DNA of 53,971 nt. Origin: a virus. Its lineage: Duplodnaviria; Caudoviricetes. Positions within the stretch are counted from its first letter, which is position 1. Every line of letters begins with the position of its first letter. Positions 1 to 53,971 of the stretch are shown piece after piece. A model generated the notes under the pieces. It saw only the letters and a list, made by a program, of their open reading frames with translations. It had not been told where the DNA came from and searched no databases. The position numbers were made by a program, and so were the translations under genes. The stretch lies in the IMG/VR virus record IMGVR_UViG_3300032292_000484, positions 1-53,971 of that record; one strand, 5' to 3'.

Positions 1-1
1 A

Positions 2-1612
2 TCTGCAGCAGCCTCAGATGCAACCAGCAAGGTAGCAGCAGAAGCAGCTCTTAGAGTCTCAGGAGATGCAGCTTCAGTTTCAACAGCAGCAGCTGACGCA
101 ACATCTAAGGTATCTGCAGAAGCAGCTCTAAGAGTTTCTGGTGATGCAGCCTCCGTAGCAACCGCAGCCTCAGACGCAACTTCAAAGGCTAACGCTGCAC
201 AGGCAGCAGCTATCTCAGCAGCAGCTACAGCACTTACAAATCACGAAGCAGACACCACAAATGTTCACGGCATTGCAGACACTTCTCTTCTGGCAACTAC
301 TGCAAATGTAGCAACAGCTAAAACAGAAGCAATTGCTGCAGCAGCATCAGCAAGTACATCAGCAATCTCAGCAGCAATTGCAACAGAGGTTACAGATCGT
401 AATGCAGCAATTACTACTGCAGTTAATTCAGTTGTAGATGGCGCACCAGCACTTCTTAATACATTAAATGAATTAGCAGCAGCAATTAATGACGATGCTA
501 ATTACACAACAACTATTACAACAGCTTTAGGCACAAAGGCACCACTTGCTTCACCAGCATTGACTGGCGTACCTACAGCCCCAACAGCAGCAGCAGACAC
601 AAGTACAACTCAGATTGCTACAACAGCATTCGCTAAGGCAGAAGCAGACGCTGCACAATCAGCAGCAGAAGCAACTGCATCAGCAGACGCTACTTCAAAG
701 GCAAACGCTGCACAATCTGCAGCCACAACCGCAGCAGCAACTGATGCTACTTCAAAGGCTAACGCAGCTCAAGCAGCAGCTATCTCAGCAGCAGCAACAG
801 ATGCAACAACTAAGGCCAACAATGCCAAGTCAGGTGCAGAAGCAACTGCAGCATCAGCGCTTTCTTCACATGAATCAGATACAACAAATATTCATGGAAT
901 TGCAGATACTTCACTTCTAGCAACTACAGCTAATGTATCAACAGCAGTTTCAACTGCAGCATCAGATGCAACATCAAAGGCTAATGCTGCACAAGCAGCT
1001 GCAATTGCATATGCAGATGCACTTACAACATCTGATGTAGCAGAAGGATCAAGCCTTTACCATACAACAGCTCGTGCTAAGTCAGCAGCAGCAGATCTTT
1101 TGACTGGTGCAACACTTACAAATATCACAATTACTGGTTCAGGTTCAGGTCTTGTTATTACCGCAGAAAACGGTGTAGCAGACTCTACAACAACTAACCT
1201 TGCAGAAGGTACAAATCTTTACTTCACAAATGCTCGTGCAGTAACTGCTCTTGAAGCAGTTGTTCCAAACTTTACAGAAGTAGACATTAACGCTCTTGCA
1301 ACTCAGGTAGCTGCAACAATTTCTGTACCAACAGCAAGTGCTTCAAACGTAGCATACGCTTTTGCTAAGGCAGATTATCGTTCAGCAGAGTTCTTGGTTA
1401 AGACTGCTTATGGAGTTCATACAGAAATATCAAAGGTTCTTTTGACACTTGATACAGCTGACAATATTGCAATAACAGAGTACGGAACAATTGGAACAAA
1501 TGGTTCAGCAATGACTATATCAGCAGGCGTCAGCGGATCAAATGTACAACTTCTAGTAACTACTGCTAATAATTCCTCAACAGTCACTGTTGTCGGAACA
1601 CTACTAAAGTAA
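2..1612 (+). CDS. Ala/Thr-rich trimeric fibre / virion structural protein (5'-truncated by window edge)
   Basis: Frame is open from base 2 (SAAASDATSK...) through the track's TTG at 560, so the true start lies upstream of the window. Motifs: ASDATSKANAAQ coiled-coil repeats, HxxDTTxxHGIADT x2, APALLNTLNELAAAIND and KAPLASPALTGxPTAPT tail-fibre motifs, and a C-terminal beta-rich 'AKADYRSAEFLV...ITEYG' domain. Confidence 0.75.
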   Translation, partial: SAAASDATSKVAAEAALRVSGDAASVSTAAADATSKVSAEAALRVSGDAASVATAASDATSKANAAQAAAISAAATALTNHEADTTNVHGIADTSLLATTANVATAKTEAIAAAASASTSAISAAIATEVTDRNAAITTAVNSVVDGAPALLNTLNELAAAINDDANYTTTITTALGTKAPLASPALTGVPTAPTAAADTSTTQIATTAFAKAEADAAQSAAEATASADATSKANAAQSAATTAAATDATSKANAAQAAAISAAATDATTKANNAKSGAEATAASALSSHESDTTNIHGIADTSLLATTANVSTAVSTAASDATSKANAAQAAAIAYADALTTSDVAEGSSLYHTTARAKSAAADLLTGATLTNITITGSGSGLVITAENGVADSTTTNLAEGTNLYFTNARAVTALEAVVPNFTEVDINALATQVAATISVPTASASNVAYAFAKADYRSAEFLVKTAYGVHTEISKVLLTLDTADNIAITEYGTIGTNGSAMTISAGVSGSNVQLLVTTANNSSTVTVVGTLLK

Positions 1613-1632
1613 TCTAACAAAGGAGAAGCCAA

Positions 1633-2085
1633 GTGTCAACGGTTAATAAAGATTTTAAAGTAAAGAATGGCATAATCGTTGGCCTTGGTGGATCTTTTGG
1701 CGGTGCAGTAACAGTAGGAACACCTACTATTGCAACACATGCAGCAACTAAGGCATATGTAGATGCTGCAACAGGATCTATGGCGGTATCATCAACACCA
1801 CCAGCAAGTCCAACAAGCGGACAGCTATACTATGACACTGTTTATAACAGAGTACATGTTTATTACAATGGTCAGTGGGCTGCTTTAGCAAATATGGCAG
1901 ATGCAGAATTATTACAAGAGCATATTCACGATACATCTATTGATGGAAACGGAATGCTTGCAAGTATATTCATTGAGGGTGGATCATATGACACAGTGGG
2001 AGCATTAATAGAAACTGGTGCATACAATACTACTGTATTCACAGAAACGTGGGATGGCGGAAGTTCAATTGATAACTTCAATTAA
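1633..2085 (+). CDS. small fibre-associated structural protein
   Basis: AAGGAG RBS before GTG. Contains KDFKVKNG, HAATKAYVD (trimer neck-like motif) and P..P..GQLYYDT...VYYNGQW, all typical of phage fibre modules. Confidence 0.6.
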   Translation: MSTVNKDFKVKNGIIVGLGGSFGGAVTVGTPTIATHAATKAYVDAATGSMAVSSTPPASPTSGQLYYDTVYNRVHVYYNGQWAALANMADAELLQEHIHDTSIDGNGMLASIFIEGGSYDTVGALIETGAYNTTVFTETWDGGSSIDNFN

Positions 2086-2089
2086 AATC

Positions 2090-2098
2090 TGTTATAAT
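2090..2098 (+). promoter_or_regulatory. extended -10 promoter TGTTATAAT
   Basis: Consensus TGnTATAAT in the intergenic gap, followed by GGAGGAG RBS and ATG 2129. Confidence 0.7.
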
Positions 2099-2128
2099 AT
2101 TACTACTGATACCTGGAGGAGCAAGTAA

Positions 2129-4765
2129 ATGGCAACAAGAATGCAACAGCGTAGAGGCACTGCAGCGCAGTGGATCTCTACAAATAGCGGAAATGGTCCA
2201 ATCCTAGCAATAGGTGAAATTGGCTATGAGTCAGACACAAATAAATTTAAAATTGGTGATGGAGTAAACCACTGGTTAAACCTACCATACTTCGTTGACC
2301 TTGCTACAACTATTGCTGGAGCACCAGGACTCCTTAACTCTCTTGATGAACTGGCAGCAGCCATTGGCGATGATCCAGCTTTCTTTACAACAGTTGCCAC
2401 AAACCTTTCTAACCACCAAGCAGATACAACAGCCATTCATGGTATTGCGGATACTTCACTTTTAGTTACAACAACAGGTACACAAACACTAACCAACAAG
2501 ACTATTACTTCTCCAGTAGGATTAGTAAAGGCAGATGTTGGTCTTGGATCTGTAGACAACACTTCAGATACTAACAAGCCAGTGTCAACTGCTCAGGCTA
2601 CAGCAATAGCAACTGCTAAGTCAGAGGCTATTACAGCAGCAGGAACTGATGCTACCACAAAGGCCACAGCAGCCAGAGATGCAGCAATTACATCAGCAAC
2701 AAATTATACAGATGCTGCTGTAGCAAGTATTATTGACACAGCACCTGCAGCACTTAATACTCTTAATGAGCTAGCAGCAGCAATTAATGATGATGCATCA
2801 TATGCAGCAACAATGACTGCTTCTCTTGCAACAAAGGCAAGTACATCTTATGTTGATGCACAAATTACAAGCACATTAAACACTGCTGGAGGAAATTTAT
2901 CAACTCACGCATCAGATACAACAGGTATCCATGGTATTGAAGATACTGCACAGCTTGCAACACAATCACTTGTTTCTACATCAATTGCAACAGCAATATC
3001 ACCACTTGCTACAACAGCAGCAACTGCTTCAGCAATTAGCGCAGCAGTTACAACACACTCTGATGATACAACATCAGTACACGGAATTGCAGACACAGCA
3101 GCACTTGCTACAACAGCAGCAACTGCTTCAGCAATTAGCTCAGCAGTTTCAACACATAATTCAGATACAACAGATGTCCACGGTATTGCAAATACTGCAC
3201 TACTAGCTACAACTACTTATGTTGATGCTCAAGACAACATAGTTAGAACTGATGCAGCAACAGCTGCAGCAGCACTATTAACTGGAGCTACAAAGACTAA
3301 TATTACTATTACAGGCAACAAGGATGGCTTAGTAATAACTGCCGAAAACGGCGTATCTGATTCAACAACAGACAACCTTACAGAAGGATCAAACAACAAG
3401 TACTTTACAGATGAAAGAGCACAGGATGCTATTGGAAATGCTGTAGGTACAGGATTGTCATACAACGATGCAACTGGAGAAATTTCTGTAAATACAACAG
3501 CAATTCAGGCTAAGGTAGCAAACGTTGATGATACAGAAATTGGTTACTTAAATGGCGTAACATCATCAATTCAAACACAGATTGATACTAAGGCAGCACT
3601 AGTTTCACCAACATTTACTGGTACAGTATCAGGAATTACAAAGGCTATGGTTGGACTTGGATCTGTTGATAACACAGCAGATACAGCTAAGCCAGTATCT
3701 ACAGCAACTCAGACAGCTTTAGATTTAAAGGCACCAATTGCTAGCCCAACATTTACTGGTACAGTTTCTGGTATAACAAAGTCTATGGTTGGGCTAGGGT
3801 CTGTTGATAATACAGCTGATTCAGCTAAGCCAGTCTCAACAGCAACCCAGACAGCTCTAGATCTAAAAGCACCACTAGCGTCACCAGCACTTACAGGAAC
3901 TCCTACAGCTCCTACAGCAGCAGCTGGTACAAATACCACACAGGTTGCAACTACAGCATTCGTAGGAACAGCTGTTTCAAATCTTGTAGCATCAGCACCA
4001 GCAGCACTTGACACTCTTAACGAGTTAGCAACTGCTCTTGGAAATGACGCATCATTCTCAACAACAATTACAAATGCACTTGCAGCTAAGGCTCCACTTG
4101 CTTCACCAACATTCACTGGTACTGTGTCTGGTATAACAAAGTCAATGGTTGGTCTAGGTTCAGTTGACAACACAGCAGATACAGCAAAGCCAATATCAAC
4201 TGCTACACAAACAGCACTTGATCTTAAGCTCGCTTCAGCAACTGCAGCATCAACTTATGCCCCACTTGCTTCACCAACATTTACAGGTACAGCAACAATT
4301 CCTACACTAACACTTACAAACCCACTTACAGCTGCTAACGGCGGTACTGGACTATCAAGTCTTGGAACTGGAGTAGCAACATTCCTTGCAACTCCAACAT
4401 CTGCTAACTTTGCAGCAATGATTACAAATGAAGATGGATCTGGTAACGTTGTTCTTTCAGAAATTGCTACTAGTGCACAGACAGCATCATACACTCTAGT
4501 TTTGGCTGACAGAGGAAAGTTAGTTGAAATGAATGTTGGTTCTGCAAACACACTTACAGTACCACTAAACTCATCAGTCGCATACCCAGTAGGAACTCAG
4601 ATTGATATACTACAGGTTGGTTCAGGACAAACAACAGTAGCAGCTACTGCAGGAGTAACAGTTAATGCTACTCCAGGACTTAAGATTAGAGCACAATGGG
4701 GTGGAGCAACACTTATCAAGCGTGCTGAAAATACTTGGGTATTAATCGGAGACTTAACAGCTTAG
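2129..4765 (+). CDS. long fibre protein with Mtd_N-like N-terminal domain
   Basis: N-term MQQRRGTAAQW...PILAIGEIGYESDTNKFKIGDG..W..LPY (major tropism determinant N-terminal-like). HxxDTTxxHGI x4, VGLGSVDNTxD.KPVS repeats, APAALDTLNELA motif, C-terminal 'SYTLVLADRGKLV...PVGTQI...WVLIGDL' domain. Confidence 0.8.
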   Translation: MATRMQQRRGTAAQWISTNSGNGPILAIGEIGYESDTNKFKIGDGVNHWLNLPYFVDLATTIAGAPGLLNSLDELAAAIGDDPAFFTTVATNLSNHQADTTAIHGIADTSLLVTTTGTQTLTNKTITSPVGLVKADVGLGSVDNTSDTNKPVSTAQATAIATAKSEAITAAGTDATTKATAARDAAITSATNYTDAAVASIIDTAPAALNTLNELAAAINDDASYAATMTASLATKASTSYVDAQITSTLNTAGGNLSTHASDTTGIHGIEDTAQLATQSLVSTSIATAISPLATTAATASAISAAVTTHSDDTTSVHGIADTAALATTAATASAISSAVSTHNSDTTDVHGIANTALLATTTYVDAQDNIVRTDAATAAAALLTGATKTNITITGNKDGLVITAENGVSDSTTDNLTEGSNNKYFTDERAQDAIGNAVGTGLSYNDATGEISVNTTAIQAKVANVDDTEIGYLNGVTSSIQTQIDTKAALVSPTFTGTVSGITKAMVGLGSVDNTADTAKPVSTATQTALDLKAPIASPTFTGTVSGITKSMVGLGSVDNTADSAKPVSTATQTALDLKAPLASPALTGTPTAPTAAAGTNTTQVATTAFVGTAVSNLVASAPAALDTLNELATALGNDASFSTTITNALAAKAPLASPTFTGTVSGITKSMVGLGSVDNTADTAKPISTATQTALDLKLASATAASTYAPLASPTFTGTATIPTLTLTNPLTAANGGTGLSSLGTGVATFLATPTSANFAAMITNEDGSGNVVLSEIATSAQTASYTLVLADRGKLVEMNVGSANTLTVPLNSSVAYPVGTQIDILQVGSGQTTVAATAGVTVNATPGLKIRAQWGGATLIKRAENTWVLIGDLTA
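3605..4228 (+). repeat. 46-aa (138-bp) internal repeats of fibre shaft
   Basis: SPTFTGTVSGITK(A/S)MVGLGSVDNTAD(T/S)AKP(V/I)STATQTALDLK starts at about 3605, 3743 and 4103; copies differ mainly at synonymous sites. Confidence 0.85.
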
Positions 4766-4807
4766 TACTTATAAAAAAATAGAGTACTAACTCTATACTA
4801 AAGATTT

Positions 4808-4838
4808 ACACGCTCTTTATGAGCGTGTTTTTCTTTTT
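4808..4838 (+). terminator. intrinsic terminator after fibre cluster
   Basis: ACACGCTC-TTTAT-GAGCGTGT stem followed by TTTTCTTTTT; preceded by a second hairpin ATAGAGT-ACTA-ACTCTAT (4779-4796). Confidence 0.8.
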
Positions 4839-4844
4839 AAAGTA

Positions 4845-4853
4845 TGTTATACT
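4845..4853 (+). promoter_or_regulatory. extended -10 promoter TGTTATACT for RNR
   Basis: Matches the recurrent TGnTATAMT motif; lies immediately after the terminator. Confidence 0.65.
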
Positions 4854-4914
4854 TAGGTACTGCTTTAGAAAACATAAAGCACTCCGTTAATTTTACTTTG
4901 AAAGGTACATAAAA

Positions 4915-6948
4915 ATGTTAGAGAGCGTATTTTCATTTCGTTTATCAGAAGATTTTGTAAATAAATATCAATTTACTCCAGCCCCATTTGGATTTTCAGA
5001 TGCAGGGTCAAACTCATTAGGAGAAATAACGTTTATTCGTACATATTCTCGTGTTAAAGAAGACGGAACAAAAGAACGATGGCATGAGGTTTGTCGTCGT
5101 GTAATTGAGGGTATGTATTCAGTTCAAAAAAATCATGCTAAAGATAATCGTTTACCATGGAATGATAACAAAGCACAGAAGTCTGCACAGGAAGCCTTTC
5201 AAAGAATGTTTGAATTAAAGTGGACTCCCCCAGGTCGTGGTCTTTGGGCATTTGGTACACCAATGACTATGGAGAAGCGTAACTCTTCATCCCTACAAAA
5301 TTGTGCAATGGTTTCAACTAGAGACCTTGATCGCAATGATCCTGGTGCATTATTTGCTTGGGTAATGGATGCATTAATGCTGGGTATTGGAGTTGGATTT
5401 GATACCCTTGGACAAGACAAAAAAATGTCAATCTATGCACCTACAGAGCCAGAGTCAACCTATGAAATTCCTGATACTCGTGAAGGATGGGTTGAATCAG
5501 TTCGTATGTTGATAAATTCGTTCCTACGCCAGAATCAATCAATTCAGCTTTTCAACTATGACCTAATCCGTCCTCTAGGTGCCCCTATTAAGGGCTTTGG
5601 AGGCGTTGCAAGCGGTCCAGCACCACTTATTGATCTCCATACACGCATTCGCAATGTAATTGGTTCTAGAGCAGGAGAGTTCTTAGACAGCCGTGCTATT
5701 GTTGATATTATTAATCTTATTGGTACCTGTGTGGTATCAGGAAATGTTCGTCGTTCTGCTACTCTTGCACTTGGTACTGCAGAAGATGATGGATTTATTA
5801 ATCTTAAAAATCCAGAAGTATTTCCAGAGCGCAACTCATACGATCCAGAAAAGCCAGGTTGGGCATGGATGTCAAACAACTCTATCTCAGCAACAGTTGG
5901 AACAAAATATGAAGACTATGTAGATTTAATTGCAGATAACGGAGAGCCAGGTTTTATCTGGCTTGATGTTGCCCGTGATTATGGCCGTCTTGCGGATGCT
6001 CCTGATTATAAGGACAGTCGCATTATGGGCTTCAACCCTTGTGCGGAGCAGCCATTGGAATCATACGAACTTTGTACACTTGTAGAAGTGCACTTAAATC
6101 GTCATGAATCCAAGGAGGACTTCCTCAAGACGTTGAAGTTTGCGTACCTTTATGGAAAGACTGTAACACTTCTTCCAACACATTGGCCACAAACAAACGG
6201 CATCATGCAACGTAACCGTCGTATTGGAACGTCATTAACAGGTATTGCATCATTTGCAGACACATACGGTCTTCCAACAACTCGTGAATGGATGGACGAA
6301 GGATACAAGAAGATTCGTCACTATGATCATAAATACTCAGAGTGGCTATGTGTTCGTGAGTCAGTTCGTGTAACAACAGTTAAGCCATCAGGATCTGTTT
6401 CACTTCTTTCTGGTGCAACACCTGGAGTTCACTGGGGACCAGGTGGAGAATTCTACCTACGTGCAATCCGCTTTGGAAATACTGATCCAATGCTTCATCT
6501 TTTCAAAGCTGCAGGGTACAAGATTGAAGCAGATCTAGTATCAGCAAATACCTCAGTGGTATACTTCCCAGTTGCTTCAGGACACAAGCGTGCAGAAAAA
6601 CAAGTAAGTCTATTTGAGAAGATTGGTCTAGCAGCAACAGCCCAGAAGTATTGGTCAGATAATGGTGTTTCTGTAACACTTTCATTTGACAAAGACACTG
6701 AAAAGAAGTTTGTTGCTCCAGCATTAAATATGTACGAAGGACAGTTAAAGGCTGTATCCTTCTTGCCAATGGGAGATAAAGTTTATCCACAGCAACCATA
6801 TAGCGAAATCTCAAGAGAAGAATATAACGCATATGTAGGCACAATTGGTAAGATTGACTGGTCTGCTATTTATGATGGCGTAGAAAATCTTGAGGCTGAA
6901 GGAGAGCAGTATTGCTCAACAGATGCCTGTGAGATTAAACTCTATTAA
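4915..6948 (+). CDS. nrdJ: class II (adenosylcobalamin-dependent) monomeric ribonucleoside-triphosphate reductase
   Basis: RTYSR, PPGRGLW, LQNC, VVSGNVRRSA, GEPG, NPCAEQ (catalytic Asn/Cys/Glu), RRIG, TTVKPSGSVS and C-terminal CSTDAC redox pair; no R2 subunit gene nearby. Confidence 0.93.
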   Translation: MLESVFSFRLSEDFVNKYQFTPAPFGFSDAGSNSLGEITFIRTYSRVKEDGTKERWHEVCRRVIEGMYSVQKNHAKDNRLPWNDNKAQKSAQEAFQRMFELKWTPPGRGLWAFGTPMTMEKRNSSSLQNCAMVSTRDLDRNDPGALFAWVMDALMLGIGVGFDTLGQDKKMSIYAPTEPESTYEIPDTREGWVESVRMLINSFLRQNQSIQLFNYDLIRPLGAPIKGFGGVASGPAPLIDLHTRIRNVIGSRAGEFLDSRAIVDIINLIGTCVVSGNVRRSATLALGTAEDDGFINLKNPEVFPERNSYDPEKPGWAWMSNNSISATVGTKYEDYVDLIADNGEPGFIWLDVARDYGRLADAPDYKDSRIMGFNPCAEQPLESYELCTLVEVHLNRHESKEDFLKTLKFAYLYGKTVTLLPTHWPQTNGIMQRNRRIGTSLTGIASFADTYGLPTTREWMDEGYKKIRHYDHKYSEWLCVRESVRVTTVKPSGSVSLLSGATPGVHWGPGGEFYLRAIRFGNTDPMLHLFKAAGYKIEADLVSANTSVVYFPVASGHKRAEKQVSLFEKIGLAATAQKYWSDNGVSVTLSFDKDTEKKFVAPALNMYEGQLKAVSFLPMGDKVYPQQPYSEISREEYNAYVGTIGKIDWSAIYDGVENLEAEGEQYCSTDACEIKLY

Positions 6949-6979
6949 TGGTAACTGGCTGTTCACTTTAACAGTGTTA

Positions 6980-6988
6980 TGGTATACT
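6980..6988 (+). promoter_or_regulatory. extended -10 promoter TGGTATACT (probably leaderless transcript)
   Basis: 7-nt gap to ATG 6996, no SD sequence. Confidence 0.6.
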
Positions 6989-6995
6989 TATGGTT

Positions 6996-7403
6996 ATGAG
7001 TAATGTAAATAATCCATTAATTAATCAAAAGACTGGTTTGCCTATTGTGGGAAATGTCCGTAAAAAGGTCATTGAAAAGAACTATGATTGGGGACTTTAT
7101 GTATACAAGAAGTCTACTGGAAAGTGGTTTACTGACGGCAGTGGCAATGTTCTAAATATTGAATCAATGCGTAACGATTTTACTAAAATTGCGGAACTTA
7201 AAAGTGCAGCAAAGCACTATGGTGATCCAGGAGATGGTGAAGCAATATTTGTTCCTGGACTAACACGTATTTCTGATGAAGAGCATTCAGAACAGTTTGA
7301 CAGAATGTCTAGTGGTTTGATTCCTTCAATGAATGACCTTGGGGCATGGAAAGCAGCACAGGATACATTAAACGTTGCTGGAAGAGAGGCTTTTGATGAA
7401 TGA
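6996..7403 (+). CDS. hypothetical protein preceding portal
   Basis: Clean ORF overlapping the portal start; start chosen from promoter spacing (track gives 6990). Confidence 0.6.
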   Translation: MSNVNNPLINQKTGLPIVGNVRKKVIEKNYDWGLYVYKKSTGKWFTDGSGNVLNIESMRNDFTKIAELKSAAKHYGDPGDGEAIFVPGLTRISDEEHSEQFDRMSSGLIPSMNDLGAWKAAQDTLNVAGREAFDE

Positions 7404-9027
7404 AGATGTTGATTACACATACATTTCTGCAAGTTTAAATACTCAGGAAGAACGGGAAAACGTTTTTAAGGAGCAAGATCCATTTAATAAGTCTTGGGAT
7501 ACAATAAAAGAATTTTCTGGACTTGATCAAAACTTTCGTCGTAGAACAACAAGAAGTATTGGCAAAGCAGAGTATGCATATGGATCAACAGGTGTAGATA
7601 TAAATACAGAAGCGTATGCAGATTCTGCTAATTCTACTCCAACTGGTGTTGACGCTGGATCAAAAGCAATTAATCCTGGAACAGTATACCGAAATGGGTA
7701 TGGCCTATTTGATGTAATTACTCCTCCATTTAATCTGTATGAACTTGCAAATTTTTATGATACATCTTTTGCTAATCATGCTGCCATTGATGCCAAGGTT
7801 GCTAACATTGTTGGACTGGGATATTCTTTTGAAGTAACAGGTCGCACAATGTTGAGCTTTGAAGGCAAAGAACAAAGTGCTACAGATAAAGCAAGAAAGC
7901 GTATTGAAAGAATGAAATTTGAAATGCGTGATTGGCTTGAAGGCCTTAACGATGATGATTCATTTACAAAAACAATGGAAAAGGTATACACAGACCTTGA
8001 ATCAACTGGAAATGGTTTCATTGAAGTTGGTCGCACAGTAAACGGAGATATTGGTTACGTAGGACATATACCATCAACAACAATTCGTATCCGTCGCCTA
8101 CGTGATGGCTTTATGCAGATAATTGGTCAAAAGGTTGTTTACTTTAGAAATTTTGGTGCAACCAATGCAAACCCAGTAACATCAGATCCACGACCAAATG
8201 AAATTATTCACATCAAAGAGTACTCACCATTAAATACATACTATGGTATTCCTGATATTGTTGCAGCAATTCCATCCCTTCTTGGAGATCAACTTGCATC
8301 TCAATACAACATTGATTATTTTGAGAACAAGGCTGTTCCACGCTATGTTGTAACTCTAAAAGGAGCAAAGCTTTCTAACGAAGCAGAAGATAAGATGTTC
8401 CGATTCCTGCAAACAGGGTTAAAGGCACAATCACATAGAACTCTTTACATCCCACTCCCTGGGGATACAGACCAAAACAAGGTTGAGTTTAAGATGGAGC
8501 CAATTGAAAACGGTATACAAGATGGTTCCTTTAAAGAGTATCGTAAGCAAAATCGTGATGATATTCTTGTTGCTCACCAAGTGCCAATTTCAAAACTTGG
8601 CGGTACTGATTCAGCAGCAATTGCAGCCTCAATAGCACAAGACCGTACATTCAAAGAGCAGGTTTCACGTCCAGCTCAAGGACATTTAAATAAGGTTATA
8701 AGCAAAATAATTAAGGAAAAGACAGATATTCTGGAGTTAAAGTTTAATGAGCTTACACTTACAGATGAGATAACTCAATCACAAATTCTTGAGCGCTATG
8801 TTAAAACTCAAGTAATGATGCCTAACGAGGCACGTGAAGCAATTGGTTTGCCTCAACATCCAGATGGAGATACACCTTTTGTAATGTCACCAAGACAAGC
8901 AGCAGATTCAAACTCTAACCTTGCAGGTAACAGAGCAAGGGATACAGAACGAACAAATAGCCAATCCGATGGACCAGCAACAACAACTGGACGTAATCCA
9001 AAGGGTGAGGGTAGAGCGTCTCAATAA
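7396..9027 (+). CDS. portal protein
   Basis: HAAIDAKVANIVGLGY, D.ESTGNGFIEV.R, NEIIHIKEYSP..YYGIP, YFENKAVP, ILVAHQVP, MPNEAREAIGL are HK97/PBSX-type portal motifs; lies upstream of protease and capsid. Confidence 0.9.
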   Translation: MNEDVDYTYISASLNTQEERENVFKEQDPFNKSWDTIKEFSGLDQNFRRRTTRSIGKAEYAYGSTGVDINTEAYADSANSTPTGVDAGSKAINPGTVYRNGYGLFDVITPPFNLYELANFYDTSFANHAAIDAKVANIVGLGYSFEVTGRTMLSFEGKEQSATDKARKRIERMKFEMRDWLEGLNDDDSFTKTMEKVYTDLESTGNGFIEVGRTVNGDIGYVGHIPSTTIRIRRLRDGFMQIIGQKVVYFRNFGATNANPVTSDPRPNEIIHIKEYSPLNTYYGIPDIVAAIPSLLGDQLASQYNIDYFENKAVPRYVVTLKGAKLSNEAEDKMFRFLQTGLKAQSHRTLYIPLPGDTDQNKVEFKMEPIENGIQDGSFKEYRKQNRDDILVAHQVPISKLGGTDSAAIAASIAQDRTFKEQVSRPAQGHLNKVISKIIKEKTDILELKFNELTLTDEITQSQILERYVKTQVMMPNEAREAIGLPQHPDGDTPFVMSPRQAADSNSNLAGNRARDTERTNSQSDGPATTTGRNPKGEGRASQ

Positions 9028-9049
9028 CTGAGAAATGTTTGAAAAGGTT

Positions 9050-9058
9050 TGGTATAAT
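9050..9058 (+). promoter_or_regulatory. extended -10 promoter TGGTATAAT (near-leaderless)
   Basis: Consensus motif, 9-nt gap to ATG 9068, no SD. Confidence 0.65.
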
Positions 9059-9067
9059 AGAATCGTC

Positions 9068-10375
9068 ATGAATATAAATAAAGCACATTGGACGACCAAT
9101 GGCGACAACGTTCGCCTATCTATGCCTCTCACAAAAGTTGATGAAGGCCGTAGAATTGTTTCTGGTTTTGCATCTTTGGATAACCTAGATAAACAAGATG
9201 ACATTGTAACTACTGAAGCTTCAATGGATGCTTTTGCTAAGTTCCGTGGAAACATTCGTGAAATGCACCAACCATCAGCTGTTGGTAAAATGATTTCATT
9301 TAAAGAAGAAAAATACTTTGATCCAGAAACAAAAAAGTTTTATAAGGGCGTATTTGTTTCTGCTTACATTTCAAAGGGTGCACAAGATGCCTGGGAAAAG
9401 GTTCTAGACGGAACTTATACTGGTTTTTCTATTGGGGGACGAATGAATAAGTGGGATGACGGCTATGATGAAAAATCAGATAAACCAATTAGAATTATTA
9501 AGGAATATGATTTAGTAGAGTTGAGTCTTGTTGATTCCCCTGCTAATCAGTTTGCAAATATCATGTCAGTTGAAAAAGTTGACGGCGTAAATACAATTAC
9601 TGGATCTTCAGCAGACTTAGTTGTTGAAAATGTATTTTGGGACTCAGATTCTGGAATCGTTACAATATCTGAAAATGAAACTGAGCTAAGCCCAGTATCT
9701 GGTGAAGAAATGAAAAATATAGGATTTGTTGAAAAGAATGATTCAGAAAAAACCACAATGATAAAGTTCTTAGTTGATAGTGCAAAAGGCATTAGAACAA
9801 TTAAGATAGCAAAGGAGGATAATCCTATGACAGAAGAAACAACATCGTCTGTTGATGTGCTAGAAGCACCAGCAGCAGAAGTAGTTAATGAAGTTGAGGT
9901 TGCTCCAGAGGCTCCTGCTGAGGCAGTTGCAAAGTCACTAGAGGTTACAGAAGATACTGTAGCTGAAAAGTCAGATGCAGTTGTTGAAGAGGGTAGTGCT
10001 CCTTCTATTGAAGAAGTAACAGAGAAGAATGATGAAGCAATCGTTGAGGTTGCATCTGCAACAGCAGAAGTTGCTAAAGCAGTTTCTGAAATACAAAACT
10101 CTGTAACTAATGCCTTGAGCGATCTAGCAGCAACAGTAAAGGCTATGCAAGCCAATGTTGATGCAATCACAAAGTCTCTTGAATCCGTAACAAATGAAGT
10201 TAAGGAAGTTAAGGGAAACTTTAACGAGTTTGGAAAGACCGTAGATGCCGTAGTTGCAGATACCGCTTTCCGCAAGTCTGGCGATCTCGGCGAGATTGTA
10301 CAGGAATCACCTAAAGTGATTCAGAAATCCCTATGGGGCGGACGTTTCCTCAAAAATTCCGACCTATTTAACTAA
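9068..10375 (+). CDS. prohead protease with C-terminal scaffold region
   Basis: RIVSGFAS...DKQDDIV, REMH, GFSIGG (catalytic Ser), ELSLVDSPAN are HK97-family protease motifs; acidic, helical C-terminal half. Confidence 0.88.
   Translation: MNINKAHWTTNGDNVRLSMPLTKVDEGRRIVSGFASLDNLDKQDDIVTTEASMDAFAKFRGNIREMHQPSAVGKMISFKEEKYFDPETKKFYKGVFVSAYISKGAQDAWEKVLDGTYTGFSIGGRMNKWDDGYDEKSDKPIRIIKEYDLVELSLVDSPANQFANIMSVEKVDGVNTITGSSADLVVENVFWDSDSGIVTISENETELSPVSGEEMKNIGFVEKNDSEKTTMIKFLVDSAKGIRTIKIAKEDNPMTEETTSSVDVLEAPAAEVVNEVEVAPEAPAEAVAKSLEVTEDTVAEKSDAVVEEGSAPSIEEVTEKNDEAIVEVASATAEVAKAVSEIQNSVTNALSDLAATVKAMQANVDAITKSLESVTNEVKEVKGNFNEFGKTVDAVVADTAFRKSGDLGEIVQESPKVIQKSLWGGRFLKNSDLFN
9827..10375 (+). CDS. putative nested in-frame scaffolding protein (182 aa)
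   Basis: AAAGGAGG SD at 9811-9818, 8 nt before in-frame ATG (MTEETT...); product is acidic then coiled-coil. Confidence 0.6.
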   Translation: MTEETTSSVDVLEAPAAEVVNEVEVAPEAPAEAVAKSLEVTEDTVAEKSDAVVEEGSAPSIEEVTEKNDEAIVEVASATAEVAKAVSEIQNSVTNALSDLAATVKAMQANVDAITKSLESVTNEVKEVKGNFNEFGKTVDAVVADTAFRKSGDLGEIVQESPKVIQKSLWGGRFLKNSDLFN

Positions 10376-10401
10376 AACAAAATCACTAGGAGGTGAACAA
10401 T

Positions 10402-11529
10402 ATGTCAGAACAAAATAACACAGATATCCAAAAGTCTTTTAATCATCCAACAGGTGACGGCGTTGCAGTTTCAGGCGGCATCGGCGGTGCAGTAGCACGT
10501 GGACCACTTGGAAATCTTTCTCCAACAGATGTAATGGGTAACATTGCAACTGCAAACTTTGGAGATTTTTCTGGACCAAACGCAGTAAATCCATCTGGTA
10601 CACCAGGCGGTATTCTACTACCAGAGCAGGCTCGTCGCTTTATTGATTATGTATGGGATGCAACTGTACTAGCTCAAGATGGACGTAGAGTCACAATGCG
10701 TGCAAACACAATGGAACTTGAAAAGGTTAACGTTGGAGAGCGTGTCATCCGTGCAGCAGCACAGGCACAGCCTACATTCTCAAATGCAGGTGCAGTATTC
10801 TCTAAGGTTGAACTTACAACCAAGAAGATTCGTCTTGACTGGGAAGTTTCAACAGAAGCACTTGAAGATAATATTGAAGGCGGAGCATTGGAAGATCATC
10901 TAGTTCGCTTGATGACAAATGCATTTGCTAACGACATTGAAGACCTAGCCATTAATGGCGACGGTTCAACAGGCGATTTCCTTTCAATCATGCAAGGTTT
11001 CGTTTCAAAGGTTAAGGCAGCAGGCTCAGGCGCAAACGAGTCAGTTGTAACAGTTGCAAACAACGCATGGACAACAGACGTAATGCAGAATATTATTCTT
11101 GCAATGCCACGTAAGTACCGTGCAATCAAGTCTAACCTAAAGTTCTACGCAGGTACAGATGCATTCCAAGGAATCATCAAGAACAACGGTACACTTGCAG
11201 ACGCAGTTGCAGAAGCATTTGCTAACCGCCCAGCAGGTACACCAGCAAATCGTCAGGCATACCTTGATGGTACAGCTCAGACATTTGGTGGAGCACGTAC
11301 AACACGTGTTCTTGGTGTTGACGTCCAGGAAGTTCCATACTACCCAGCAGGCTATGTAGATCTTACATTCCCTTCAAACCGTGTATGGGGATTCCAGCGT
11401 GATATCACTGTAAACCGTACTTACCAGCCAAAGAAAGATACAATTGAATACACAGTATTCGTTCGTTTCGGTCTTCAATGGGAAGAGCTTGATGCAGTTG
11501 CTTACGCAGATGCAGCAGCAGACGCATAA
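10402..11529 (+). CDS. major capsid protein (HK97 fold)
   Basis: AGGAGGTG RBS; GGILLPEQARRFID, VELTTKKIRLDWEVSTEALEDNIEG, EDLAINGD; strongly biased codon usage; follows the protease. Confidence 0.9.
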   Translation: MSEQNNTDIQKSFNHPTGDGVAVSGGIGGAVARGPLGNLSPTDVMGNIATANFGDFSGPNAVNPSGTPGGILLPEQARRFIDYVWDATVLAQDGRRVTMRANTMELEKVNVGERVIRAAAQAQPTFSNAGAVFSKVELTTKKIRLDWEVSTEALEDNIEGGALEDHLVRLMTNAFANDIEDLAINGDGSTGDFLSIMQGFVSKVKAAGSGANESVVTVANNAWTTDVMQNIILAMPRKYRAIKSNLKFYAGTDAFQGIIKNNGTLADAVAEAFANRPAGTPANRQAYLDGTAQTFGGARTTRVLGVDVQEVPYYPAGYVDLTFPSNRVWGFQRDITVNRTYQPKKDTIEYTVFVRFGLQWEELDAVAYADAAADA

Positions 11530-11545
11530 TCATCACTGATTAACT

Positions 11546-11584
11546 TGACGAGGGAGACAGCGTAACAACTGTCTCCCTCAGTCA
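11546..11584 (+). terminator. strong hairpin after capsid gene (terminator or stabiliser)
   Basis: GAGGGAGACAG-8 nt-CTGTCTCCCTC 11-bp stem, extendable by TGAC/GTCA; no U-tract. Confidence 0.65.
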
Positions 11585-11589
11585 TATTG

Positions 11590-11598
11590 TGGTATAAT
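11590..11598 (+). promoter_or_regulatory. extended -10 promoter TGGTATAAT
   Basis: Consensus motif right after the capsid hairpin; GGAGG RBS before ATG 11640. Confidence 0.7.
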
Positions 11599-11639
11599 TT
11601 AGTAAAATGATTAAATTCATTTAATATTGGAGGAAAAAA

Positions 11640-11948
11640 ATGGAAGATTTAAACAAAATAGAAAGCGTGCCAGCAATTGACGCACTAGTCAAAGAGGCAC
11701 CCGCCGTTCAACCAGCAGCTGTTGAGCACAAGGCTCCAGCTCCAGAAGCTCCAAAGCCAACACCAGCAACACCTACTTCATCAGACTCAGTTGTACTATA
11801 TGCAACCAAAGACATTGTTACAGAATCTGGTGCTTCTATTTCACAGGGGTATTCAAGAGTAAGCAAAAAAGATGCAGAACAACTGCTTCAATACAGCAAG
11901 GTTCGTGTAGCAAGCACAGAAGAGATTGAAACATACTTTAGCAAGTAA
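11640..11948 (+). CDS. hypothetical head-associated protein, paralogue of the next gene's C-terminal domain
   Basis: Pro/Ala-rich linker then VVLY...GY..V.K..A.Q......VR.AS.EE motif. Confidence 0.6.
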   Translation: MEDLNKIESVPAIDALVKEAPAVQPAAVEHKAPAPEAPKPTPATPTSSDSVVLYATKDIVTESGASISQGYSRVSKKDAEQLLQYSKVRVASTEEIETYFSK

Positions 11949-11984
11949 TTCTTGTTTATTGTTTAATAGGTCAAGGGAGGACAT

Positions 11985-12320
11985 ATGTCTGTAGTTGAAG
12001 AGTTAAAAAACAAGACTGTCTTTGAGCTAAAGTCTTATGCAAAGCAAAACAATATTGATATTTTTGGTGTAAGCAAAAGAGTAGATATATTAGAAATTAT
12101 TTTAAACTTTATACCTAAAGAAACATCAGAGCCAGCAGCTAAACAGAAGCCCCAAGAAAAGGTTGCGGTTTATTCTGAAAGAAATCTTAACTGGGTTGGT
12201 GTGGGAGAATTAAAAATTGGATATAACATAGTTACTAAAGAGCAGGCTGATCAATGGATTTCTAATAGATCTGTTCGTGAGGCTAGCCCAGAAGAATTAA
12301 AGGGAGCATACGGTCAATAA
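11985..12320 (+). CDS. hypothetical protein with Rho-N/HeH-like N-terminus
   Basis: GGGAGG RBS; LKNKTVFELKSYAKQNNI...KRVDIL resembles a helix-extension-helix motif; C-terminus paralogous to 11640. Confidence 0.55.
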   Translation: MSVVEELKNKTVFELKSYAKQNNIDIFGVSKRVDILEIILNFIPKETSEPAAKQKPQEKVAVYSERNLNWVGVGELKIGYNIVTKEQADQWISNRSVREASPEELKGAYGQ

Positions 12321-13225
12321 TGGAAATTCTAAGACTGCCACCTTACCCAATTGTGACTACATGGGATGTACCATTAGCAACTACAAGTTACGTTATTTCT
12401 ATTGAAGACTTGGTTGATCATTCTGTAGATACAGTAACAGTGACATCCAATGCAAATAAAAAAATAACTTATACAATACCACAAAGCAAGTTAGAGTATG
12501 ATAGAAAGTTTTCATTTAGAATTAAAACCACGTCTGGAGTTCTTGTTGTAGATAGCAACTTAGACATTATTAGACCCTACGTAGATCCATCAAAACTTGG
12601 AACTACTGCATCAGAAATCGCAGAATACAAGATGCTTGAGCTTGTTGCAAGATCAATTATTGATTCACACATAGTTGATGGATTTTATAATGAAAAGCAT
12701 ATCGTTCAAACAGTAGGTCTTGGAACAGATCTTTTTCCAATATGGGAAGATATTAACAAGGTTTTAAAGGTTTATGAAAACAATGAACTTGTTTATGATG
12801 TTAATGATGCAACAGTAGGAGAATATAAGTATGTTGTTACACTAGATAACTCATCTGTTCAAAGAGTTGAGGTTGATCAATACAATAGATTTGAATCAAG
12901 ACCAGTTAGACTTCCAGTATCCCCTGGAAACCTAGCATTTTATGGCTATGCTGGAGCTGACTTTCCAGAAGGATTTGACTATGTGCTTGTTTTAGACATA
13001 GGCTATAAGGCAGTACCAGAAGACATTGAGTATGCAACAACGTTACTAATTGATGACCTTAAGTGTGGAAAACTTGACTACTACAAGAGATATGTAACAT
13101 CATACAACACAGATCAGTTTAAGATTCAGTTTGACAAGATGAGCTTTAACGGTACTGGAAATATGATAGTTGATAAAATTTTAGAAAAATATAAAAAGAG
13201 TATTACAAAGATTGGTATCATTTAA
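12320..13225 (+). CDS. head-to-tail adaptor
   Basis: Position; ELVARSIIDSH, IGYKAVPEDIEYAT..LI, TGNMIVDKILEKY resemble SPP1 gp15-like adaptors. Confidence 0.7.
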   Translation: MEILRLPPYPIVTTWDVPLATTSYVISIEDLVDHSVDTVTVTSNANKKITYTIPQSKLEYDRKFSFRIKTTSGVLVVDSNLDIIRPYVDPSKLGTTASEIAEYKMLELVARSIIDSHIVDGFYNEKHIVQTVGLGTDLFPIWEDINKVLKVYENNELVYDVNDATVGEYKYVVTLDNSSVQRVEVDQYNRFESRPVRLPVSPGNLAFYGYAGADFPEGFDYVLVLDIGYKAVPEDIEYATTLLIDDLKCGKLDYYKRYVTSYNTDQFKIQFDKMSFNGTGNMIVDKILEKYKKSITKIGII

Positions 13226-13671
13226 TGCTATGCGAATCAACAGACTTTGTATACCCATTACTTGCAGACGTTTACTATCCTATTGTTGAGCAAGGTGCTT
13301 ACGGAAACGTAAAAAAGCAATGGATTCTTGATAGGTCTGTAGCATGTAACTTTGGTCCAGTTGGTTTGGTTGGTAAAGAAGAAGTCAAGCCAAATGTAAA
13401 CATTACAAAAGAAAATATTTTAGTTGGAAGAGTAAGATCAGACTTAAGATTTGGTAAGGGCAACTCAAGAAATGCAGTAACAAATGTACTTGTTACAAAT
13501 ATAAGAACAACTCAAGAAGATTCTGTTTATATAGAAACATCTGGACCAAGAGATGGAAAGTCTACGATTTATGAAATTGCTACTACTGAGGCTATCGTTG
13601 GTCCTTTTGGTACAGTTGAGTATCATAAGGTAGTTCTAAGACGATCAGAGAATCAGGCAAGTGATTTATAA
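13225..13671 (+). CDS. head-to-tail stopper / head closure protein
   Basis: Position, size, beta-rich, GAYGNVKKQW motif; TAATG coupling. Confidence 0.6.
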   Translation: MLCESTDFVYPLLADVYYPIVEQGAYGNVKKQWILDRSVACNFGPVGLVGKEEVKPNVNITKENILVGRVRSDLRFGKGNSRNAVTNVLVTNIRTTQEDSVYIETSGPRDGKSTIYEIATTEAIVGPFGTVEYHKVVLRRSENQASDL

Positions 13672-14342
13672 TGAGAGTCATAATGAATGATAAGATGTTT
13701 AAGAAAGAAATGAAAAACATAATTGACTACTCTATTGGCTTTTTAGAGGGCGCACAAGTAGGAAAAGCACAATTTTTAAATAACATGGGTAAACTAACAA
13801 CTGAACTATTAGAAGCATATATAGACTCAAATGCCAGGGTAAATCCAAAAGCACTACACCATATATACGAATGGTATAAAGTGGGAAGTCCTGATGCACG
13901 TCTATACAACATAAACTACACTATAAGCAACCTTGGCCTTTCGTTTGTGTCAACCATGAAGCAATCAACATCAGTTAAAGATGGCTCATCAGTACCTTTT
14001 TATAACAAGGCTAAAATAATGGAAGAAGGAACTCCAGTAACCATCAAACCAAAGAAGGCAAGCGTCTTGGTTTTTGAAGATGGCGGAGATACAATCTTCA
14101 CTAAAGGCAAGGTTGTCGTAGCAAATCCTGGTGGAACTCAGGTTGAAGGATCTTTTGAAAAGATAGTTGATTCATTTTTTAATAGATACTTTACACAAGC
14201 ATTTTTAAAAACAAGCGGAGTGCAAGCATACCTGTCCAACCCAGTTGTCTACTCAAGAAATCTAAAAGCAGGAAAGTCATCTGGAAAATCAAAGGGTATG
14301 CAGGTAGGATACAGATGGATAGCGAATGCGGGGATTAAGTAA
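13671..14342 (+). CDS. neck / tail completion protein
   Basis: Synteny between stopper and terminator; KAKIMEEG resembles HK97 gp10-like proteins. Confidence 0.5.
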   Translation: MRVIMNDKMFKKEMKNIIDYSIGFLEGAQVGKAQFLNNMGKLTTELLEAYIDSNARVNPKALHHIYEWYKVGSPDARLYNINYTISNLGLSFVSTMKQSTSVKDGSSVPFYNKAKIMEEGTPVTIKPKKASVLVFEDGGDTIFTKGKVVVANPGGTQVEGSFEKIVDSFFNRYFTQAFLKTSGVQAYLSNPVVYSRNLKAGKSSGKSKGMQVGYRWIANAGIK

Positions 14343-14962
14343 TGGTATATGCACCAATAGTTTTAGGTTCAGCAAATATAGCAAACACACCAGTTCTTTG
14401 GATTAACAGATATTTACAAAGCCAAATATCTGGAATTTTTCAATCAGACAGTGGAGATACGTTTGCAAACTTTCCTTTCTTCCCATCATCTCCTTCTACT
14501 ATAGACGACTTGACAGAATACTTTGGTGTAAGCACACAGGGTGTTGCTGCAACTTGGGATAGACTAATAAAGATGAATCGTAAAGGTTTTCCCCATATAA
14601 AATGTGAGCAGCTACTTTATTATTTTTATGCAACAGGAGATGACCCAGTTGTCAAGATGGTAAAAATTCAAGAGGCAGTTCTTAGATTAATGGACCGATT
14701 TGATGAAACTGCAGAAGAGATAAATAACTGGTGCAGCAATAGAAGAATTACCCTAGACGATGGAACAATAGTAGACAACGCCTTCTACTTCCATAATTTC
14801 AAGGTATACCAGCTTGAGGAAACCAGAGACATCATAGACTTTGGTACAGCCCGTACATATGGTGGAAATAAGATCATTATTGACTTTGACTACCACCAGA
14901 TGCCTGATTTGACAGCTCACGACTGGCAGCCAGAGACCTTGGCTACCAAACTAGTAATTTAA
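14342..14962 (+). CDS. putative tail terminator
   Basis: Immediately upstream of the tail tube gene; synteny only. Confidence 0.5.
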   Translation: MVYAPIVLGSANIANTPVLWINRYLQSQISGIFQSDSGDTFANFPFFPSSPSTIDDLTEYFGVSTQGVAATWDRLIKMNRKGFPHIKCEQLLYYFYATGDDPVVKMVKIQEAVLRLMDRFDETAEEINNWCSNRRITLDDGTIVDNAFYFHNFKVYQLEETRDIIDFGTARTYGGNKIIIDFDYHQMPDLTAHDWQPETLATKLVI

Positions 14963-14967
14963 AACGC

Positions 14968-15005
14968 TGTTATAATTGACTTGAGGAAACACAACGCCGT
15001 ATAAT
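14968..15005 (+). promoter_or_regulatory. tandem promoters for tail tube gene
   Basis: TGTTATAAT (14968-14976) overlaps TTGACT (14976-14981), which is 18 bp from TATAAT (15000-15005). Confidence 0.6.
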
Positions 15006-15040
15006 TTAATATCTATATTTAAAGGAAAAGAGGTAACAAT

Positions 15041-15682
15041 ATGCCATATAGTCGTGGAACGTCCAACAATATCATTGTTGGCGCAGCTGCACTTTTTATT
15101 GCAGATACAACATTAACTCCATCAACACTAAAGCCGTTTGTTGGAACAGAGTCTTTTAAGACTACACTTACAACTACACTAAATGCTGCAGACTACACAA
15201 ACGTAGGCTACACCATGAATGGTCTTGAACTACAGTTCCAGCCAGATTTTGGTGAAGTTCAGGTAGATCAGGTTCTTGACGTTGCTAAGCTATACAAGCA
15301 GGGTATGCAGGTTAGCCTTGCAACTGCTTTTGCTGAAGCTACTCTAGAAAATCTTCTACTAGCACTTGCATCACCAGAATCAAAGCTCTCAGGAACAAAG
15401 TCAACATCTGCAGGACAGGTCTTGGACATGTCAGCAGGAGACATTGGCGATGTTGCACTAGAGCGTGGTATCGTTGCCGTGGGTCCAGGAACTGGAAACC
15501 CTGCAACAGCTGCAGTTACAGAACGTGTATACACAGCATACCGTGCACTCTCAATTGAGAATGTTACAGTAGCAGCAAAGCGTGATGAGGCTTCAATGTT
15601 TGAAGTATCATTCCGTCTACTACCAGAAGATACTTCTGGATCATACGGTAAGATCGTTGACCGTACATTTGCACCAGCTTAA
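15041..15682 (+). CDS. major tail (tube) protein
   Basis: NIIVGAA.LF, VGYTMNGLEL, EVQVDQ, AEATLENL, KRDEASMFEVSFRLLP are siphophage tube motifs; high-expression codon bias. Confidence 0.85.
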   Translation: MPYSRGTSNNIIVGAAALFIADTTLTPSTLKPFVGTESFKTTLTTTLNAADYTNVGYTMNGLELQFQPDFGEVQVDQVLDVAKLYKQGMQVSLATAFAEATLENLLLALASPESKLSGTKSTSAGQVLDMSAGDIGDVALERGIVAVGPGTGNPATAAVTERVYTAYRALSIENVTVAAKRDEASMFEVSFRLLPEDTSGSYGKIVDRTFAPA

Positions 15683-15704
15683 TAATAACTTAATAATACA
15701 ACCT

Positions 15705-15740
15705 GGCCCACTTCATAACGAGGTGGGCTTTGTTGTTTTT
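15705..15740 (+). terminator. intrinsic terminator after tail tube
   Basis: GGCCCACTTC-ATAAC-GAGGTGGGCT stem followed by TTGTTGTTTTT. Confidence 0.8.
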
Positions 15741-15741
15741 G

Positions 15742-15750
15742 TGGTAGACT
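15742..15750 (+). promoter_or_regulatory. weak extended -10 promoter TGGTAGACT (near-leaderless)
   Basis: Variant motif, 9-nt gap to ATG 15760, no SD. Confidence 0.5.
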
Positions 15751-15759
15751 TAGTAGACT

Positions 15760-16470
15760 ATGGCAACATCAATATATAAAACAAAAAACATCTATTTGTT
15801 TGACGGTACAGAAATAGAAATAATGCCTCTTAAGATTAAATATCTTAGAGAGTTTATGGATGTATTTAATAACATAAAAAAAGCATCAAATGATGATGAA
15901 TCAATGATGGTTTTATTAGAGTGTGCAAGAATTGCAATGAAACAGTACTATCCTAAAATATCTAAAAACATAGAAGACCTTGAAGACAACATAGACCTGC
16001 CAACAGTTAATGAAATTTTAGAAATTGCTGCAAACATAAAAATAGGTGAAGATTCAAAAGAAAGCATAAAAACTCAGGCCCAAAGCAGCGATGCTGGCCC
16101 ATCATGGGAAGATTTTGATTTAGCAAAGCTTGAATCAGAGGTGTTTTTGCTGGGTATATGGAAAGACTATAATGAACTAGAAACATCAATATCTTTATCT
16201 GAGCTATTAGCCATCATAGGAAGCAAAAGAGAATTAGACTATCAAGAAAAGAAATTTTTTGCAGCAATTCAAGGTGTTGATTTAGAAGGTGACTCTGAAA
16301 AGGGTCAAAAAGAATGGGAAGACATGAAGGCTAGAGTATTTAGCGGTGGAGCAACAAATGATAGTAATGACATACTATCATTGCAAGGACAAAATGCTCA
16401 AAGAGCAGGATTTGGAATTGGAATGGGTCTTGATTATGAAGACGCAAGAGACCCCTCTCTCATGGTATAA
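15760..16470 (+). CDS. tail assembly chaperone, long (GT-like) form encoded in one frame
   Basis: N-terminal ~100 aa align by eye with the next gene; about 130-aa extension; lies between tube and tape measure. Confidence 0.7.
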   Translation: MATSIYKTKNIYLFDGTEIEIMPLKIKYLREFMDVFNNIKKASNDDESMMVLLECARIAMKQYYPKISKNIEDLEDNIDLPTVNEILEIAANIKIGEDSKESIKTQAQSSDAGPSWEDFDLAKLESEVFLLGIWKDYNELETSISLSELLAIIGSKRELDYQEKKFFAAIQGVDLEGDSEKGQKEWEDMKARVFSGGATNDSNDILSLQGQNAQRAGFGIGMGLDYEDARDPSLMV

Positions 16471-16471
16471 T
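16463..16471 (+). promoter_or_regulatory. extended -10 promoter TGGTATAAT overlapping stop codon
   Basis: ATG GTA TAA T forms the consensus; AAGGGAGGG RBS precedes ATG 16499. Confidence 0.65.
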
Positions 16472-16498
16472 TAATCTAAACCTAAGGGAGGGATCAAT

Positions 16499-16822
16499 AT
16501 GGCAACAACTGTGCATGAAGCGCATAAAGTCACATTAATTGATGGTACAGAAATAACCTTAAGACCGCTTAAGATTTCACTTTTACGAAAGTTTATGAAA
16601 AAGTTTGAGGGTGTTGCAGCAGTAGTAGAAGATAACGATAAGTCAATCAACCTACTAATGGAGTGTGTACTAATCGCAATGGAGCAATATAAGCCAGAGT
16701 TAGCAGGAGACGTTGCTGCGCTTGAGGAAAATATTGACTTGCCTACAGTCTATGAGATTGTTGAAACAGCATCAGGCATTAAGCTTTCTGATGCAGCATC
16801 AATCTTTAATACTGAAGAATAA
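16499..16822 (+). CDS. tail assembly chaperone, short (G-like) form
   Basis: 107 aa, directly before the tape measure gene; DGTEI...PLKI..LR.FM, EENIDLPTVYEI. Confidence 0.75.
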   Translation: MATTVHEAHKVTLIDGTEITLRPLKISLLRKFMKKFEGVAAVVEDNDKSINLLMECVLIAMEQYKPELAGDVAALEENIDLPTVYEIVETASGIKLSDAASIFNTEE

Positions 16823-16848
16823 TATAACTAAATAAAGAGGTGTAGTGA

Positions 16849-19800
16849 ATGGCTGATGTTCAGTCCAATATTAAAGTAAGTATTGATACTACTGAGGCAC
16901 TTGCCAGTATCAAGAACTTACAGAGACAGATATCAGCCTTCCACACATCCATGGCCAAGAGTGGCGCTGCAGCAAATGCAGTCACTGGCCAAATGCAACA
17001 AAACTTAATTAATTCAATTAATGCTACAGGCAAGTTCTCTGCCCAAATGAGAACAATTAGAACAACTACAGAATCTTTTACAAACTCTTTAGAAAAAAAC
17101 AAATTCTCTATGGGAGAATACTTCAGATATGCTGGAGGTGCATCAAAAAGTTTTGGTAAGTTATTTAAAACTGAGTTTGAGACAATTAATAAAGTAGCAA
17201 GAGAAAATGTAAAAGACCTTCAAACACAATATATTAAGATGGGCCGTGATGCAAACGGTGCCATGAAGTCAATTGCTGTAAGACCACTTTCTCTTGATAT
17301 GAATAATCTTGCAACAAAAACAATGATTGCTTCTGAAAAACAAGCAATTCTTAATCAGCTATTAAAACAAGGTTCAACCAACCTTTTGAATTTTGGTAAA
17401 AATACACAGTGGGCTGGCCGTCAGCTTATGGTTGGATTTACAATACCATTAGTAGCACTGGGTACAGCAGCATCAAAAACATTTATGGACATGGAAGCAC
17501 AAGCAATACGATTTAAAAAGGTATACGGTGATCTATTTACATCAACAGAAGAAACTGCTGGAGCACTAGATGCAATTAAAAACCTTGGAAAAGAGTTTAC
17601 AAAATATGGAGTTGCAGTATCGCAAACAGTCGGATTAGCATCTGAAGCTGCAGCAGCAGGTTTTAAGGGCCTTGATCTTCAAAGACAAACAGCAGCTGCA
17701 ACCAAGCTTTCTATTTTGGGTCAAGTTGAAAGTCAAAAAGCACTTGAAACTACAATTGCTTTACAAAATGCATTCTCAATGTCATCTGAAGATTTAGCAA
17801 CCAATATTGACTTTCTTAACGCAGTAGAAAACCAAACAGTTTTATCTCTTGATGACATATCAACTGCAATTCCAAAAGCAGCACCAGTAATACAACAACT
17901 TGGTGGAGATGTTAAAGATTTAGCATTCTTCATGGCTGCAATGAAGGAAGGTGGAATCAACGCATCAGAAGGTGCTAACGCACTTAAGTCTGGTCTTGCT
18001 TCTATGATTAACCCTACTGCAAAGGCATCGGCAATGCTTTCAGGGCTTGGAATTAATATAAAAAAGATTGTTGTAGACAATAAGGGTGATTTAAAAAAGA
18101 CTGTCGTTGATTTTGCAACAGCTTTAAATCAACTTGATCCACTCAATAGAGCACAGGCTATTGAGCAGATGTTTGGTAAGTTCCAGTTTGCTCGTTTGTC
18201 TACACTTTTTGCAAACGTAACAAAAGAAGGAACTCAGGCATCACGTGTTCTTGATTTAGCTGGATCTTCAATCCAAGATCTTGCAGCTTTATCTGAAAAA
18301 GAATTAGGACAAACTTCAGAGTCTACAATGGTTAAGTTTAAGGCATCTATTGAGAATCTAAAACTATCTTTGGTTCCACTTGGAGAACAATTTCTAAAAA
18401 TAGTAACACCAATTGCCGAATTTGTTACAAAGATGCTGGACAAGTTTAATAATCTTGGAGATGGAACAAAGAAGATTATTGTTTTAGTAACAGGTGTTGT
18501 AGCTGGTCTTGGTCCAGTGTTGCTTATGACATTTGGTTTGCTTATGAATGGGCTTGCAAATATAATTAAGGGCTTTACATTCATGAAGTCTTTATTTAAT
18601 AAAACTGGTCAAGCATCTGCAACTTTAGGAACTGAAGTTAAGTATATGACTACAGAGCAAAGAAATGCAGCAGCGGTTGCAGCTTCTCTTGATCAGGTTC
18701 ATAAAAAGCTTGCACAAACTTTTAGCTCAGAAGCTGCCTCTGTTGATGCACTGACAAGAGCTTACCAAAGATCCATTGCAGCTCAATCACAATTTATGCC
18801 AAGTGGAATGCCTCTTGGTCGTGGGCCAATTAAAAAAAGAGCAAAGGGTAAGCCTTCAACTGTTGGCGGTACAGGAAATAAAGATTCAGAACTAGCATAC
18901 CTAATGCCTGGAGAAACAGTAATTCCTACAGACATGAGCAAGAAGTATGGTGCTTTAATTAATGGAATGATTGCTGATAATATTCCTGGATATCGTAAAG
19001 GACTAGGAACAGGAACAGCGGTTGATATTCCTGGAGGCTTTGCAGCTGCACACTTTGGTGGAAGCTCATATAAAACTGGTGCAGAACTTGTTAAAATGGT
19101 TGAAGGCGTTGACACTGCGTATGCAAAACAAATACGTCAGATGGTTACAGAGCTTAATGGTTTTGGTAGAAACTTTACAGTATTTAGTAATGAAGTTATT
19201 GGTACGTCTACAGAATTAAATAGAGCAGTTGGAAAAACTGGCACTGGAAAAACTGCACCAATTGCATTAGCAAAAAGAGACCTAATAGGATCTGGCGCTG
19301 CAACTAGAGACATTGAGTTGCAAAGACAGCTTGAAGCAGCAGGAGTTCCAATTGAAGAGATTAGAAAGATTAATAAGCAAGTAACAACAAAAATTAAAGA
19401 TGGTTTCTCAAAGCTAGGAAACAAAACAACAGTAGTAGCCGAAGATTTAGATAAGCTCGTTAATGATGCATATTCAGAAATGTCAAAAACAGATGATCGT
19501 GTAAAATCTGCTAGAGACAGAATGAGAAATATTACTGCAGTTACTGATCCAAGAAATGACTCTAGAATTGCCGTAAGTAAAGATCCATACACCAAGTACA
19601 GAAAGTCTGGAGCATACTACGGTGGCATGGAAAGATCTGCTGGACCAGATGCTGTTCCTTATCAAAAAAATGCAAGATTTAAAATTACAAATGCAATGGC
19701 AGGGTCTGTTGGACTTTCATCTAGTGAAACAGCAGCAGTATATAATCAGATGAATGATCAAGCAAAAGTTGCTCTAGCAAAACTTAAGGGCGATGTTGCT

Positions 19801-22800
19801 GCATTTAATTTAGAGTTCCAGAAACAAGCAGAACTTGCGGGACTTAAAATTGGACAATCCTATAAGGTTGGCGTAGATAAAAGCGGTCTAAAAGATATTT
19901 ATGTAGAGTCAAGACAAAGAAATAGCCCACACAGACTAGCTGGTAAAGATGGCAAAGATGATGCAGTTGCATATGTTAGAGCACGTCGTATTGCTACAAG
20001 AGCACAAGGACCTGTACCAATTAGTGTCATTCCAGTTTCTACAACTGGTCCACAAATCATTCCATCTGGTGGCCCTGCAGGCATTCCTTTAGAGGAAGAA
20101 ATGCTTGGTCCTAGAAAACCAACCAAGTATGATAAAACTGCAGGTAAAGCTGTTGGAAAATTTAGAGGGACTGCTGCAAAGATTGGTTCACGTGTTTCAG
20201 GCAGAGGCATGGGAATGGGACTGTCTACAGTTGCAATGATGGGATCTCAAATGATCCCTGGAAAAACTGGAGAGATGGTCCAAAAAATTGGTATGGTTGG
20301 ATTTGCAATTTCTGCATTACAGCCACTTATAACAGGACTTATAGCAGTTGTAGGTGGACTTACAGTTGGAATTGCAGCAGCAATATTAGCTATTGCTGCA
20401 ATTGGATTTGCTTGGGGTAAGGCTACAAAATCAGCATCAGACAAAATTGTAGATTCAGCTAAAAAAGAAGCAGAAGCAAGAGTTGGAAGCGCTAGAGCAA
20501 TAACACAATTTGCAAAAACATTCAATAAGGCACTTCCTAGCTCAAGAGAATTTAGTAGAAATAATACGCAAGGAATTAAGGCAAGCGGAACAATAGAAAG
20601 TGAGTTTGCTAAAGATTATGCAACTAAAGGAAATATCTCTGCACAGATTATTAATCAAGCAGCACTTGGTGGGGCAGAATCAGGAATAAATGCTGTAGCT
20701 CTTGATGTTGCAAATAAAGCAGCGGTACTTGGTTTATCTCCAGATGACATTGCTGCAAACATAAAAGCAGCATCAAAACTAATTGATGCAGATCAAGTAC
20801 AAGTTAAGCTTGCAGTACAAAAACTTCTTTCGCCAGACGGCAAAGACATATTAAAAGAACCACTATCTATTAAAGCTAGAATGGAATTTTTAAATAATCA
20901 AAGTCAGCCACAAATTAAAGCCCTTGAAGAACAGATTACAAATCTAGGTAGCCTTGACCTTGGACATATAAAGGGTACAAAAACTCCTGATGGACTGGCA
21001 CAAAAGTTTAACTTTACTTATAAAGGACTTAAAGAAGCAGCAGGAAAACAGCAATCAATTAATGATGCCTATGCTGAGGGTTGGTGGGGAAATGTAAAGG
21101 GAGTTGCACAACAGGTATGGAGAGAAACCTACGACGGTAGTACGATAGATCATCTTTTAACTACAAGATCGGTTGATGATTTTATCCAAAACATGAACGA
21201 AACAATGCCACAAACCATAGATGTTGTAAAGCAGTTTGCATCAGTAGAAGCAGAAATACAAGCATCAAGTACAGTCCTTTCAATTTCATTTATGCAACAA
21301 ACAGAAGCACTTGCTCTTTTAAATGCACAGTATGCTGATGGATTAATAAGTAAAGAGTCATATGATGCACAGCTAAAAGTATCTCAATCAAACTTCAGCG
21401 CTCTTGGAAAATCATCCTATAACCTAATAAAGCAATTAAATAAAATTGATTCAAGTGGAGAGCTTGCAGGAGCAGCAGTTAAAGATTTAGGAGATCAAGC
21501 ACTAGCAACTCTTAAAGCAGCAAATCCTGCACTATTTGATAAAATAACAAAATCATTTGAAGGAATAAGCAATGCAGCACAAATTCAAATTTATATGGGT
21601 TATGCAAAAGGCAGCTTAACAATAACTGATTTAGCAATACTTCCAGGAATCATTAAACAAATAGATGGCAAAACAGCTACTGTAGCATTAGAGATTATTG
21701 ATGGATCTCAGTTAAGCCCTAGAGCAAAAGCATCGCTAAAAACAAATGCTAAAAGAAAAGATATAAAAAGGGTTGAAGAAAAAATAGCTAACCTAAAAGC
21801 ATTTCCAGGTTCAGATCCAAATGGATATAAACTCAATACATATACACAAGAGCTTGAGATGTATAAGAAGGAGCTTGTAGCACTCTACAGAATAATAAAT
21901 GATACTGGAGTAAATCCAGTTGGAGACTTAAATACAGATGGCGTTAATGATTATAAAAATCTAGAAGATGGAACTGGAAAAGCAAAGACTGCTACAGAAA
22001 AATATCTTGAAGTTCTTCAAAAAGAAATTGATGCACTTAAAGCAAAACGTGATGCACAAAAAGATGCTAACGATGAGGTACAAAGAGAAATAGATTTGAA
22101 GATGAAGTTGCAGGATCTTGCTAACCAAGCAACAGAGGCAAAGATATCTGGTAACTACTTAAAGGCTTCAATGCTTACTCAAGAATCTCAAAATGTACAA
22201 ATGAAGTACAACCAAGAAACAGAATTAAGAAAGAAAGATGCTGAGATTGCAAGACTTGAAGCACGATATAACGCCATTGAGGGCGGTGCTAAGTTAACTA
22301 AGGCAGAGATAGCAAAGATACCTAAGAAGGCTGCTGGTGGCTCTATAAAGGGTCCAGGAACAAGCAAGTCTGACTCTATCCCAGCATATCTTTCAAATGG
22401 TGAATACGTAGTTCAAGCATCATCAGTTGCAAAATATGGAGTAGGGTTTTTTGATTCATTAAATGCCCAGAAATTTGGTGGAGGAAGTCTTGGCTCTGTT
22501 GCTCCAGTTACTAATCCTAGACCTGCTAAAACAAGCCCTCCAAAAATGGAATTGTGGGATTGGGAAAGAGCATGGCAAGAAGCAAATAAGCAGGTTGTTA
22601 AAGTTCCAACTCCAGCCATAAAAACTAACTTTGCTACAAATTCTTTTGCTTTAAATAAAGAACAAAGATTAGAGCTTCAAGCAATCGCAAAAGAACTTAT
22701 TGCTGCACAGGTAAAAGCTATAATTGTTCAAGGACATACAGACTCAGTAGGTAGTGGAAAAGATAATAAAGTTCTTTCACAAAATAGAGCAAATGCTATT

Positions 22801-23391
22801 GCTGAATATATATCAAAATTTGTTCCTGGTACAGGATTTGTTCCAGTAGGATATGGTGAGTATAAGCCACTTGTTCCAAATACAACTGCTGAAAATAGAG
22901 CTAGAAATAGAAGAGCAGAGCTTATTATGCCAGATAAGTATAAAACAATATATCCAGAGTTCCAACCTGCAAAGCATAGATGGATAATTAATCTAGGCAA
23001 ACTTGAGGGCGGAGGCAGCATTCAGGGCGGTGGCATGATGACTAGCGGTGTCGGTCTGAAAGATTCATTTAAGCCGACACCAAAGAAAACAGAACAGCCT
23101 AAAAGAATGTTGGTGTCTGGATTTGCAAACGGTGGACTAGCCAACTATAGACTTCCTTCTTATGAAGTTGGTTCTCCATACATACCTAAAGATCAGATTG
23201 CACAGCTTCATAAGGGTGAGCGTGTGCTAACAGCAGAAGAAAACAAAAACTTTACAACATCTGGCCCAATCACTAATATTATAAATATCAACGGTAGCGA
23301 TTTAAACAAAAAAGAAATTGCAACAGCTGTTATGGTAGAATTAGACAGAGCACAGAAGAAAAACAATAAAACGAATATGGTGAACAACTAA
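16849..23391 (+). CDS. tape measure protein with C-terminal OmpA-like domain
   Basis: 2180 aa, largest gene, follows the chaperones; tape-measure core (GRQLMVGFTIPL...FKKVYG...EGANALKS), two hydrophobic segments, repeated GE.V modules, GHTD...LSQNRA...GYGE..P...N...R.RNRR OmpA signature. Confidence 0.92.
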   Translation: MADVQSNIKVSIDTTEALASIKNLQRQISAFHTSMAKSGAAANAVTGQMQQNLINSINATGKFSAQMRTIRTTTESFTNSLEKNKFSMGEYFRYAGGASKSFGKLFKTEFETINKVARENVKDLQTQYIKMGRDANGAMKSIAVRPLSLDMNNLATKTMIASEKQAILNQLLKQGSTNLLNFGKNTQWAGRQLMVGFTIPLVALGTAASKTFMDMEAQAIRFKKVYGDLFTSTEETAGALDAIKNLGKEFTKYGVAVSQTVGLASEAAAAGFKGLDLQRQTAAATKLSILGQVESQKALETTIALQNAFSMSSEDLATNIDFLNAVENQTVLSLDDISTAIPKAAPVIQQLGGDVKDLAFFMAAMKEGGINASEGANALKSGLASMINPTAKASAMLSGLGINIKKIVVDNKGDLKKTVVDFATALNQLDPLNRAQAIEQMFGKFQFARLSTLFANVTKEGTQASRVLDLAGSSIQDLAALSEKELGQTSESTMVKFKASIENLKLSLVPLGEQFLKIVTPIAEFVTKMLDKFNNLGDGTKKIIVLVTGVVAGLGPVLLMTFGLLMNGLANIIKGFTFMKSLFNKTGQASATLGTEVKYMTTEQRNAAAVAASLDQVHKKLAQTFSSEAASVDALTRAYQRSIAAQSQFMPSGMPLGRGPIKKRAKGKPSTVGGTGNKDSELAYLMPGETVIPTDMSKKYGALINGMIADNIPGYRKGLGTGTAVDIPGGFAAAHFGGSSYKTGAELVKMVEGVDTAYAKQIRQMVTELNGFGRNFTVFSNEVIGTSTELNRAVGKTGTGKTAPIALAKRDLIGSGAATRDIELQRQLEAAGVPIEEIRKINKQVTTKIKDGFSKLGNKTTVVAEDLDKLVNDAYSEMSKTDDRVKSARDRMRNITAVTDPRNDSRIAVSKDPYTKYRKSGAYYGGMERSAGPDAVPYQKNARFKITNAMAGSVGLSSSETAAVYNQMNDQAKVALAKLKGDVAAFNLEFQKQAELAGLKIGQSYKVGVDKSGLKDIYVESRQRNSPHRLAGKDGKDDAVAYVRARRIATRAQGPVPISVIPVSTTGPQIIPSGGPAGIPLEEEMLGPRKPTKYDKTAGKAVGKFRGTAAKIGSRVSGRGMGMGLSTVAMMGSQMIPGKTGEMVQKIGMVGFAISALQPLITGLIAVVGGLTVGIAAAILAIAAIGFAWGKATKSASDKIVDSAKKEAEARVGSARAITQFAKTFNKALPSSREFSRNNTQGIKASGTIESEFAKDYATKGNISAQIINQAALGGAESGINAVALDVANKAAVLGLSPDDIAANIKAASKLIDADQVQVKLAVQKLLSPDGKDILKEPLSIKARMEFLNNQSQPQIKALEEQITNLGSLDLGHIKGTKTPDGLAQKFNFTYKGLKEAAGKQQSINDAYAEGWWGNVKGVAQQVWRETYDGSTIDHLLTTRSVDDFIQNMNETMPQTIDVVKQFASVEAEIQASSTVLSISFMQQTEALALLNAQYADGLISKESYDAQLKVSQSNFSALGKSSYNLIKQLNKIDSSGELAGAAVKDLGDQALATLKAANPALFDKITKSFEGISNAAQIQIYMGYAKGSLTITDLAILPGIIKQIDGKTATVALEIIDGSQLSPRAKASLKTNAKRKDIKRVEEKIANLKAFPGSDPNGYKLNTYTQELEMYKKELVALYRIINDTGVNPVGDLNTDGVNDYKNLEDGTGKAKTATEKYLEVLQKEIDALKAKRDAQKDANDEVQREIDLKMKLQDLANQATEAKISGNYLKASMLTQESQNVQMKYNQETELRKKDAEIARLEARYNAIEGGAKLTKAEIAKIPKKAAGGSIKGPGTSKSDSIPAYLSNGEYVVQASSVAKYGVGFFDSLNAQKFGGGSLGSVAPVTNPRPAKTSPPKMELWDWERAWQEANKQVVKVPTPAIKTNFATNSFALNKEQRLELQAIAKELIAAQVKAIIVQGHTDSVGSGKDNKVLSQNRANAIAEYISKFVPGTGFVPVGYGEYKPLVPNTTAENRARNRRAELIMPDKYKTIYPEFQPAKHRWIINLGKLEGGGSIQGGGMMTSGVGLKDSFKPTPKKTEQPKRMLVSGFANGGLANYRLPSYEVGSPYIPKDQIAQLHKGERVLTAEENKNFTTSGPITNIININGSDLNKKEIATAVMVELDRAQKKNNKTNMVNN

Positions 23392-23867
23392 TGGCATATC
23401 TATTAGAGTCTGGACTTCAAATAGGACTAACGGTAAATGGCCCATGGCAAAAATTAACAGACCACAATAGAGAGCCTATAAATATTACCCCAGAATTGCT
23501 ACAACAAGAAGTACGCATGGCAAATGGCAAAATGAGAAAATATGTTGTTGCTCAAAAAAATACTATTTCGTGTTCTTGGAGCTATGTTCCATCAAAGCAG
23601 TCTGATTGTATTGATGGTAACTACAGTGCTGCTTGGCTTGAATCATTTTATGCATCCAATGCTGGCCTGCCAATTTTCCTAAAGGTTGTATCTTCAGAGC
23701 TTAATACAGACCCAGCCTTTGGAGCATTGCCTTCAGGAACTTTTGTAACAGCTCAGACTGGATCAAAAGTATATAACGTATACATGACTGATTTTTCTAA
23801 AACCATAATTAATAGAACAAAGGTTTCAGACTACGTTGATATGAATATTGAATTTACGGAGATATAA
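23391..23867 (+). CDS. distal tail (Dit-like) protein
   Basis: Directly after TMP; RMANGKMRKY..K..ISCSWS and C-terminal MNIEFTEI are typical of Dit/minor tail proteins. Confidence 0.65.
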   Translation: MAYLLESGLQIGLTVNGPWQKLTDHNREPINITPELLQQEVRMANGKMRKYVVAQKNTISCSWSYVPSKQSDCIDGNYSAAWLESFYASNAGLPIFLKVVSSELNTDPAFGALPSGTFVTAQTGSKVYNVYMTDFSKTIINRTKVSDYVDMNIEFTEI

Positions 23868-26800
23868 TGTTAAATGTAGGGGCATTGACACAAACTCAAA
23901 GTACTGATATATTTACAAAATCAGATTCAATCAAATTGCTTCCAGTAGTTTCTGCTGAGTGGAATCACAACTTATTTAATCCACCATACATTACAACTGC
24001 AGGAACAGGAGCAGTTATAAATTGGACATCAGAGGTAACAACTCCTGATGTAACTACAGGTAAAAAAGAAAATTTTACAACAAAAAGCTTTAATATGTCT
24101 GGCGGTACTGGATCAGTATCATACACAAAATCTGGACTATCTGGAAAAGCATATAAGATAATTACATATATAAAGACAAATAGCTCAACACCAGTTATGA
24201 TAACAGCCTTTGCTAAGGGCACAAGCAATCAGTATGGCTCAGAAAGTATTGAGGCAGACTCATTAGGATGGACTAAAGCTATAACATATATCGGATCTTA
24301 TGGGTCATTAGAAACTATATCTTCTTTTGTATATAAAATAACTGCTAACTCTATAAGTGGTGATGAAGTTAATCCTACCGTTTATTTTACAAAGCCAGAA
24401 ATCTATGAAACAACTAAGTTTGATCTTTATAATAATTCACTGTTTCCTACAGATGCCCCATTTAAATATTTTAGACCAGGTGAGTCTTATGTATCAACTG
24501 GAAATGCAAAGTACTCGTTTCCAGAAAAACATAGAAAAATAACATCAAAGCTTTTGAACACTGAGACTTTATCTGCAGGAGTATATGGGAACAAGTATTC
24601 TCCAATTAGCTCTATTTTACAAAACCCAAGTTTTTTTCTTGCAGCACCACCAATGCCAACAGTAAAGTCTGCACTGCCATCTGATCTTGCACCATATAAA
24701 TACTTTGTTTCAGATTCAACATCAAAAAGCATAACTGCAATATATAAAACAAGCATCTTAACCAATAAACTTGTTTTAAAGTTTAACACATTGATGGCAG
24801 TTCCAACCATAAATATTTCTATAAATGATTCAGTAATTACTGTTGATGGATCTCAAGCGATTGTTCCACCAACAAACTCAGACTCAGTAAGAACTGGAGT
24901 CATCGTTTTGTATTGGACAGGATCAGCTTGGACCAAAACACCTTGGACAACAATGCCACAGTTTAATTCTGCTGGAGCGCTTTCTATTTCAACAAACATA
25001 AATAAAATAACAGTAACTCAAACACTAAGTCAGCCAAAAACAGAGATGTCTTCAGTTACTGGTGTATCAACTCCTACTTCTAATATTGCATTAGACCTAC
25101 AAAGAATGCACCTAATTGAAATATCTCCTAGACTTGAAATAGACTTAACCGATTTTGTAGAAAATGTTGACATAGAAAAGTCTTTAGACTCTGCTAAAAC
25201 TGCACTACCATTATCTTCAATAAATACAAATGATGCAAGAATAAGTTTGTCTGCAATACCAGCTATTAATGGATCAACACTTGTGCCAATCTTTTCTAGC
25301 CAAAGCAATCAAACATCAACAGTACTTGCAAATATTTTAAGAAAGAATATTAAATTTTATATTAACTTTAACCTTGTTGATTATGTCACTGCTGGATCAA
25401 CACCAACTATTAACTCAAACCCATATATTCCAGGAGGAGTTTTTTATTCAGATACTTGGGAAGAAAATGATATTGCAAATGTGTCAATACAGTGTTTTGA
25501 TGTTTCAAGATATTTACAATCAACACCAGTTCCAGACTATGTGGCAAACTTAAAAACTGTTTTTGAAGTAATAACTAATATCCTAGATCTTGCGGGATTT
25601 ACAGATTACGACTATGATTCACTATATAAGATATGTAACAGCAAGTCTAACCCACTAGACTTATCATATTACTACTGTAACTCAAAAGACACCACAGTAC
25701 TTGATGCCCTAAGCCAAATATTTATTGCCTATCAGATAGGTGCCTACATTGATGAATACGGTATCATGAAGTTTTTAAGCCTTAAAGACATATTGTCTTC
25801 CCCTGCATCAATAATGACAATATCAGACTCTGATATTCTAGAAGGTGGTTTTACTATATCCAACGCTGCTAAGCCAGGAAAAATAGCTTTAAGGTATCAA
25901 ACACCTAAGGTTAAGCAGTCGCCATCATTACAAAATGTAACAAACTTAGAAATAAAAAATTCACCTTCTTTTATTTACACAACCTCAAACGATGTTGTAT
26001 GGCAGCAGCAAACAATAGACTCTGTTGGATTTAATTATCTTGATGCCACTATGTCAGAGGATTCAAATGTTTTTAAAATTAATAATAATGACCTTATGGA
26101 TATATTCCATACCTTTAATATGAATAATGAAGGTTATGCAGCAATTGAAAACGAAATTGTTTCTTTTGTATATAAAGAGTACGAATTAACTAATATGGAT
26201 AACAACAATTCTAAAAAAGTATCCATTAAAAATAATCTTCAGTTGTCTTCAGAAATAAATCAATTTATAAAAGAGTCTGGCGTTCTTTTAAAACAGAAAT
26301 CCGCAATAGTCACAAATGCAATTGGAGATGGAGTTTTAACGACCTACACTGCAGAAAATAATTTTGCAACAGGAGATAGAATTACTATAAGTGGTATGGT
26401 TCCAACAGAGTTTAATATTTCTGGAACAGTTCTTGAAGCAGACTCAACTAGCTTTATAATGCTTACAACTTCTCATTCACTTAATCCAGTAACTAAAGCA
26501 GGTGCTGCAATTACTGCTAGCACATCAGATATTCTTATAACTCCAACAGGAAACATTACAAATGTAAAGCGTGGTATGTTTGGAACGGCTGCATCAGAGC
26601 ATAAAAGAATAACTTCATTAGCAAGCAAGGGTTTGTCTGAAAAAAAGATTGATGGATACTACAATACAATATCATCATCTAACACAGCCTCTATTATAAA
26701 CAGCAAGACAGCAAATGCAAGCATAACAGATATTCTGCCAAGCATTGACAAGATTAGAGTGCAAACATTTGGTACTGATAAAACTATTATATATCCTACA

Positions 26801-28243
26801 GATGCAGTTGATCAAGGATATCACACATATTCTGTTAAATTTGATATGCCAGACCAAGCAGTAACAACTGCAGGTTTATTTTTTAATATGAAAAGCACAA
26901 CAGAAAGTGATTGGGCATACTTTGTTGAGCTTATTAAATATAACTCAATAAAACCAGGTACCGTTGAACTCTATGATCCACCAAGATACAAGTACGTTCT
27001 GACATTAAGAACAGATAACCAAATAATTGCATGGTCTGAAGTAACAGGTGAATGTCAAAACATCACAAATAATTTTTGTAAAATAATAAATAAAACCGAA
27101 GTAGATGGTAAATATGAGTATGATTATATTAATGATGATTCTTTTAACCTTAAGGTAGTTCACTACCTTTCAGATGGAACAACTGGTGAAGATGGAACCC
27201 CTGAAATTAAGAGAAACATTATTTCTGTATTTTTAAATAATGTTGAATTAAATGGATGGCAAGTTCCTGGACCCACAGCAGGCTCTGAAACAAATGGAAC
27301 TGGTTTTAACCCAACAAGCATAAATCCATTAACTGGAGTAAGAAGAAAACCTTCTGTTGCAAACGATATGAATCTTGGAACAAAGTTTGGCTTTGTATCA
27401 TCATCATCTCCAAACCTCATAGATGGTCTTTATCCACAGCTTCCGTTCCCAACTTCAAACTCAAACCATGCATCATCTTTAAGAGAAATACATGCAACCA
27501 CAAAACCTTTAATAGAAAGAAGCGTAAGCTATTTTTATCAGGATAGACAATTTTTAAATGGTTTAATTCAAGATCAAAACCTAGCTTCTTTGTCTCCAAG
27601 CTATATTATGCAAACAACGCCTTCAGTTTCTGGCATTAATGTTTATGATGTACAATATACATCTCCAGCAGCTGTCAGTGTTGATGTACTTCCTGTTGAA
27701 TATCTTTGGTATTACTTTCCAGGAGATACCCCGCAAGATCAAAAAAATTATCAGAAAAAGCTTGTTGATGAACATTCTTTGTCATACTCAACACCTATCA
27801 ACACTGGATTTAGAGCAAAGTTAGCAATTGCAAATAATGCACCACACCTTGTATTTTTACGTAAAGAGTCAGATGATCTAAATCAATTTACAATTAACCT
27901 TAATCTATGGACACATGAAATTGTTGCACCATCAGATCCAGAGATTCTTGAAAGAATCATTGATGAATCAAACCCTTCTGAAGTTGTACAGCTTGACTCT
28001 CAGTGGATTCAGTCTAAAGAAGCAGCAACAAAGATGTTAAAGATAGTTCAGATGGCAATAGATGGTTTTTCAAAAACAGTTCTATTAGAAATTTTTGGAA
28101 ATCCATTAATACAGGTTGGTGACGTAATTACTTTGAACTATTCTCTTAATGGTATTAGCGGACAGAAGTATATGGTCCAATCAGTAAGCCACAGCTTTGA
28201 GCAGGGGCTTTCTACATCACTAAAAATGAACAGGCTTGAATAA
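23867..28243 (+). CDS. tail tip / baseplate hub protein
   Basis: 1458 aa after Dit; YIDEYGIMKF, QLDSQWIQSKEAA, LEIFGNPLIQVGDVI...YMVQSVSHS hub-type motifs. Confidence 0.75.
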   Translation: MLNVGALTQTQSTDIFTKSDSIKLLPVVSAEWNHNLFNPPYITTAGTGAVINWTSEVTTPDVTTGKKENFTTKSFNMSGGTGSVSYTKSGLSGKAYKIITYIKTNSSTPVMITAFAKGTSNQYGSESIEADSLGWTKAITYIGSYGSLETISSFVYKITANSISGDEVNPTVYFTKPEIYETTKFDLYNNSLFPTDAPFKYFRPGESYVSTGNAKYSFPEKHRKITSKLLNTETLSAGVYGNKYSPISSILQNPSFFLAAPPMPTVKSALPSDLAPYKYFVSDSTSKSITAIYKTSILTNKLVLKFNTLMAVPTINISINDSVITVDGSQAIVPPTNSDSVRTGVIVLYWTGSAWTKTPWTTMPQFNSAGALSISTNINKITVTQTLSQPKTEMSSVTGVSTPTSNIALDLQRMHLIEISPRLEIDLTDFVENVDIEKSLDSAKTALPLSSINTNDARISLSAIPAINGSTLVPIFSSQSNQTSTVLANILRKNIKFYINFNLVDYVTAGSTPTINSNPYIPGGVFYSDTWEENDIANVSIQCFDVSRYLQSTPVPDYVANLKTVFEVITNILDLAGFTDYDYDSLYKICNSKSNPLDLSYYYCNSKDTTVLDALSQIFIAYQIGAYIDEYGIMKFLSLKDILSSPASIMTISDSDILEGGFTISNAAKPGKIALRYQTPKVKQSPSLQNVTNLEIKNSPSFIYTTSNDVVWQQQTIDSVGFNYLDATMSEDSNVFKINNNDLMDIFHTFNMNNEGYAAIENEIVSFVYKEYELTNMDNNNSKKVSIKNNLQLSSEINQFIKESGVLLKQKSAIVTNAIGDGVLTTYTAENNFATGDRITISGMVPTEFNISGTVLEADSTSFIMLTTSHSLNPVTKAGAAITASTSDILITPTGNITNVKRGMFGTAASEHKRITSLASKGLSEKKIDGYYNTISSSNTASIINSKTANASITDILPSIDKIRVQTFGTDKTIIYPTDAVDQGYHTYSVKFDMPDQAVTTAGLFFNMKSTTESDWAYFVELIKYNSIKPGTVELYDPPRYKYVLTLRTDNQIIAWSEVTGECQNITNNFCKIINKTEVDGKYEYDYINDDSFNLKVVHYLSDGTTGEDGTPEIKRNIISVFLNNVELNGWQVPGPTAGSETNGTGFNPTSINPLTGVRRKPSVANDMNLGTKFGFVSSSSPNLIDGLYPQLPFPTSNSNHASSLREIHATTKPLIERSVSYFYQDRQFLNGLIQDQNLASLSPSYIMQTTPSVSGINVYDVQYTSPAAVSVDVLPVEYLWYYFPGDTPQDQKNYQKKLVDEHSLSYSTPINTGFRAKLAIANNAPHLVFLRKESDDLNQFTINLNLWTHEIVAPSDPEILERIIDESNPSEVVQLDSQWIQSKEAATKMLKIVQMAIDGFSKTVLLEIFGNPLIQVGDVITLNYSLNGISGQKYMVQSVSHSFEQGLSTSLKMNRLE

Positions 28244-28254
28244 TACCATCGCTA

Positions 28255-28263
28255 TGGTATAAT
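28255..28263 (+). promoter_or_regulatory. extended -10 promoter TGGTATAAT
   Basis: Consensus, intergenic; AGGAG RBS before ATG 28283. Confidence 0.7.
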
Positions 28264-28282
28264 TGAAATCTAGGAGACCACA

Positions 28283-28807
28283 ATGGCATATATCAAAATA
28301 TCAGATCCAAACGTAATAGACCTTGCTGCATGGCAGCAAGTTATCAATGTTGTTAATCAGCATAGCGATAGTATTACTGCTATAACTAACAACTTTGGAA
28401 GCCAGGGAACAGGCGAAACAAACTGGAATGGTACATCAGATTTATCTCATGAGTATGACCCAGGATCACAAAAAATTGTTTACGGAAAAAATAAATTTAT
28501 TACAGCAGATGCTGCATTTTTTACATCAACAGATAATAAGAAGCATGTCTACTATGGAGAAGTTGTATTTGCAGATGAAGTGTCTGGAGCAACATCATTT
28601 AGTGCAATGCCAATTGTTACATGTTCATTATATTTTAGTAGCCCAACAGCTACAACATCTGGCGCTAATCTAATAGTGACAGCTCAATCAATAACAGAAG
28701 CAGGATTTACATACAGAGTTATGGATTCAAGAAGTACACAAGCAGCTGGAGTTCCTATTGTTGCAACACAATTTTATATAAACTGGATGGCAATTGGGCC
28801 AAAATAA
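28283..28807 (+). CDS. minor tail / short fibre protein (gp53-like or H-type lectin-like C-terminus)
   Basis: V.F...FSAMPIVT...ITEAGFT...INWMAIG is a common phage fibre C-terminal fold signature. Confidence 0.6.
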   Translation: MAYIKISDPNVIDLAAWQQVINVVNQHSDSITAITNNFGSQGTGETNWNGTSDLSHEYDPGSQKIVYGKNKFITADAAFFTSTDNKKHVYYGEVVFADEVSGATSFSAMPIVTCSLYFSSPTATTSGANLIVTAQSITEAGFTYRVMDSRSTQAAGVPIVATQFYINWMAIGPK

Positions 28808-28820
28808 ATAAGAGGCCAAA

Positions 28821-31800
28821 TTGAAATCAAAATATACAAGCGGAAAATCAGTTGGTAAAAACCAAACGGTACCAATTGATGTTGATGACCCAAGATTAAA
28901 GCCAGGTAAGATAGGACAAACAAAAGCACGACAAGGTGCTGAAATTGATGTTATTGGCCTAGATGGTAAATCATTAATAATGGGTGGAAGAGGATTAAAC
29001 AACTCTACAGGTTCAACTCCATATTTTCCACCAGTGCCTCCAGATTTTAGTCCTATTATTCCAAGAGGTGGAAATAAACCTCCTAAAACATACCCTGGCG
29101 GTTCAGGACCTATTATTATTGTTCCAACAGATCCTACAAATGTTACTGCTGAATGGGTTAATAATGATTTAGTTATATCCTTTGATTGGGATTATGCAAA
29201 CGATGTTAATGATTCTGTATCACAGTTTATTGTTCAGCTCACTTCTGGCGGTGTAACAAAGAGATCACAATCAAATATTTTCTTACCAAATACTACACAA
29301 ACTAGACAAACCATCACAGTAACAAAATCAATTATTACATCTATGTTTAACGTATTTAAAACAGGATTTTCTTCTATATGTGTATTAACTGCAGACCCAT
29401 TAAATAACATAAGTAATACGATTTGTGCATTAACCATTCCAACTTATGTTTTAAGTCTGCCAGTTCCAGTAATTACAGTTTCACCAATAGCGGGTGGATA
29501 CAGTGTTGCATACACTACACCAACAGAAGACGTATATGATGCAATTGATATTGCAGAGTATGAGTCAACAAGTGCAACAGAACCAACTGGTGTTACATAT
29601 ACACGAACATATTTAGGAACTATTAATCCAGCAAATATTATTTCTTCTGGATCTAATAAGAGATGGGTTAAGGCAAGGTTTTCTTCTGATGCTGGTATTT
29701 ATACTGCATACTCCGCTGCACAAGCAGTAACACCAACAAGCCCTGTAGTTGCAGATAATGAGGGTCCACCAGACATTACATCACTCACCACATCTGGCGG
29801 AATAGATTCTAAAGGAACCATTGGATTTAATGGCTATGTTGATCTTTCGTGGGGCGCTATAACAGCTGGAGATATTCGTGGGTACAGAATAAGATATAGG
29901 CCAGTCTCAAATCCAGTGTCAAATTATTCTTATGCAGATTCAAAAGGATCTGGAACATCTTATAGGCTACATGGACTAAGCATTGGAGCAACATATGAAA
30001 TTGCCGTTGCAACATATGATCAATACAACAATCTTTCTTCAAATTACTTTGCTGGCAATAATGTTGAGATAGGTGGAACACCCTATATTGCAAGTGAAAC
30101 TGTGAATGTTTCTGGATATTTTAAAGCAAAAGCGAATGCATCTGATTTAGACAGCACAGCTTTTAAGTTTGGATATGGAATTCAAGACTCTGGTCCATCA
30201 CAACGTGGATTAAGGTTTAACACATACAACTATTGGCGTATTGATTCAGATCAATCAGCTTCAATAAGAGTTGGTGGAGAAAATTCAAACTATATTGAAT
30301 GGAGCGGTTCTGATTTTGTAATTGATGGAAATATCTCTGCAAGAAAAGGAACATTTAGTGGCAACGTTACAATTGCTGGCGGAGGATCTCTTCAATCATT
30401 TATTACACCACCAACAGTATTTGCAATATCTGGAGTTACTTATACGCCAACAGCTGCAACCTATACAGCAACAGCCCACGGGTATGTGGTTGGAGATGAC
30501 ATACTTGTTTCTGGACTTTTGCCAGAAGGTTACAACGGCAAATTTAGAGTAACAGCACAAACAGCAAATACTTTTACAGTAGCTAATACAACTAACGCAG
30601 TTCTTACAGATAGTGTTGGATCAGTTATTAAGATTACAGGAACTGGGTTTGTATTAAATAAAGATGGTATAGCTTTTAACTCTTCAACAACTAGAGACAT
30701 AACAACAATAAGATCATCAGATGGACTCTTTACAACAAAGAGTGCAAACATTGGTGGATGGAATGTAGACTCATCATCTATATCAAGATCTGGAACTGCA
30801 AACATATCTTTAAATTCAAGTGCTGGAAATATATCTGTAAGTTCACAAAACATTGCTGGCTACACAGCTGGTATAAATGGTCCATATATCTCTACTGGTG
30901 ATACACCATCAGATAATATTAATGGAACACCAATTGGAACTGAGAACGTATTTTGGGCAGGATCTGACTCACTTGGCCCAATAGGAACAACTCATGCTTT
31001 TAGAGTGACGCTAGCTGGAAACCTATATGCATCAAATGCTAAGATTACTGGAACGGTGTCCAGCGTTGGTGCACTAGGAACAATGACTATGGACGGCGAG
31101 CATGGATACATGTCTCTTCAAACAGCAGGCGTTGGTGCATCTGGATCAGTTTCTTATTTGGTTCCAAGAAATAATAATATTTATTTAACAAGTCCAACAC
31201 CTCTTAGTCAACCACCTTGGTCAGTTGGAAAACAAATAGCATCTAGTGGTCCAACAAATGGGCCATATCTTGCAGTTGGATCAGAATTTAAAGACTATTG
31301 GAATAATACTTCTGTCAAAGGTGTAGGACTATATACAGGAAGTTGGGATTATTTTACTCTTGGTAGAAGCGATCCATTCATCACTGCAAGCACAACTGGC
31401 ATTCAACTATCAGTAAGCCCAGAACTTGGACTTCTTTTAGATGCAGGAACCAATGCAACTGGAAACAAGCTTAATCCAGCAATTCCAACAGGTTCAAAGT
31501 CAATGCTGTTTTATACTGCAAAAAGAACTACCCTTGGTCCAAATGGGCAGCCAGTGTATTCTCCCAATACGGAATACGGTGCATGGGCCTCGTTTACTAA
31601 TAATACTATTAAGCTAACTGCTGATGAATTTTTGTTTATAAATATACAAGGATCAGCAACTGCAGCAGATAGAAAGATTCTTATGAAGGCAACAGATCTT
31701 ATTGCTTATCAAATGAATTCAGATGGTATCAAAATAATGATTGATGATGATACCCATCAAACATTTTTGAATGATAAGATTAAGATTCAGGCAACAGCTA

Positions 31801-32285
31801 ATGTATATCAAACACTTGACTCAACTGGAATTAAGATTCAATCTACAACAGATATTTGGCAACAATTTACATCAACCAAAATAAGAACACAAATATCAAG
31901 TGGCGTATATCAAGAGTTTGATTCATCATCAATAACATTAACTTCAGGATTGTCTATTGCAGCAGATGCCCAGACTGGTATATATGCTGGACTATCAAAG
32001 ATTGTTATTGATACAGTTGGTGTTAACATCACTGGTATTCCACGAGCAGCAACATTTGATATGGCTGACTATAGAACTGCACCAGGACAACAAGGAAATT
32101 ATAGAAATAGACCACCCATGGGATATTTGCCAAGACAAAGAGCAATTATTGAAGACCCAGTAACTGGTAGAGCAGAGCTTGGATTTGGTATATACTATCT
32201 GGATCTAAGCAAAATAAATATAGATGAGACAGGCTCTCCATCTGATAATACGGGTATTGTAGGAGATCTTGCGGTGATGTTCTAA
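28821..32285 (+). CDS. minor tail protein with fibronectin type III domains
   Basis: PTDPTNVTA, VDLSW...GYRIRYRP...LHGLSIGATYEIAVATYD (FN3); FVIDGNISARKGTFSG, ANIGGWNV; beta-repeat C-terminal region. Confidence 0.7.
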   Translation: MKSKYTSGKSVGKNQTVPIDVDDPRLKPGKIGQTKARQGAEIDVIGLDGKSLIMGGRGLNNSTGSTPYFPPVPPDFSPIIPRGGNKPPKTYPGGSGPIIIVPTDPTNVTAEWVNNDLVISFDWDYANDVNDSVSQFIVQLTSGGVTKRSQSNIFLPNTTQTRQTITVTKSIITSMFNVFKTGFSSICVLTADPLNNISNTICALTIPTYVLSLPVPVITVSPIAGGYSVAYTTPTEDVYDAIDIAEYESTSATEPTGVTYTRTYLGTINPANIISSGSNKRWVKARFSSDAGIYTAYSAAQAVTPTSPVVADNEGPPDITSLTTSGGIDSKGTIGFNGYVDLSWGAITAGDIRGYRIRYRPVSNPVSNYSYADSKGSGTSYRLHGLSIGATYEIAVATYDQYNNLSSNYFAGNNVEIGGTPYIASETVNVSGYFKAKANASDLDSTAFKFGYGIQDSGPSQRGLRFNTYNYWRIDSDQSASIRVGGENSNYIEWSGSDFVIDGNISARKGTFSGNVTIAGGGSLQSFITPPTVFAISGVTYTPTAATYTATAHGYVVGDDILVSGLLPEGYNGKFRVTAQTANTFTVANTTNAVLTDSVGSVIKITGTGFVLNKDGIAFNSSTTRDITTIRSSDGLFTTKSANIGGWNVDSSSISRSGTANISLNSSAGNISVSSQNIAGYTAGINGPYISTGDTPSDNINGTPIGTENVFWAGSDSLGPIGTTHAFRVTLAGNLYASNAKITGTVSSVGALGTMTMDGEHGYMSLQTAGVGASGSVSYLVPRNNNIYLTSPTPLSQPPWSVGKQIASSGPTNGPYLAVGSEFKDYWNNTSVKGVGLYTGSWDYFTLGRSDPFITASTTGIQLSVSPELGLLLDAGTNATGNKLNPAIPTGSKSMLFYTAKRTTLGPNGQPVYSPNTEYGAWASFTNNTIKLTADEFLFINIQGSATAADRKILMKATDLIAYQMNSDGIKIMIDDDTHQTFLNDKIKIQATANVYQTLDSTGIKIQSTTDIWQQFTSTKIRTQISSGVYQEFDSSSITLTSGLSIAADAQTGIYAGLSKIVIDTVGVNITGIPRAATFDMADYRTAPGQQGNYRNRPPMGYLPRQRAIIEDPVTGRAELGFGIYYLDLSKINIDETGSPSDNTGIVGDLAVMF

Positions 32286-35200
32286 TGGTTTTTTTTGTAA
32301 AAAATCCAACTGGGTGGAAAACAATAAGTAATGTTTTTGTAAAAAAACCAGATGATATTATAACAGGTGGTATTTGGACACAGGTAGTAAAAGCATTTAT
32401 AAAAACAACCAATGGTTGGAAAATATTTCTTAGTGAAACTATACCATTTGTAAAATCTTCTGATCCACCATTATTATATGTAGTTGATCCAGATGGTTTT
32501 GCAGCTCCAGATATTGGGGCATACAATACATACAAAATGTATTTAACAAGAGGTAAGTGGATTAACAATCCACGTACTTTTGAAATGAAAATTCAAAGAT
32601 CAACTTTGGCAGGATTTGGTACTGTTACAAATTTAATTAGTGAAACAAAAACATACACATCTTACAGTGATACTCCTTTTGAATCTCAGATTCCTTTGAC
32701 TATAGCTAATAGACCAATATTTACAAATGCACTTACTAGAGCTGGAAACTATTATAGAGGTTTTATAAAGGCAACAAATGCAACTGGTTTATTTAATGAG
32801 TATACTACTCCAGTAGTTAAACCAAGAATTGACGCACAAGTGTCTATTATACAGAATCTTGGTGGAACTATTGGAACCAACATAACTGCAAACGGTGGAA
32901 CATTTTCTTGGCTGTACGATGGTTACGAAACTATTGTAGCTGCAGATGTTTTTTCTCAAACAATAAGTTTTTATAAAGCATCAGACCCTCTTGCAACTAC
33001 AGTTTATTCTCAGACTATATCTCCAGGAACTTCAACATCTGCTGCACCAACAAACACGGTAATTATATCAAATTCTGCATTAGAAGCAAACACAGAATAC
33101 GTAGTTACACTTTCTGTAGTAATGAACGATCTATGGAAAAATGAAGTTTTACAACAAACCACAAATTCAGATACTGGAACTTTTACAACAAGTGCAAGCA
33201 AGCCAGAAACACCATTGATATCATCTGCTACAGATGTTGGCACTGATCGCCCATATAATGATGGAGCTGTTTCTTTAGTTTGGACCCAACCAACAGGTGC
33301 AGCAGTAACAGGATATAAAATAGAATACTCTACTGGAGATCACATAGCTTATGTAGTTCTTAATAGCAATACTGGAACTACAACTACTTCAGGAATTTTT
33401 ACAGGTTTAACAACAGGAGTAAGTTATAAATTTTATGTAACAGCACTAAGTTCTGGACAAAATTCAAATAGATCTTCTGCAAGTAGTTCTGTTTTAATTA
33501 CCACCGTTCCAAGCGTTCCAAGACTAGTTGGAGCGACTGCTGGAAATGCACAAGCTGTTGTTTTTTGGGAATTGCCAACAAGCAATGGCGGAAAAACCAT
33601 AATTGATTATAGAGCAACATCAGTTCCAGGAGGATTTACTGCAACAGCAACTGGTTTAGAAGCAACAGTTACTGGATTAACAAATTATAATCCATACGCA
33701 TTTACAGTATCTGCTAGAAATTTAAATGGTCGTTCTGCAGAATCTTCTCCATCAAATTATGTAATACCATTCCTACCAGCACCTGTTGGCAGCGGTACAG
33801 TAACAATAACCTATGACTCTGTATCTAGTTATGTATATAAAATAACAGCATATGGAACATGGTCAAACGATGCAACTACATATGATTATGAATGGCAAAC
33901 TAGTCCAAATAATAGCACATGGACAACCAGGGCTTCTGGAACAAATGTTGCTACTATTCCAAACTATAACGCTGTATCATATAAGGGTAGCTTCATCAGA
34001 TTAAGAGTATATGGTAGGAATCAAACAGGAGCATCCTCAACACCTCTTGTCAGCTCTAACAATGTTGTGTTTTACACAACACCAGTTGTAAACTCTTTTA
34101 CTGTTACAGGTGGAAACTCATCTGTTTCATACTCATATTCATACTCTGCAGATGATCCAACAGTTAGTATTGAAATAGGATATAAGCTATCTTCTTCAAC
34201 AACTTGGACAACAGTAATACCCACATCATCTTCAGGAACTATAAGCTTAACAAATGGAACATATGACTTTAGACTTTATGTAATAAACTCAGCATCAGGA
34301 GCATTTAGAATAGGTGATGCCTATGTAAGTGCAGTTACAGTTGTATCGCCTACAATAAATAATATATCTATTTCAAATGCAACCTTAGCCCCATCTGCTG
34401 CAACAAGTATAAGTGTGTATAATACACCACCATCAAACACAGGTAATGTTACATGGGCAAATGGAGCTAATAGTGCAGCATCAGGAATATTTACTGTAAC
34501 TGGTGCTGGATCAGGTGGAACGTCTCCAGGAAACCCTTCATCATTAGCAACATCAGATACATTTACAGTTACATCTACTGGAACAGCAAACGTAACAATT
34601 AGAGCAACAAATACACCACGTGTTATTGCAACATGGGCACAAGCAAATGCACAAAGCCATAAAATTTTATATTCAGTAAGTGGTATTCCAGGCACGCAAG
34701 TTTATAATGGAAACTCTTCTGACGCAAATCCGCAGGTACTGCTTGCAACTAGTGCTAATACAGTTACCCTTCAGAGTATCACCGTATATCCAAGTCTTAA
34801 TCAAGTAGGAACTGGAGTTTTACTAGCATCAACTGCTTCTGCAACAGGTGCAACAGTAGTAACAGATACAGTAGGATCTGGATCTGTAACACGTACTCTA
34901 TTGGCAGCATACACACCAACATTTTCTGCAACATATACAATAAATGCAGATGGGTGGACTGGAAATATTTCTAATTTCTCTAATAGCTTTACATGGGGAA
35001 TATCAACATCTGCTGGATCTGTTTCATTTGGGGCACCAGGAAATGTTAATACTGGTAACTATCAATTTACAGTAACTGGACTTACTCCAGGTCAACAAGC
35101 TACTGTTACAGTTACTACAACCAATCCTGCATACAACCAGGGTTCAGCTACACAAACACTATCTGCTGCTACTGGATCTGCACTAGTACCAACATTTGGA

Positions 35201-36436
35201 ACTAATACATCAACATCCACAGGTTTTACTGGTTTTGTAAATAACTATAATTCTTCCTGGACTACATGGGATATATCAACAAATTCAGGCAGTGTTTCTT
35301 GGGGAACTCCAAGTGGTAGCAATTATCCATTTACTGTTACTGGACTTAGTGCTGGAGCATCTGCAACTGTAACTGTTACAACAGGTAGAACTGGATATAA
35401 CAGTGGTTTAGGTCAGACATCAGGATCAGCAACCTCAGCAACCTACACATTTGCAATGGGAAATAAAATAAGTGTATCTACCAATGGATACATAAGCTTA
35501 GGTACATCTAGTGCAGTAACTGCAAATACAGCAGATGCAGTAACTAGTACAACGGGTTTAGTTTTTGCTGTAATGCCAAGAGATATGCAACAAACATCTC
35601 TGCATTATTGGGGAGATGCATCTTCGTATGTAGTAAGGTGGTTAGGATATCAATATAATACCCCAGCAAATATAATGGAGTATGAAGCAAAATTTTATCC
35701 AGGACAACAGTATGCTGATATGTATGTTATACAAAGATATGTTGTTCAAGCTAATGCCTTTGCATTTGTAAATAATGGATCTGCTGTAACAAGCTATCCA
35801 AGTATGCCAACTAATGCTAGTAGATACCGTGTTAATTTTAATACATCTGCCCCAACCAGCCTTGCTGGAGGATACTCACCAAGATCTACTACGCTGATGT
35901 TCCTTGCTCCACAGCCATCTAGCATAGATCAGGGAGAAACAACAATTACCACTGCAGTCACTGGAGATCCTTCTGTAAACCCATTCTTCCCACCATTCTT
36001 CCCTCCATTCTTCCCACCATTCTTCCCTCCATTCTTCCCACCATTCTTCCCACCGTTCTTCCCGTTCTTCCCAACTTTTGAATCACCGTTCTTCCCACCG
36101 TTCTTCCCTCCATTCTTCCCACCTTTCTTCCCACCATTCTTCCCGTTCTTCCCAAGCTTTGCAGTTGCAGCACCAACAATTTCTAATCTTTCAGTTAGTG
36201 GAACAACATCCAGGACTGGAAGAACTGTAAGCTGGACATCCACTGGTCAGCTTTCATATTCTATTACAACCTCTCCTTCTACAGCTCTTAATGGATCAGT
36301 TGGTGCTACTGCTACATCCAGACTATTTACTGGATTAACTGGTCCAACAACTTATTCCGTTACGGTAACCGTTTACTCAGCAGCCAACCAGACTGGAACC
36401 TCGGCATCTGCTACAACAACCTTCTCAACAGTTTGA
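32285..36436 (+). CDS. Ser/Thr-rich multi-FN3/Ig tail fibre or adhesin with (PPFF)n tract
   Basis: Several FN3 repeats (VSLVWTQP..VTGYKIEY..GLTTGVSYKFYV; PSVPR..ATAGNAQAVVFW..P.SNGG); ISVSTNGYISLG; PPFF tract near the C-terminus. Confidence 0.72.
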   Translation: MVFFVKNPTGWKTISNVFVKKPDDIITGGIWTQVVKAFIKTTNGWKIFLSETIPFVKSSDPPLLYVVDPDGFAAPDIGAYNTYKMYLTRGKWINNPRTFEMKIQRSTLAGFGTVTNLISETKTYTSYSDTPFESQIPLTIANRPIFTNALTRAGNYYRGFIKATNATGLFNEYTTPVVKPRIDAQVSIIQNLGGTIGTNITANGGTFSWLYDGYETIVAADVFSQTISFYKASDPLATTVYSQTISPGTSTSAAPTNTVIISNSALEANTEYVVTLSVVMNDLWKNEVLQQTTNSDTGTFTTSASKPETPLISSATDVGTDRPYNDGAVSLVWTQPTGAAVTGYKIEYSTGDHIAYVVLNSNTGTTTTSGIFTGLTTGVSYKFYVTALSSGQNSNRSSASSSVLITTVPSVPRLVGATAGNAQAVVFWELPTSNGGKTIIDYRATSVPGGFTATATGLEATVTGLTNYNPYAFTVSARNLNGRSAESSPSNYVIPFLPAPVGSGTVTITYDSVSSYVYKITAYGTWSNDATTYDYEWQTSPNNSTWTTRASGTNVATIPNYNAVSYKGSFIRLRVYGRNQTGASSTPLVSSNNVVFYTTPVVNSFTVTGGNSSVSYSYSYSADDPTVSIEIGYKLSSSTTWTTVIPTSSSGTISLTNGTYDFRLYVINSASGAFRIGDAYVSAVTVVSPTINNISISNATLAPSAATSISVYNTPPSNTGNVTWANGANSAASGIFTVTGAGSGGTSPGNPSSLATSDTFTVTSTGTANVTIRATNTPRVIATWAQANAQSHKILYSVSGIPGTQVYNGNSSDANPQVLLATSANTVTLQSITVYPSLNQVGTGVLLASTASATGATVVTDTVGSGSVTRTLLAAYTPTFSATYTINADGWTGNISNFSNSFTWGISTSAGSVSFGAPGNVNTGNYQFTVTGLTPGQQATVTVTTTNPAYNQGSATQTLSAATGSALVPTFGTNTSTSTGFTGFVNNYNSSWTTWDISTNSGSVSWGTPSGSNYPFTVTGLSAGASATVTVTTGRTGYNSGLGQTSGSATSATYTFAMGNKISVSTNGYISLGTSSAVTANTADAVTSTTGLVFAVMPRDMQQTSLHYWGDASSYVVRWLGYQYNTPANIMEYEAKFYPGQQYADMYVIQRYVVQANAFAFVNNGSAVTSYPSMPTNASRYRVNFNTSAPTSLAGGYSPRSTTLMFLAPQPSSIDQGETTITTAVTGDPSVNPFFPPFFPPFFPPFFPPFFPPFFPPFFPFFPTFESPFFPPFFPPFFPPFFPPFFPFFPSFAVAAPTISNLSVSGTTSRTGRTVSWTSTGQLSYSITTSPSTALNGSVGATATSRLFTGLTGPTTYSVTVTVYSAANQTGTSASATTTFSTV
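35981..36160 (+). repeat. 12-bp coding tandem repeat CCNCCNTTCTTC = (PPFF)n in two blocks
   Basis: PFF(PPFF)6PFFPTF-ES-PFF(PPFF)4PFFPSF; Pro codons vary at the third position. Confidence 0.95.
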
Positions 36437-36472
36437 TGATGACCATATAAATGTGGATATGGCAAATCAATA

Positions 36473-36481
36473 TGATATACT
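36473..36481 (+). promoter_or_regulatory. extended -10 promoter TGATATACT
   Basis: Motif variant, intergenic; AAGGAG RBS before ATG 36510. Confidence 0.6.
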
Positions 36482-36509
36482 TAATAGGTACTACCAATAA
36501 GGAGCAATA

Positions 36510-36725
36510 ATGGCATACACACTAACAAATGCAGAAAAAGCTGAGATTATCAATCAACGACTAAAGAATTTAGAACGTTCTAAGTTTCATTTTGAAATTA
36601 ATCTTGTTGAAGAATCAGCAGTTCCAGAACCAAAAGCAGCCACGATTGATGATCTTGAATTTCAGATAGATCAAACTAATCTAAAAATTGATGCTGTTTT
36701 AGCAGAATTAGCAAAGGTAGCGTAA
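36510..36725 (+). CDS. small coiled-coil protein (paralogue 1)
   Basis: 71 aa; aligns without gaps to the next gene. Confidence 0.65.
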   Translation: MAYTLTNAEKAEIINQRLKNLERSKFHFEINLVEESAVPEPKAATIDDLEFQIDQTNLKIDAVLAELAKVA

Positions 36726-36729
36726 TCTT

Positions 36730-36945
36730 ATGACAGTACAGCTTAGCAATGAAGACAAAATATCTGTCGTTAATCAACACAAGAGGGCTATTGAGTATAG
36801 CAAGTATAACCTTACAGTATCTCTCATTGAAGAAAACGCTGTCTTGAATAAAGACCAAGATACAATTGATTCTCTAACAGCAAAAATAGCAGACCATGAC
36901 AGCAAGCTTTCAGCACTAGATGCTGAATTAAATTCTTTAGTATAA
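36730..36945 (+). CDS. small coiled-coil protein (paralogue 2)
   Basis: 71 aa; L.N..K...NQ....E.SK......L.EE.AV......TID.L...I.....K..A..AEL shared with the previous gene. Confidence 0.65.
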   Translation: MTVQLSNEDKISVVNQHKRAIEYSKYNLTVSLIEENAVLNKDQDTIDSLTAKIADHDSKLSALDAELNSLV

Positions 36946-36963
36946 CAAACAAGGGGTGGAAAA

Positions 36964-37149
36964 ATGGAAAATAAAGCAGAACTTATTATTATGGCACTAC
37001 AGCAACGCATTGGTGAATTAGTATCTAACTATGAAACACAGATTGCCGTTCTAAGAGCAGAGATAACTCAATATTCTCAGGAACAAGAAGAAAAGAAAGC
37101 AGCAGCAGAAGATTATTCAAATAGTCTTGAAGAAAAAATAGCTAACTAA
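36964..37149 (+). CDS. small coiled-coil hypothetical protein
   Basis: RBS-like GGGGTGGA; heptad pattern. Confidence 0.6.
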   Translation: MENKAELIIMALQQRIGELVSNYETQIAVLRAEITQYSQEQEEKKAAAEDYSNSLEEKIAN

Positions 37150-37162
37150 CCATAGGGACATA

Positions 37163-37354
37163 ATGCTAAATTGTAAAAGATGCAAAGGTCGTGTCTTTGT
37201 GGATAGACAGTACACAACTGCTGAACATTTAGAAACAGCCTGTATTACATGTGGTGATAGAAAATTTTATCATCCACCTTCGGCAACCAAAGAGGGAAAA
37301 TGGATACTTCAAAAGGAAAAATCCAGAGCCAAGCATACAATAACGAACCTGTAA
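37163..37354 (+). CDS. zinc-ribbon protein
   Basis: CKRCKG...CITCG. Confidence 0.6.
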   Translation: MLNCKRCKGRVFVDRQYTTAEHLETACITCGDRKFYHPPSATKEGKWILQKEKSRAKHTITNL

Positions 37355-37842
37355 TAAAAGGTAAGGTTAAGGTTTGGTTTATTAATGGTGACCTTGTAAG
37401 GGTTTATCATAGTACACGTTCTACTGGTATGGTTACATTCTATAATATAACTAAAGATCGTTTAGAAACATGTCTGCTTGCTGACTTTAAAAAAAATCGT
37501 GAGCGTGCATATAGTGTATCAGAAACAGCTAAACTTATCAATAGGCATAGGAAATATATTCCAAGTCTAATTAAACGAGGAGTTATACCCGCACCAATTG
37601 GAGCAACGCTTGATGGAGAAAGAGGATTTAAAATTAGATCCTATTACTCTGAATCACACGTTAGGGAGATACGTGCTATACTTGCAAGTATACATATTGG
37701 ACAACCAAGAAAAGACAAATTAATAACAAACAACATGACTCCTACAAGCCAAGAATTGACAAGGCGAATGGGAGACGGTATACTTACATATACGAGAACA
37801 GAAGATGGACGATTTATTCCAGTGTGGAATGAGTCTATATAA
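37300..37842 (+). CDS. MerR-like helix-turn-helix DNA-binding protein
   Basis: AYSVSETAKLINRH....LIKRGVIPAP....RSYYSESHVREIR fits a MerR/excisionase-type winged HTH. Confidence 0.65.
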   Translation: MDTSKGKIQSQAYNNEPVIKGKVKVWFINGDLVRVYHSTRSTGMVTFYNITKDRLETCLLADFKKNRERAYSVSETAKLINRHRKYIPSLIKRGVIPAPIGATLDGERGFKIRSYYSESHVREIRAILASIHIGQPRKDKLITNNMTPTSQELTRRMGDGILTYTRTEDGRFIPVWNESI

Positions 37843-37860
37843 TTTAGAAATGGGTGGGTA

Positions 37861-38067
37861 ATGGAAAACGAAGATACAAAGGTAAATGTAACACTAGGAT
37901 ATACTCTTAATTTAGGAAATTTTCAATCACTTAGGCTTGATCTTGGCGTTGTTGACTCAGCACGTAATGGAGAAAGCATCAATCAAACTTTTGAGCGTGT
38001 ATACAAGTTTGTTGAAGATAAGCTTACTGAAAAAATTCAAGAAGCAAAATCTGAAATTTCAGAGTAA
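37861..38067 (+). CDS. hypothetical protein
   Basis: GYTLNLGNFQSLRLD; TAATG coupling to the next gene. Confidence 0.6.
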   Translation: MENEDTKVNVTLGYTLNLGNFQSLRLDLGVVDSARNGESINQTFERVYKFVEDKLTEKIQEAKSEISE

Positions 38068-38375
38068 TGGCTGAACGCAAAGACCGAATGGCTTTGCTTA
38101 GTAGATACTCAAAATTGCATACAGCAAAATATGAGCAAAAGCCATCCTTAAATTTAAATGTTGAACAGTGGGCAGCAGACGGACTAGTTGAGTCATATGG
38201 AATGTCACAGTGCTATGAGTTGCTGGATTATTATTTTTCTGTTGCACAAGAAACAAGCTGGAACTATTTTGCTTACAACGCAGAAAAGATTCTTAATGGT
38301 AAACTAGATGTAGAGCAAGACATAAAAGACAGACAAGAGCGCAGGAAAAAAGCAAAGGAGTGGCTAAGTGAATAA
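38067..38375 (+). CDS. hypothetical protein (possible helicase loader / initiator)
   Basis: Coupled upstream of the helicase; function from position only. Confidence 0.5.
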   Translation: MAERKDRMALLSRYSKLHTAKYEQKPSLNLNVEQWAADGLVESYGMSQCYELLDYYFSVAQETSWNYFAYNAEKILNGKLDVEQDIKDRQERRKKAKEWLSE

Positions 38376-39591
38376 TACAGAGGCTAAAGTAATTTCAGCG
38401 GTATTACAAGACAAGCAGCTCCATGTATTATTACAGGCAAATGTAGAGACACTGCTCAGAACCCATAATGACGTATGGAATTTTATTCGTCTATATGCAG
38501 AAAATAATGGAACAGTACCACCTTCATCTTTGGTAGTAGAGCGATTTAGAGATTTTGAAATAATCAAAGATATTGGTGCAACAAAACACCACCTTGAAGA
38601 ATTACAGACCGAGTATTTAAATGATACTCTTAAAGATATATTAAGATCCGCTGCAACTGAGGTACAGTCTGGCCAAGGAGTGTTGGCACTTGAAGAGCTA
38701 ATTACTAAGACATCTACACTAAAGAAAAATACAGCATCTATCCGTGATATTGATGCAACAGATATTGATTCTGCTATTGCATATTTTGAAAATGTCAAAG
38801 AACAAAATGCACTAGGAAAGCGTGGTATTAAAACAGGGCTTCCAGGATTTGATAACTATCTACCTTCTGGAATTATGCCAGGCCAGCTAGGAGTCTTTTT
38901 AGCATACCCAGGTATAGGAAAGTCATGGATGGCCCTGTACTTCGCTGTACAGGCCTGGAAACAGGGTAAGACACCCCTTATTATCTCTCTTGAGATGAGC
39001 GAGACAGAAGTACGCAACCGTGTATTTACTATTATGGGCGAAGGTCTTTGGTCACACCGCAAACTTTCAAATGGTGAAGTTGAACTTGACATGATGAAGA
39101 AGTGGCATACAGACAAAATTAATGGTCGCCCACCCTTCCATATTATCTCTAATGACTCTGGTGGTGAGGTAACTCCTTCTGTAATCCGTGGAAAACTAGA
39201 TCAGTATAAGCCAGACTTTGTTGTGGTTGATTATCTTCAACTGATGAGTCCAAACCAAAAGGCTGATAACGAAACGGTAAAGATGAAAAATCTTTCTCGT
39301 GAACTAAAGCTTATGGCTATTAGTGAAGAAGTACCTATCATTGCTATATCATCTGCAACACCTGATGATGTTAAAGATATGTCTAGTGTTCCTACACTTG
39401 CACAGACTGCTTGGTCAAGACAGATTGCCTATGATGCTGACTGGGTTATGGCACTTGGTCGTGCAAGCAATAGCGATATTATTGAGTGTGCCTTCAGAAA
39501 AAACCGTAATGGTTTTATGGGAGACTTTCTAGTCCAGTGTGACTTTGACAAGGGCTACTATCGTTACAAGGATTTTGAAGATGGTAAGTAA
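38368..39591 (+). CDS. dnaB: DnaB-like replicative helicase
   Basis: GIKTG...D, AYPGIGKS (Walker A), ISLEMS, VVVDYLQLM (Walker B), SRELK.MA, I.YDAD, KNRNG. Confidence 0.92.
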   Translation: MNNTEAKVISAVLQDKQLHVLLQANVETLLRTHNDVWNFIRLYAENNGTVPPSSLVVERFRDFEIIKDIGATKHHLEELQTEYLNDTLKDILRSAATEVQSGQGVLALEELITKTSTLKKNTASIRDIDATDIDSAIAYFENVKEQNALGKRGIKTGLPGFDNYLPSGIMPGQLGVFLAYPGIGKSWMALYFAVQAWKQGKTPLIISLEMSETEVRNRVFTIMGEGLWSHRKLSNGEVELDMMKKWHTDKINGRPPFHIISNDSGGEVTPSVIRGKLDQYKPDFVVVDYLQLMSPNQKADNETVKMKNLSRELKLMAISEEVPIIAISSATPDDVKDMSSVPTLAQTAWSRQIAYDADWVMALGRASNSDIIECAFRKNRNGFMGDFLVQCDFDKGYYRYKDFEDGK

Positions 39592-40507
39592 AGAGATTTA
39601 CACAGAAGAGCAGATTCGTCGTGTTCTCAATGGTGCAGGAATGGATATTGAAGCTGAGTTTGGTAATGATTTTATTATCTATTGCCCATATCATAATAAC
39701 AGCAGAACACCTGCTGGTGAAGTAGCAAAGGATAGTGGACTTTTCTTTTGTTTTGGATGTCAGGTAACAAAAAATCTTGTTGAGTTAATAATGTTTACTT
39801 CTAATAGATCCTATTTTGAAACAGTACGTTATATCAAAGGCAAAGAACATCAGTCTGATATACAAACCATTGTAGGAAAAGCATTATATGCACCACCTGA
39901 TTTTGTCCAGTATGATGAACTGTTAATTAAAAGATTAAACAAGCAAGCAATTGATACACCACGAGCAATGAATTATTTTAATGGTCGTAGACTTACTAAA
40001 GATTCAGTTATTAAGTTTGACTTAGGATACTCTGAGAAGCAAGGTTCTATAACCATACCAGTGCACTCACCTGACGGAATGTGTATTGGTTTTGTTGCTA
40101 GAACAATTGAAGGTAAAGAGTTTAAGAATACACCAGGGCTTCCAAAAAGTAAGGTTCTGTTTAACTTGCATAGGGTCAAGAGTTCTAGTATAGTATATGT
40201 AGTGGAATCATCTTTTGATGCAATACGATTAGATCAAGTAGGTTTTCCAGCAGTTGCAACGCTGGGTGCTAATGTGTCTGTATCTCAGATCAGACTATTA
40301 GAAAAGTACTTCAACAATGTTGTACTTATTGCAGACAACGATGAAGCTGGCGCTATTATGAAAGATAAGCTAATTGAAAAGTTAGGATCTCTTGTAACAG
40401 TTGTTAGTTTAGACAAAAAATATAAAGACATAGGAGACATGGATGATGATGAGATTAAAAAGCTGGAGTTCCAGTTTGACAATTCAATCATATCTATGCT
40501 AAAATAA
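39581..40507 (+). CDS. dnaG: DNA primase (CHC2 zinc finger + TOPRIM)
   Basis: CPYH...CFGC, GFVAR, LFNL, VVESSFDA, ADNDEAG, KDIGD; likely start ATG 39581. Confidence 0.9.
   Translation: MVSKEIYTEEQIRRVLNGAGMDIEAEFGNDFIIYCPYHNNSRTPAGEVAKDSGLFFCFGCQVTKNLVELIMFTSNRSYFETVRYIKGKEHQSDIQTIVGKALYAPPDFVQYDELLIKRLNKQAIDTPRAMNYFNGRRLTKDSVIKFDLGYSEKQGSITIPVHSPDGMCIGFVARTIEGKEFKNTPGLPKSKVLFNLHRVKSSSIVYVVESSFDAIRLDQVGFPAVATLGANVSVSQIRLLEKYFNNVVLIADNDEAGAIMKDKLIEKLGSLVTVVSLDKKYKDIGDMDDDEIKKLEFQFDNSIISMLK
40476..40505 (+). promoter_or_regulatory. sigma70-type promoter TTGACA-18-TAAAAT with TG extension
   Basis: Embedded in the primase 3' end; AAGGAG RBS before ATG 40538. Confidence 0.7.
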
Positions 40508-40537
40508 AAACAATAACAAAAAAAGGAGCATGACAAA

Positions 40538-41194
40538 ATGGCAATTGTAAAAGGATTAAAAAACATTAACGCATTAGTAGACAAGCCAAAGTTTGAAGGC
40601 ACAGGTGCAAAGGTACGTTGGTTTAAGATCGCAGATGGTCAAGCAGTAAAGATTCGCTTTATTGAAGAACTTGATGAAGATTCAGCAAATTATAATGAAG
40701 CACGTGGACTTGCACTAGTTGTGTCAGAACACACAAATCCAAAGGACTACAAGCGTAAGGCTGTAGATACTATGGAATCAGAAGGTCGTGACTGGGCAGA
40801 AGAAATGCACCGCAAGGATATGAAGGCTGGCTGGCGTGCACGTCTTCGTTTTTATTGCAACGTTCTTGTAGATGACGGCATTGATGCACCATATGTTGCA
40901 ATTTGGAACATGGGCGTTAGCAAGCAATCTGCATTTAATACTATTCGTGAGTATGCACTTGAAACAGGTAGCATCTCAAATCTTACTTGGAAAGTAAAGC
41001 GTAATGGTCAGGGTACTGAAACAAGCTATACACTTATTCCAAGTTCTCCAGATGCTGCTCCATTTGATTGGGCAGGGATTGAACCTTATCCGTTGGAGAA
41101 GGCACTTAACAAGGTTCCATACGCAGAACAAGAAGCCTTTTATTTAGGCTTTGATACTCCTTCATCTTCATCATCAGCAAATATTGACTGGTAA
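40538..41194 (+). CDS. single-stranded DNA-binding protein (gp32-like)
   Basis: Between primase and polymerase; WFKIADGQAVKIRF, KVKRNGQGTETSYTL; Ser-rich tail ending IDW. Confidence 0.65.
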   Translation: MAIVKGLKNINALVDKPKFEGTGAKVRWFKIADGQAVKIRFIEELDEDSANYNEARGLALVVSEHTNPKDYKRKAVDTMESEGRDWAEEMHRKDMKAGWRARLRFYCNVLVDDGIDAPYVAIWNMGVSKQSAFNTIREYALETGSISNLTWKVKRNGQGTETSYTLIPSSPDAAPFDWAGIEPYPLEKALNKVPYAEQEAFYLGFDTPSSSSSANIDW

Positions 41195-41197
41195 TAG

Positions 41198-44100
41198 ATG
41201 AACTACGTTGGCTTACATGTCCATACACACTACTCCTTAATGGATGGTGTTGCTACTCCAGAAGAATACGTGAACCGTGCAGTTGAGTTAGGAATGACAG
41301 CAATTGCCATTACTGACCACGGTACTTTATCTGGGCATAGGGAACTGCACCGTATTGCAAAAGCAAATGGAATTAAGCCAATACTTGGTGTAGAAGGCTA
41401 TATGACTACGAATATGGCGGACAAGAGAGGAAAGGCAGATCGTCCAGATCCTCTTGACCAAAATTATCATCATATAGTTCTTCTCGCCAAGAACCAACTA
41501 GGTTTAGAAAACCTTAATAAGATTAATGAAATTGCTTGGACAGATGGTTTTTTTAGTAAGCCAAGGTTTGATTTTGAAACATTGGCAAAGTATAAAGAAG
41601 GAATTATTGTTACATCTGCATGCCTTAGTGGTTGGATAGCAAAAGCTGTTGAACTAGGTGAGCTTGCAACTGCAAAGAAGCACATACAGTGGTTTAAAAA
41701 AGAATTTGGTGATGATTACTATATTGAGGTAATGCCACACAACCCTTCAGAAGTTAACAAGGGAATCATTGAACTTGCTGATGCAGCAAAGGTTAAGATT
41801 GTTGTAACACCAGACTGTCATCACTCTGACACAAGTCAAAAAGAAGTACAAGAACTTATGCTTCTTCTTAATACTCACGCCAAGTTACAAAAAGATGTAA
41901 GCTATGATAAGTCAAAAAAGCATGAATCTTTTATGGATCGTCTTGACTATCTTTATGGCGCAGATCGTATGATGAGTTTTAATAAGTTTGACATCCATCT
42001 TCTATCATATGATGAGATGAAAGATGCAATGCTAAAGCAGGGCATTGATCGTGAAGACATGTTTGTTTCTACCAATGAGATTGCCGACAAGGTTGAAGGG
42101 TACGATATTAAAGAACACCTAGATCTTCTTCCAGTACAGTATAAGAAGCCTATGGATGAACTTAAAAAGCTTGCTATTGAAGGCCTTAAGGAAAGAAAGC
42201 TAGACAAGAACGAAGAATACCTTGCACGCCTTGATGAAGAGTTAGAAATTATTGGAGAGAAAAACTTTGGTCCGTACTTTCTAGTTGTTCGTAACATGCT
42301 TAACTGGGCAAAGAGTGAGGGCATTATGGTTGGTCCAGGTCGTGGTTCTGCAGCAGGATCTTTGTTGTGTTATGCACTTGGCATCACAGACATTGATCCA
42401 ATCAAGCATGGCCTCTTGTTCTTCCGATTTATTAATCCAGACCGTAACGACTTTCCTGATATTGATTCAGATATTCAAGACACTCGTCGTGACGAAGTAA
42501 AAGATTATCTGGTTAGACAATACAGACACGTTGCATCTATTGCTACATTCTTACAGTTTAAAGATAAGGGTGTTGTAAGAGACGTTGCAAGATGTTTAAA
42601 CATTCCTTTGCCAGATGTTAACAAGGTACTCAAGGTTGTTGATACATGGGATGACTTCTGCACATCAAAGAATACCTACTGGTTTAGAGAAAAGTATCCA
42701 GAGGTGGAGCGCTACGGAGACCAGCTTCGTGGTAGAATCCGCGGTACTGGAATTCACGCAGCAGGAGTTGTAACAAGTAAAGATCCAATATTTAGGTACG
42801 CACCATTAGAAACAAGATCAGTAACTGGTCAAGATGAAAGAATCCCAGTAGTGGCAGTTGATATGGGTGAAGCAGAAAACATTGGTTTGATTAAGATTGA
42901 TGCTCTTGGTCTAAAGACCTTAAGCGTACTTAAAGACTGTATTGATATTATAAAAGAGCGTGAAGGAACAAAAATTGATTTATTAAAGATTGATATGGAT
43001 GATGCAAACGTTTATAACATGCTCTCTGACGGATACACTAAGGGCGTGTTTCAGTGTGAAGCAGCACCATACACAAACCTTCTAGTTAAGATGCGTGTAA
43101 AGAACCTTGCTGAACTTGCAGCATCAAATGCTTTAGTTCGTCCTGGTGCTATGAATACTATTGGTAAGTCTTATATTGCTCGTAAACATGGTCGTGAGAA
43201 CATTGATTATAAGCACCAAGTTATGAAATCATTTACGGAGGAAACTTATGGCTGTATTCTTTACCAGGAACAAGTTATGCAAGCATGCGTACAGCTTGGC
43301 GGTATGTCCATGTCGGAAGCAGATAAAGTTAGAAAGATCATTGGAAAGAAAAAAGATGCTAAAGAATTTGATGTATTCAAGGATCAATTTGTTAAGGGTG
43401 CTTCGCAATACCTTTCGCCAAATGATGCGTTAGATCTATGGCATGACTTTGAGGCTCACGCAGGGTACTCATTTAATAAGTCTCACGCAGTAGCATACTC
43501 AACACTATCATACTGGACAGCATGGTTAAAGTACCACTATCCACTAGAGTTTATGTTTGCACTTCTTAAGAATGAAAAAGACAAAGATGGAAGAACAGAG
43601 TATCTAATTGAGGCAAAGCGTATGGGTATTCCTGTAAAGCTTCCTCACCTTAATGATTCAGACATTGACTTTAAGATTGAAGGCAAGGGTATTCGGTTTG
43701 GACTAACTGGTATTAAGTATATATCTGACAAGATAGCTGAGAGATATATTGCAGGTCGCCCATTTGCATCATATAAAGATGTTGAAGAGTTTACATTTAC
43801 AAAAGGTAACGGAGTAAATAGCCGTGCACTACAGGCAATGAAATGTGTAGGAGCACTTACATTTCCAGACAATCCAGCCAATCCACAAGAAGTTAAAGAA
43901 AACTTATACGAGTATCTTAACCTTCCTGAGTTCAATACATCTATTCCACAACATTATTATGCTTACATTAATGATGTTGAAGAGTACGAAGAGACTGGAT
44001 CATTTGTATTGTTGGGTATGGTAAAATCAATTAAGCGAGGAACAGGATGGTCACGAGTTGAAATTTTGGACAAAACTGGTAGTGTCGGTGTATTTGATGA

Positions 44101-44473
44101 CGAAAATACGACTATTGAGACTGGTCGTACTTATCTTATTCTTGCAAGTGATAATAGGATTGTATCTGCAGTACCTGCTGACGAAATAAAAGGATCTAAA
44201 AGCTCTTTGGTAAAGTTTTTAAATTACAAGATGTTGCCATACAAAGAAGGAGAACACTTTGTAGTTTCATTTAAGCCAAGAGTAACTAAGGCTGGCAAGA
44301 AGATGGCATCTTTAGTTGTTGCAGATGCAGGCAGAGAGATGCATTCAATTGTTGTCTTTCCAATGCAGTTTGCTAAAGCTTACATGAAGATTGAAGAAGG
44401 CAGTGTATATAAATTTGATTTTGGAAAAACAAAGGATGGAACAGTTACAATGAATGAGGTGGAAAATGTTTGA
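41198..44473 (+). CDS. dnaE: DNA polymerase III alpha subunit (family C)
   Basis: PHP domain (LHVHTHYSLMDG, ITDHG, GVEGY), GRGSAAGS, PDIDSD, HAAGVV, KIDALGL, YQEQVM, YSFNKSHA; no intein. Confidence 0.95.
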   Translation: MNYVGLHVHTHYSLMDGVATPEEYVNRAVELGMTAIAITDHGTLSGHRELHRIAKANGIKPILGVEGYMTTNMADKRGKADRPDPLDQNYHHIVLLAKNQLGLENLNKINEIAWTDGFFSKPRFDFETLAKYKEGIIVTSACLSGWIAKAVELGELATAKKHIQWFKKEFGDDYYIEVMPHNPSEVNKGIIELADAAKVKIVVTPDCHHSDTSQKEVQELMLLLNTHAKLQKDVSYDKSKKHESFMDRLDYLYGADRMMSFNKFDIHLLSYDEMKDAMLKQGIDREDMFVSTNEIADKVEGYDIKEHLDLLPVQYKKPMDELKKLAIEGLKERKLDKNEEYLARLDEELEIIGEKNFGPYFLVVRNMLNWAKSEGIMVGPGRGSAAGSLLCYALGITDIDPIKHGLLFFRFINPDRNDFPDIDSDIQDTRRDEVKDYLVRQYRHVASIATFLQFKDKGVVRDVARCLNIPLPDVNKVLKVVDTWDDFCTSKNTYWFREKYPEVERYGDQLRGRIRGTGIHAAGVVTSKDPIFRYAPLETRSVTGQDERIPVVAVDMGEAENIGLIKIDALGLKTLSVLKDCIDIIKEREGTKIDLLKIDMDDANVYNMLSDGYTKGVFQCEAAPYTNLLVKMRVKNLAELAASNALVRPGAMNTIGKSYIARKHGRENIDYKHQVMKSFTEETYGCILYQEQVMQACVQLGGMSMSEADKVRKIIGKKKDAKEFDVFKDQFVKGASQYLSPNDALDLWHDFEAHAGYSFNKSHAVAYSTLSYWTAWLKYHYPLEFMFALLKNEKDKDGRTEYLIEAKRMGIPVKLPHLNDSDIDFKIEGKGIRFGLTGIKYISDKIAERYIAGRPFASYKDVEEFTFTKGNGVNSRALQAMKCVGALTFPDNPANPQEVKENLYEYLNLPEFNTSIPQHYYAYINDVEEYEETGSFVLLGMVKSIKRGTGWSRVEILDKTGSVGVFDDENTTIETGRTYLILASDNRIVSAVPADEIKGSKSSLVKFLNYKMLPYKEGEHFVVSFKPRVTKAGKKMASLVVADAGREMHSIVVFPMQFAKAYMKIEEGSVYKFDFGKTKDGTVTMNEVENV

Positions 44474-44783
44474 TGTTTTAGCAGAGAAGATACATGCAAA
44501 TGCAGTAGAAAAAGGATTTTGGGATAGACCAGCAGATGAAATCTTTGTAACAAAACAAATGATGATGATTGTGTCTGAAGTTGTTGAAGCAATGGAAGCA
44601 TTAAGAAAAGATATGGAGCCAAGCCAGCTGTCAGATGAGTTTGCGGACATTATTATTCGCACTCTAGATCTTTATGCAGGTATGCTAAAAGCAGGGTATG
44701 TAACTAAATCACTGGACTCTGCAGTCAAACAAAAGATGGAAAAGAATCAAGATAGGCCAAAGAAGCATGGGGTAAGATTCTAA
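44466..44783 (+). CDS. MazG-like nucleotide pyrophosphohydrolase
   Basis: SEVVEAMEA...DEFADIIIR.LD and KMEKN..RP.KHG. Confidence 0.8.
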   Translation: MFDVLAEKIHANAVEKGFWDRPADEIFVTKQMMMIVSEVVEAMEALRKDMEPSQLSDEFADIIIRTLDLYAGMLKAGYVTKSLDSAVKQKMEKNQDRPKKHGVRF

Positions 44784-45796
44784 TGGTAACAGTAGAAGAA
44801 GTATTGGCTCAGCTTAGCCCAAAGCTTAGAAAGACAGTAATGGCTGGAGATACTATCCCAGCAACACAGTATGCAGAGACACCCAGCTTTGGTTTAAACC
44901 GTGCTCTAAACGGTGGATTACCTTATGGTCGTCAAGTACTGGTATGGGGCTCTAAGTCCTCTGCAAAGTCCTCTCTGTGCCTTCAGATGATAGGTCTAGC
45001 ACAGAAGGAAGGAAAGATTTGTGCATGGATTGATGCTGAAATGTCATATGACAAGAAGTGGGCAGAAAGCCTTGGCGTAGATTCTTCAAAGCTTATTGTT
45101 TCTCAATGTCGTACAATTAATGAGATGGTTGATGTTGGAACTAATCTTATGAATGCAGGAGTTGATATTATTGTTATTGATTCTATAACTTCTTTATTAC
45201 CAGCAATCTATTTTGAAAAGGACTCAGATGAACTTAAACAACTTGAAAATACCAAACAGATTGGTGCAGAGTCTAGAGACTTTAGCAACGCTTGGAAAAT
45301 GCTTAATTATGCTAACAATAAGGTTAAGCCTACTATGCTTGTTCTTATTAGTCAATCTCGCAATAATATTAGTGCTATGTATACTAGCCAGCAGCCTACT
45401 GGTGGTCAGGCTACTAAGTTCTATTCTTCTACGGTTATTAAATTATTTTCATCGGAATCCGACAATCAAGCAATTAAAGGAAAGATTCATGTTGGAGATA
45501 AACTCATTGAAGAAAAGGTTGGTCGCAAGATTCGCTGGGAACTCCAATTTTCTAAGACTTCTCCTGGCTTTCAGTCTGGCGAGTATGACTTTTATTTCAG
45601 GGGAGATAATGTTGGTATTGATAGCATTGGTGATCTTGTTGATACGGCTGAAATGATGGGAATAGTAGAACGCACTGGAGCTTGGTATGTATTGCCAGAT
45701 GGTTCAAAAGTACAGGGTCGTGATGGTTTTGTAAACAGAGTAAGAGAAGATCTAGACCTTCAAGAGACAATAAAGAATAAAATTTTAAATGTCTGA
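44783..45796 (+). CDS. recA: RecA/UvsX-like recombinase
   Basis: TPSFGLNRALNGGLPYGR, CAWIDAE, IIVIDSI, ISQSR, TGGQATKFYSS, GAWY. Confidence 0.9.
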   Translation: MVTVEEVLAQLSPKLRKTVMAGDTIPATQYAETPSFGLNRALNGGLPYGRQVLVWGSKSSAKSSLCLQMIGLAQKEGKICAWIDAEMSYDKKWAESLGVDSSKLIVSQCRTINEMVDVGTNLMNAGVDIIVIDSITSLLPAIYFEKDSDELKQLENTKQIGAESRDFSNAWKMLNYANNKVKPTMLVLISQSRNNISAMYTSQQPTGGQATKFYSSTVIKLFSSESDNQAIKGKIHVGDKLIEEKVGRKIRWELQFSKTSPGFQSGEYDFYFRGDNVGIDSIGDLVDTAEMMGIVERTGAWYVLPDGSKVQGRDGFVNRVREDLDLQETIKNKILNV

Positions 45797-45965
45797 AAAA
45801 TTTAAGATATTCTCTGGAAAGTTTCCATGTAAAAAATGTAATGAAGAAGTTACATCTTTAAGGTTGTGGCTAGATAGCGCTGACCTCACATGGCTTTGCA
45901 GTCAAAAGCATTTATCCAAGGTCCCACTTATTATGACAAGGAAAGACTTTGAGCGAAAGATCTGA
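45789..45965 (+). CDS. 58-aa zinc-ribbon-like protein (below track cutoff)
   Basis: MSEKFKIFSGKFPCKKCNEEV...WLCSQKHLS...; fills the gap and overlaps both neighbours. Confidence 0.6.
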   Translation: MSEKFKIFSGKFPCKKCNEEVTSLRLWLDSADLTWLCSQKHLSKVPLIMTRKDFERKI

Positions 45966-46239
45966 GAGTAAAAGGATAGGTGCCAAGCAGCACAAGAACT
46001 CTGGTCGCAACACCCATAAGGGAGATGCAACATGGAAAAACTTTACTGTAGATTTTAAAGAGTGCTCTAAGTCCTTTACCTTAAATAAAGATGTATGGGC
46101 TAAAGCTGTTACAGATGCCATAAGAAATGGAAATGACCCAGCAATACTAGTAGTACTTGGTGATGGAAACTCAAAGGTAAGACTAATGATAACTGAATTT
46201 GAAATAATGGAACAATTGATAGGAGAAGAAAATGAGTGA
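45949..46239 (+). CDS. PD-(D/E)xK nuclease, Hjc-like Holliday junction resolvase
   Basis: SE..E...NSG....KGD....VDFKE...W.K. Confidence 0.6.
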   Translation: MSERSESKRIGAKQHKNSGRNTHKGDATWKNFTVDFKECSKSFTLNKDVWAKAVTDAIRNGNDPAILVVLGDGNSKVRLMITEFEIMEQLIGEENE

Positions 46240-46540
46240 ACAACAACAAACAACAATAGAGATGGTAGATGGATTATCTGAAATAGCAGACTATATGAAG
46301 GATGAAGAGCTAACGGCAGCGCTAACCTTCATTGCTAAGATCATTATTAAGCCAGATATTCCACTTAATGTGGCAACAGTAGAGATAGTCAGGCTTCAAG
46401 CAATAGCAGCAAAAATGGCTTTCAAGGCAACTTGGATGGCTAATGTTGACAAAAATGACAGGGCAAAAAAGAACATTTATTACACGGCAGCAGAATCAAT
46501 CAACAACTTGGTATCAGCACTCAAATATATTATGCGCTAA
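46232..46540 (+). CDS. hypothetical alpha-helical protein
   Basis: AGGAG RBS; clean ORF in the recombination block. Confidence 0.6.
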   Translation: MSEQQQTTIEMVDGLSEIADYMKDEELTAALTFIAKIIIKPDIPLNVATVEIVRLQAIAAKMAFKATWMANVDKNDRAKKNIYYTAAESINNLVSALKYIMR

Positions 46541-46542
46541 CC

Positions 46543-46551
46543 TGGTATACT
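46543..46551 (+). promoter_or_regulatory. extended -10 promoter TGGTATACT
   Basis: Intergenic motif; AAAGGA RBS before ATG 46572. Confidence 0.6.
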
Positions 46552-46571
46552 TATATAAACAAAGGAATATA

Positions 46572-47357
46572 ATGACAAAAAATTTACTACAGCAAATAAT
46601 GATTAAAGAGGTTGAGTCACCAGCAGCTATTGATGCTAGAGAGCTTGTAAAGGCTATTGAGGCAGGATATCTTGTAGGGCGTGAGCCTAAGCATACACAG
46701 AAGAAGACTTTTGGTCCTTCTACTATTGCTTACGGCCATGGAGAATGTCCACGATATTGGTACCTTGCATTTGAGGGAGCAGTGTTTGAAGACAATTCAG
46801 ATCCTTATGCAGTTGCAAATATGAGCAATGGAACACTTGCACATGGACGAATTGAAGAAGCATTTAAAAACTCTGGGCTTTCAATTGACTCAGAGTTTAA
46901 AATTTTTAATGACGATCCTCCAATTTTTGGTTACGTAGATAACTTTATTAATTGGAAAGGCGAAGAAGTAGTTGTTGAAGTTAAGACTACTAACAATGAA
47001 GTATTTGAATATCGTAAGCGTACAGGTAAGCCTAAGATGGGTCACGTTGTACAGATACTTATTTATATGAAGATTCTAAAGAAAGCTAAGGGAGTTCTTA
47101 TTTATGAGAATAAAAACAACCATGAGCTTCTTGTAATTCCAGTAGAAGTAAATGATCATTACCGTAAATGGATTGATGAAGCTTTTGAGTGGATGAGAGT
47201 TGTTCGTAAGTCTTGGGAAGTTAAAGAGATGCCTACCAAGAACTACAGATCAAACTCTAAGGTTTGTAAAAACTGTCCAATTAAAAAAGCATGTGATGAA
47301 GCAGGCGTAGGCGTAGTTAAGATAGCTTCGCTGGAGGAATTGAGTGAAACTTTGTAG
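46572..47357 (+). CDS. Cas4/RecB-family exonuclease
   Basis: PS....ECPR..Y, GTLAH, GYVD, VEVKT, Q..IYM, C-terminal CKNCP.KKAC (four Cys for Fe-S cluster). Confidence 0.82.
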   Translation: MTKNLLQQIMIKEVESPAAIDARELVKAIEAGYLVGREPKHTQKKTFGPSTIAYGHGECPRYWYLAFEGAVFEDNSDPYAVANMSNGTLAHGRIEEAFKNSGLSIDSEFKIFNDDPPIFGYVDNFINWKGEEVVVEVKTTNNEVFEYRKRTGKPKMGHVVQILIYMKILKKAKGVLIYENKNNHELLVIPVEVNDHYRKWIDEAFEWMRVVRKSWEVKEMPTKNYRSNSKVCKNCPIKKACDEAGVGVVKIASLEELSETL

Positions 47358-47634
47358 CGTATGCGATGTTAGGTTTAACCCAAAGGTCAGTTATCAAATT
47401 TACTGCAGCCTTGAATGTAGGGACTTCGCAACAAAAGAAAAGATTCACGAAAGATATCAGATAACTCGTAGACAAAAAAGAAAGGGAAAAGATCGCAGAT
47501 GCACTGGCGGATGCAATACTTCCCTTTCTATCTACAATGACTCTGGGTTTTGTGCAAATTGTAATGTAAGTAAAAAATCTGTAGACAAGATGTTAAAACA
47601 AATAAAGGGGTTTTTTGAATATGAACAAGAGTAA
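47344..47634 (+). CDS. Cys-rich double zinc-finger protein
   Basis: CSVC...YCSLEC and CTGGC...CANC. Confidence 0.6.
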   Translation: MKLCSVCDVRFNPKVSYQIYCSLECRDFATKEKIHERYQITRRQKRKGKDRRCTGGCNTSLSIYNDSGFCANCNVSKKSVDKMLKQIKGFFEYEQE

Positions 47635-48217
47635 GTGGGGTGTTCCTATTATGCCTAAAAGAATTTGTGCTATTGATGCAAGCACAAACAGTCTTGCATT
47701 TTCAGTCTTTGATACATTTACAAAAAGCATAGTAACAGTTGGTAAGATTAATTTTGAAGGTCGTGATACATATGAAAAGGTTATGGATGCAGGTAAAAAA
47801 GTAAAAGCTTTTTTTGATATATATGGTGGCTTTGAGGCAATCATTATTGAGCATACAGTCTTTATGAATAGTCCTAAAACTGCTGCAGATCTTGCATTAG
47901 TTCAGGGAGCTATTCTTGGATCAGCAGGGCAAAGTGGAACAGAAATTATAGGCAAGGTATCTCCAATCACATGGCAAAACTTTATTGGCAACAAGAAGAT
48001 ATCAAAAGAGGAGCAGCTAATTATTAGGTCTTCAAACCCTGGAAAGTCTGTATCTTGGTATAAGTCTTATGAAAGAAATCTTAGAAAAGAAAGAACAATT
48101 AGATTTATTAATACTATTTATGATAGAACTATTAGTGATAACGATGTCGCAGATGCTTGCGGTATTGGACATTGGGCCCTGTCTAACTGGGACAAAGCAA
48201 TAGGGTTTGACAAGTAG
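47621..48217 (+). CDS. RuvC-like resolvase
   Basis: ICAIDAS, IIIE, LALVQGAI, P.TWQ..IG, DNDVADACGIG. Confidence 0.78.
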   Translation: MNKSKWGVPIMPKRICAIDASTNSLAFSVFDTFTKSIVTVGKINFEGRDTYEKVMDAGKKVKAFFDIYGGFEAIIIEHTVFMNSPKTAADLALVQGAILGSAGQSGTEIIGKVSPITWQNFIGNKKISKEEQLIIRSSNPGKSVSWYKSYERNLRKERTIRFINTIYDRTISDNDVADACGIGHWALSNWDKAIGFDK

Positions 48218-48235
48218 TATCATGTCTGGTAAACT
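48207..48235 (+). promoter_or_regulatory. candidate promoter TTGACA-17-TAAACT with TG extension
   Basis: Near-consensus spacing; overlaps the start of the small HTH gene. Confidence 0.45.
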
Positions 48236-48377
48236 ATATACATCAGAAGTATGGCTAAAAAAAAGATTTGTTATTGACAAGAAGTCTCCAGAAGAAATTG
48301 CAAAAGAATGTGGGGCAAGCGTAGAAACTATCTATGTTTACCTTGCTAAATTTGGACTAAGAAAGAGTAGACGATGA
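48222..48377 (+). CDS. 51-aa helix-turn-helix protein (below track cutoff)
   Basis: MSGKLYTSEVWLKKRFVIDKKSPEEIAKECGASVETIYVYLAKFGLRKSRR. Confidence 0.7.
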   Translation: MSGKLYTSEVWLKKRFVIDKKSPEEIAKECGASVETIYVYLAKFGLRKSRR

Positions 48378-48502
48378 ATAAAATACAGAAGGTTGTTATT
48401 GGACTAGGCGTAGCAGGTGCTGTTGGATTAACCTATGTTGTCACAGCACTAAAAGGTATGCCTGAAGCATTTGACTGGGAAGATGATGAAGAAGATGAGT
48501 GA
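48374..48502 (+). CDS. 42-aa single-pass membrane protein with acidic tail
   Basis: MNKIQKVVIGLGVAGAVGLTYVVTALKGMPEAFDWEDDEEDE; ATGA coupling to the upstream gene. Confidence 0.6.
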   Translation: MNKIQKVVIGLGVAGAVGLTYVVTALKGMPEAFDWEDDEEDE

Positions 48503-48737
48503 TAATCTAAACATTACCGTTGACCAAGTAAATCATCCACGACATTACACAACAGATCCTTCTGGAGTAGAGTGCATAGAGATTACTCGTCACCGCAACT
48601 TTAATGTTGGTAATGCCTTCAAGTACCTTTGGAGAGCAGGGCTTAAAGATGAATCTAAAACGATACAAGATCTAGAAAAGGCAATCTTTTATATCAAAGA
48701 TGAAATTAATAGACTAGAAGGCAAATATGTCAACTGA
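48495..48737 (+). CDS. DUF3310-family protein
   Basis: DQVNHPRHY...ECIE...GNAFKYLWRAGLK...DLEKAIFY. Confidence 0.85.
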   Translation: MSDNLNITVDQVNHPRHYTTDPSGVECIEITRHRNFNVGNAFKYLWRAGLKDESKTIQDLEKAIFYIKDEINRLEGKYVN

Positions 48738-49269
48738 AGAAGATCTAGTCAAACATCTTGATGTAATGAATGATGTTGTTGGTGAATACCTAAAGGGTAG
48801 CGATCCAACAACCATATCTAAAGAGTTAGCAATTCCAAGAACTCGTGTTGTAGCATATATTGATGAGTGGAAAGAAAAAACATCTAATAATGTTGCAATA
48901 CGTGCCCGTGCAAAGGATGCACTTGCTGGAGCAGATGCACACTACAGTAAATTAATCTTAAAGTCCTATGAAGTTATTGATGAAGCATCTATGACTAACA
49001 ACCTTAGTGCAAAGACTAGTGCAATAAAGCTTGTTATGGATATTGAGTCTAAGCGCATTGACATGCTTCAAAAAGCTGGCTTGCTTGAGAATAAAGAGCT
49101 TGCAGAAGAAGTGGTTGAGATTGAGCGTCGTCAAGAGGTTCTAGTTGGAATACTTAGAGATCTTGCTTCTTCTCATCCAGAAGTAAGAGATATAATTATG
49201 ACAAGGCTATCTGCTATTGCAAAAGAAGGTCAAGTGTTAACAATTGTTTCAGAGGTTGTTGATGAGTGA
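48727..49269 (+). CDS. putative terminase small subunit (N-terminal HTH)
   Basis: YLKG.DPTTISKELAIPRTRV HTH followed by a helical region; upstream of TerL. Confidence 0.55.
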   Translation: MSTEEDLVKHLDVMNDVVGEYLKGSDPTTISKELAIPRTRVVAYIDEWKEKTSNNVAIRARAKDALAGADAHYSKLILKSYEVIDEASMTNNLSAKTSAIKLVMDIESKRIDMLQKAGLLENKELAEEVVEIERRQEVLVGILRDLASSHPEVRDIIMTRLSAIAKEGQVLTIVSEVVDE

Positions 49270-49789
49270 TTTAAGTAAACTTTTTATTAATAAGATAGAA
49301 GATATTACTTTAATTGATGATGTATGCTCTTACCCAGATTATGTTTTTTTAGAAGCACAAGCAGCCCACTCAAGATATAAGTATTTAGATAATGTAAAAA
49401 ATAAGGATGTAAGAAATTGCTCTTCAGCAATGCTATCAGAAAAAACTCAGGAATATTTGGCTAATAATGTTGAGCCCTTTGTACATGAATATGCTAAAAA
49501 AAATAACATATTAATTTCAAATAGGTCATATCAGCTGGTTAGATATACAGAAGGTCAGTTTTTTGTTGATCATACAGATACAACAGAAGAATTTCCAAGA
49601 AAAATATCTACACTTCTATATGTAAATGATGATTATTTAGGTGGAGAAATAGTTTTTACTAAATTAAACCTGTCTCTTAAACCAGAAAAAAATACTTTAA
49701 TTATCTTTCCATCTTCAAGTGATTTTTCTCATTCAGCAGAACCAATTATTTCTGGAACAAAGTATGTAATAGTTGGGTTTTGGTCATAG
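49262..49789 (+). CDS. 2OG-Fe(II) oxygenase, prolyl-4-hydroxylase-like
   Basis: QLVRY..GQFF..HTD...RKIS.LLYVNDDYLGGEI.F...FPS...HSAEPI.SGTKY (HxD...H...K). Confidence 0.88.
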   Translation: MSDLSKLFINKIEDITLIDDVCSYPDYVFLEAQAAHSRYKYLDNVKNKDVRNCSSAMLSEKTQEYLANNVEPFVHEYAKKNNILISNRSYQLVRYTEGQFFVDHTDTTEEFPRKISTLLYVNDDYLGGEIVFTKLNLSLKPEKNTLIIFPSSSDFSHSAEPIISGTKYVIVGFWS

Positions 49790-51561
49790 TGGTGTTTGAA
49801 GAATTCTTAGAAGTACTCAAAGAAAACCATTTTATTGAGACACCAGTTGACGCAAAAACATTTGTTGAGTCTCCAGATTACCTTGGACAGCCACCTCTAT
49901 CTGATATTCAGTATGACATTGTAGAAGCAATGAGCCAGATTTATCGTAAAGAAGACGTAATAGATATTCGTGAAGATGGTGAAGCATACTTTAAAAAATA
50001 TACAAAGAATGAAATTATTTTGCAACTTGGCAAGGGATCTGGAAAAGACTTCGTATCAACAGTAGCATGTGCATATGTAGTATATAAAATGCTATGTCTA
50101 AAAGAACCTGCCATGTATTATGGCAAGCCTGCAGGAGATGCTATTGATATTATTAACGTTGCTATTAATGCTCAGCAAGCAAAGAACGTTTTCTTTAAAG
50201 GTTTTAAATCAAAGATTGAAAGATCACCATGGTTTGCAGGAAAGTATTATCCAAAGGCAGACTCAATTGAATTTGATAAGTCAATCACAGTCTACTCTGG
50301 CCACTCAGAAAGAGAATCACATGAGGGTTTGAACTTATTCATGGCAGTGCTTGATGAAATTTCTGGTTTTGCATCAGAGGTAGCAACAGGCAATGAGCAG
50401 GGTAAGACCGCTGATAATATCTATAAAGCTTTTCGTGGTACGGTAGATTCTCGTTTCCCTGACCTTGGTAAGGTAGTTCTTCTTTCATTCCCCAGATATC
50501 CAGGAGACTTTATTTCTCAACGTTATGATGCAGTTATTGCTGAAAAAGAAATAATAGACAAGACTCACAAGTTTATAATCAATGAAGATTTACCAGTAGA
50601 TCATCCAGACAATTCTTTTGAAATATCTTGGGAGGAAGATCATATATTATCTTACAAGATTCCAAAGGTGCTTGCATTAAAGCGTCCAACATGGGATGTT
50701 AATCCTACAAGAAAGATTGATGACTTTAAGATTGCATTCTTAACAGACCTAGGAGATGCAATGATGCGTTTCTTATGTACACCAACATTTGCATCTGATG
50801 CATTTTTTAAACAAAAAGATAAACTTATTAAGTGCATGACATTAACTAATCCAGTTGACAGCTTTAGAAGATTTTCGGAAAACTTTAAACCAGATCCAGA
50901 TAAGATTTATTATGTACATGCTGACCTTGCACAAAAACACGATAAGTGTGCAGTTGCAATTGCTCACGTAGATAAGTGGGTAAATATCCAGGTAATTAAA
51001 GATTATGAACAAATAGCACCTATAGTTGTAGTAGATGCAGTAGCATGGTGGGAACCAAAAGCAGAAGGTCCAGTTGATCTTTCTCAAGTTAAACAATGGA
51101 TTCAAAACCTTAGAAGACAAGGTTTTAATATTGGAATGGTTTCATTTGACCGTTGGCAATCATTTGATATTCAACAGGAGCTTAAGGGTGTTGGTATAAG
51201 AACTGATACTGTTTCTGTTGCAAAAAAACACTACGAAGATTTAGCAATGATGATCTATGAAGAGCGTGTTGCTATGCCCATGATTCCTTTACTTCTGGAA
51301 GAAATGTCAGAGCTAAAAATCATGAAGGGTAATCGTGTTGATCACCCTAGAAAAAAATCTAAGGACCTAGCAGACGCTGTTTGTGGGGCAGTATTTGGTG
51401 CTATCTCTCATACTCCAAAAGAAATGAATCTTGAAATAGATATTCATACGTGGGGGACATCAGACAAACTTGCACGCAGACAAGAGTCTATGGTAGAATT
51501 AGAAGACAGGCAAATGCCAGAAGATGTCAAGAGCTTTCTTGACAATTTAAAACTAATATAA
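49789..51561 (+). CDS. terminase large subunit
   Basis: LGKGSGKD (Walker A), AINAQQA, AVLDE (Walker B), LLSFP, HADLA...D, SFDRW, VDHP...SKDLADA nuclease motifs; start GTG at about 49789. Confidence 0.9.
   Translation: MVFEEFLEVLKENHFIETPVDAKTFVESPDYLGQPPLSDIQYDIVEAMSQIYRKEDVIDIREDGEAYFKKYTKNEIILQLGKGSGKDFVSTVACAYVVYKMLCLKEPAMYYGKPAGDAIDIINVAINAQQAKNVFFKGFKSKIERSPWFAGKYYPKADSIEFDKSITVYSGHSERESHEGLNLFMAVLDEISGFASEVATGNEQGKTADNIYKAFRGTVDSRFPDLGKVVLLSFPRYPGDFISQRYDAVIAEKEIIDKTHKFIINEDLPVDHPDNSFEISWEEDHILSYKIPKVLALKRPTWDVNPTRKIDDFKIAFLTDLGDAMMRFLCTPTFASDAFFKQKDKLIKCMTLTNPVDSFRRFSENFKPDPDKIYYVHADLAQKHDKCAVAIAHVDKWVNIQVIKDYEQIAPIVVVDAVAWWEPKAEGPVDLSQVKQWIQNLRRQGFNIGMVSFDRWQSFDIQQELKGVGIRTDTVSVAKKHYEDLAMMIYEERVAMPMIPLLLEEMSELKIMKGNRVDHPRKKSKDLADAVCGAVFGAISHTPKEMNLEIDIHTWGTSDKLARRQESMVELEDRQMPEDVKSFLDNLKLI
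51470..51499 (+). promoter_or_regulatory. candidate promoter TTGCAC-18-TAGAAT with TG extension inside TerL 3' end
   Basis: TGGTAGAAT at 51491-51499; AAGGAG RBS before ATG 51578. Confidence 0.45.
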
Positions 51562-51577
51562 CAAGGAGAAAAAACGA

Positions 51578-52717
51578 ATGAATTCATTCAAGAAAATCGC
51601 ACTAGCCATGGTTGCAGCCATGACTTTGGGCACAATCGTAGCAACACCTGCAAGTGCTGCTGTAATGACAGTTGCTGTATCATTGGACGGAACTGCTAAT
51701 ACAACAGCATCCGCAATTGCTACACCAGCATCATTACCAGTCCCTGCAGACAATACAGTTGATGCTGCTGATGCACTTAAGTTCGTTGCAACAGTTGACG
51801 TAGGAACAAGCGTTTCTGTTACATCAACAAACGCAACAATCGTGTCTGCACTGCACACATCTGCTGCACCAGTAGGAGCAACATCAGGATCTTCATCTTT
51901 GACAGTTGCAACTGGTACAGGAACAACAGCAACATTTTATGTTTACACAAAGACAACAGCAATTGGTACAGTTGTAATCACAAACGGTGGAACACAACTT
52001 ACATACTACGTACAGGGAACTGCTGGCAAGATTAACACTCTTCTAGTCTCTGCACCAACATCAGGTGCTGCTGGTACAAAGCAGGACATTACAGTAACTG
52101 CAACAGATACATTTGGAAACAAGGTATCAGGTAAGTCAATTACTGCAACAGTATTTGCTGCAACAGCAACACTAGACACAGCAACAGCAACAACTGGTGC
52201 TACACTTTCAGACTTTGGAGTTGCTACATTTAAGGCAACACTTCCAACAACTGGAACACGCTCACTAATCACATTCGCACCAACAACATCAACAGATGCA
52301 ACAACTGCAGATGTAGTTGGGCTTCCTGCACGTGCACTTGCACCATTTGCAGAAATCGCAGTTCGTGATCTAGTATCAGAACTTGCTGCACAGACTGCTG
52401 CTAAGGATGCAGCACTTGCTGCAAAGGCAATTTCAGATGCTGCAGTTGTAAAGGCTAACGCTGATGCTGCAGCTGCACTAGCAACAGAGAAGGCAGCTTC
52501 TGCTGCTGCCATTGCTGCTGAAAAGGCTGCTTCTGCTAAGGCACTTGCTGATGCAAAGACTGCTTCAGATGCAGTTGTCCTTGCTAAGGATGCAACTATC
52601 GCTAAGTTAACAGCAGATAATGCTGCTGCACTTAAGTCAATCAAGGATGCTTTCAATTCACTTGCAAAGAAGTGGAATGCAAAGAATCCAAAGGCAAAGG
52701 TTACTTACGTTAAGTAA
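51578..52717 (+). CDS. secreted Ala/Thr-rich surface protein (Sec signal, Ig-like core, coiled-coil tail)
   Basis: MNSFKKIALAMVAAMTLGTIVATPASA|A signal peptide; ITVTATDTFGNKVSG...GVATF (bacterial Ig-like); AEKAASA coiled coil; basic C-terminus. Confidence 0.75.
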   Translation: MNSFKKIALAMVAAMTLGTIVATPASAAVMTVAVSLDGTANTTASAIATPASLPVPADNTVDAADALKFVATVDVGTSVSVTSTNATIVSALHTSAAPVGATSGSSSLTVATGTGTTATFYVYTKTTAIGTVVITNGGTQLTYYVQGTAGKINTLLVSAPTSGAAGTKQDITVTATDTFGNKVSGKSITATVFAATATLDTATATTGATLSDFGVATFKATLPTTGTRSLITFAPTTSTDATTADVVGLPARALAPFAEIAVRDLVSELAAQTAAKDAALAAKAISDAAVVKANADAAAALATEKAASAAAIAAEKAASAKALADAKTASDAVVLAKDATIAKLTADNAAALKSIKDAFNSLAKKWNAKNPKAKVTYVK

Positions 52718-52723
52718 TTAGTT

Positions 52724-52761
52724 TATTAATGGGGCAGGTGCACGTGCCTGCCCCATTAATA
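52724..52761 (+). terminator. 15-bp perfect inverted repeat (terminator-like)
   Basis: TATTAATGGGGCAGG-TGCACGTG-CCTGCCCCATTAATA. Confidence 0.8.
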
Positions 52762-52767
52762 CTATTA

Positions 52768-52776
52768 TGATAAAAT
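52768..52776 (+). promoter_or_regulatory. extended -10 promoter TGATAAAAT (leaderless)
   Basis: 7-nt gap to ATG 52784, no SD. Confidence 0.6.
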
Positions 52777-52783
52777 AGATACT

Positions 52784-52936
52784 ATGGACTGGGATCACTT
52801 TCACGTAATTCAAAAAAAAGTTTTAAAAGAATTAATAAACGATATGGAAAATTTAGAATTTCCGCCAGACTGGAGACCTAAAGACGTTTTAGCTCTCGTA
52901 ATTAGAAAATTAAAAGAAAAAGAGGAATCATGTTAA
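52784..52936 (+). CDS. 50-aa hypothetical protein
   Basis: MDWDHFHVIQKKVLKELINDMENLEFPPDWRPKDVLALVIRKLKEKEESC; overlaps the next start. Confidence 0.55.
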   Translation: MDWDHFHVIQKKVLKELINDMENLEFPPDWRPKDVLALVIRKLKEKEESC

Positions 52937-53154
52937 CTAGATTAAAGATAAAGGTATTAGGTTGGCTAAAGGTTACACCAAAGGAATCAGTTTTTGAAAA
53001 AGTTTCTGCAGATGCATTTTTATCATCAATGAAGGCACCAGCCAAGAAGACTGCCAAGAAGGCACCAGCCAAGAAGACTGCCAAGAAGGCACCAGCCAAG
53101 AAGACTGCCAAGAAGGCACCAGCCAAGAAGACTTCGGCTAAGAAAACAAAATAA
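52930..53154 (+). CDS. histone-H1-like basic protein (KAPAKKTAK repeats)
   Basis: GAGGA RBS; Lys/Ala/Pro repeats; TAATG coupling. Confidence 0.65.
   Translation: MLTRLKIKVLGWLKVTPKESVFEKVSADAFLSSMKAPAKKTAKKAPAKKTAKKAPAKKTAKKAPAKKTSAKKTK
53032..53133 (+). repeat. perfect 27-bp tandem repeat (3 copies + 21 bp)
   Basis: AAGGCACCAGCCAAGAAGACTGCCAAG. Confidence 0.95.
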
Positions 53155-53372
53155 TGGAATCAAGCAAAAGAAGCTTTTATAAATCAGTTACTTGGCCAGC
53201 AGTACATATTGGATTTGTTGGCACATTAGTTTACTTTTTTGAAAAGGCCATTACTGGCGAAGCTCATTGGGAGTATGCTGGTACGTTTGCAATTGTATAC
53301 ACTGCATGCGAAATGGTTGGATTCTTTTTACACGAAAGAGCATGGTCTAAGTTTGGCGGTAAGATTAAGTAA
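53154..53372 (+). CDS. DUF2061-like small membrane protein
   Basis: MES.KRS..KSVTW...two hydrophobic segments...FFLHERAWSK. Confidence 0.7.
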   Translation: MESSKRSFYKSVTWPAVHIGFVGTLVYFFEKAITGEAHWEYAGTFAIVYTACEMVGFFLHERAWSKFGGKIK

Positions 53373-53512
53373 TGGGAAAGCACTTAGATAAAATGCAGAG
53401 AGCGCTTGCTCAAAGACAAGCTGGAACATATACAAGCGGCCAAAAAAAGCCAGGTTCAATGAATATTAAAAAAACGGGCTATAGAGGGCAGAAGGCCAAG
53501 GGATCTAAGTAG
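53372..53512 (+). CDS. 46-aa basic hypothetical protein
   Basis: MGKHLDKMQRALAQRQAGTYTSGQKKPGSMNIKKTGYRGQKAKGSK; TAATG coupling. Confidence 0.55.
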   Translation: MGKHLDKMQRALAQRQAGTYTSGQKKPGSMNIKKTGYRGQKAKGSK

Positions 53513-53634
53513 TGTTTAGTGGATTTTGCGAAATAAAAGACTGTAATAATAAGGCAACAAGGCTCTCTGGAAAACAGAATGGCCCAGTCATAGATATATG
53601 CGATGATTGCTGGCATGAGCAATACAAGTCCTAA
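53512..53634 (+). CDS. 40-aa putative zinc-finger protein
   Basis: GTG start via TAGTG overlap; CEIKDC...ICDDCW. Confidence 0.5.
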   Translation: MFSGFCEIKDCNNKATRLSGKQNGPVIDICDDCWHEQYKS

Positions 53635-53643
53635 TCAACTAAA

Positions 53644-53652
53644 TGCTATAAT
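53644..53652 (+). promoter_or_regulatory. extended -10 promoter TGCTATAAT
   Basis: Consensus, intergenic; AGGAG RBS before ATG 53710. Confidence 0.7.
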
Positions 53653-53709
53653 AGTCCTATAAGCGGAATACTAGTCCCGCTTAAATAAATAACCTATAGG
53701 AGTAATACC

Positions 53710-53859
53710 ATGTCAGACGGAAAAGATTTAAAAGGATTTAACGAAACAGGCGAGCAGTCAGGATCAAACGATCTAAACCTACACCTGTCAGATGCACCTG
53801 CTGCAGCATTCCCATCAACGGATATGTCAAACCAGGCACAAGCACAAGGCCCAAAGTAA
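53710..53859 (+). CDS. 49-aa hypothetical (likely disordered) protein
   Basis: Promoter + RBS; MSDGKDLKGFNETGEQSGSNDLNLHLSDAPAAAFPSTDMSNQAQAQGPK. Confidence 0.6.
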   Translation: MSDGKDLKGFNETGEQSGSNDLNLHLSDAPAAAFPSTDMSNQAQAQGPK

Positions 53860-53860
53860 T

Positions 53861-53971
53861 ATGTGCGTTGAGTGTGGATGCCAAAGTGTTGGCAGTGAGA
53901 CTGGCATAGTTCCAGTTTCAATCATAGACAAAACATCTCAGGGAAACTCTGGAGTTACTCTAAGCATGACC
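53861..53971 (+). CDS. hypothetical protein with N-terminal CxxCGC (3'-truncated)
   Basis: MCVECGCQSVGSETG..., open to the window end. Confidence 0.5.
   Translation, partial: MCVECGCQSVGSETGIVPVSIIDKTSQGNSGVTLSMT

Follow-up and report, generated by a model that had tools for sequence, protein, structure and literature searches.

A complete OmpA_C-like domain, predicted to bind peptidoglycan, within the tape measure protein of a metagenome-derived phage

The tape measure protein (TMP) of a metagenome-derived phage carries an OmpA_C-like domain in its C-terminal part, and the data presented here are best explained if this domain is complete and ligand-competent, forming a self-contained module that would bind peptidoglycan. 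A reading made from the letters alone (hereafter the sequence-only reading) had placed an OmpA/MotB-type domain inside the TMP at positions 22618-22929 of the window, i.e. the whole stretch of 53,971 nucleotides that was analysed. The stop-free translation of these bases on the plus strand is indeed IKTNFATNSFALNKEQRLELQAIAKEL...VQGHTDSVGSGKDNKVLSQNRANAIAEY...VGYGEYKPLVPNTTAENRARNRRAELIM, in frame within the TMP open reading frame, and corresponds to residues 1924-2027 of the 2180-residue protein (Table 1). The record that contains the window is estimated to be 50% complete.

Table 1. Features of the TMP gene and its product, in window coordinates
Feature	Residues	Position	Strand	Basis or remark
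TMP gene	2180 aa	16849..23391	+	stop included in coordinates; ORF list, translation, PF10145, PHROG tape-measure families
PhageMin_Tail (PF10145) core	241-443	17569..18177	+	Pfam E 1.8e-25
First hydrophobic (membrane-type) segment	540-569	18466..18555	+	Kyte-Doolittle
Second hydrophobic cluster	1147-1193	20287..20427	+	Kyte-Doolittle
Conserved 'DSIPAYLSNGEYV' motif segment	1831-1886	22339..22506	+	precedes OmpA module in all relatives; also in module-less TMPs
Pro-rich linker	1887-1899	22507..22545	+	sequence; not conserved in alignment
Whole conserved module	1900-2045	22546..22983	+	N-terminal extension, OmpA-like core and tail PDKYKTIYPEFxPxxH
OmpA_C-like core (PF00691)	1928-2021	22630..22911	+	Pfam, six-frame search, structure matches
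Codon of D1965 (Asp of GHTD)	1965	22741-22743	+	counterpart of Asp271, A. baumannii OmpA
Codon of R1980 (Arg of LSQNRA)	1980	22786-22788	+	counterpart of Arg286, A. baumannii OmpA
Gly-rich then Pro-rich linker	2046-2089	22984..23115	+	sequence, alignment
C-terminal block	2090-2180	23116..23388	+	common to TMPs without OmpA module

The open reading frame has the traits of a TMP, namely the PF10145 match, the gene order, the length and two hydrophobic segments (Kyte-Doolittle, window 19, mean >= 1.6), and it matches nine PHROG tape-measure families (best phrog_10030, E 1.6e-97). It is flanked by tail-tube and chaperone-like ORFs on one side and a minor tail protein on the other, the order being an Ig-domain protein (15041-15682), two phrog_10504 ORFs (15760-16822), the TMP, an ORF at 23391-23867 and the minor tail protein (23867-28243). 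PF10145 and PF00691 are the only Pfam domains of the TMP at E <= 0.01 and share one ORF with the tape-measure matches; the OmpA domain does lie inside the TMP. Large parts of the TMP and the downstream tail proteins of 1154-1458 aa are without an assigned family; for the tail proteins at 23391-36436, Pfam yields fn3 only, to which PHROGs adds the minor-tail-protein family phrog_10359 (23867-28243).

Three lines support the assignment to the OmpA_C-like class: the profile search, sequence similarity to solved structures and the predicted fold. The Pfam search proposed for about aa 1920-2030 finds PF00691 at residues 1928-2021 (profile positions 2-98 of 98, E 5.1e-16) with 59.3 bits, the curated cut-off being 27.2 bits. 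Searched alone, the 104-aa piece gives E 1.1e-17, and a six-frame search of the whole record locates PF00691 at 22630-22911 (63.9 bits). Sequence comparison with solved OmpA-like chains finds 41 at E <= 1e-5, the best being TagL 5m38 (E 1.1e-14). A first structure prediction from 14 TMP modules alone was poor (mean pLDDT 52) and was superseded by use of a 43-sequence alignment, from which seven loci with a stop codon in the tblastn range were left out (L034, L036, L037, L045, L050, L057 and L097). The AlphaFold model of the module has a mean pLDDT of 80.4 (core blocks 84-94; family-specific flanks of low confidence, 55-65) and the element order E-H-E-H-E-H-E. Foldseek gives 123 PDB matches to this model at E <= 0.001, headed by YfiB 4zhw (TM 0.89 by target length, rmsd 1.5 A, 106 columns) and including OprF, TagL, Pal, MotB, mycobacterial OmpATb, B. 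subtilis MotS and 3td5, the A. baumannii domain with a DAP pentapeptide. An ESM Atlas search returned generic OmpA clusters only.

PMC5974059, in a part that cites Park et al. 2012, assigns the binding of DAP by A. baumannii OmpA to Asp271 and Arg286. The sequence-only reading had ascribed this function to the Asp of GHTD and the Arg of LSxxRA, and judged by conservation this is well founded: D1965 and R1980 are kept, at a spacing of 15 residues identical to that in A. baumannii OmpA, and their counterparts are invariant in 14/14 related TMP modules (48-79% identical to that of the window) and in all 43 aligned domains, TMP and cellular. Among the IMG/VR TMP loci, GH[TA]D is kept in 23/23 and LS[QL]NRA in the 22/22 whose frame reaches that far, L025 stopping earlier, at the contig end. 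It could be argued that the domain has been re-used away from host peptidoglycan, as a structural plug or docking piece in the tail tip or as a binder of another carboxylate-bearing wall polymer. The stem separating the TMP clade from the cellular domains is long (1.47 changes per column), the module has an invariant tail of its own, P-x-x-Y-K-T-x-Y-P, found in TMPs only among 1.84 billion representatives (profile search), and close relatives manage without the module. However, all residues invariant across the aligned cellular domains, the NRR motif and the two DAP-binding residues among them, are invariant in the TMP clade as well, which would be unexpected for a pocket that had lost its ligand, and I regard such re-use as quite unlikely.

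The conserved unit (about aa 1900-2045, 22546-22983) extends beyond the piece first noted, with a mean column identity of 66% in the alignment of 14 TMP modules (A1). The Pro-rich flanks that had been claimed hold upstream (APVTNPRPAKTSPPK), but the downstream linker is not Pro-rich throughout, being Gly-rich first and Pro-rich thereafter (GKLEGGGSIQGGG...FKPTPKKTEQPK). The 'DSIPAYLSNGEYV' segment is 45-76% identical in 49 of the 50 other TMPs and 100% identical in the near-identical P0003; phrog_23013 matches at aa 1829-1874. In 15/15 proteins a DSIPAxLSNGEY motif lies about 80-110 residues ahead of the module and the C-terminal end follows it. The C-terminal block, which by analogy with phage T5 is expected in the tail tip, is 55-100% identical in eight OmpA-bearing TMPs and 67-87% identical in 37 OmpA-less ones, with two further weak matches at 34-37%. 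The TMP of the window is a minimal form, in that the OmpA module is its sole recognisable cargo and the last unit before the C-terminal block.

The same module of about 150 residues recurs elsewhere: 14 other metagenomic TMPs carry it, as do 23 IMG/VR loci, the latter with open frames of 1729-4268 aa, seven of which share the same 2380-aa frame on different contigs. This recurrence disposes of an artefact, in which a chimeric contig or mis-joined ORF would have placed a bacterial OmpA fragment in the TMP frame. A chimeric assembly had been named beforehand as grounds for rejecting the sequence-only reading, and it is now practically out of the question: identical junctions occur in P0003, a 98% identical protein on another contig, and the junctions recur in 13 further proteins and in the 23 IMG/VR loci, without a GC break at 21-24 kb of the window. 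Four other long proteins from the profile search (P0105, P0123, P0155 and P0175) were rejected as TMPs, being cellular surface proteins that bear OmpA, as was P0055 (2704 aa), which has a terminal OmpA domain without any TMP motif.

The module is exchanged between related phages. In TMPs that share only 36-43% identity over their N-terminal 650 residues, the module still reaches 63-84%, and a tree unites all TMP modules in a single clade (99/99) whose internal branches are short; both observations speak for selection on the module. As module identity does not track scaffold identity, the module is swappable cargo, and the single clade indicates a single origin. It is also dispensable for this tail type, since 37 TMPs with the same termini (N-termini 66-91% identical, same C-terminal block) are without it; the four of these that were scanned contain no recognisable substitute. 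A search of 185,579 species genomes, biased by its seeding with two short patterns, yielded only generic OmpA domains of 30-52% identity (best 80 of 566 considered); these nearest cellular domains belong to outer-membrane bacteria or unnamed ones, and no prophage or TMP relative is among the best 80 loci. In the tree the stem is long and unbroken, and I name no donor.

That a non-catalytic wall binder in a TMP is unusual, as the sequence-only reading held, agrees with its rarity in the data searched. Compared by megablast with 50,697 deposited phage records, the TMP gene gave no match, and tblastn of the domain against the same records gave six weak ones (34.5-37.8% identity). Two of these carry the annotation yiaD, an outer-membrane protein, three unannotated ones (H1, H5 and H6) lie in open frames of 535, 228 and 608 aa, and H2 equals H1 in record length, coordinates and score. 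A TMP-sized frame occurs in 0/6. The count of TMP+OmpA architectures is 0 in the deposited records, next to the metagenomic TMPs and IMG/VR loci given above, and a description of an OmpA-type wall binder in a TMP was not found in the literature searched.

The host of the phage is probably an actinobacterium, because WhiB occurs in this phage lineage and the lineage comes closest to phages of Streptomyces. WhiB-like genes are markers of phages of Actinobacteria (PMC10202952, PMC6802176, PMC10914622), and WhiB is present in 3/3 complete module-bearing relatives, one of which, G003, has a capsid protein 82% identical to that of the window. The nearest cultured relatives of both the capsid protein and the TMP are Streptomyces phages. 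The window, covering about half a genome, contains no WhiB, and no tRNA genes for host linking. The findings on WhiB and on Streptomyces phages led to rejection of a reading in which the host is Gram-negative and the anchor periplasmic; the label 'OmpA/MotB-type' is therefore right as to the class of domain and misleading as a pointer to a Gram-negative host. The ligand would accordingly be the cell wall of a Gram-positive-type envelope, not a periplasmic sacculus, and a DAP-type wall is compatible with an actinobacterial host.

What the module does there may be approached from the position of the domain and its family, from which it is plausible, and I hold it somewhat better than an even bet, that it keeps the ejected TMP attached to the host wall while the DNA enters. 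Judging from other siphophages, the C-terminus of the TMP would be held in the tail tip and would leave first upon opening of the tip. For phage T5, bioRxiv 10.1101/2022.09.20.507954 places a C-terminal TMP fragment in the tip, describes it as the first part to be expelled, and proposes that it acts on peptidoglycan, perhaps once it has refolded. The module, lying between flexible linkers about 130 residues ahead of the C-terminal block, would come out at the host wall and, after refolding where necessary, attach non-covalently to peptidoglycan stem peptides via D1965 and R1980. Once bound, it would keep the expelled TMP, and hence the tail tip, at the wall; meanwhile the hydrophobic segments, which lie nearer the N-terminus, would reach the membrane and form a path for the DNA. 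Several points count against such an anchor: the module is dispensable for this tail type, as the 37 OmpA-less TMPs show, and the nearest cellular domains found are of outer-membrane origin (at most 52% identity, best 80 of 566, pattern-biased search). Moreover, the hydrophobic segments are N-terminal to the module, and if threading is strictly C-terminus-first, the wall binder ends up deeper than the membrane segments, an order easier to reconcile with a two-membrane than with a Gram-positive envelope. There may also be no room in the tail lumen for three folded domains side by side.

Alternatively, the domain could serve for targeting, like the wall-binding domains of lysins: it would hold the tip on peptidoglycan while another part of the virion, a domain in the TMP or the large tail-tip proteins that has escaped recognition, cuts the wall open locally. 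Known TMP cargoes are wall hydrolases, as described for the TM4 motif in PMC1796659 and for the zinc carboxypeptidase motif of T5 pb2C in bioRxiv 10.1101/2022.09.20.507954, and the stretches of the TMP and of the 1154-1458-aa tail proteins that lack a family leave room for such an enzyme. However, no hydrolase family was found in four segments of the TMP scanned at E <= 1 (Pfam), nor a hydrolase in the tail proteins at 23391-36436, the other window ORFs scanned, or seven relatives, three OmpA-bearing and four OmpA-less, and I consider this reading rather unlikely. A catalytic wall-cleaving domain as in the TMPs of TM4 and T5 (pb2) was thus not found in this TMP among Pfam-known families.

In relatives, 550-2078 more residues of variable cargo follow the module. 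Such cargo, and the report in PMC13277306 that C-terminal motifs of actinophage TMPs may modulate host physiology, would be in keeping with a role after entry, in which the module binds nascent stem peptides on the membrane face and locally disturbs wall synthesis or division, or plugs the entry hole; yet the few copies delivered per infection are unlikely to alter wall synthesis, which makes this role very improbable. A broader form of the anchor reading, unlikely in its entirety, is that the TMP is a modular injection polyprotein, a scaffold with exchangeable C-terminal units, between which lie DSIPAxLSNGEY junction motifs. The OmpA module would be its fixed wall anchor, pinning the expelled chain to actinobacterial peptidoglycan, and the units beyond would go on towards the membrane and cytoplasm (the C-terminal block alone here, in relatives enzyme-like cargo of up to about 2000 residues). 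The domain, of a type familiar from outer-membrane tethers and motor stators, would have been captured once, probably from an outer-membrane bacterium, and given a new use in phages of Gram-positive hosts, that of keeping the DNA conduit in place.

How an expelled TMP crosses the wall, and where it goes, is poorly known, above all in phages of Gram-positive or uncultured hosts. A TMP with a non-catalytic wall binder as its sole recognisable cargo offers a handle that can be mutated at two residues, and allows physical anchoring to peptidoglycan to be tested as part of genome delivery. It also shows that TMP cargo extends beyond enzymes that cut the wall. Confirmation of the host would make this an example of an "outer membrane protein" domain at work in a phage of Actinobacteria, and the ligand preference of the module would then be informative about wall chemistry in abundant uncultured hosts.

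Among known systems, the TMPs of TM4 (PMC1796659) and T5 (pb2) are described as having, like the present one, a wall-directed accessory unit in the C-terminal part of a siphophage TMP, and the host of TM4 is an actinobacterium, as is probable here. However, as described, the peptidoglycan-hydrolase motif of TM4 and the zinc carboxypeptidase fragment of T5 are catalytic, whereas the unit in the window matches only a non-catalytic OmpA_C-like binder. P0072 (3892 aa) belongs to the same TMP family and has the wall-binding module at about residues 2640-2820; the TMP of the window is the minimal form by contrast. The module shares profile, fold and the Asp/Arg pair with its spacing with A. baumannii OmpA (3td3/3td5), Pal, OprF, YfiB, MotB/MotS and M. 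tuberculosis OmpATb/ArfA, but those domains reside in cell envelope proteins, whereas this one is part of a virion protein and forms a separate clade with its own invariant tail. The closest solved structure by sequence is TagL (5m38, 7bba; E 1.1e-14) of the type VI secretion system (T6SS) of enteroaggregative E. coli. In TagL, an OmpA-like domain fixes a phage-tail-like injection apparatus to the wall. TagL binds the wall of the machine's owner as part of a membrane complex, whereas the phage module would travel inside the tail and bind the wall of the target cell. The surroundings differ as well, the window presenting a phage tail gene module in place of the TssL/TssM membrane-complex context, with no secretion-system genes in the window ORFs scanned. 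The likeness between TagL and the module is that of one OmpA-like domain to another, and no shared descent of the two systems is claimed.

At window positions 22618-22929, where the sequence-only reading had seen an OmpA-like peptidoglycan-binding domain inside the tape measure protein (TMP), the plus strand codes for the peptide quoted there, stop-free and in frame within the 2180-residue open reading frame (ORF) 16849-23391. This ORF is recognised as a TMP by PF10145 (PhageMin_Tail) at residues 241-443 (Pfam, E 1.8e-25), and nine PHROG tape-measure families match it, the best being phrog_10030 (E 1.6e-97). Upstream lie a portal, a protease, a capsid-type protein, an Ig-domain tail protein and two chaperone-like ORFs, and minor tail proteins follow downstream. 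The protein belongs to the TP901-type TMPs and has hydrophobic segments at residues 540-569 and 1147-1193. Two adjoining ORFs just upstream (15760-16470 and 16499-16822) each show an N-terminal match to phrog_10504, to which the former adds one to phrog_10474; together they resemble a duplicated or split chaperone pair replacing the usual frameshifted one. A large replication set, comprising ribonucleotide reductase, a DnaB-like helicase, a DnaG-type primase and RecA, occupies 4915-6948 and 38368-47357; a 1091-aa Pol III alpha subunit and a Cas4-like PD-(D/E)XK nuclease also belong to it.

The OmpA profile, PF00691, matches TMP residues 1928-2021 over profile positions 2-98 of 98, scoring 59.3 bits (cut-off 27.2), and a six-frame search of the record puts it at the matching location. 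The earlier observation is borne out, flanking linkers included: the upstream one is Pro-rich, and the downstream one Gly-rich at first and Pro-rich thereafter. By sequence, 41 solved OmpA-like chains match the domain (E up to 1e-5), the best being TagL of the enteroaggregative E. coli type VI system (5m38, 7bba), a Klebsiella OmpA domain (7rjj), OprF (5u1h) and YfiB, with mycobacterial Rv0899 and A. baumannii OmpA also among them. An AlphaFold model built from 14 TMP modules was poor (pLDDT 52), and one built from 43 sequences reached a mean pLDDT of 80.4, with 84-94 in the core. With the latter, Foldseek returned 123 PDB matches (E up to 0.001), headed by YfiB 4zhw (TM 0.89 by target length, rmsd 1.5 A, 106 columns) and including 3td5, the A. 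baumannii domain with bound DAP pentapeptide.

In A. baumannii OmpA, DAP is reported to be bound by Asp271 and Arg286 (PMC5974059). Their counterparts in the TMP are the Asp and Arg singled out in the sequence-only reading, D1965 of GHTD and R1980 of LSQNRA, with the same spacing of 15 residues. Both are invariant in 14/14 TMP modules, which are 48-79% identical to that of the window, and in all 43 TMP and cellular domains taken together. Among the IMG/VR TMP loci, GH[TA]D is kept at 23/23 and LS[QL]NRA at 22/22 with a frame reaching it, locus L025 stopping earlier at a contig end. No column that is fully conserved in the mixed alignment varies within the TMP clade, so nothing suggests that the pocket is decaying. 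All features that could be tested place the domain in PF00691, and it is a predicted peptidoglycan binder. That it has been re-used, for another ligand or in tip assembly, seems unlikely beside a pocket so kept.

The conserved unit extends beyond the Pfam core, over about residues 1900-2045, and carries an invariant tail P-x-x-Y-K-T-x-Y-P behind that core. A word-indexed search with residues 1880-2180, restricted to the length range 1199-3815 residues, returned 57 hits from 1688 candidates: the query, 14 other TMP-type proteins with PF00691, 37 TMPs having only the last ~90 residues in common with the query and no PF00691, and five unrelated cellular proteins. A scan of IMG/VR gave 26 loci, 23 of which carry the module (54-76% identity) within open frames 1729-4268 residues long; the remaining three are small unrelated OmpA proteins. 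When a profile of the module was compared with 1.84 billion representatives, full-length matches, flanks included, occurred in only eight proteins, all of which possess TMP motifs or are C-terminal TMP fragments, and the lower-ranking matches were generic or multi-domain OmpA proteins. Some source annotations already call TMP fragments OmpA-like proteins. A chimeric assembly, which would have undone the earlier claim, is excluded by the recurrence of the module in the 14 other TMP-type proteins and on the other contigs of the 23 IMG/VR loci, and an artefactual OmpA domain in the TMP is accordingly exceedingly improbable. Seven of the 23 loci, on different IMG/VR contigs, have one and the same OmpA-bearing TMP frame of 2380 residues, and one cluster member is known from 27 contigs, so that the phage type seems widespread.

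The position of the module is regular: it comes ~80-110 residues after the DSIPAxLSNGEY motif in 15/15 proteins, and is the last unit ahead of the C-terminal block in six of these, including that of the window, while 550-1900 further residues follow it in the other nine. Its identity does not track that of the scaffold. The related TMP P0007 is 39% identical to that of the window at the N-terminus and 84% in the module, P0008 is 93% and 60% identical, respectively, and some module-less TMPs have N-termini up to 91% identical. Eleven TMP modules group together in a tree as a single clade (99/99), with short internal branches and a stem length of 1.47 changes per column. My reading is that the module was captured once and was later swapped between related phages and lost from some.

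The TMP contains three copies of a short motif, D-S-[IE]-[PL]-A-x-L-x-x-G-E-x-V.

Copies of the short motif in the tape measure protein
Feature	Window position	TMP residues	Remark
Motif copy 1	18883-18948	~679-700	
Motif copy 2	22372-22410	1842-1854	
Motif copy 3	23176-23240	2110-2131	degenerate

In the TMPs of relatives one copy always stands ahead of the OmpA module and other cargo is bracketed by copies; the motif segment is also present in 36/37 module-less TMPs (45-71% identity). It has the look of a junction or docking element in the modular C-terminal region. Several related TMPs (P0004, P0007, P0010, P0013; loci L004-L015) are up to 3683-4268 residues long, with 998-2078 residues beyond the OmpA module. 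In such stretches an HExxH, a kinase-like HGDxxxxN and an ADP-ribosyltransferase-like YRG...SWS...EQE pattern are seen by eye; Pfam found nothing besides PF10145 and PF00691 in three of the long proteins.

The host is probably an actinobacterium, as judged from the WhiB genes of complete relatives and the nearness to Streptomyces phages. Published accounts confine WhiB to Actinobacteriota and treat it as a marker of phages that infect them (PMC10202952, PMC6802176, PMC10914622). The window, in a record estimated by IMG/VR as 50% complete, holds no tRNA and no WhiB gene. Three of five larger module-bearing records carry WhiB (PF02467), and these are the three with 100% completeness (112-116 kb); completeness is 71% and 73% for the two records that lack it. 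The capsid-type protein of the window is 82% identical to that of G003, a complete WhiB-bearing record, and shares 40-41% identity with its counterparts in the other records. The nearest deposited phages are Streptomyces phages of 121-135 kb, both for the capsid protein (44%; 127 of 233 matching records) and for the TMP N-terminus (27-29%; 127 of 302). OmpA-like domains from Gram-positive contexts, mycobacterial OmpATb and B. subtilis MotS, are among the structure matches; the nearest cellular domains found, among the best 80 of 566 in a scan seeded by two short patterns, belong to outer-membrane bacteria (≤52% identity).

No hydrolase family was found in the TMP by Pfam, also when searched by segments at E up to 1. 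Pfam detected nothing but fn3 in the tail proteins downstream, where PHROGs added one minor-tail-protein family, for 23867-28243, and no wall hydrolase turned up among the other scanned ORFs of the window or in three OmpA-bearing and four OmpA-less relatives. The idea that the module targets the wall on behalf of some unrecognised wall enzyme has only a small chance of being right. The catalytic feature of the hydrolase-bearing TMP group was looked for and not found with Pfam, which places this TMP outside that group. The region 23867-36436 encodes three very large tail proteins (1458, 1154 and 1383 aa) almost without assignable domains; the sole match of the first is the minor-tail-protein family phrog_10359, and the other two show fn3 repeats only.

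By analogy with studied tails, I lean towards a reading in which the module would emerge at the host wall and bind stem peptides through D1965 and R1980, and so may fasten the expelled TMP, together with the tail tip, to the wall while the hydrophobic segments reach the membrane. Two points weigh against it: close relatives live without the module, and the hydrophobic segments are N-terminal to it, so that strict C-first threading would better suit a two-membrane envelope. An effect on host wall physiology once entry is over appears quite improbable.

A literature search with most subscription journals outside its reach turned up no paper that describes a TMP with an OmpA-like domain; OmpA or wall-binding domains are reported in other contexts (PMC8143477, PMC8776804, PMC5313236, PMC8705779, PMC13277306). 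Two records of huge uncultured phages, L119 (4747-6351; 735 kb) and L121 (4489-6312; 462 kb), have OmpA-like domains, 35-38% identical to that of the window, at the C-terminal ends of unannotated open frames of 535 and 608 aa, below TMP size. The likeness to TagL is that of one OmpA-like domain to another, and nothing more. In T5, a C-terminal TMP fragment is described as located in the tail tip and first out, with a proposed role in peptidoglycan digestion, possibly once refolded, and with a channel made by hydrophobic TMP segments (bioRxiv 10.1101/2022.09.20.507954). In mycobacteriophage TM4, a TMP hydrolase motif is reported to help infection of stationary cells (PMC1796659). The wall-directed unit of both these TMPs is an enzyme, whereas the unit in the equivalent place here is a putative binder.
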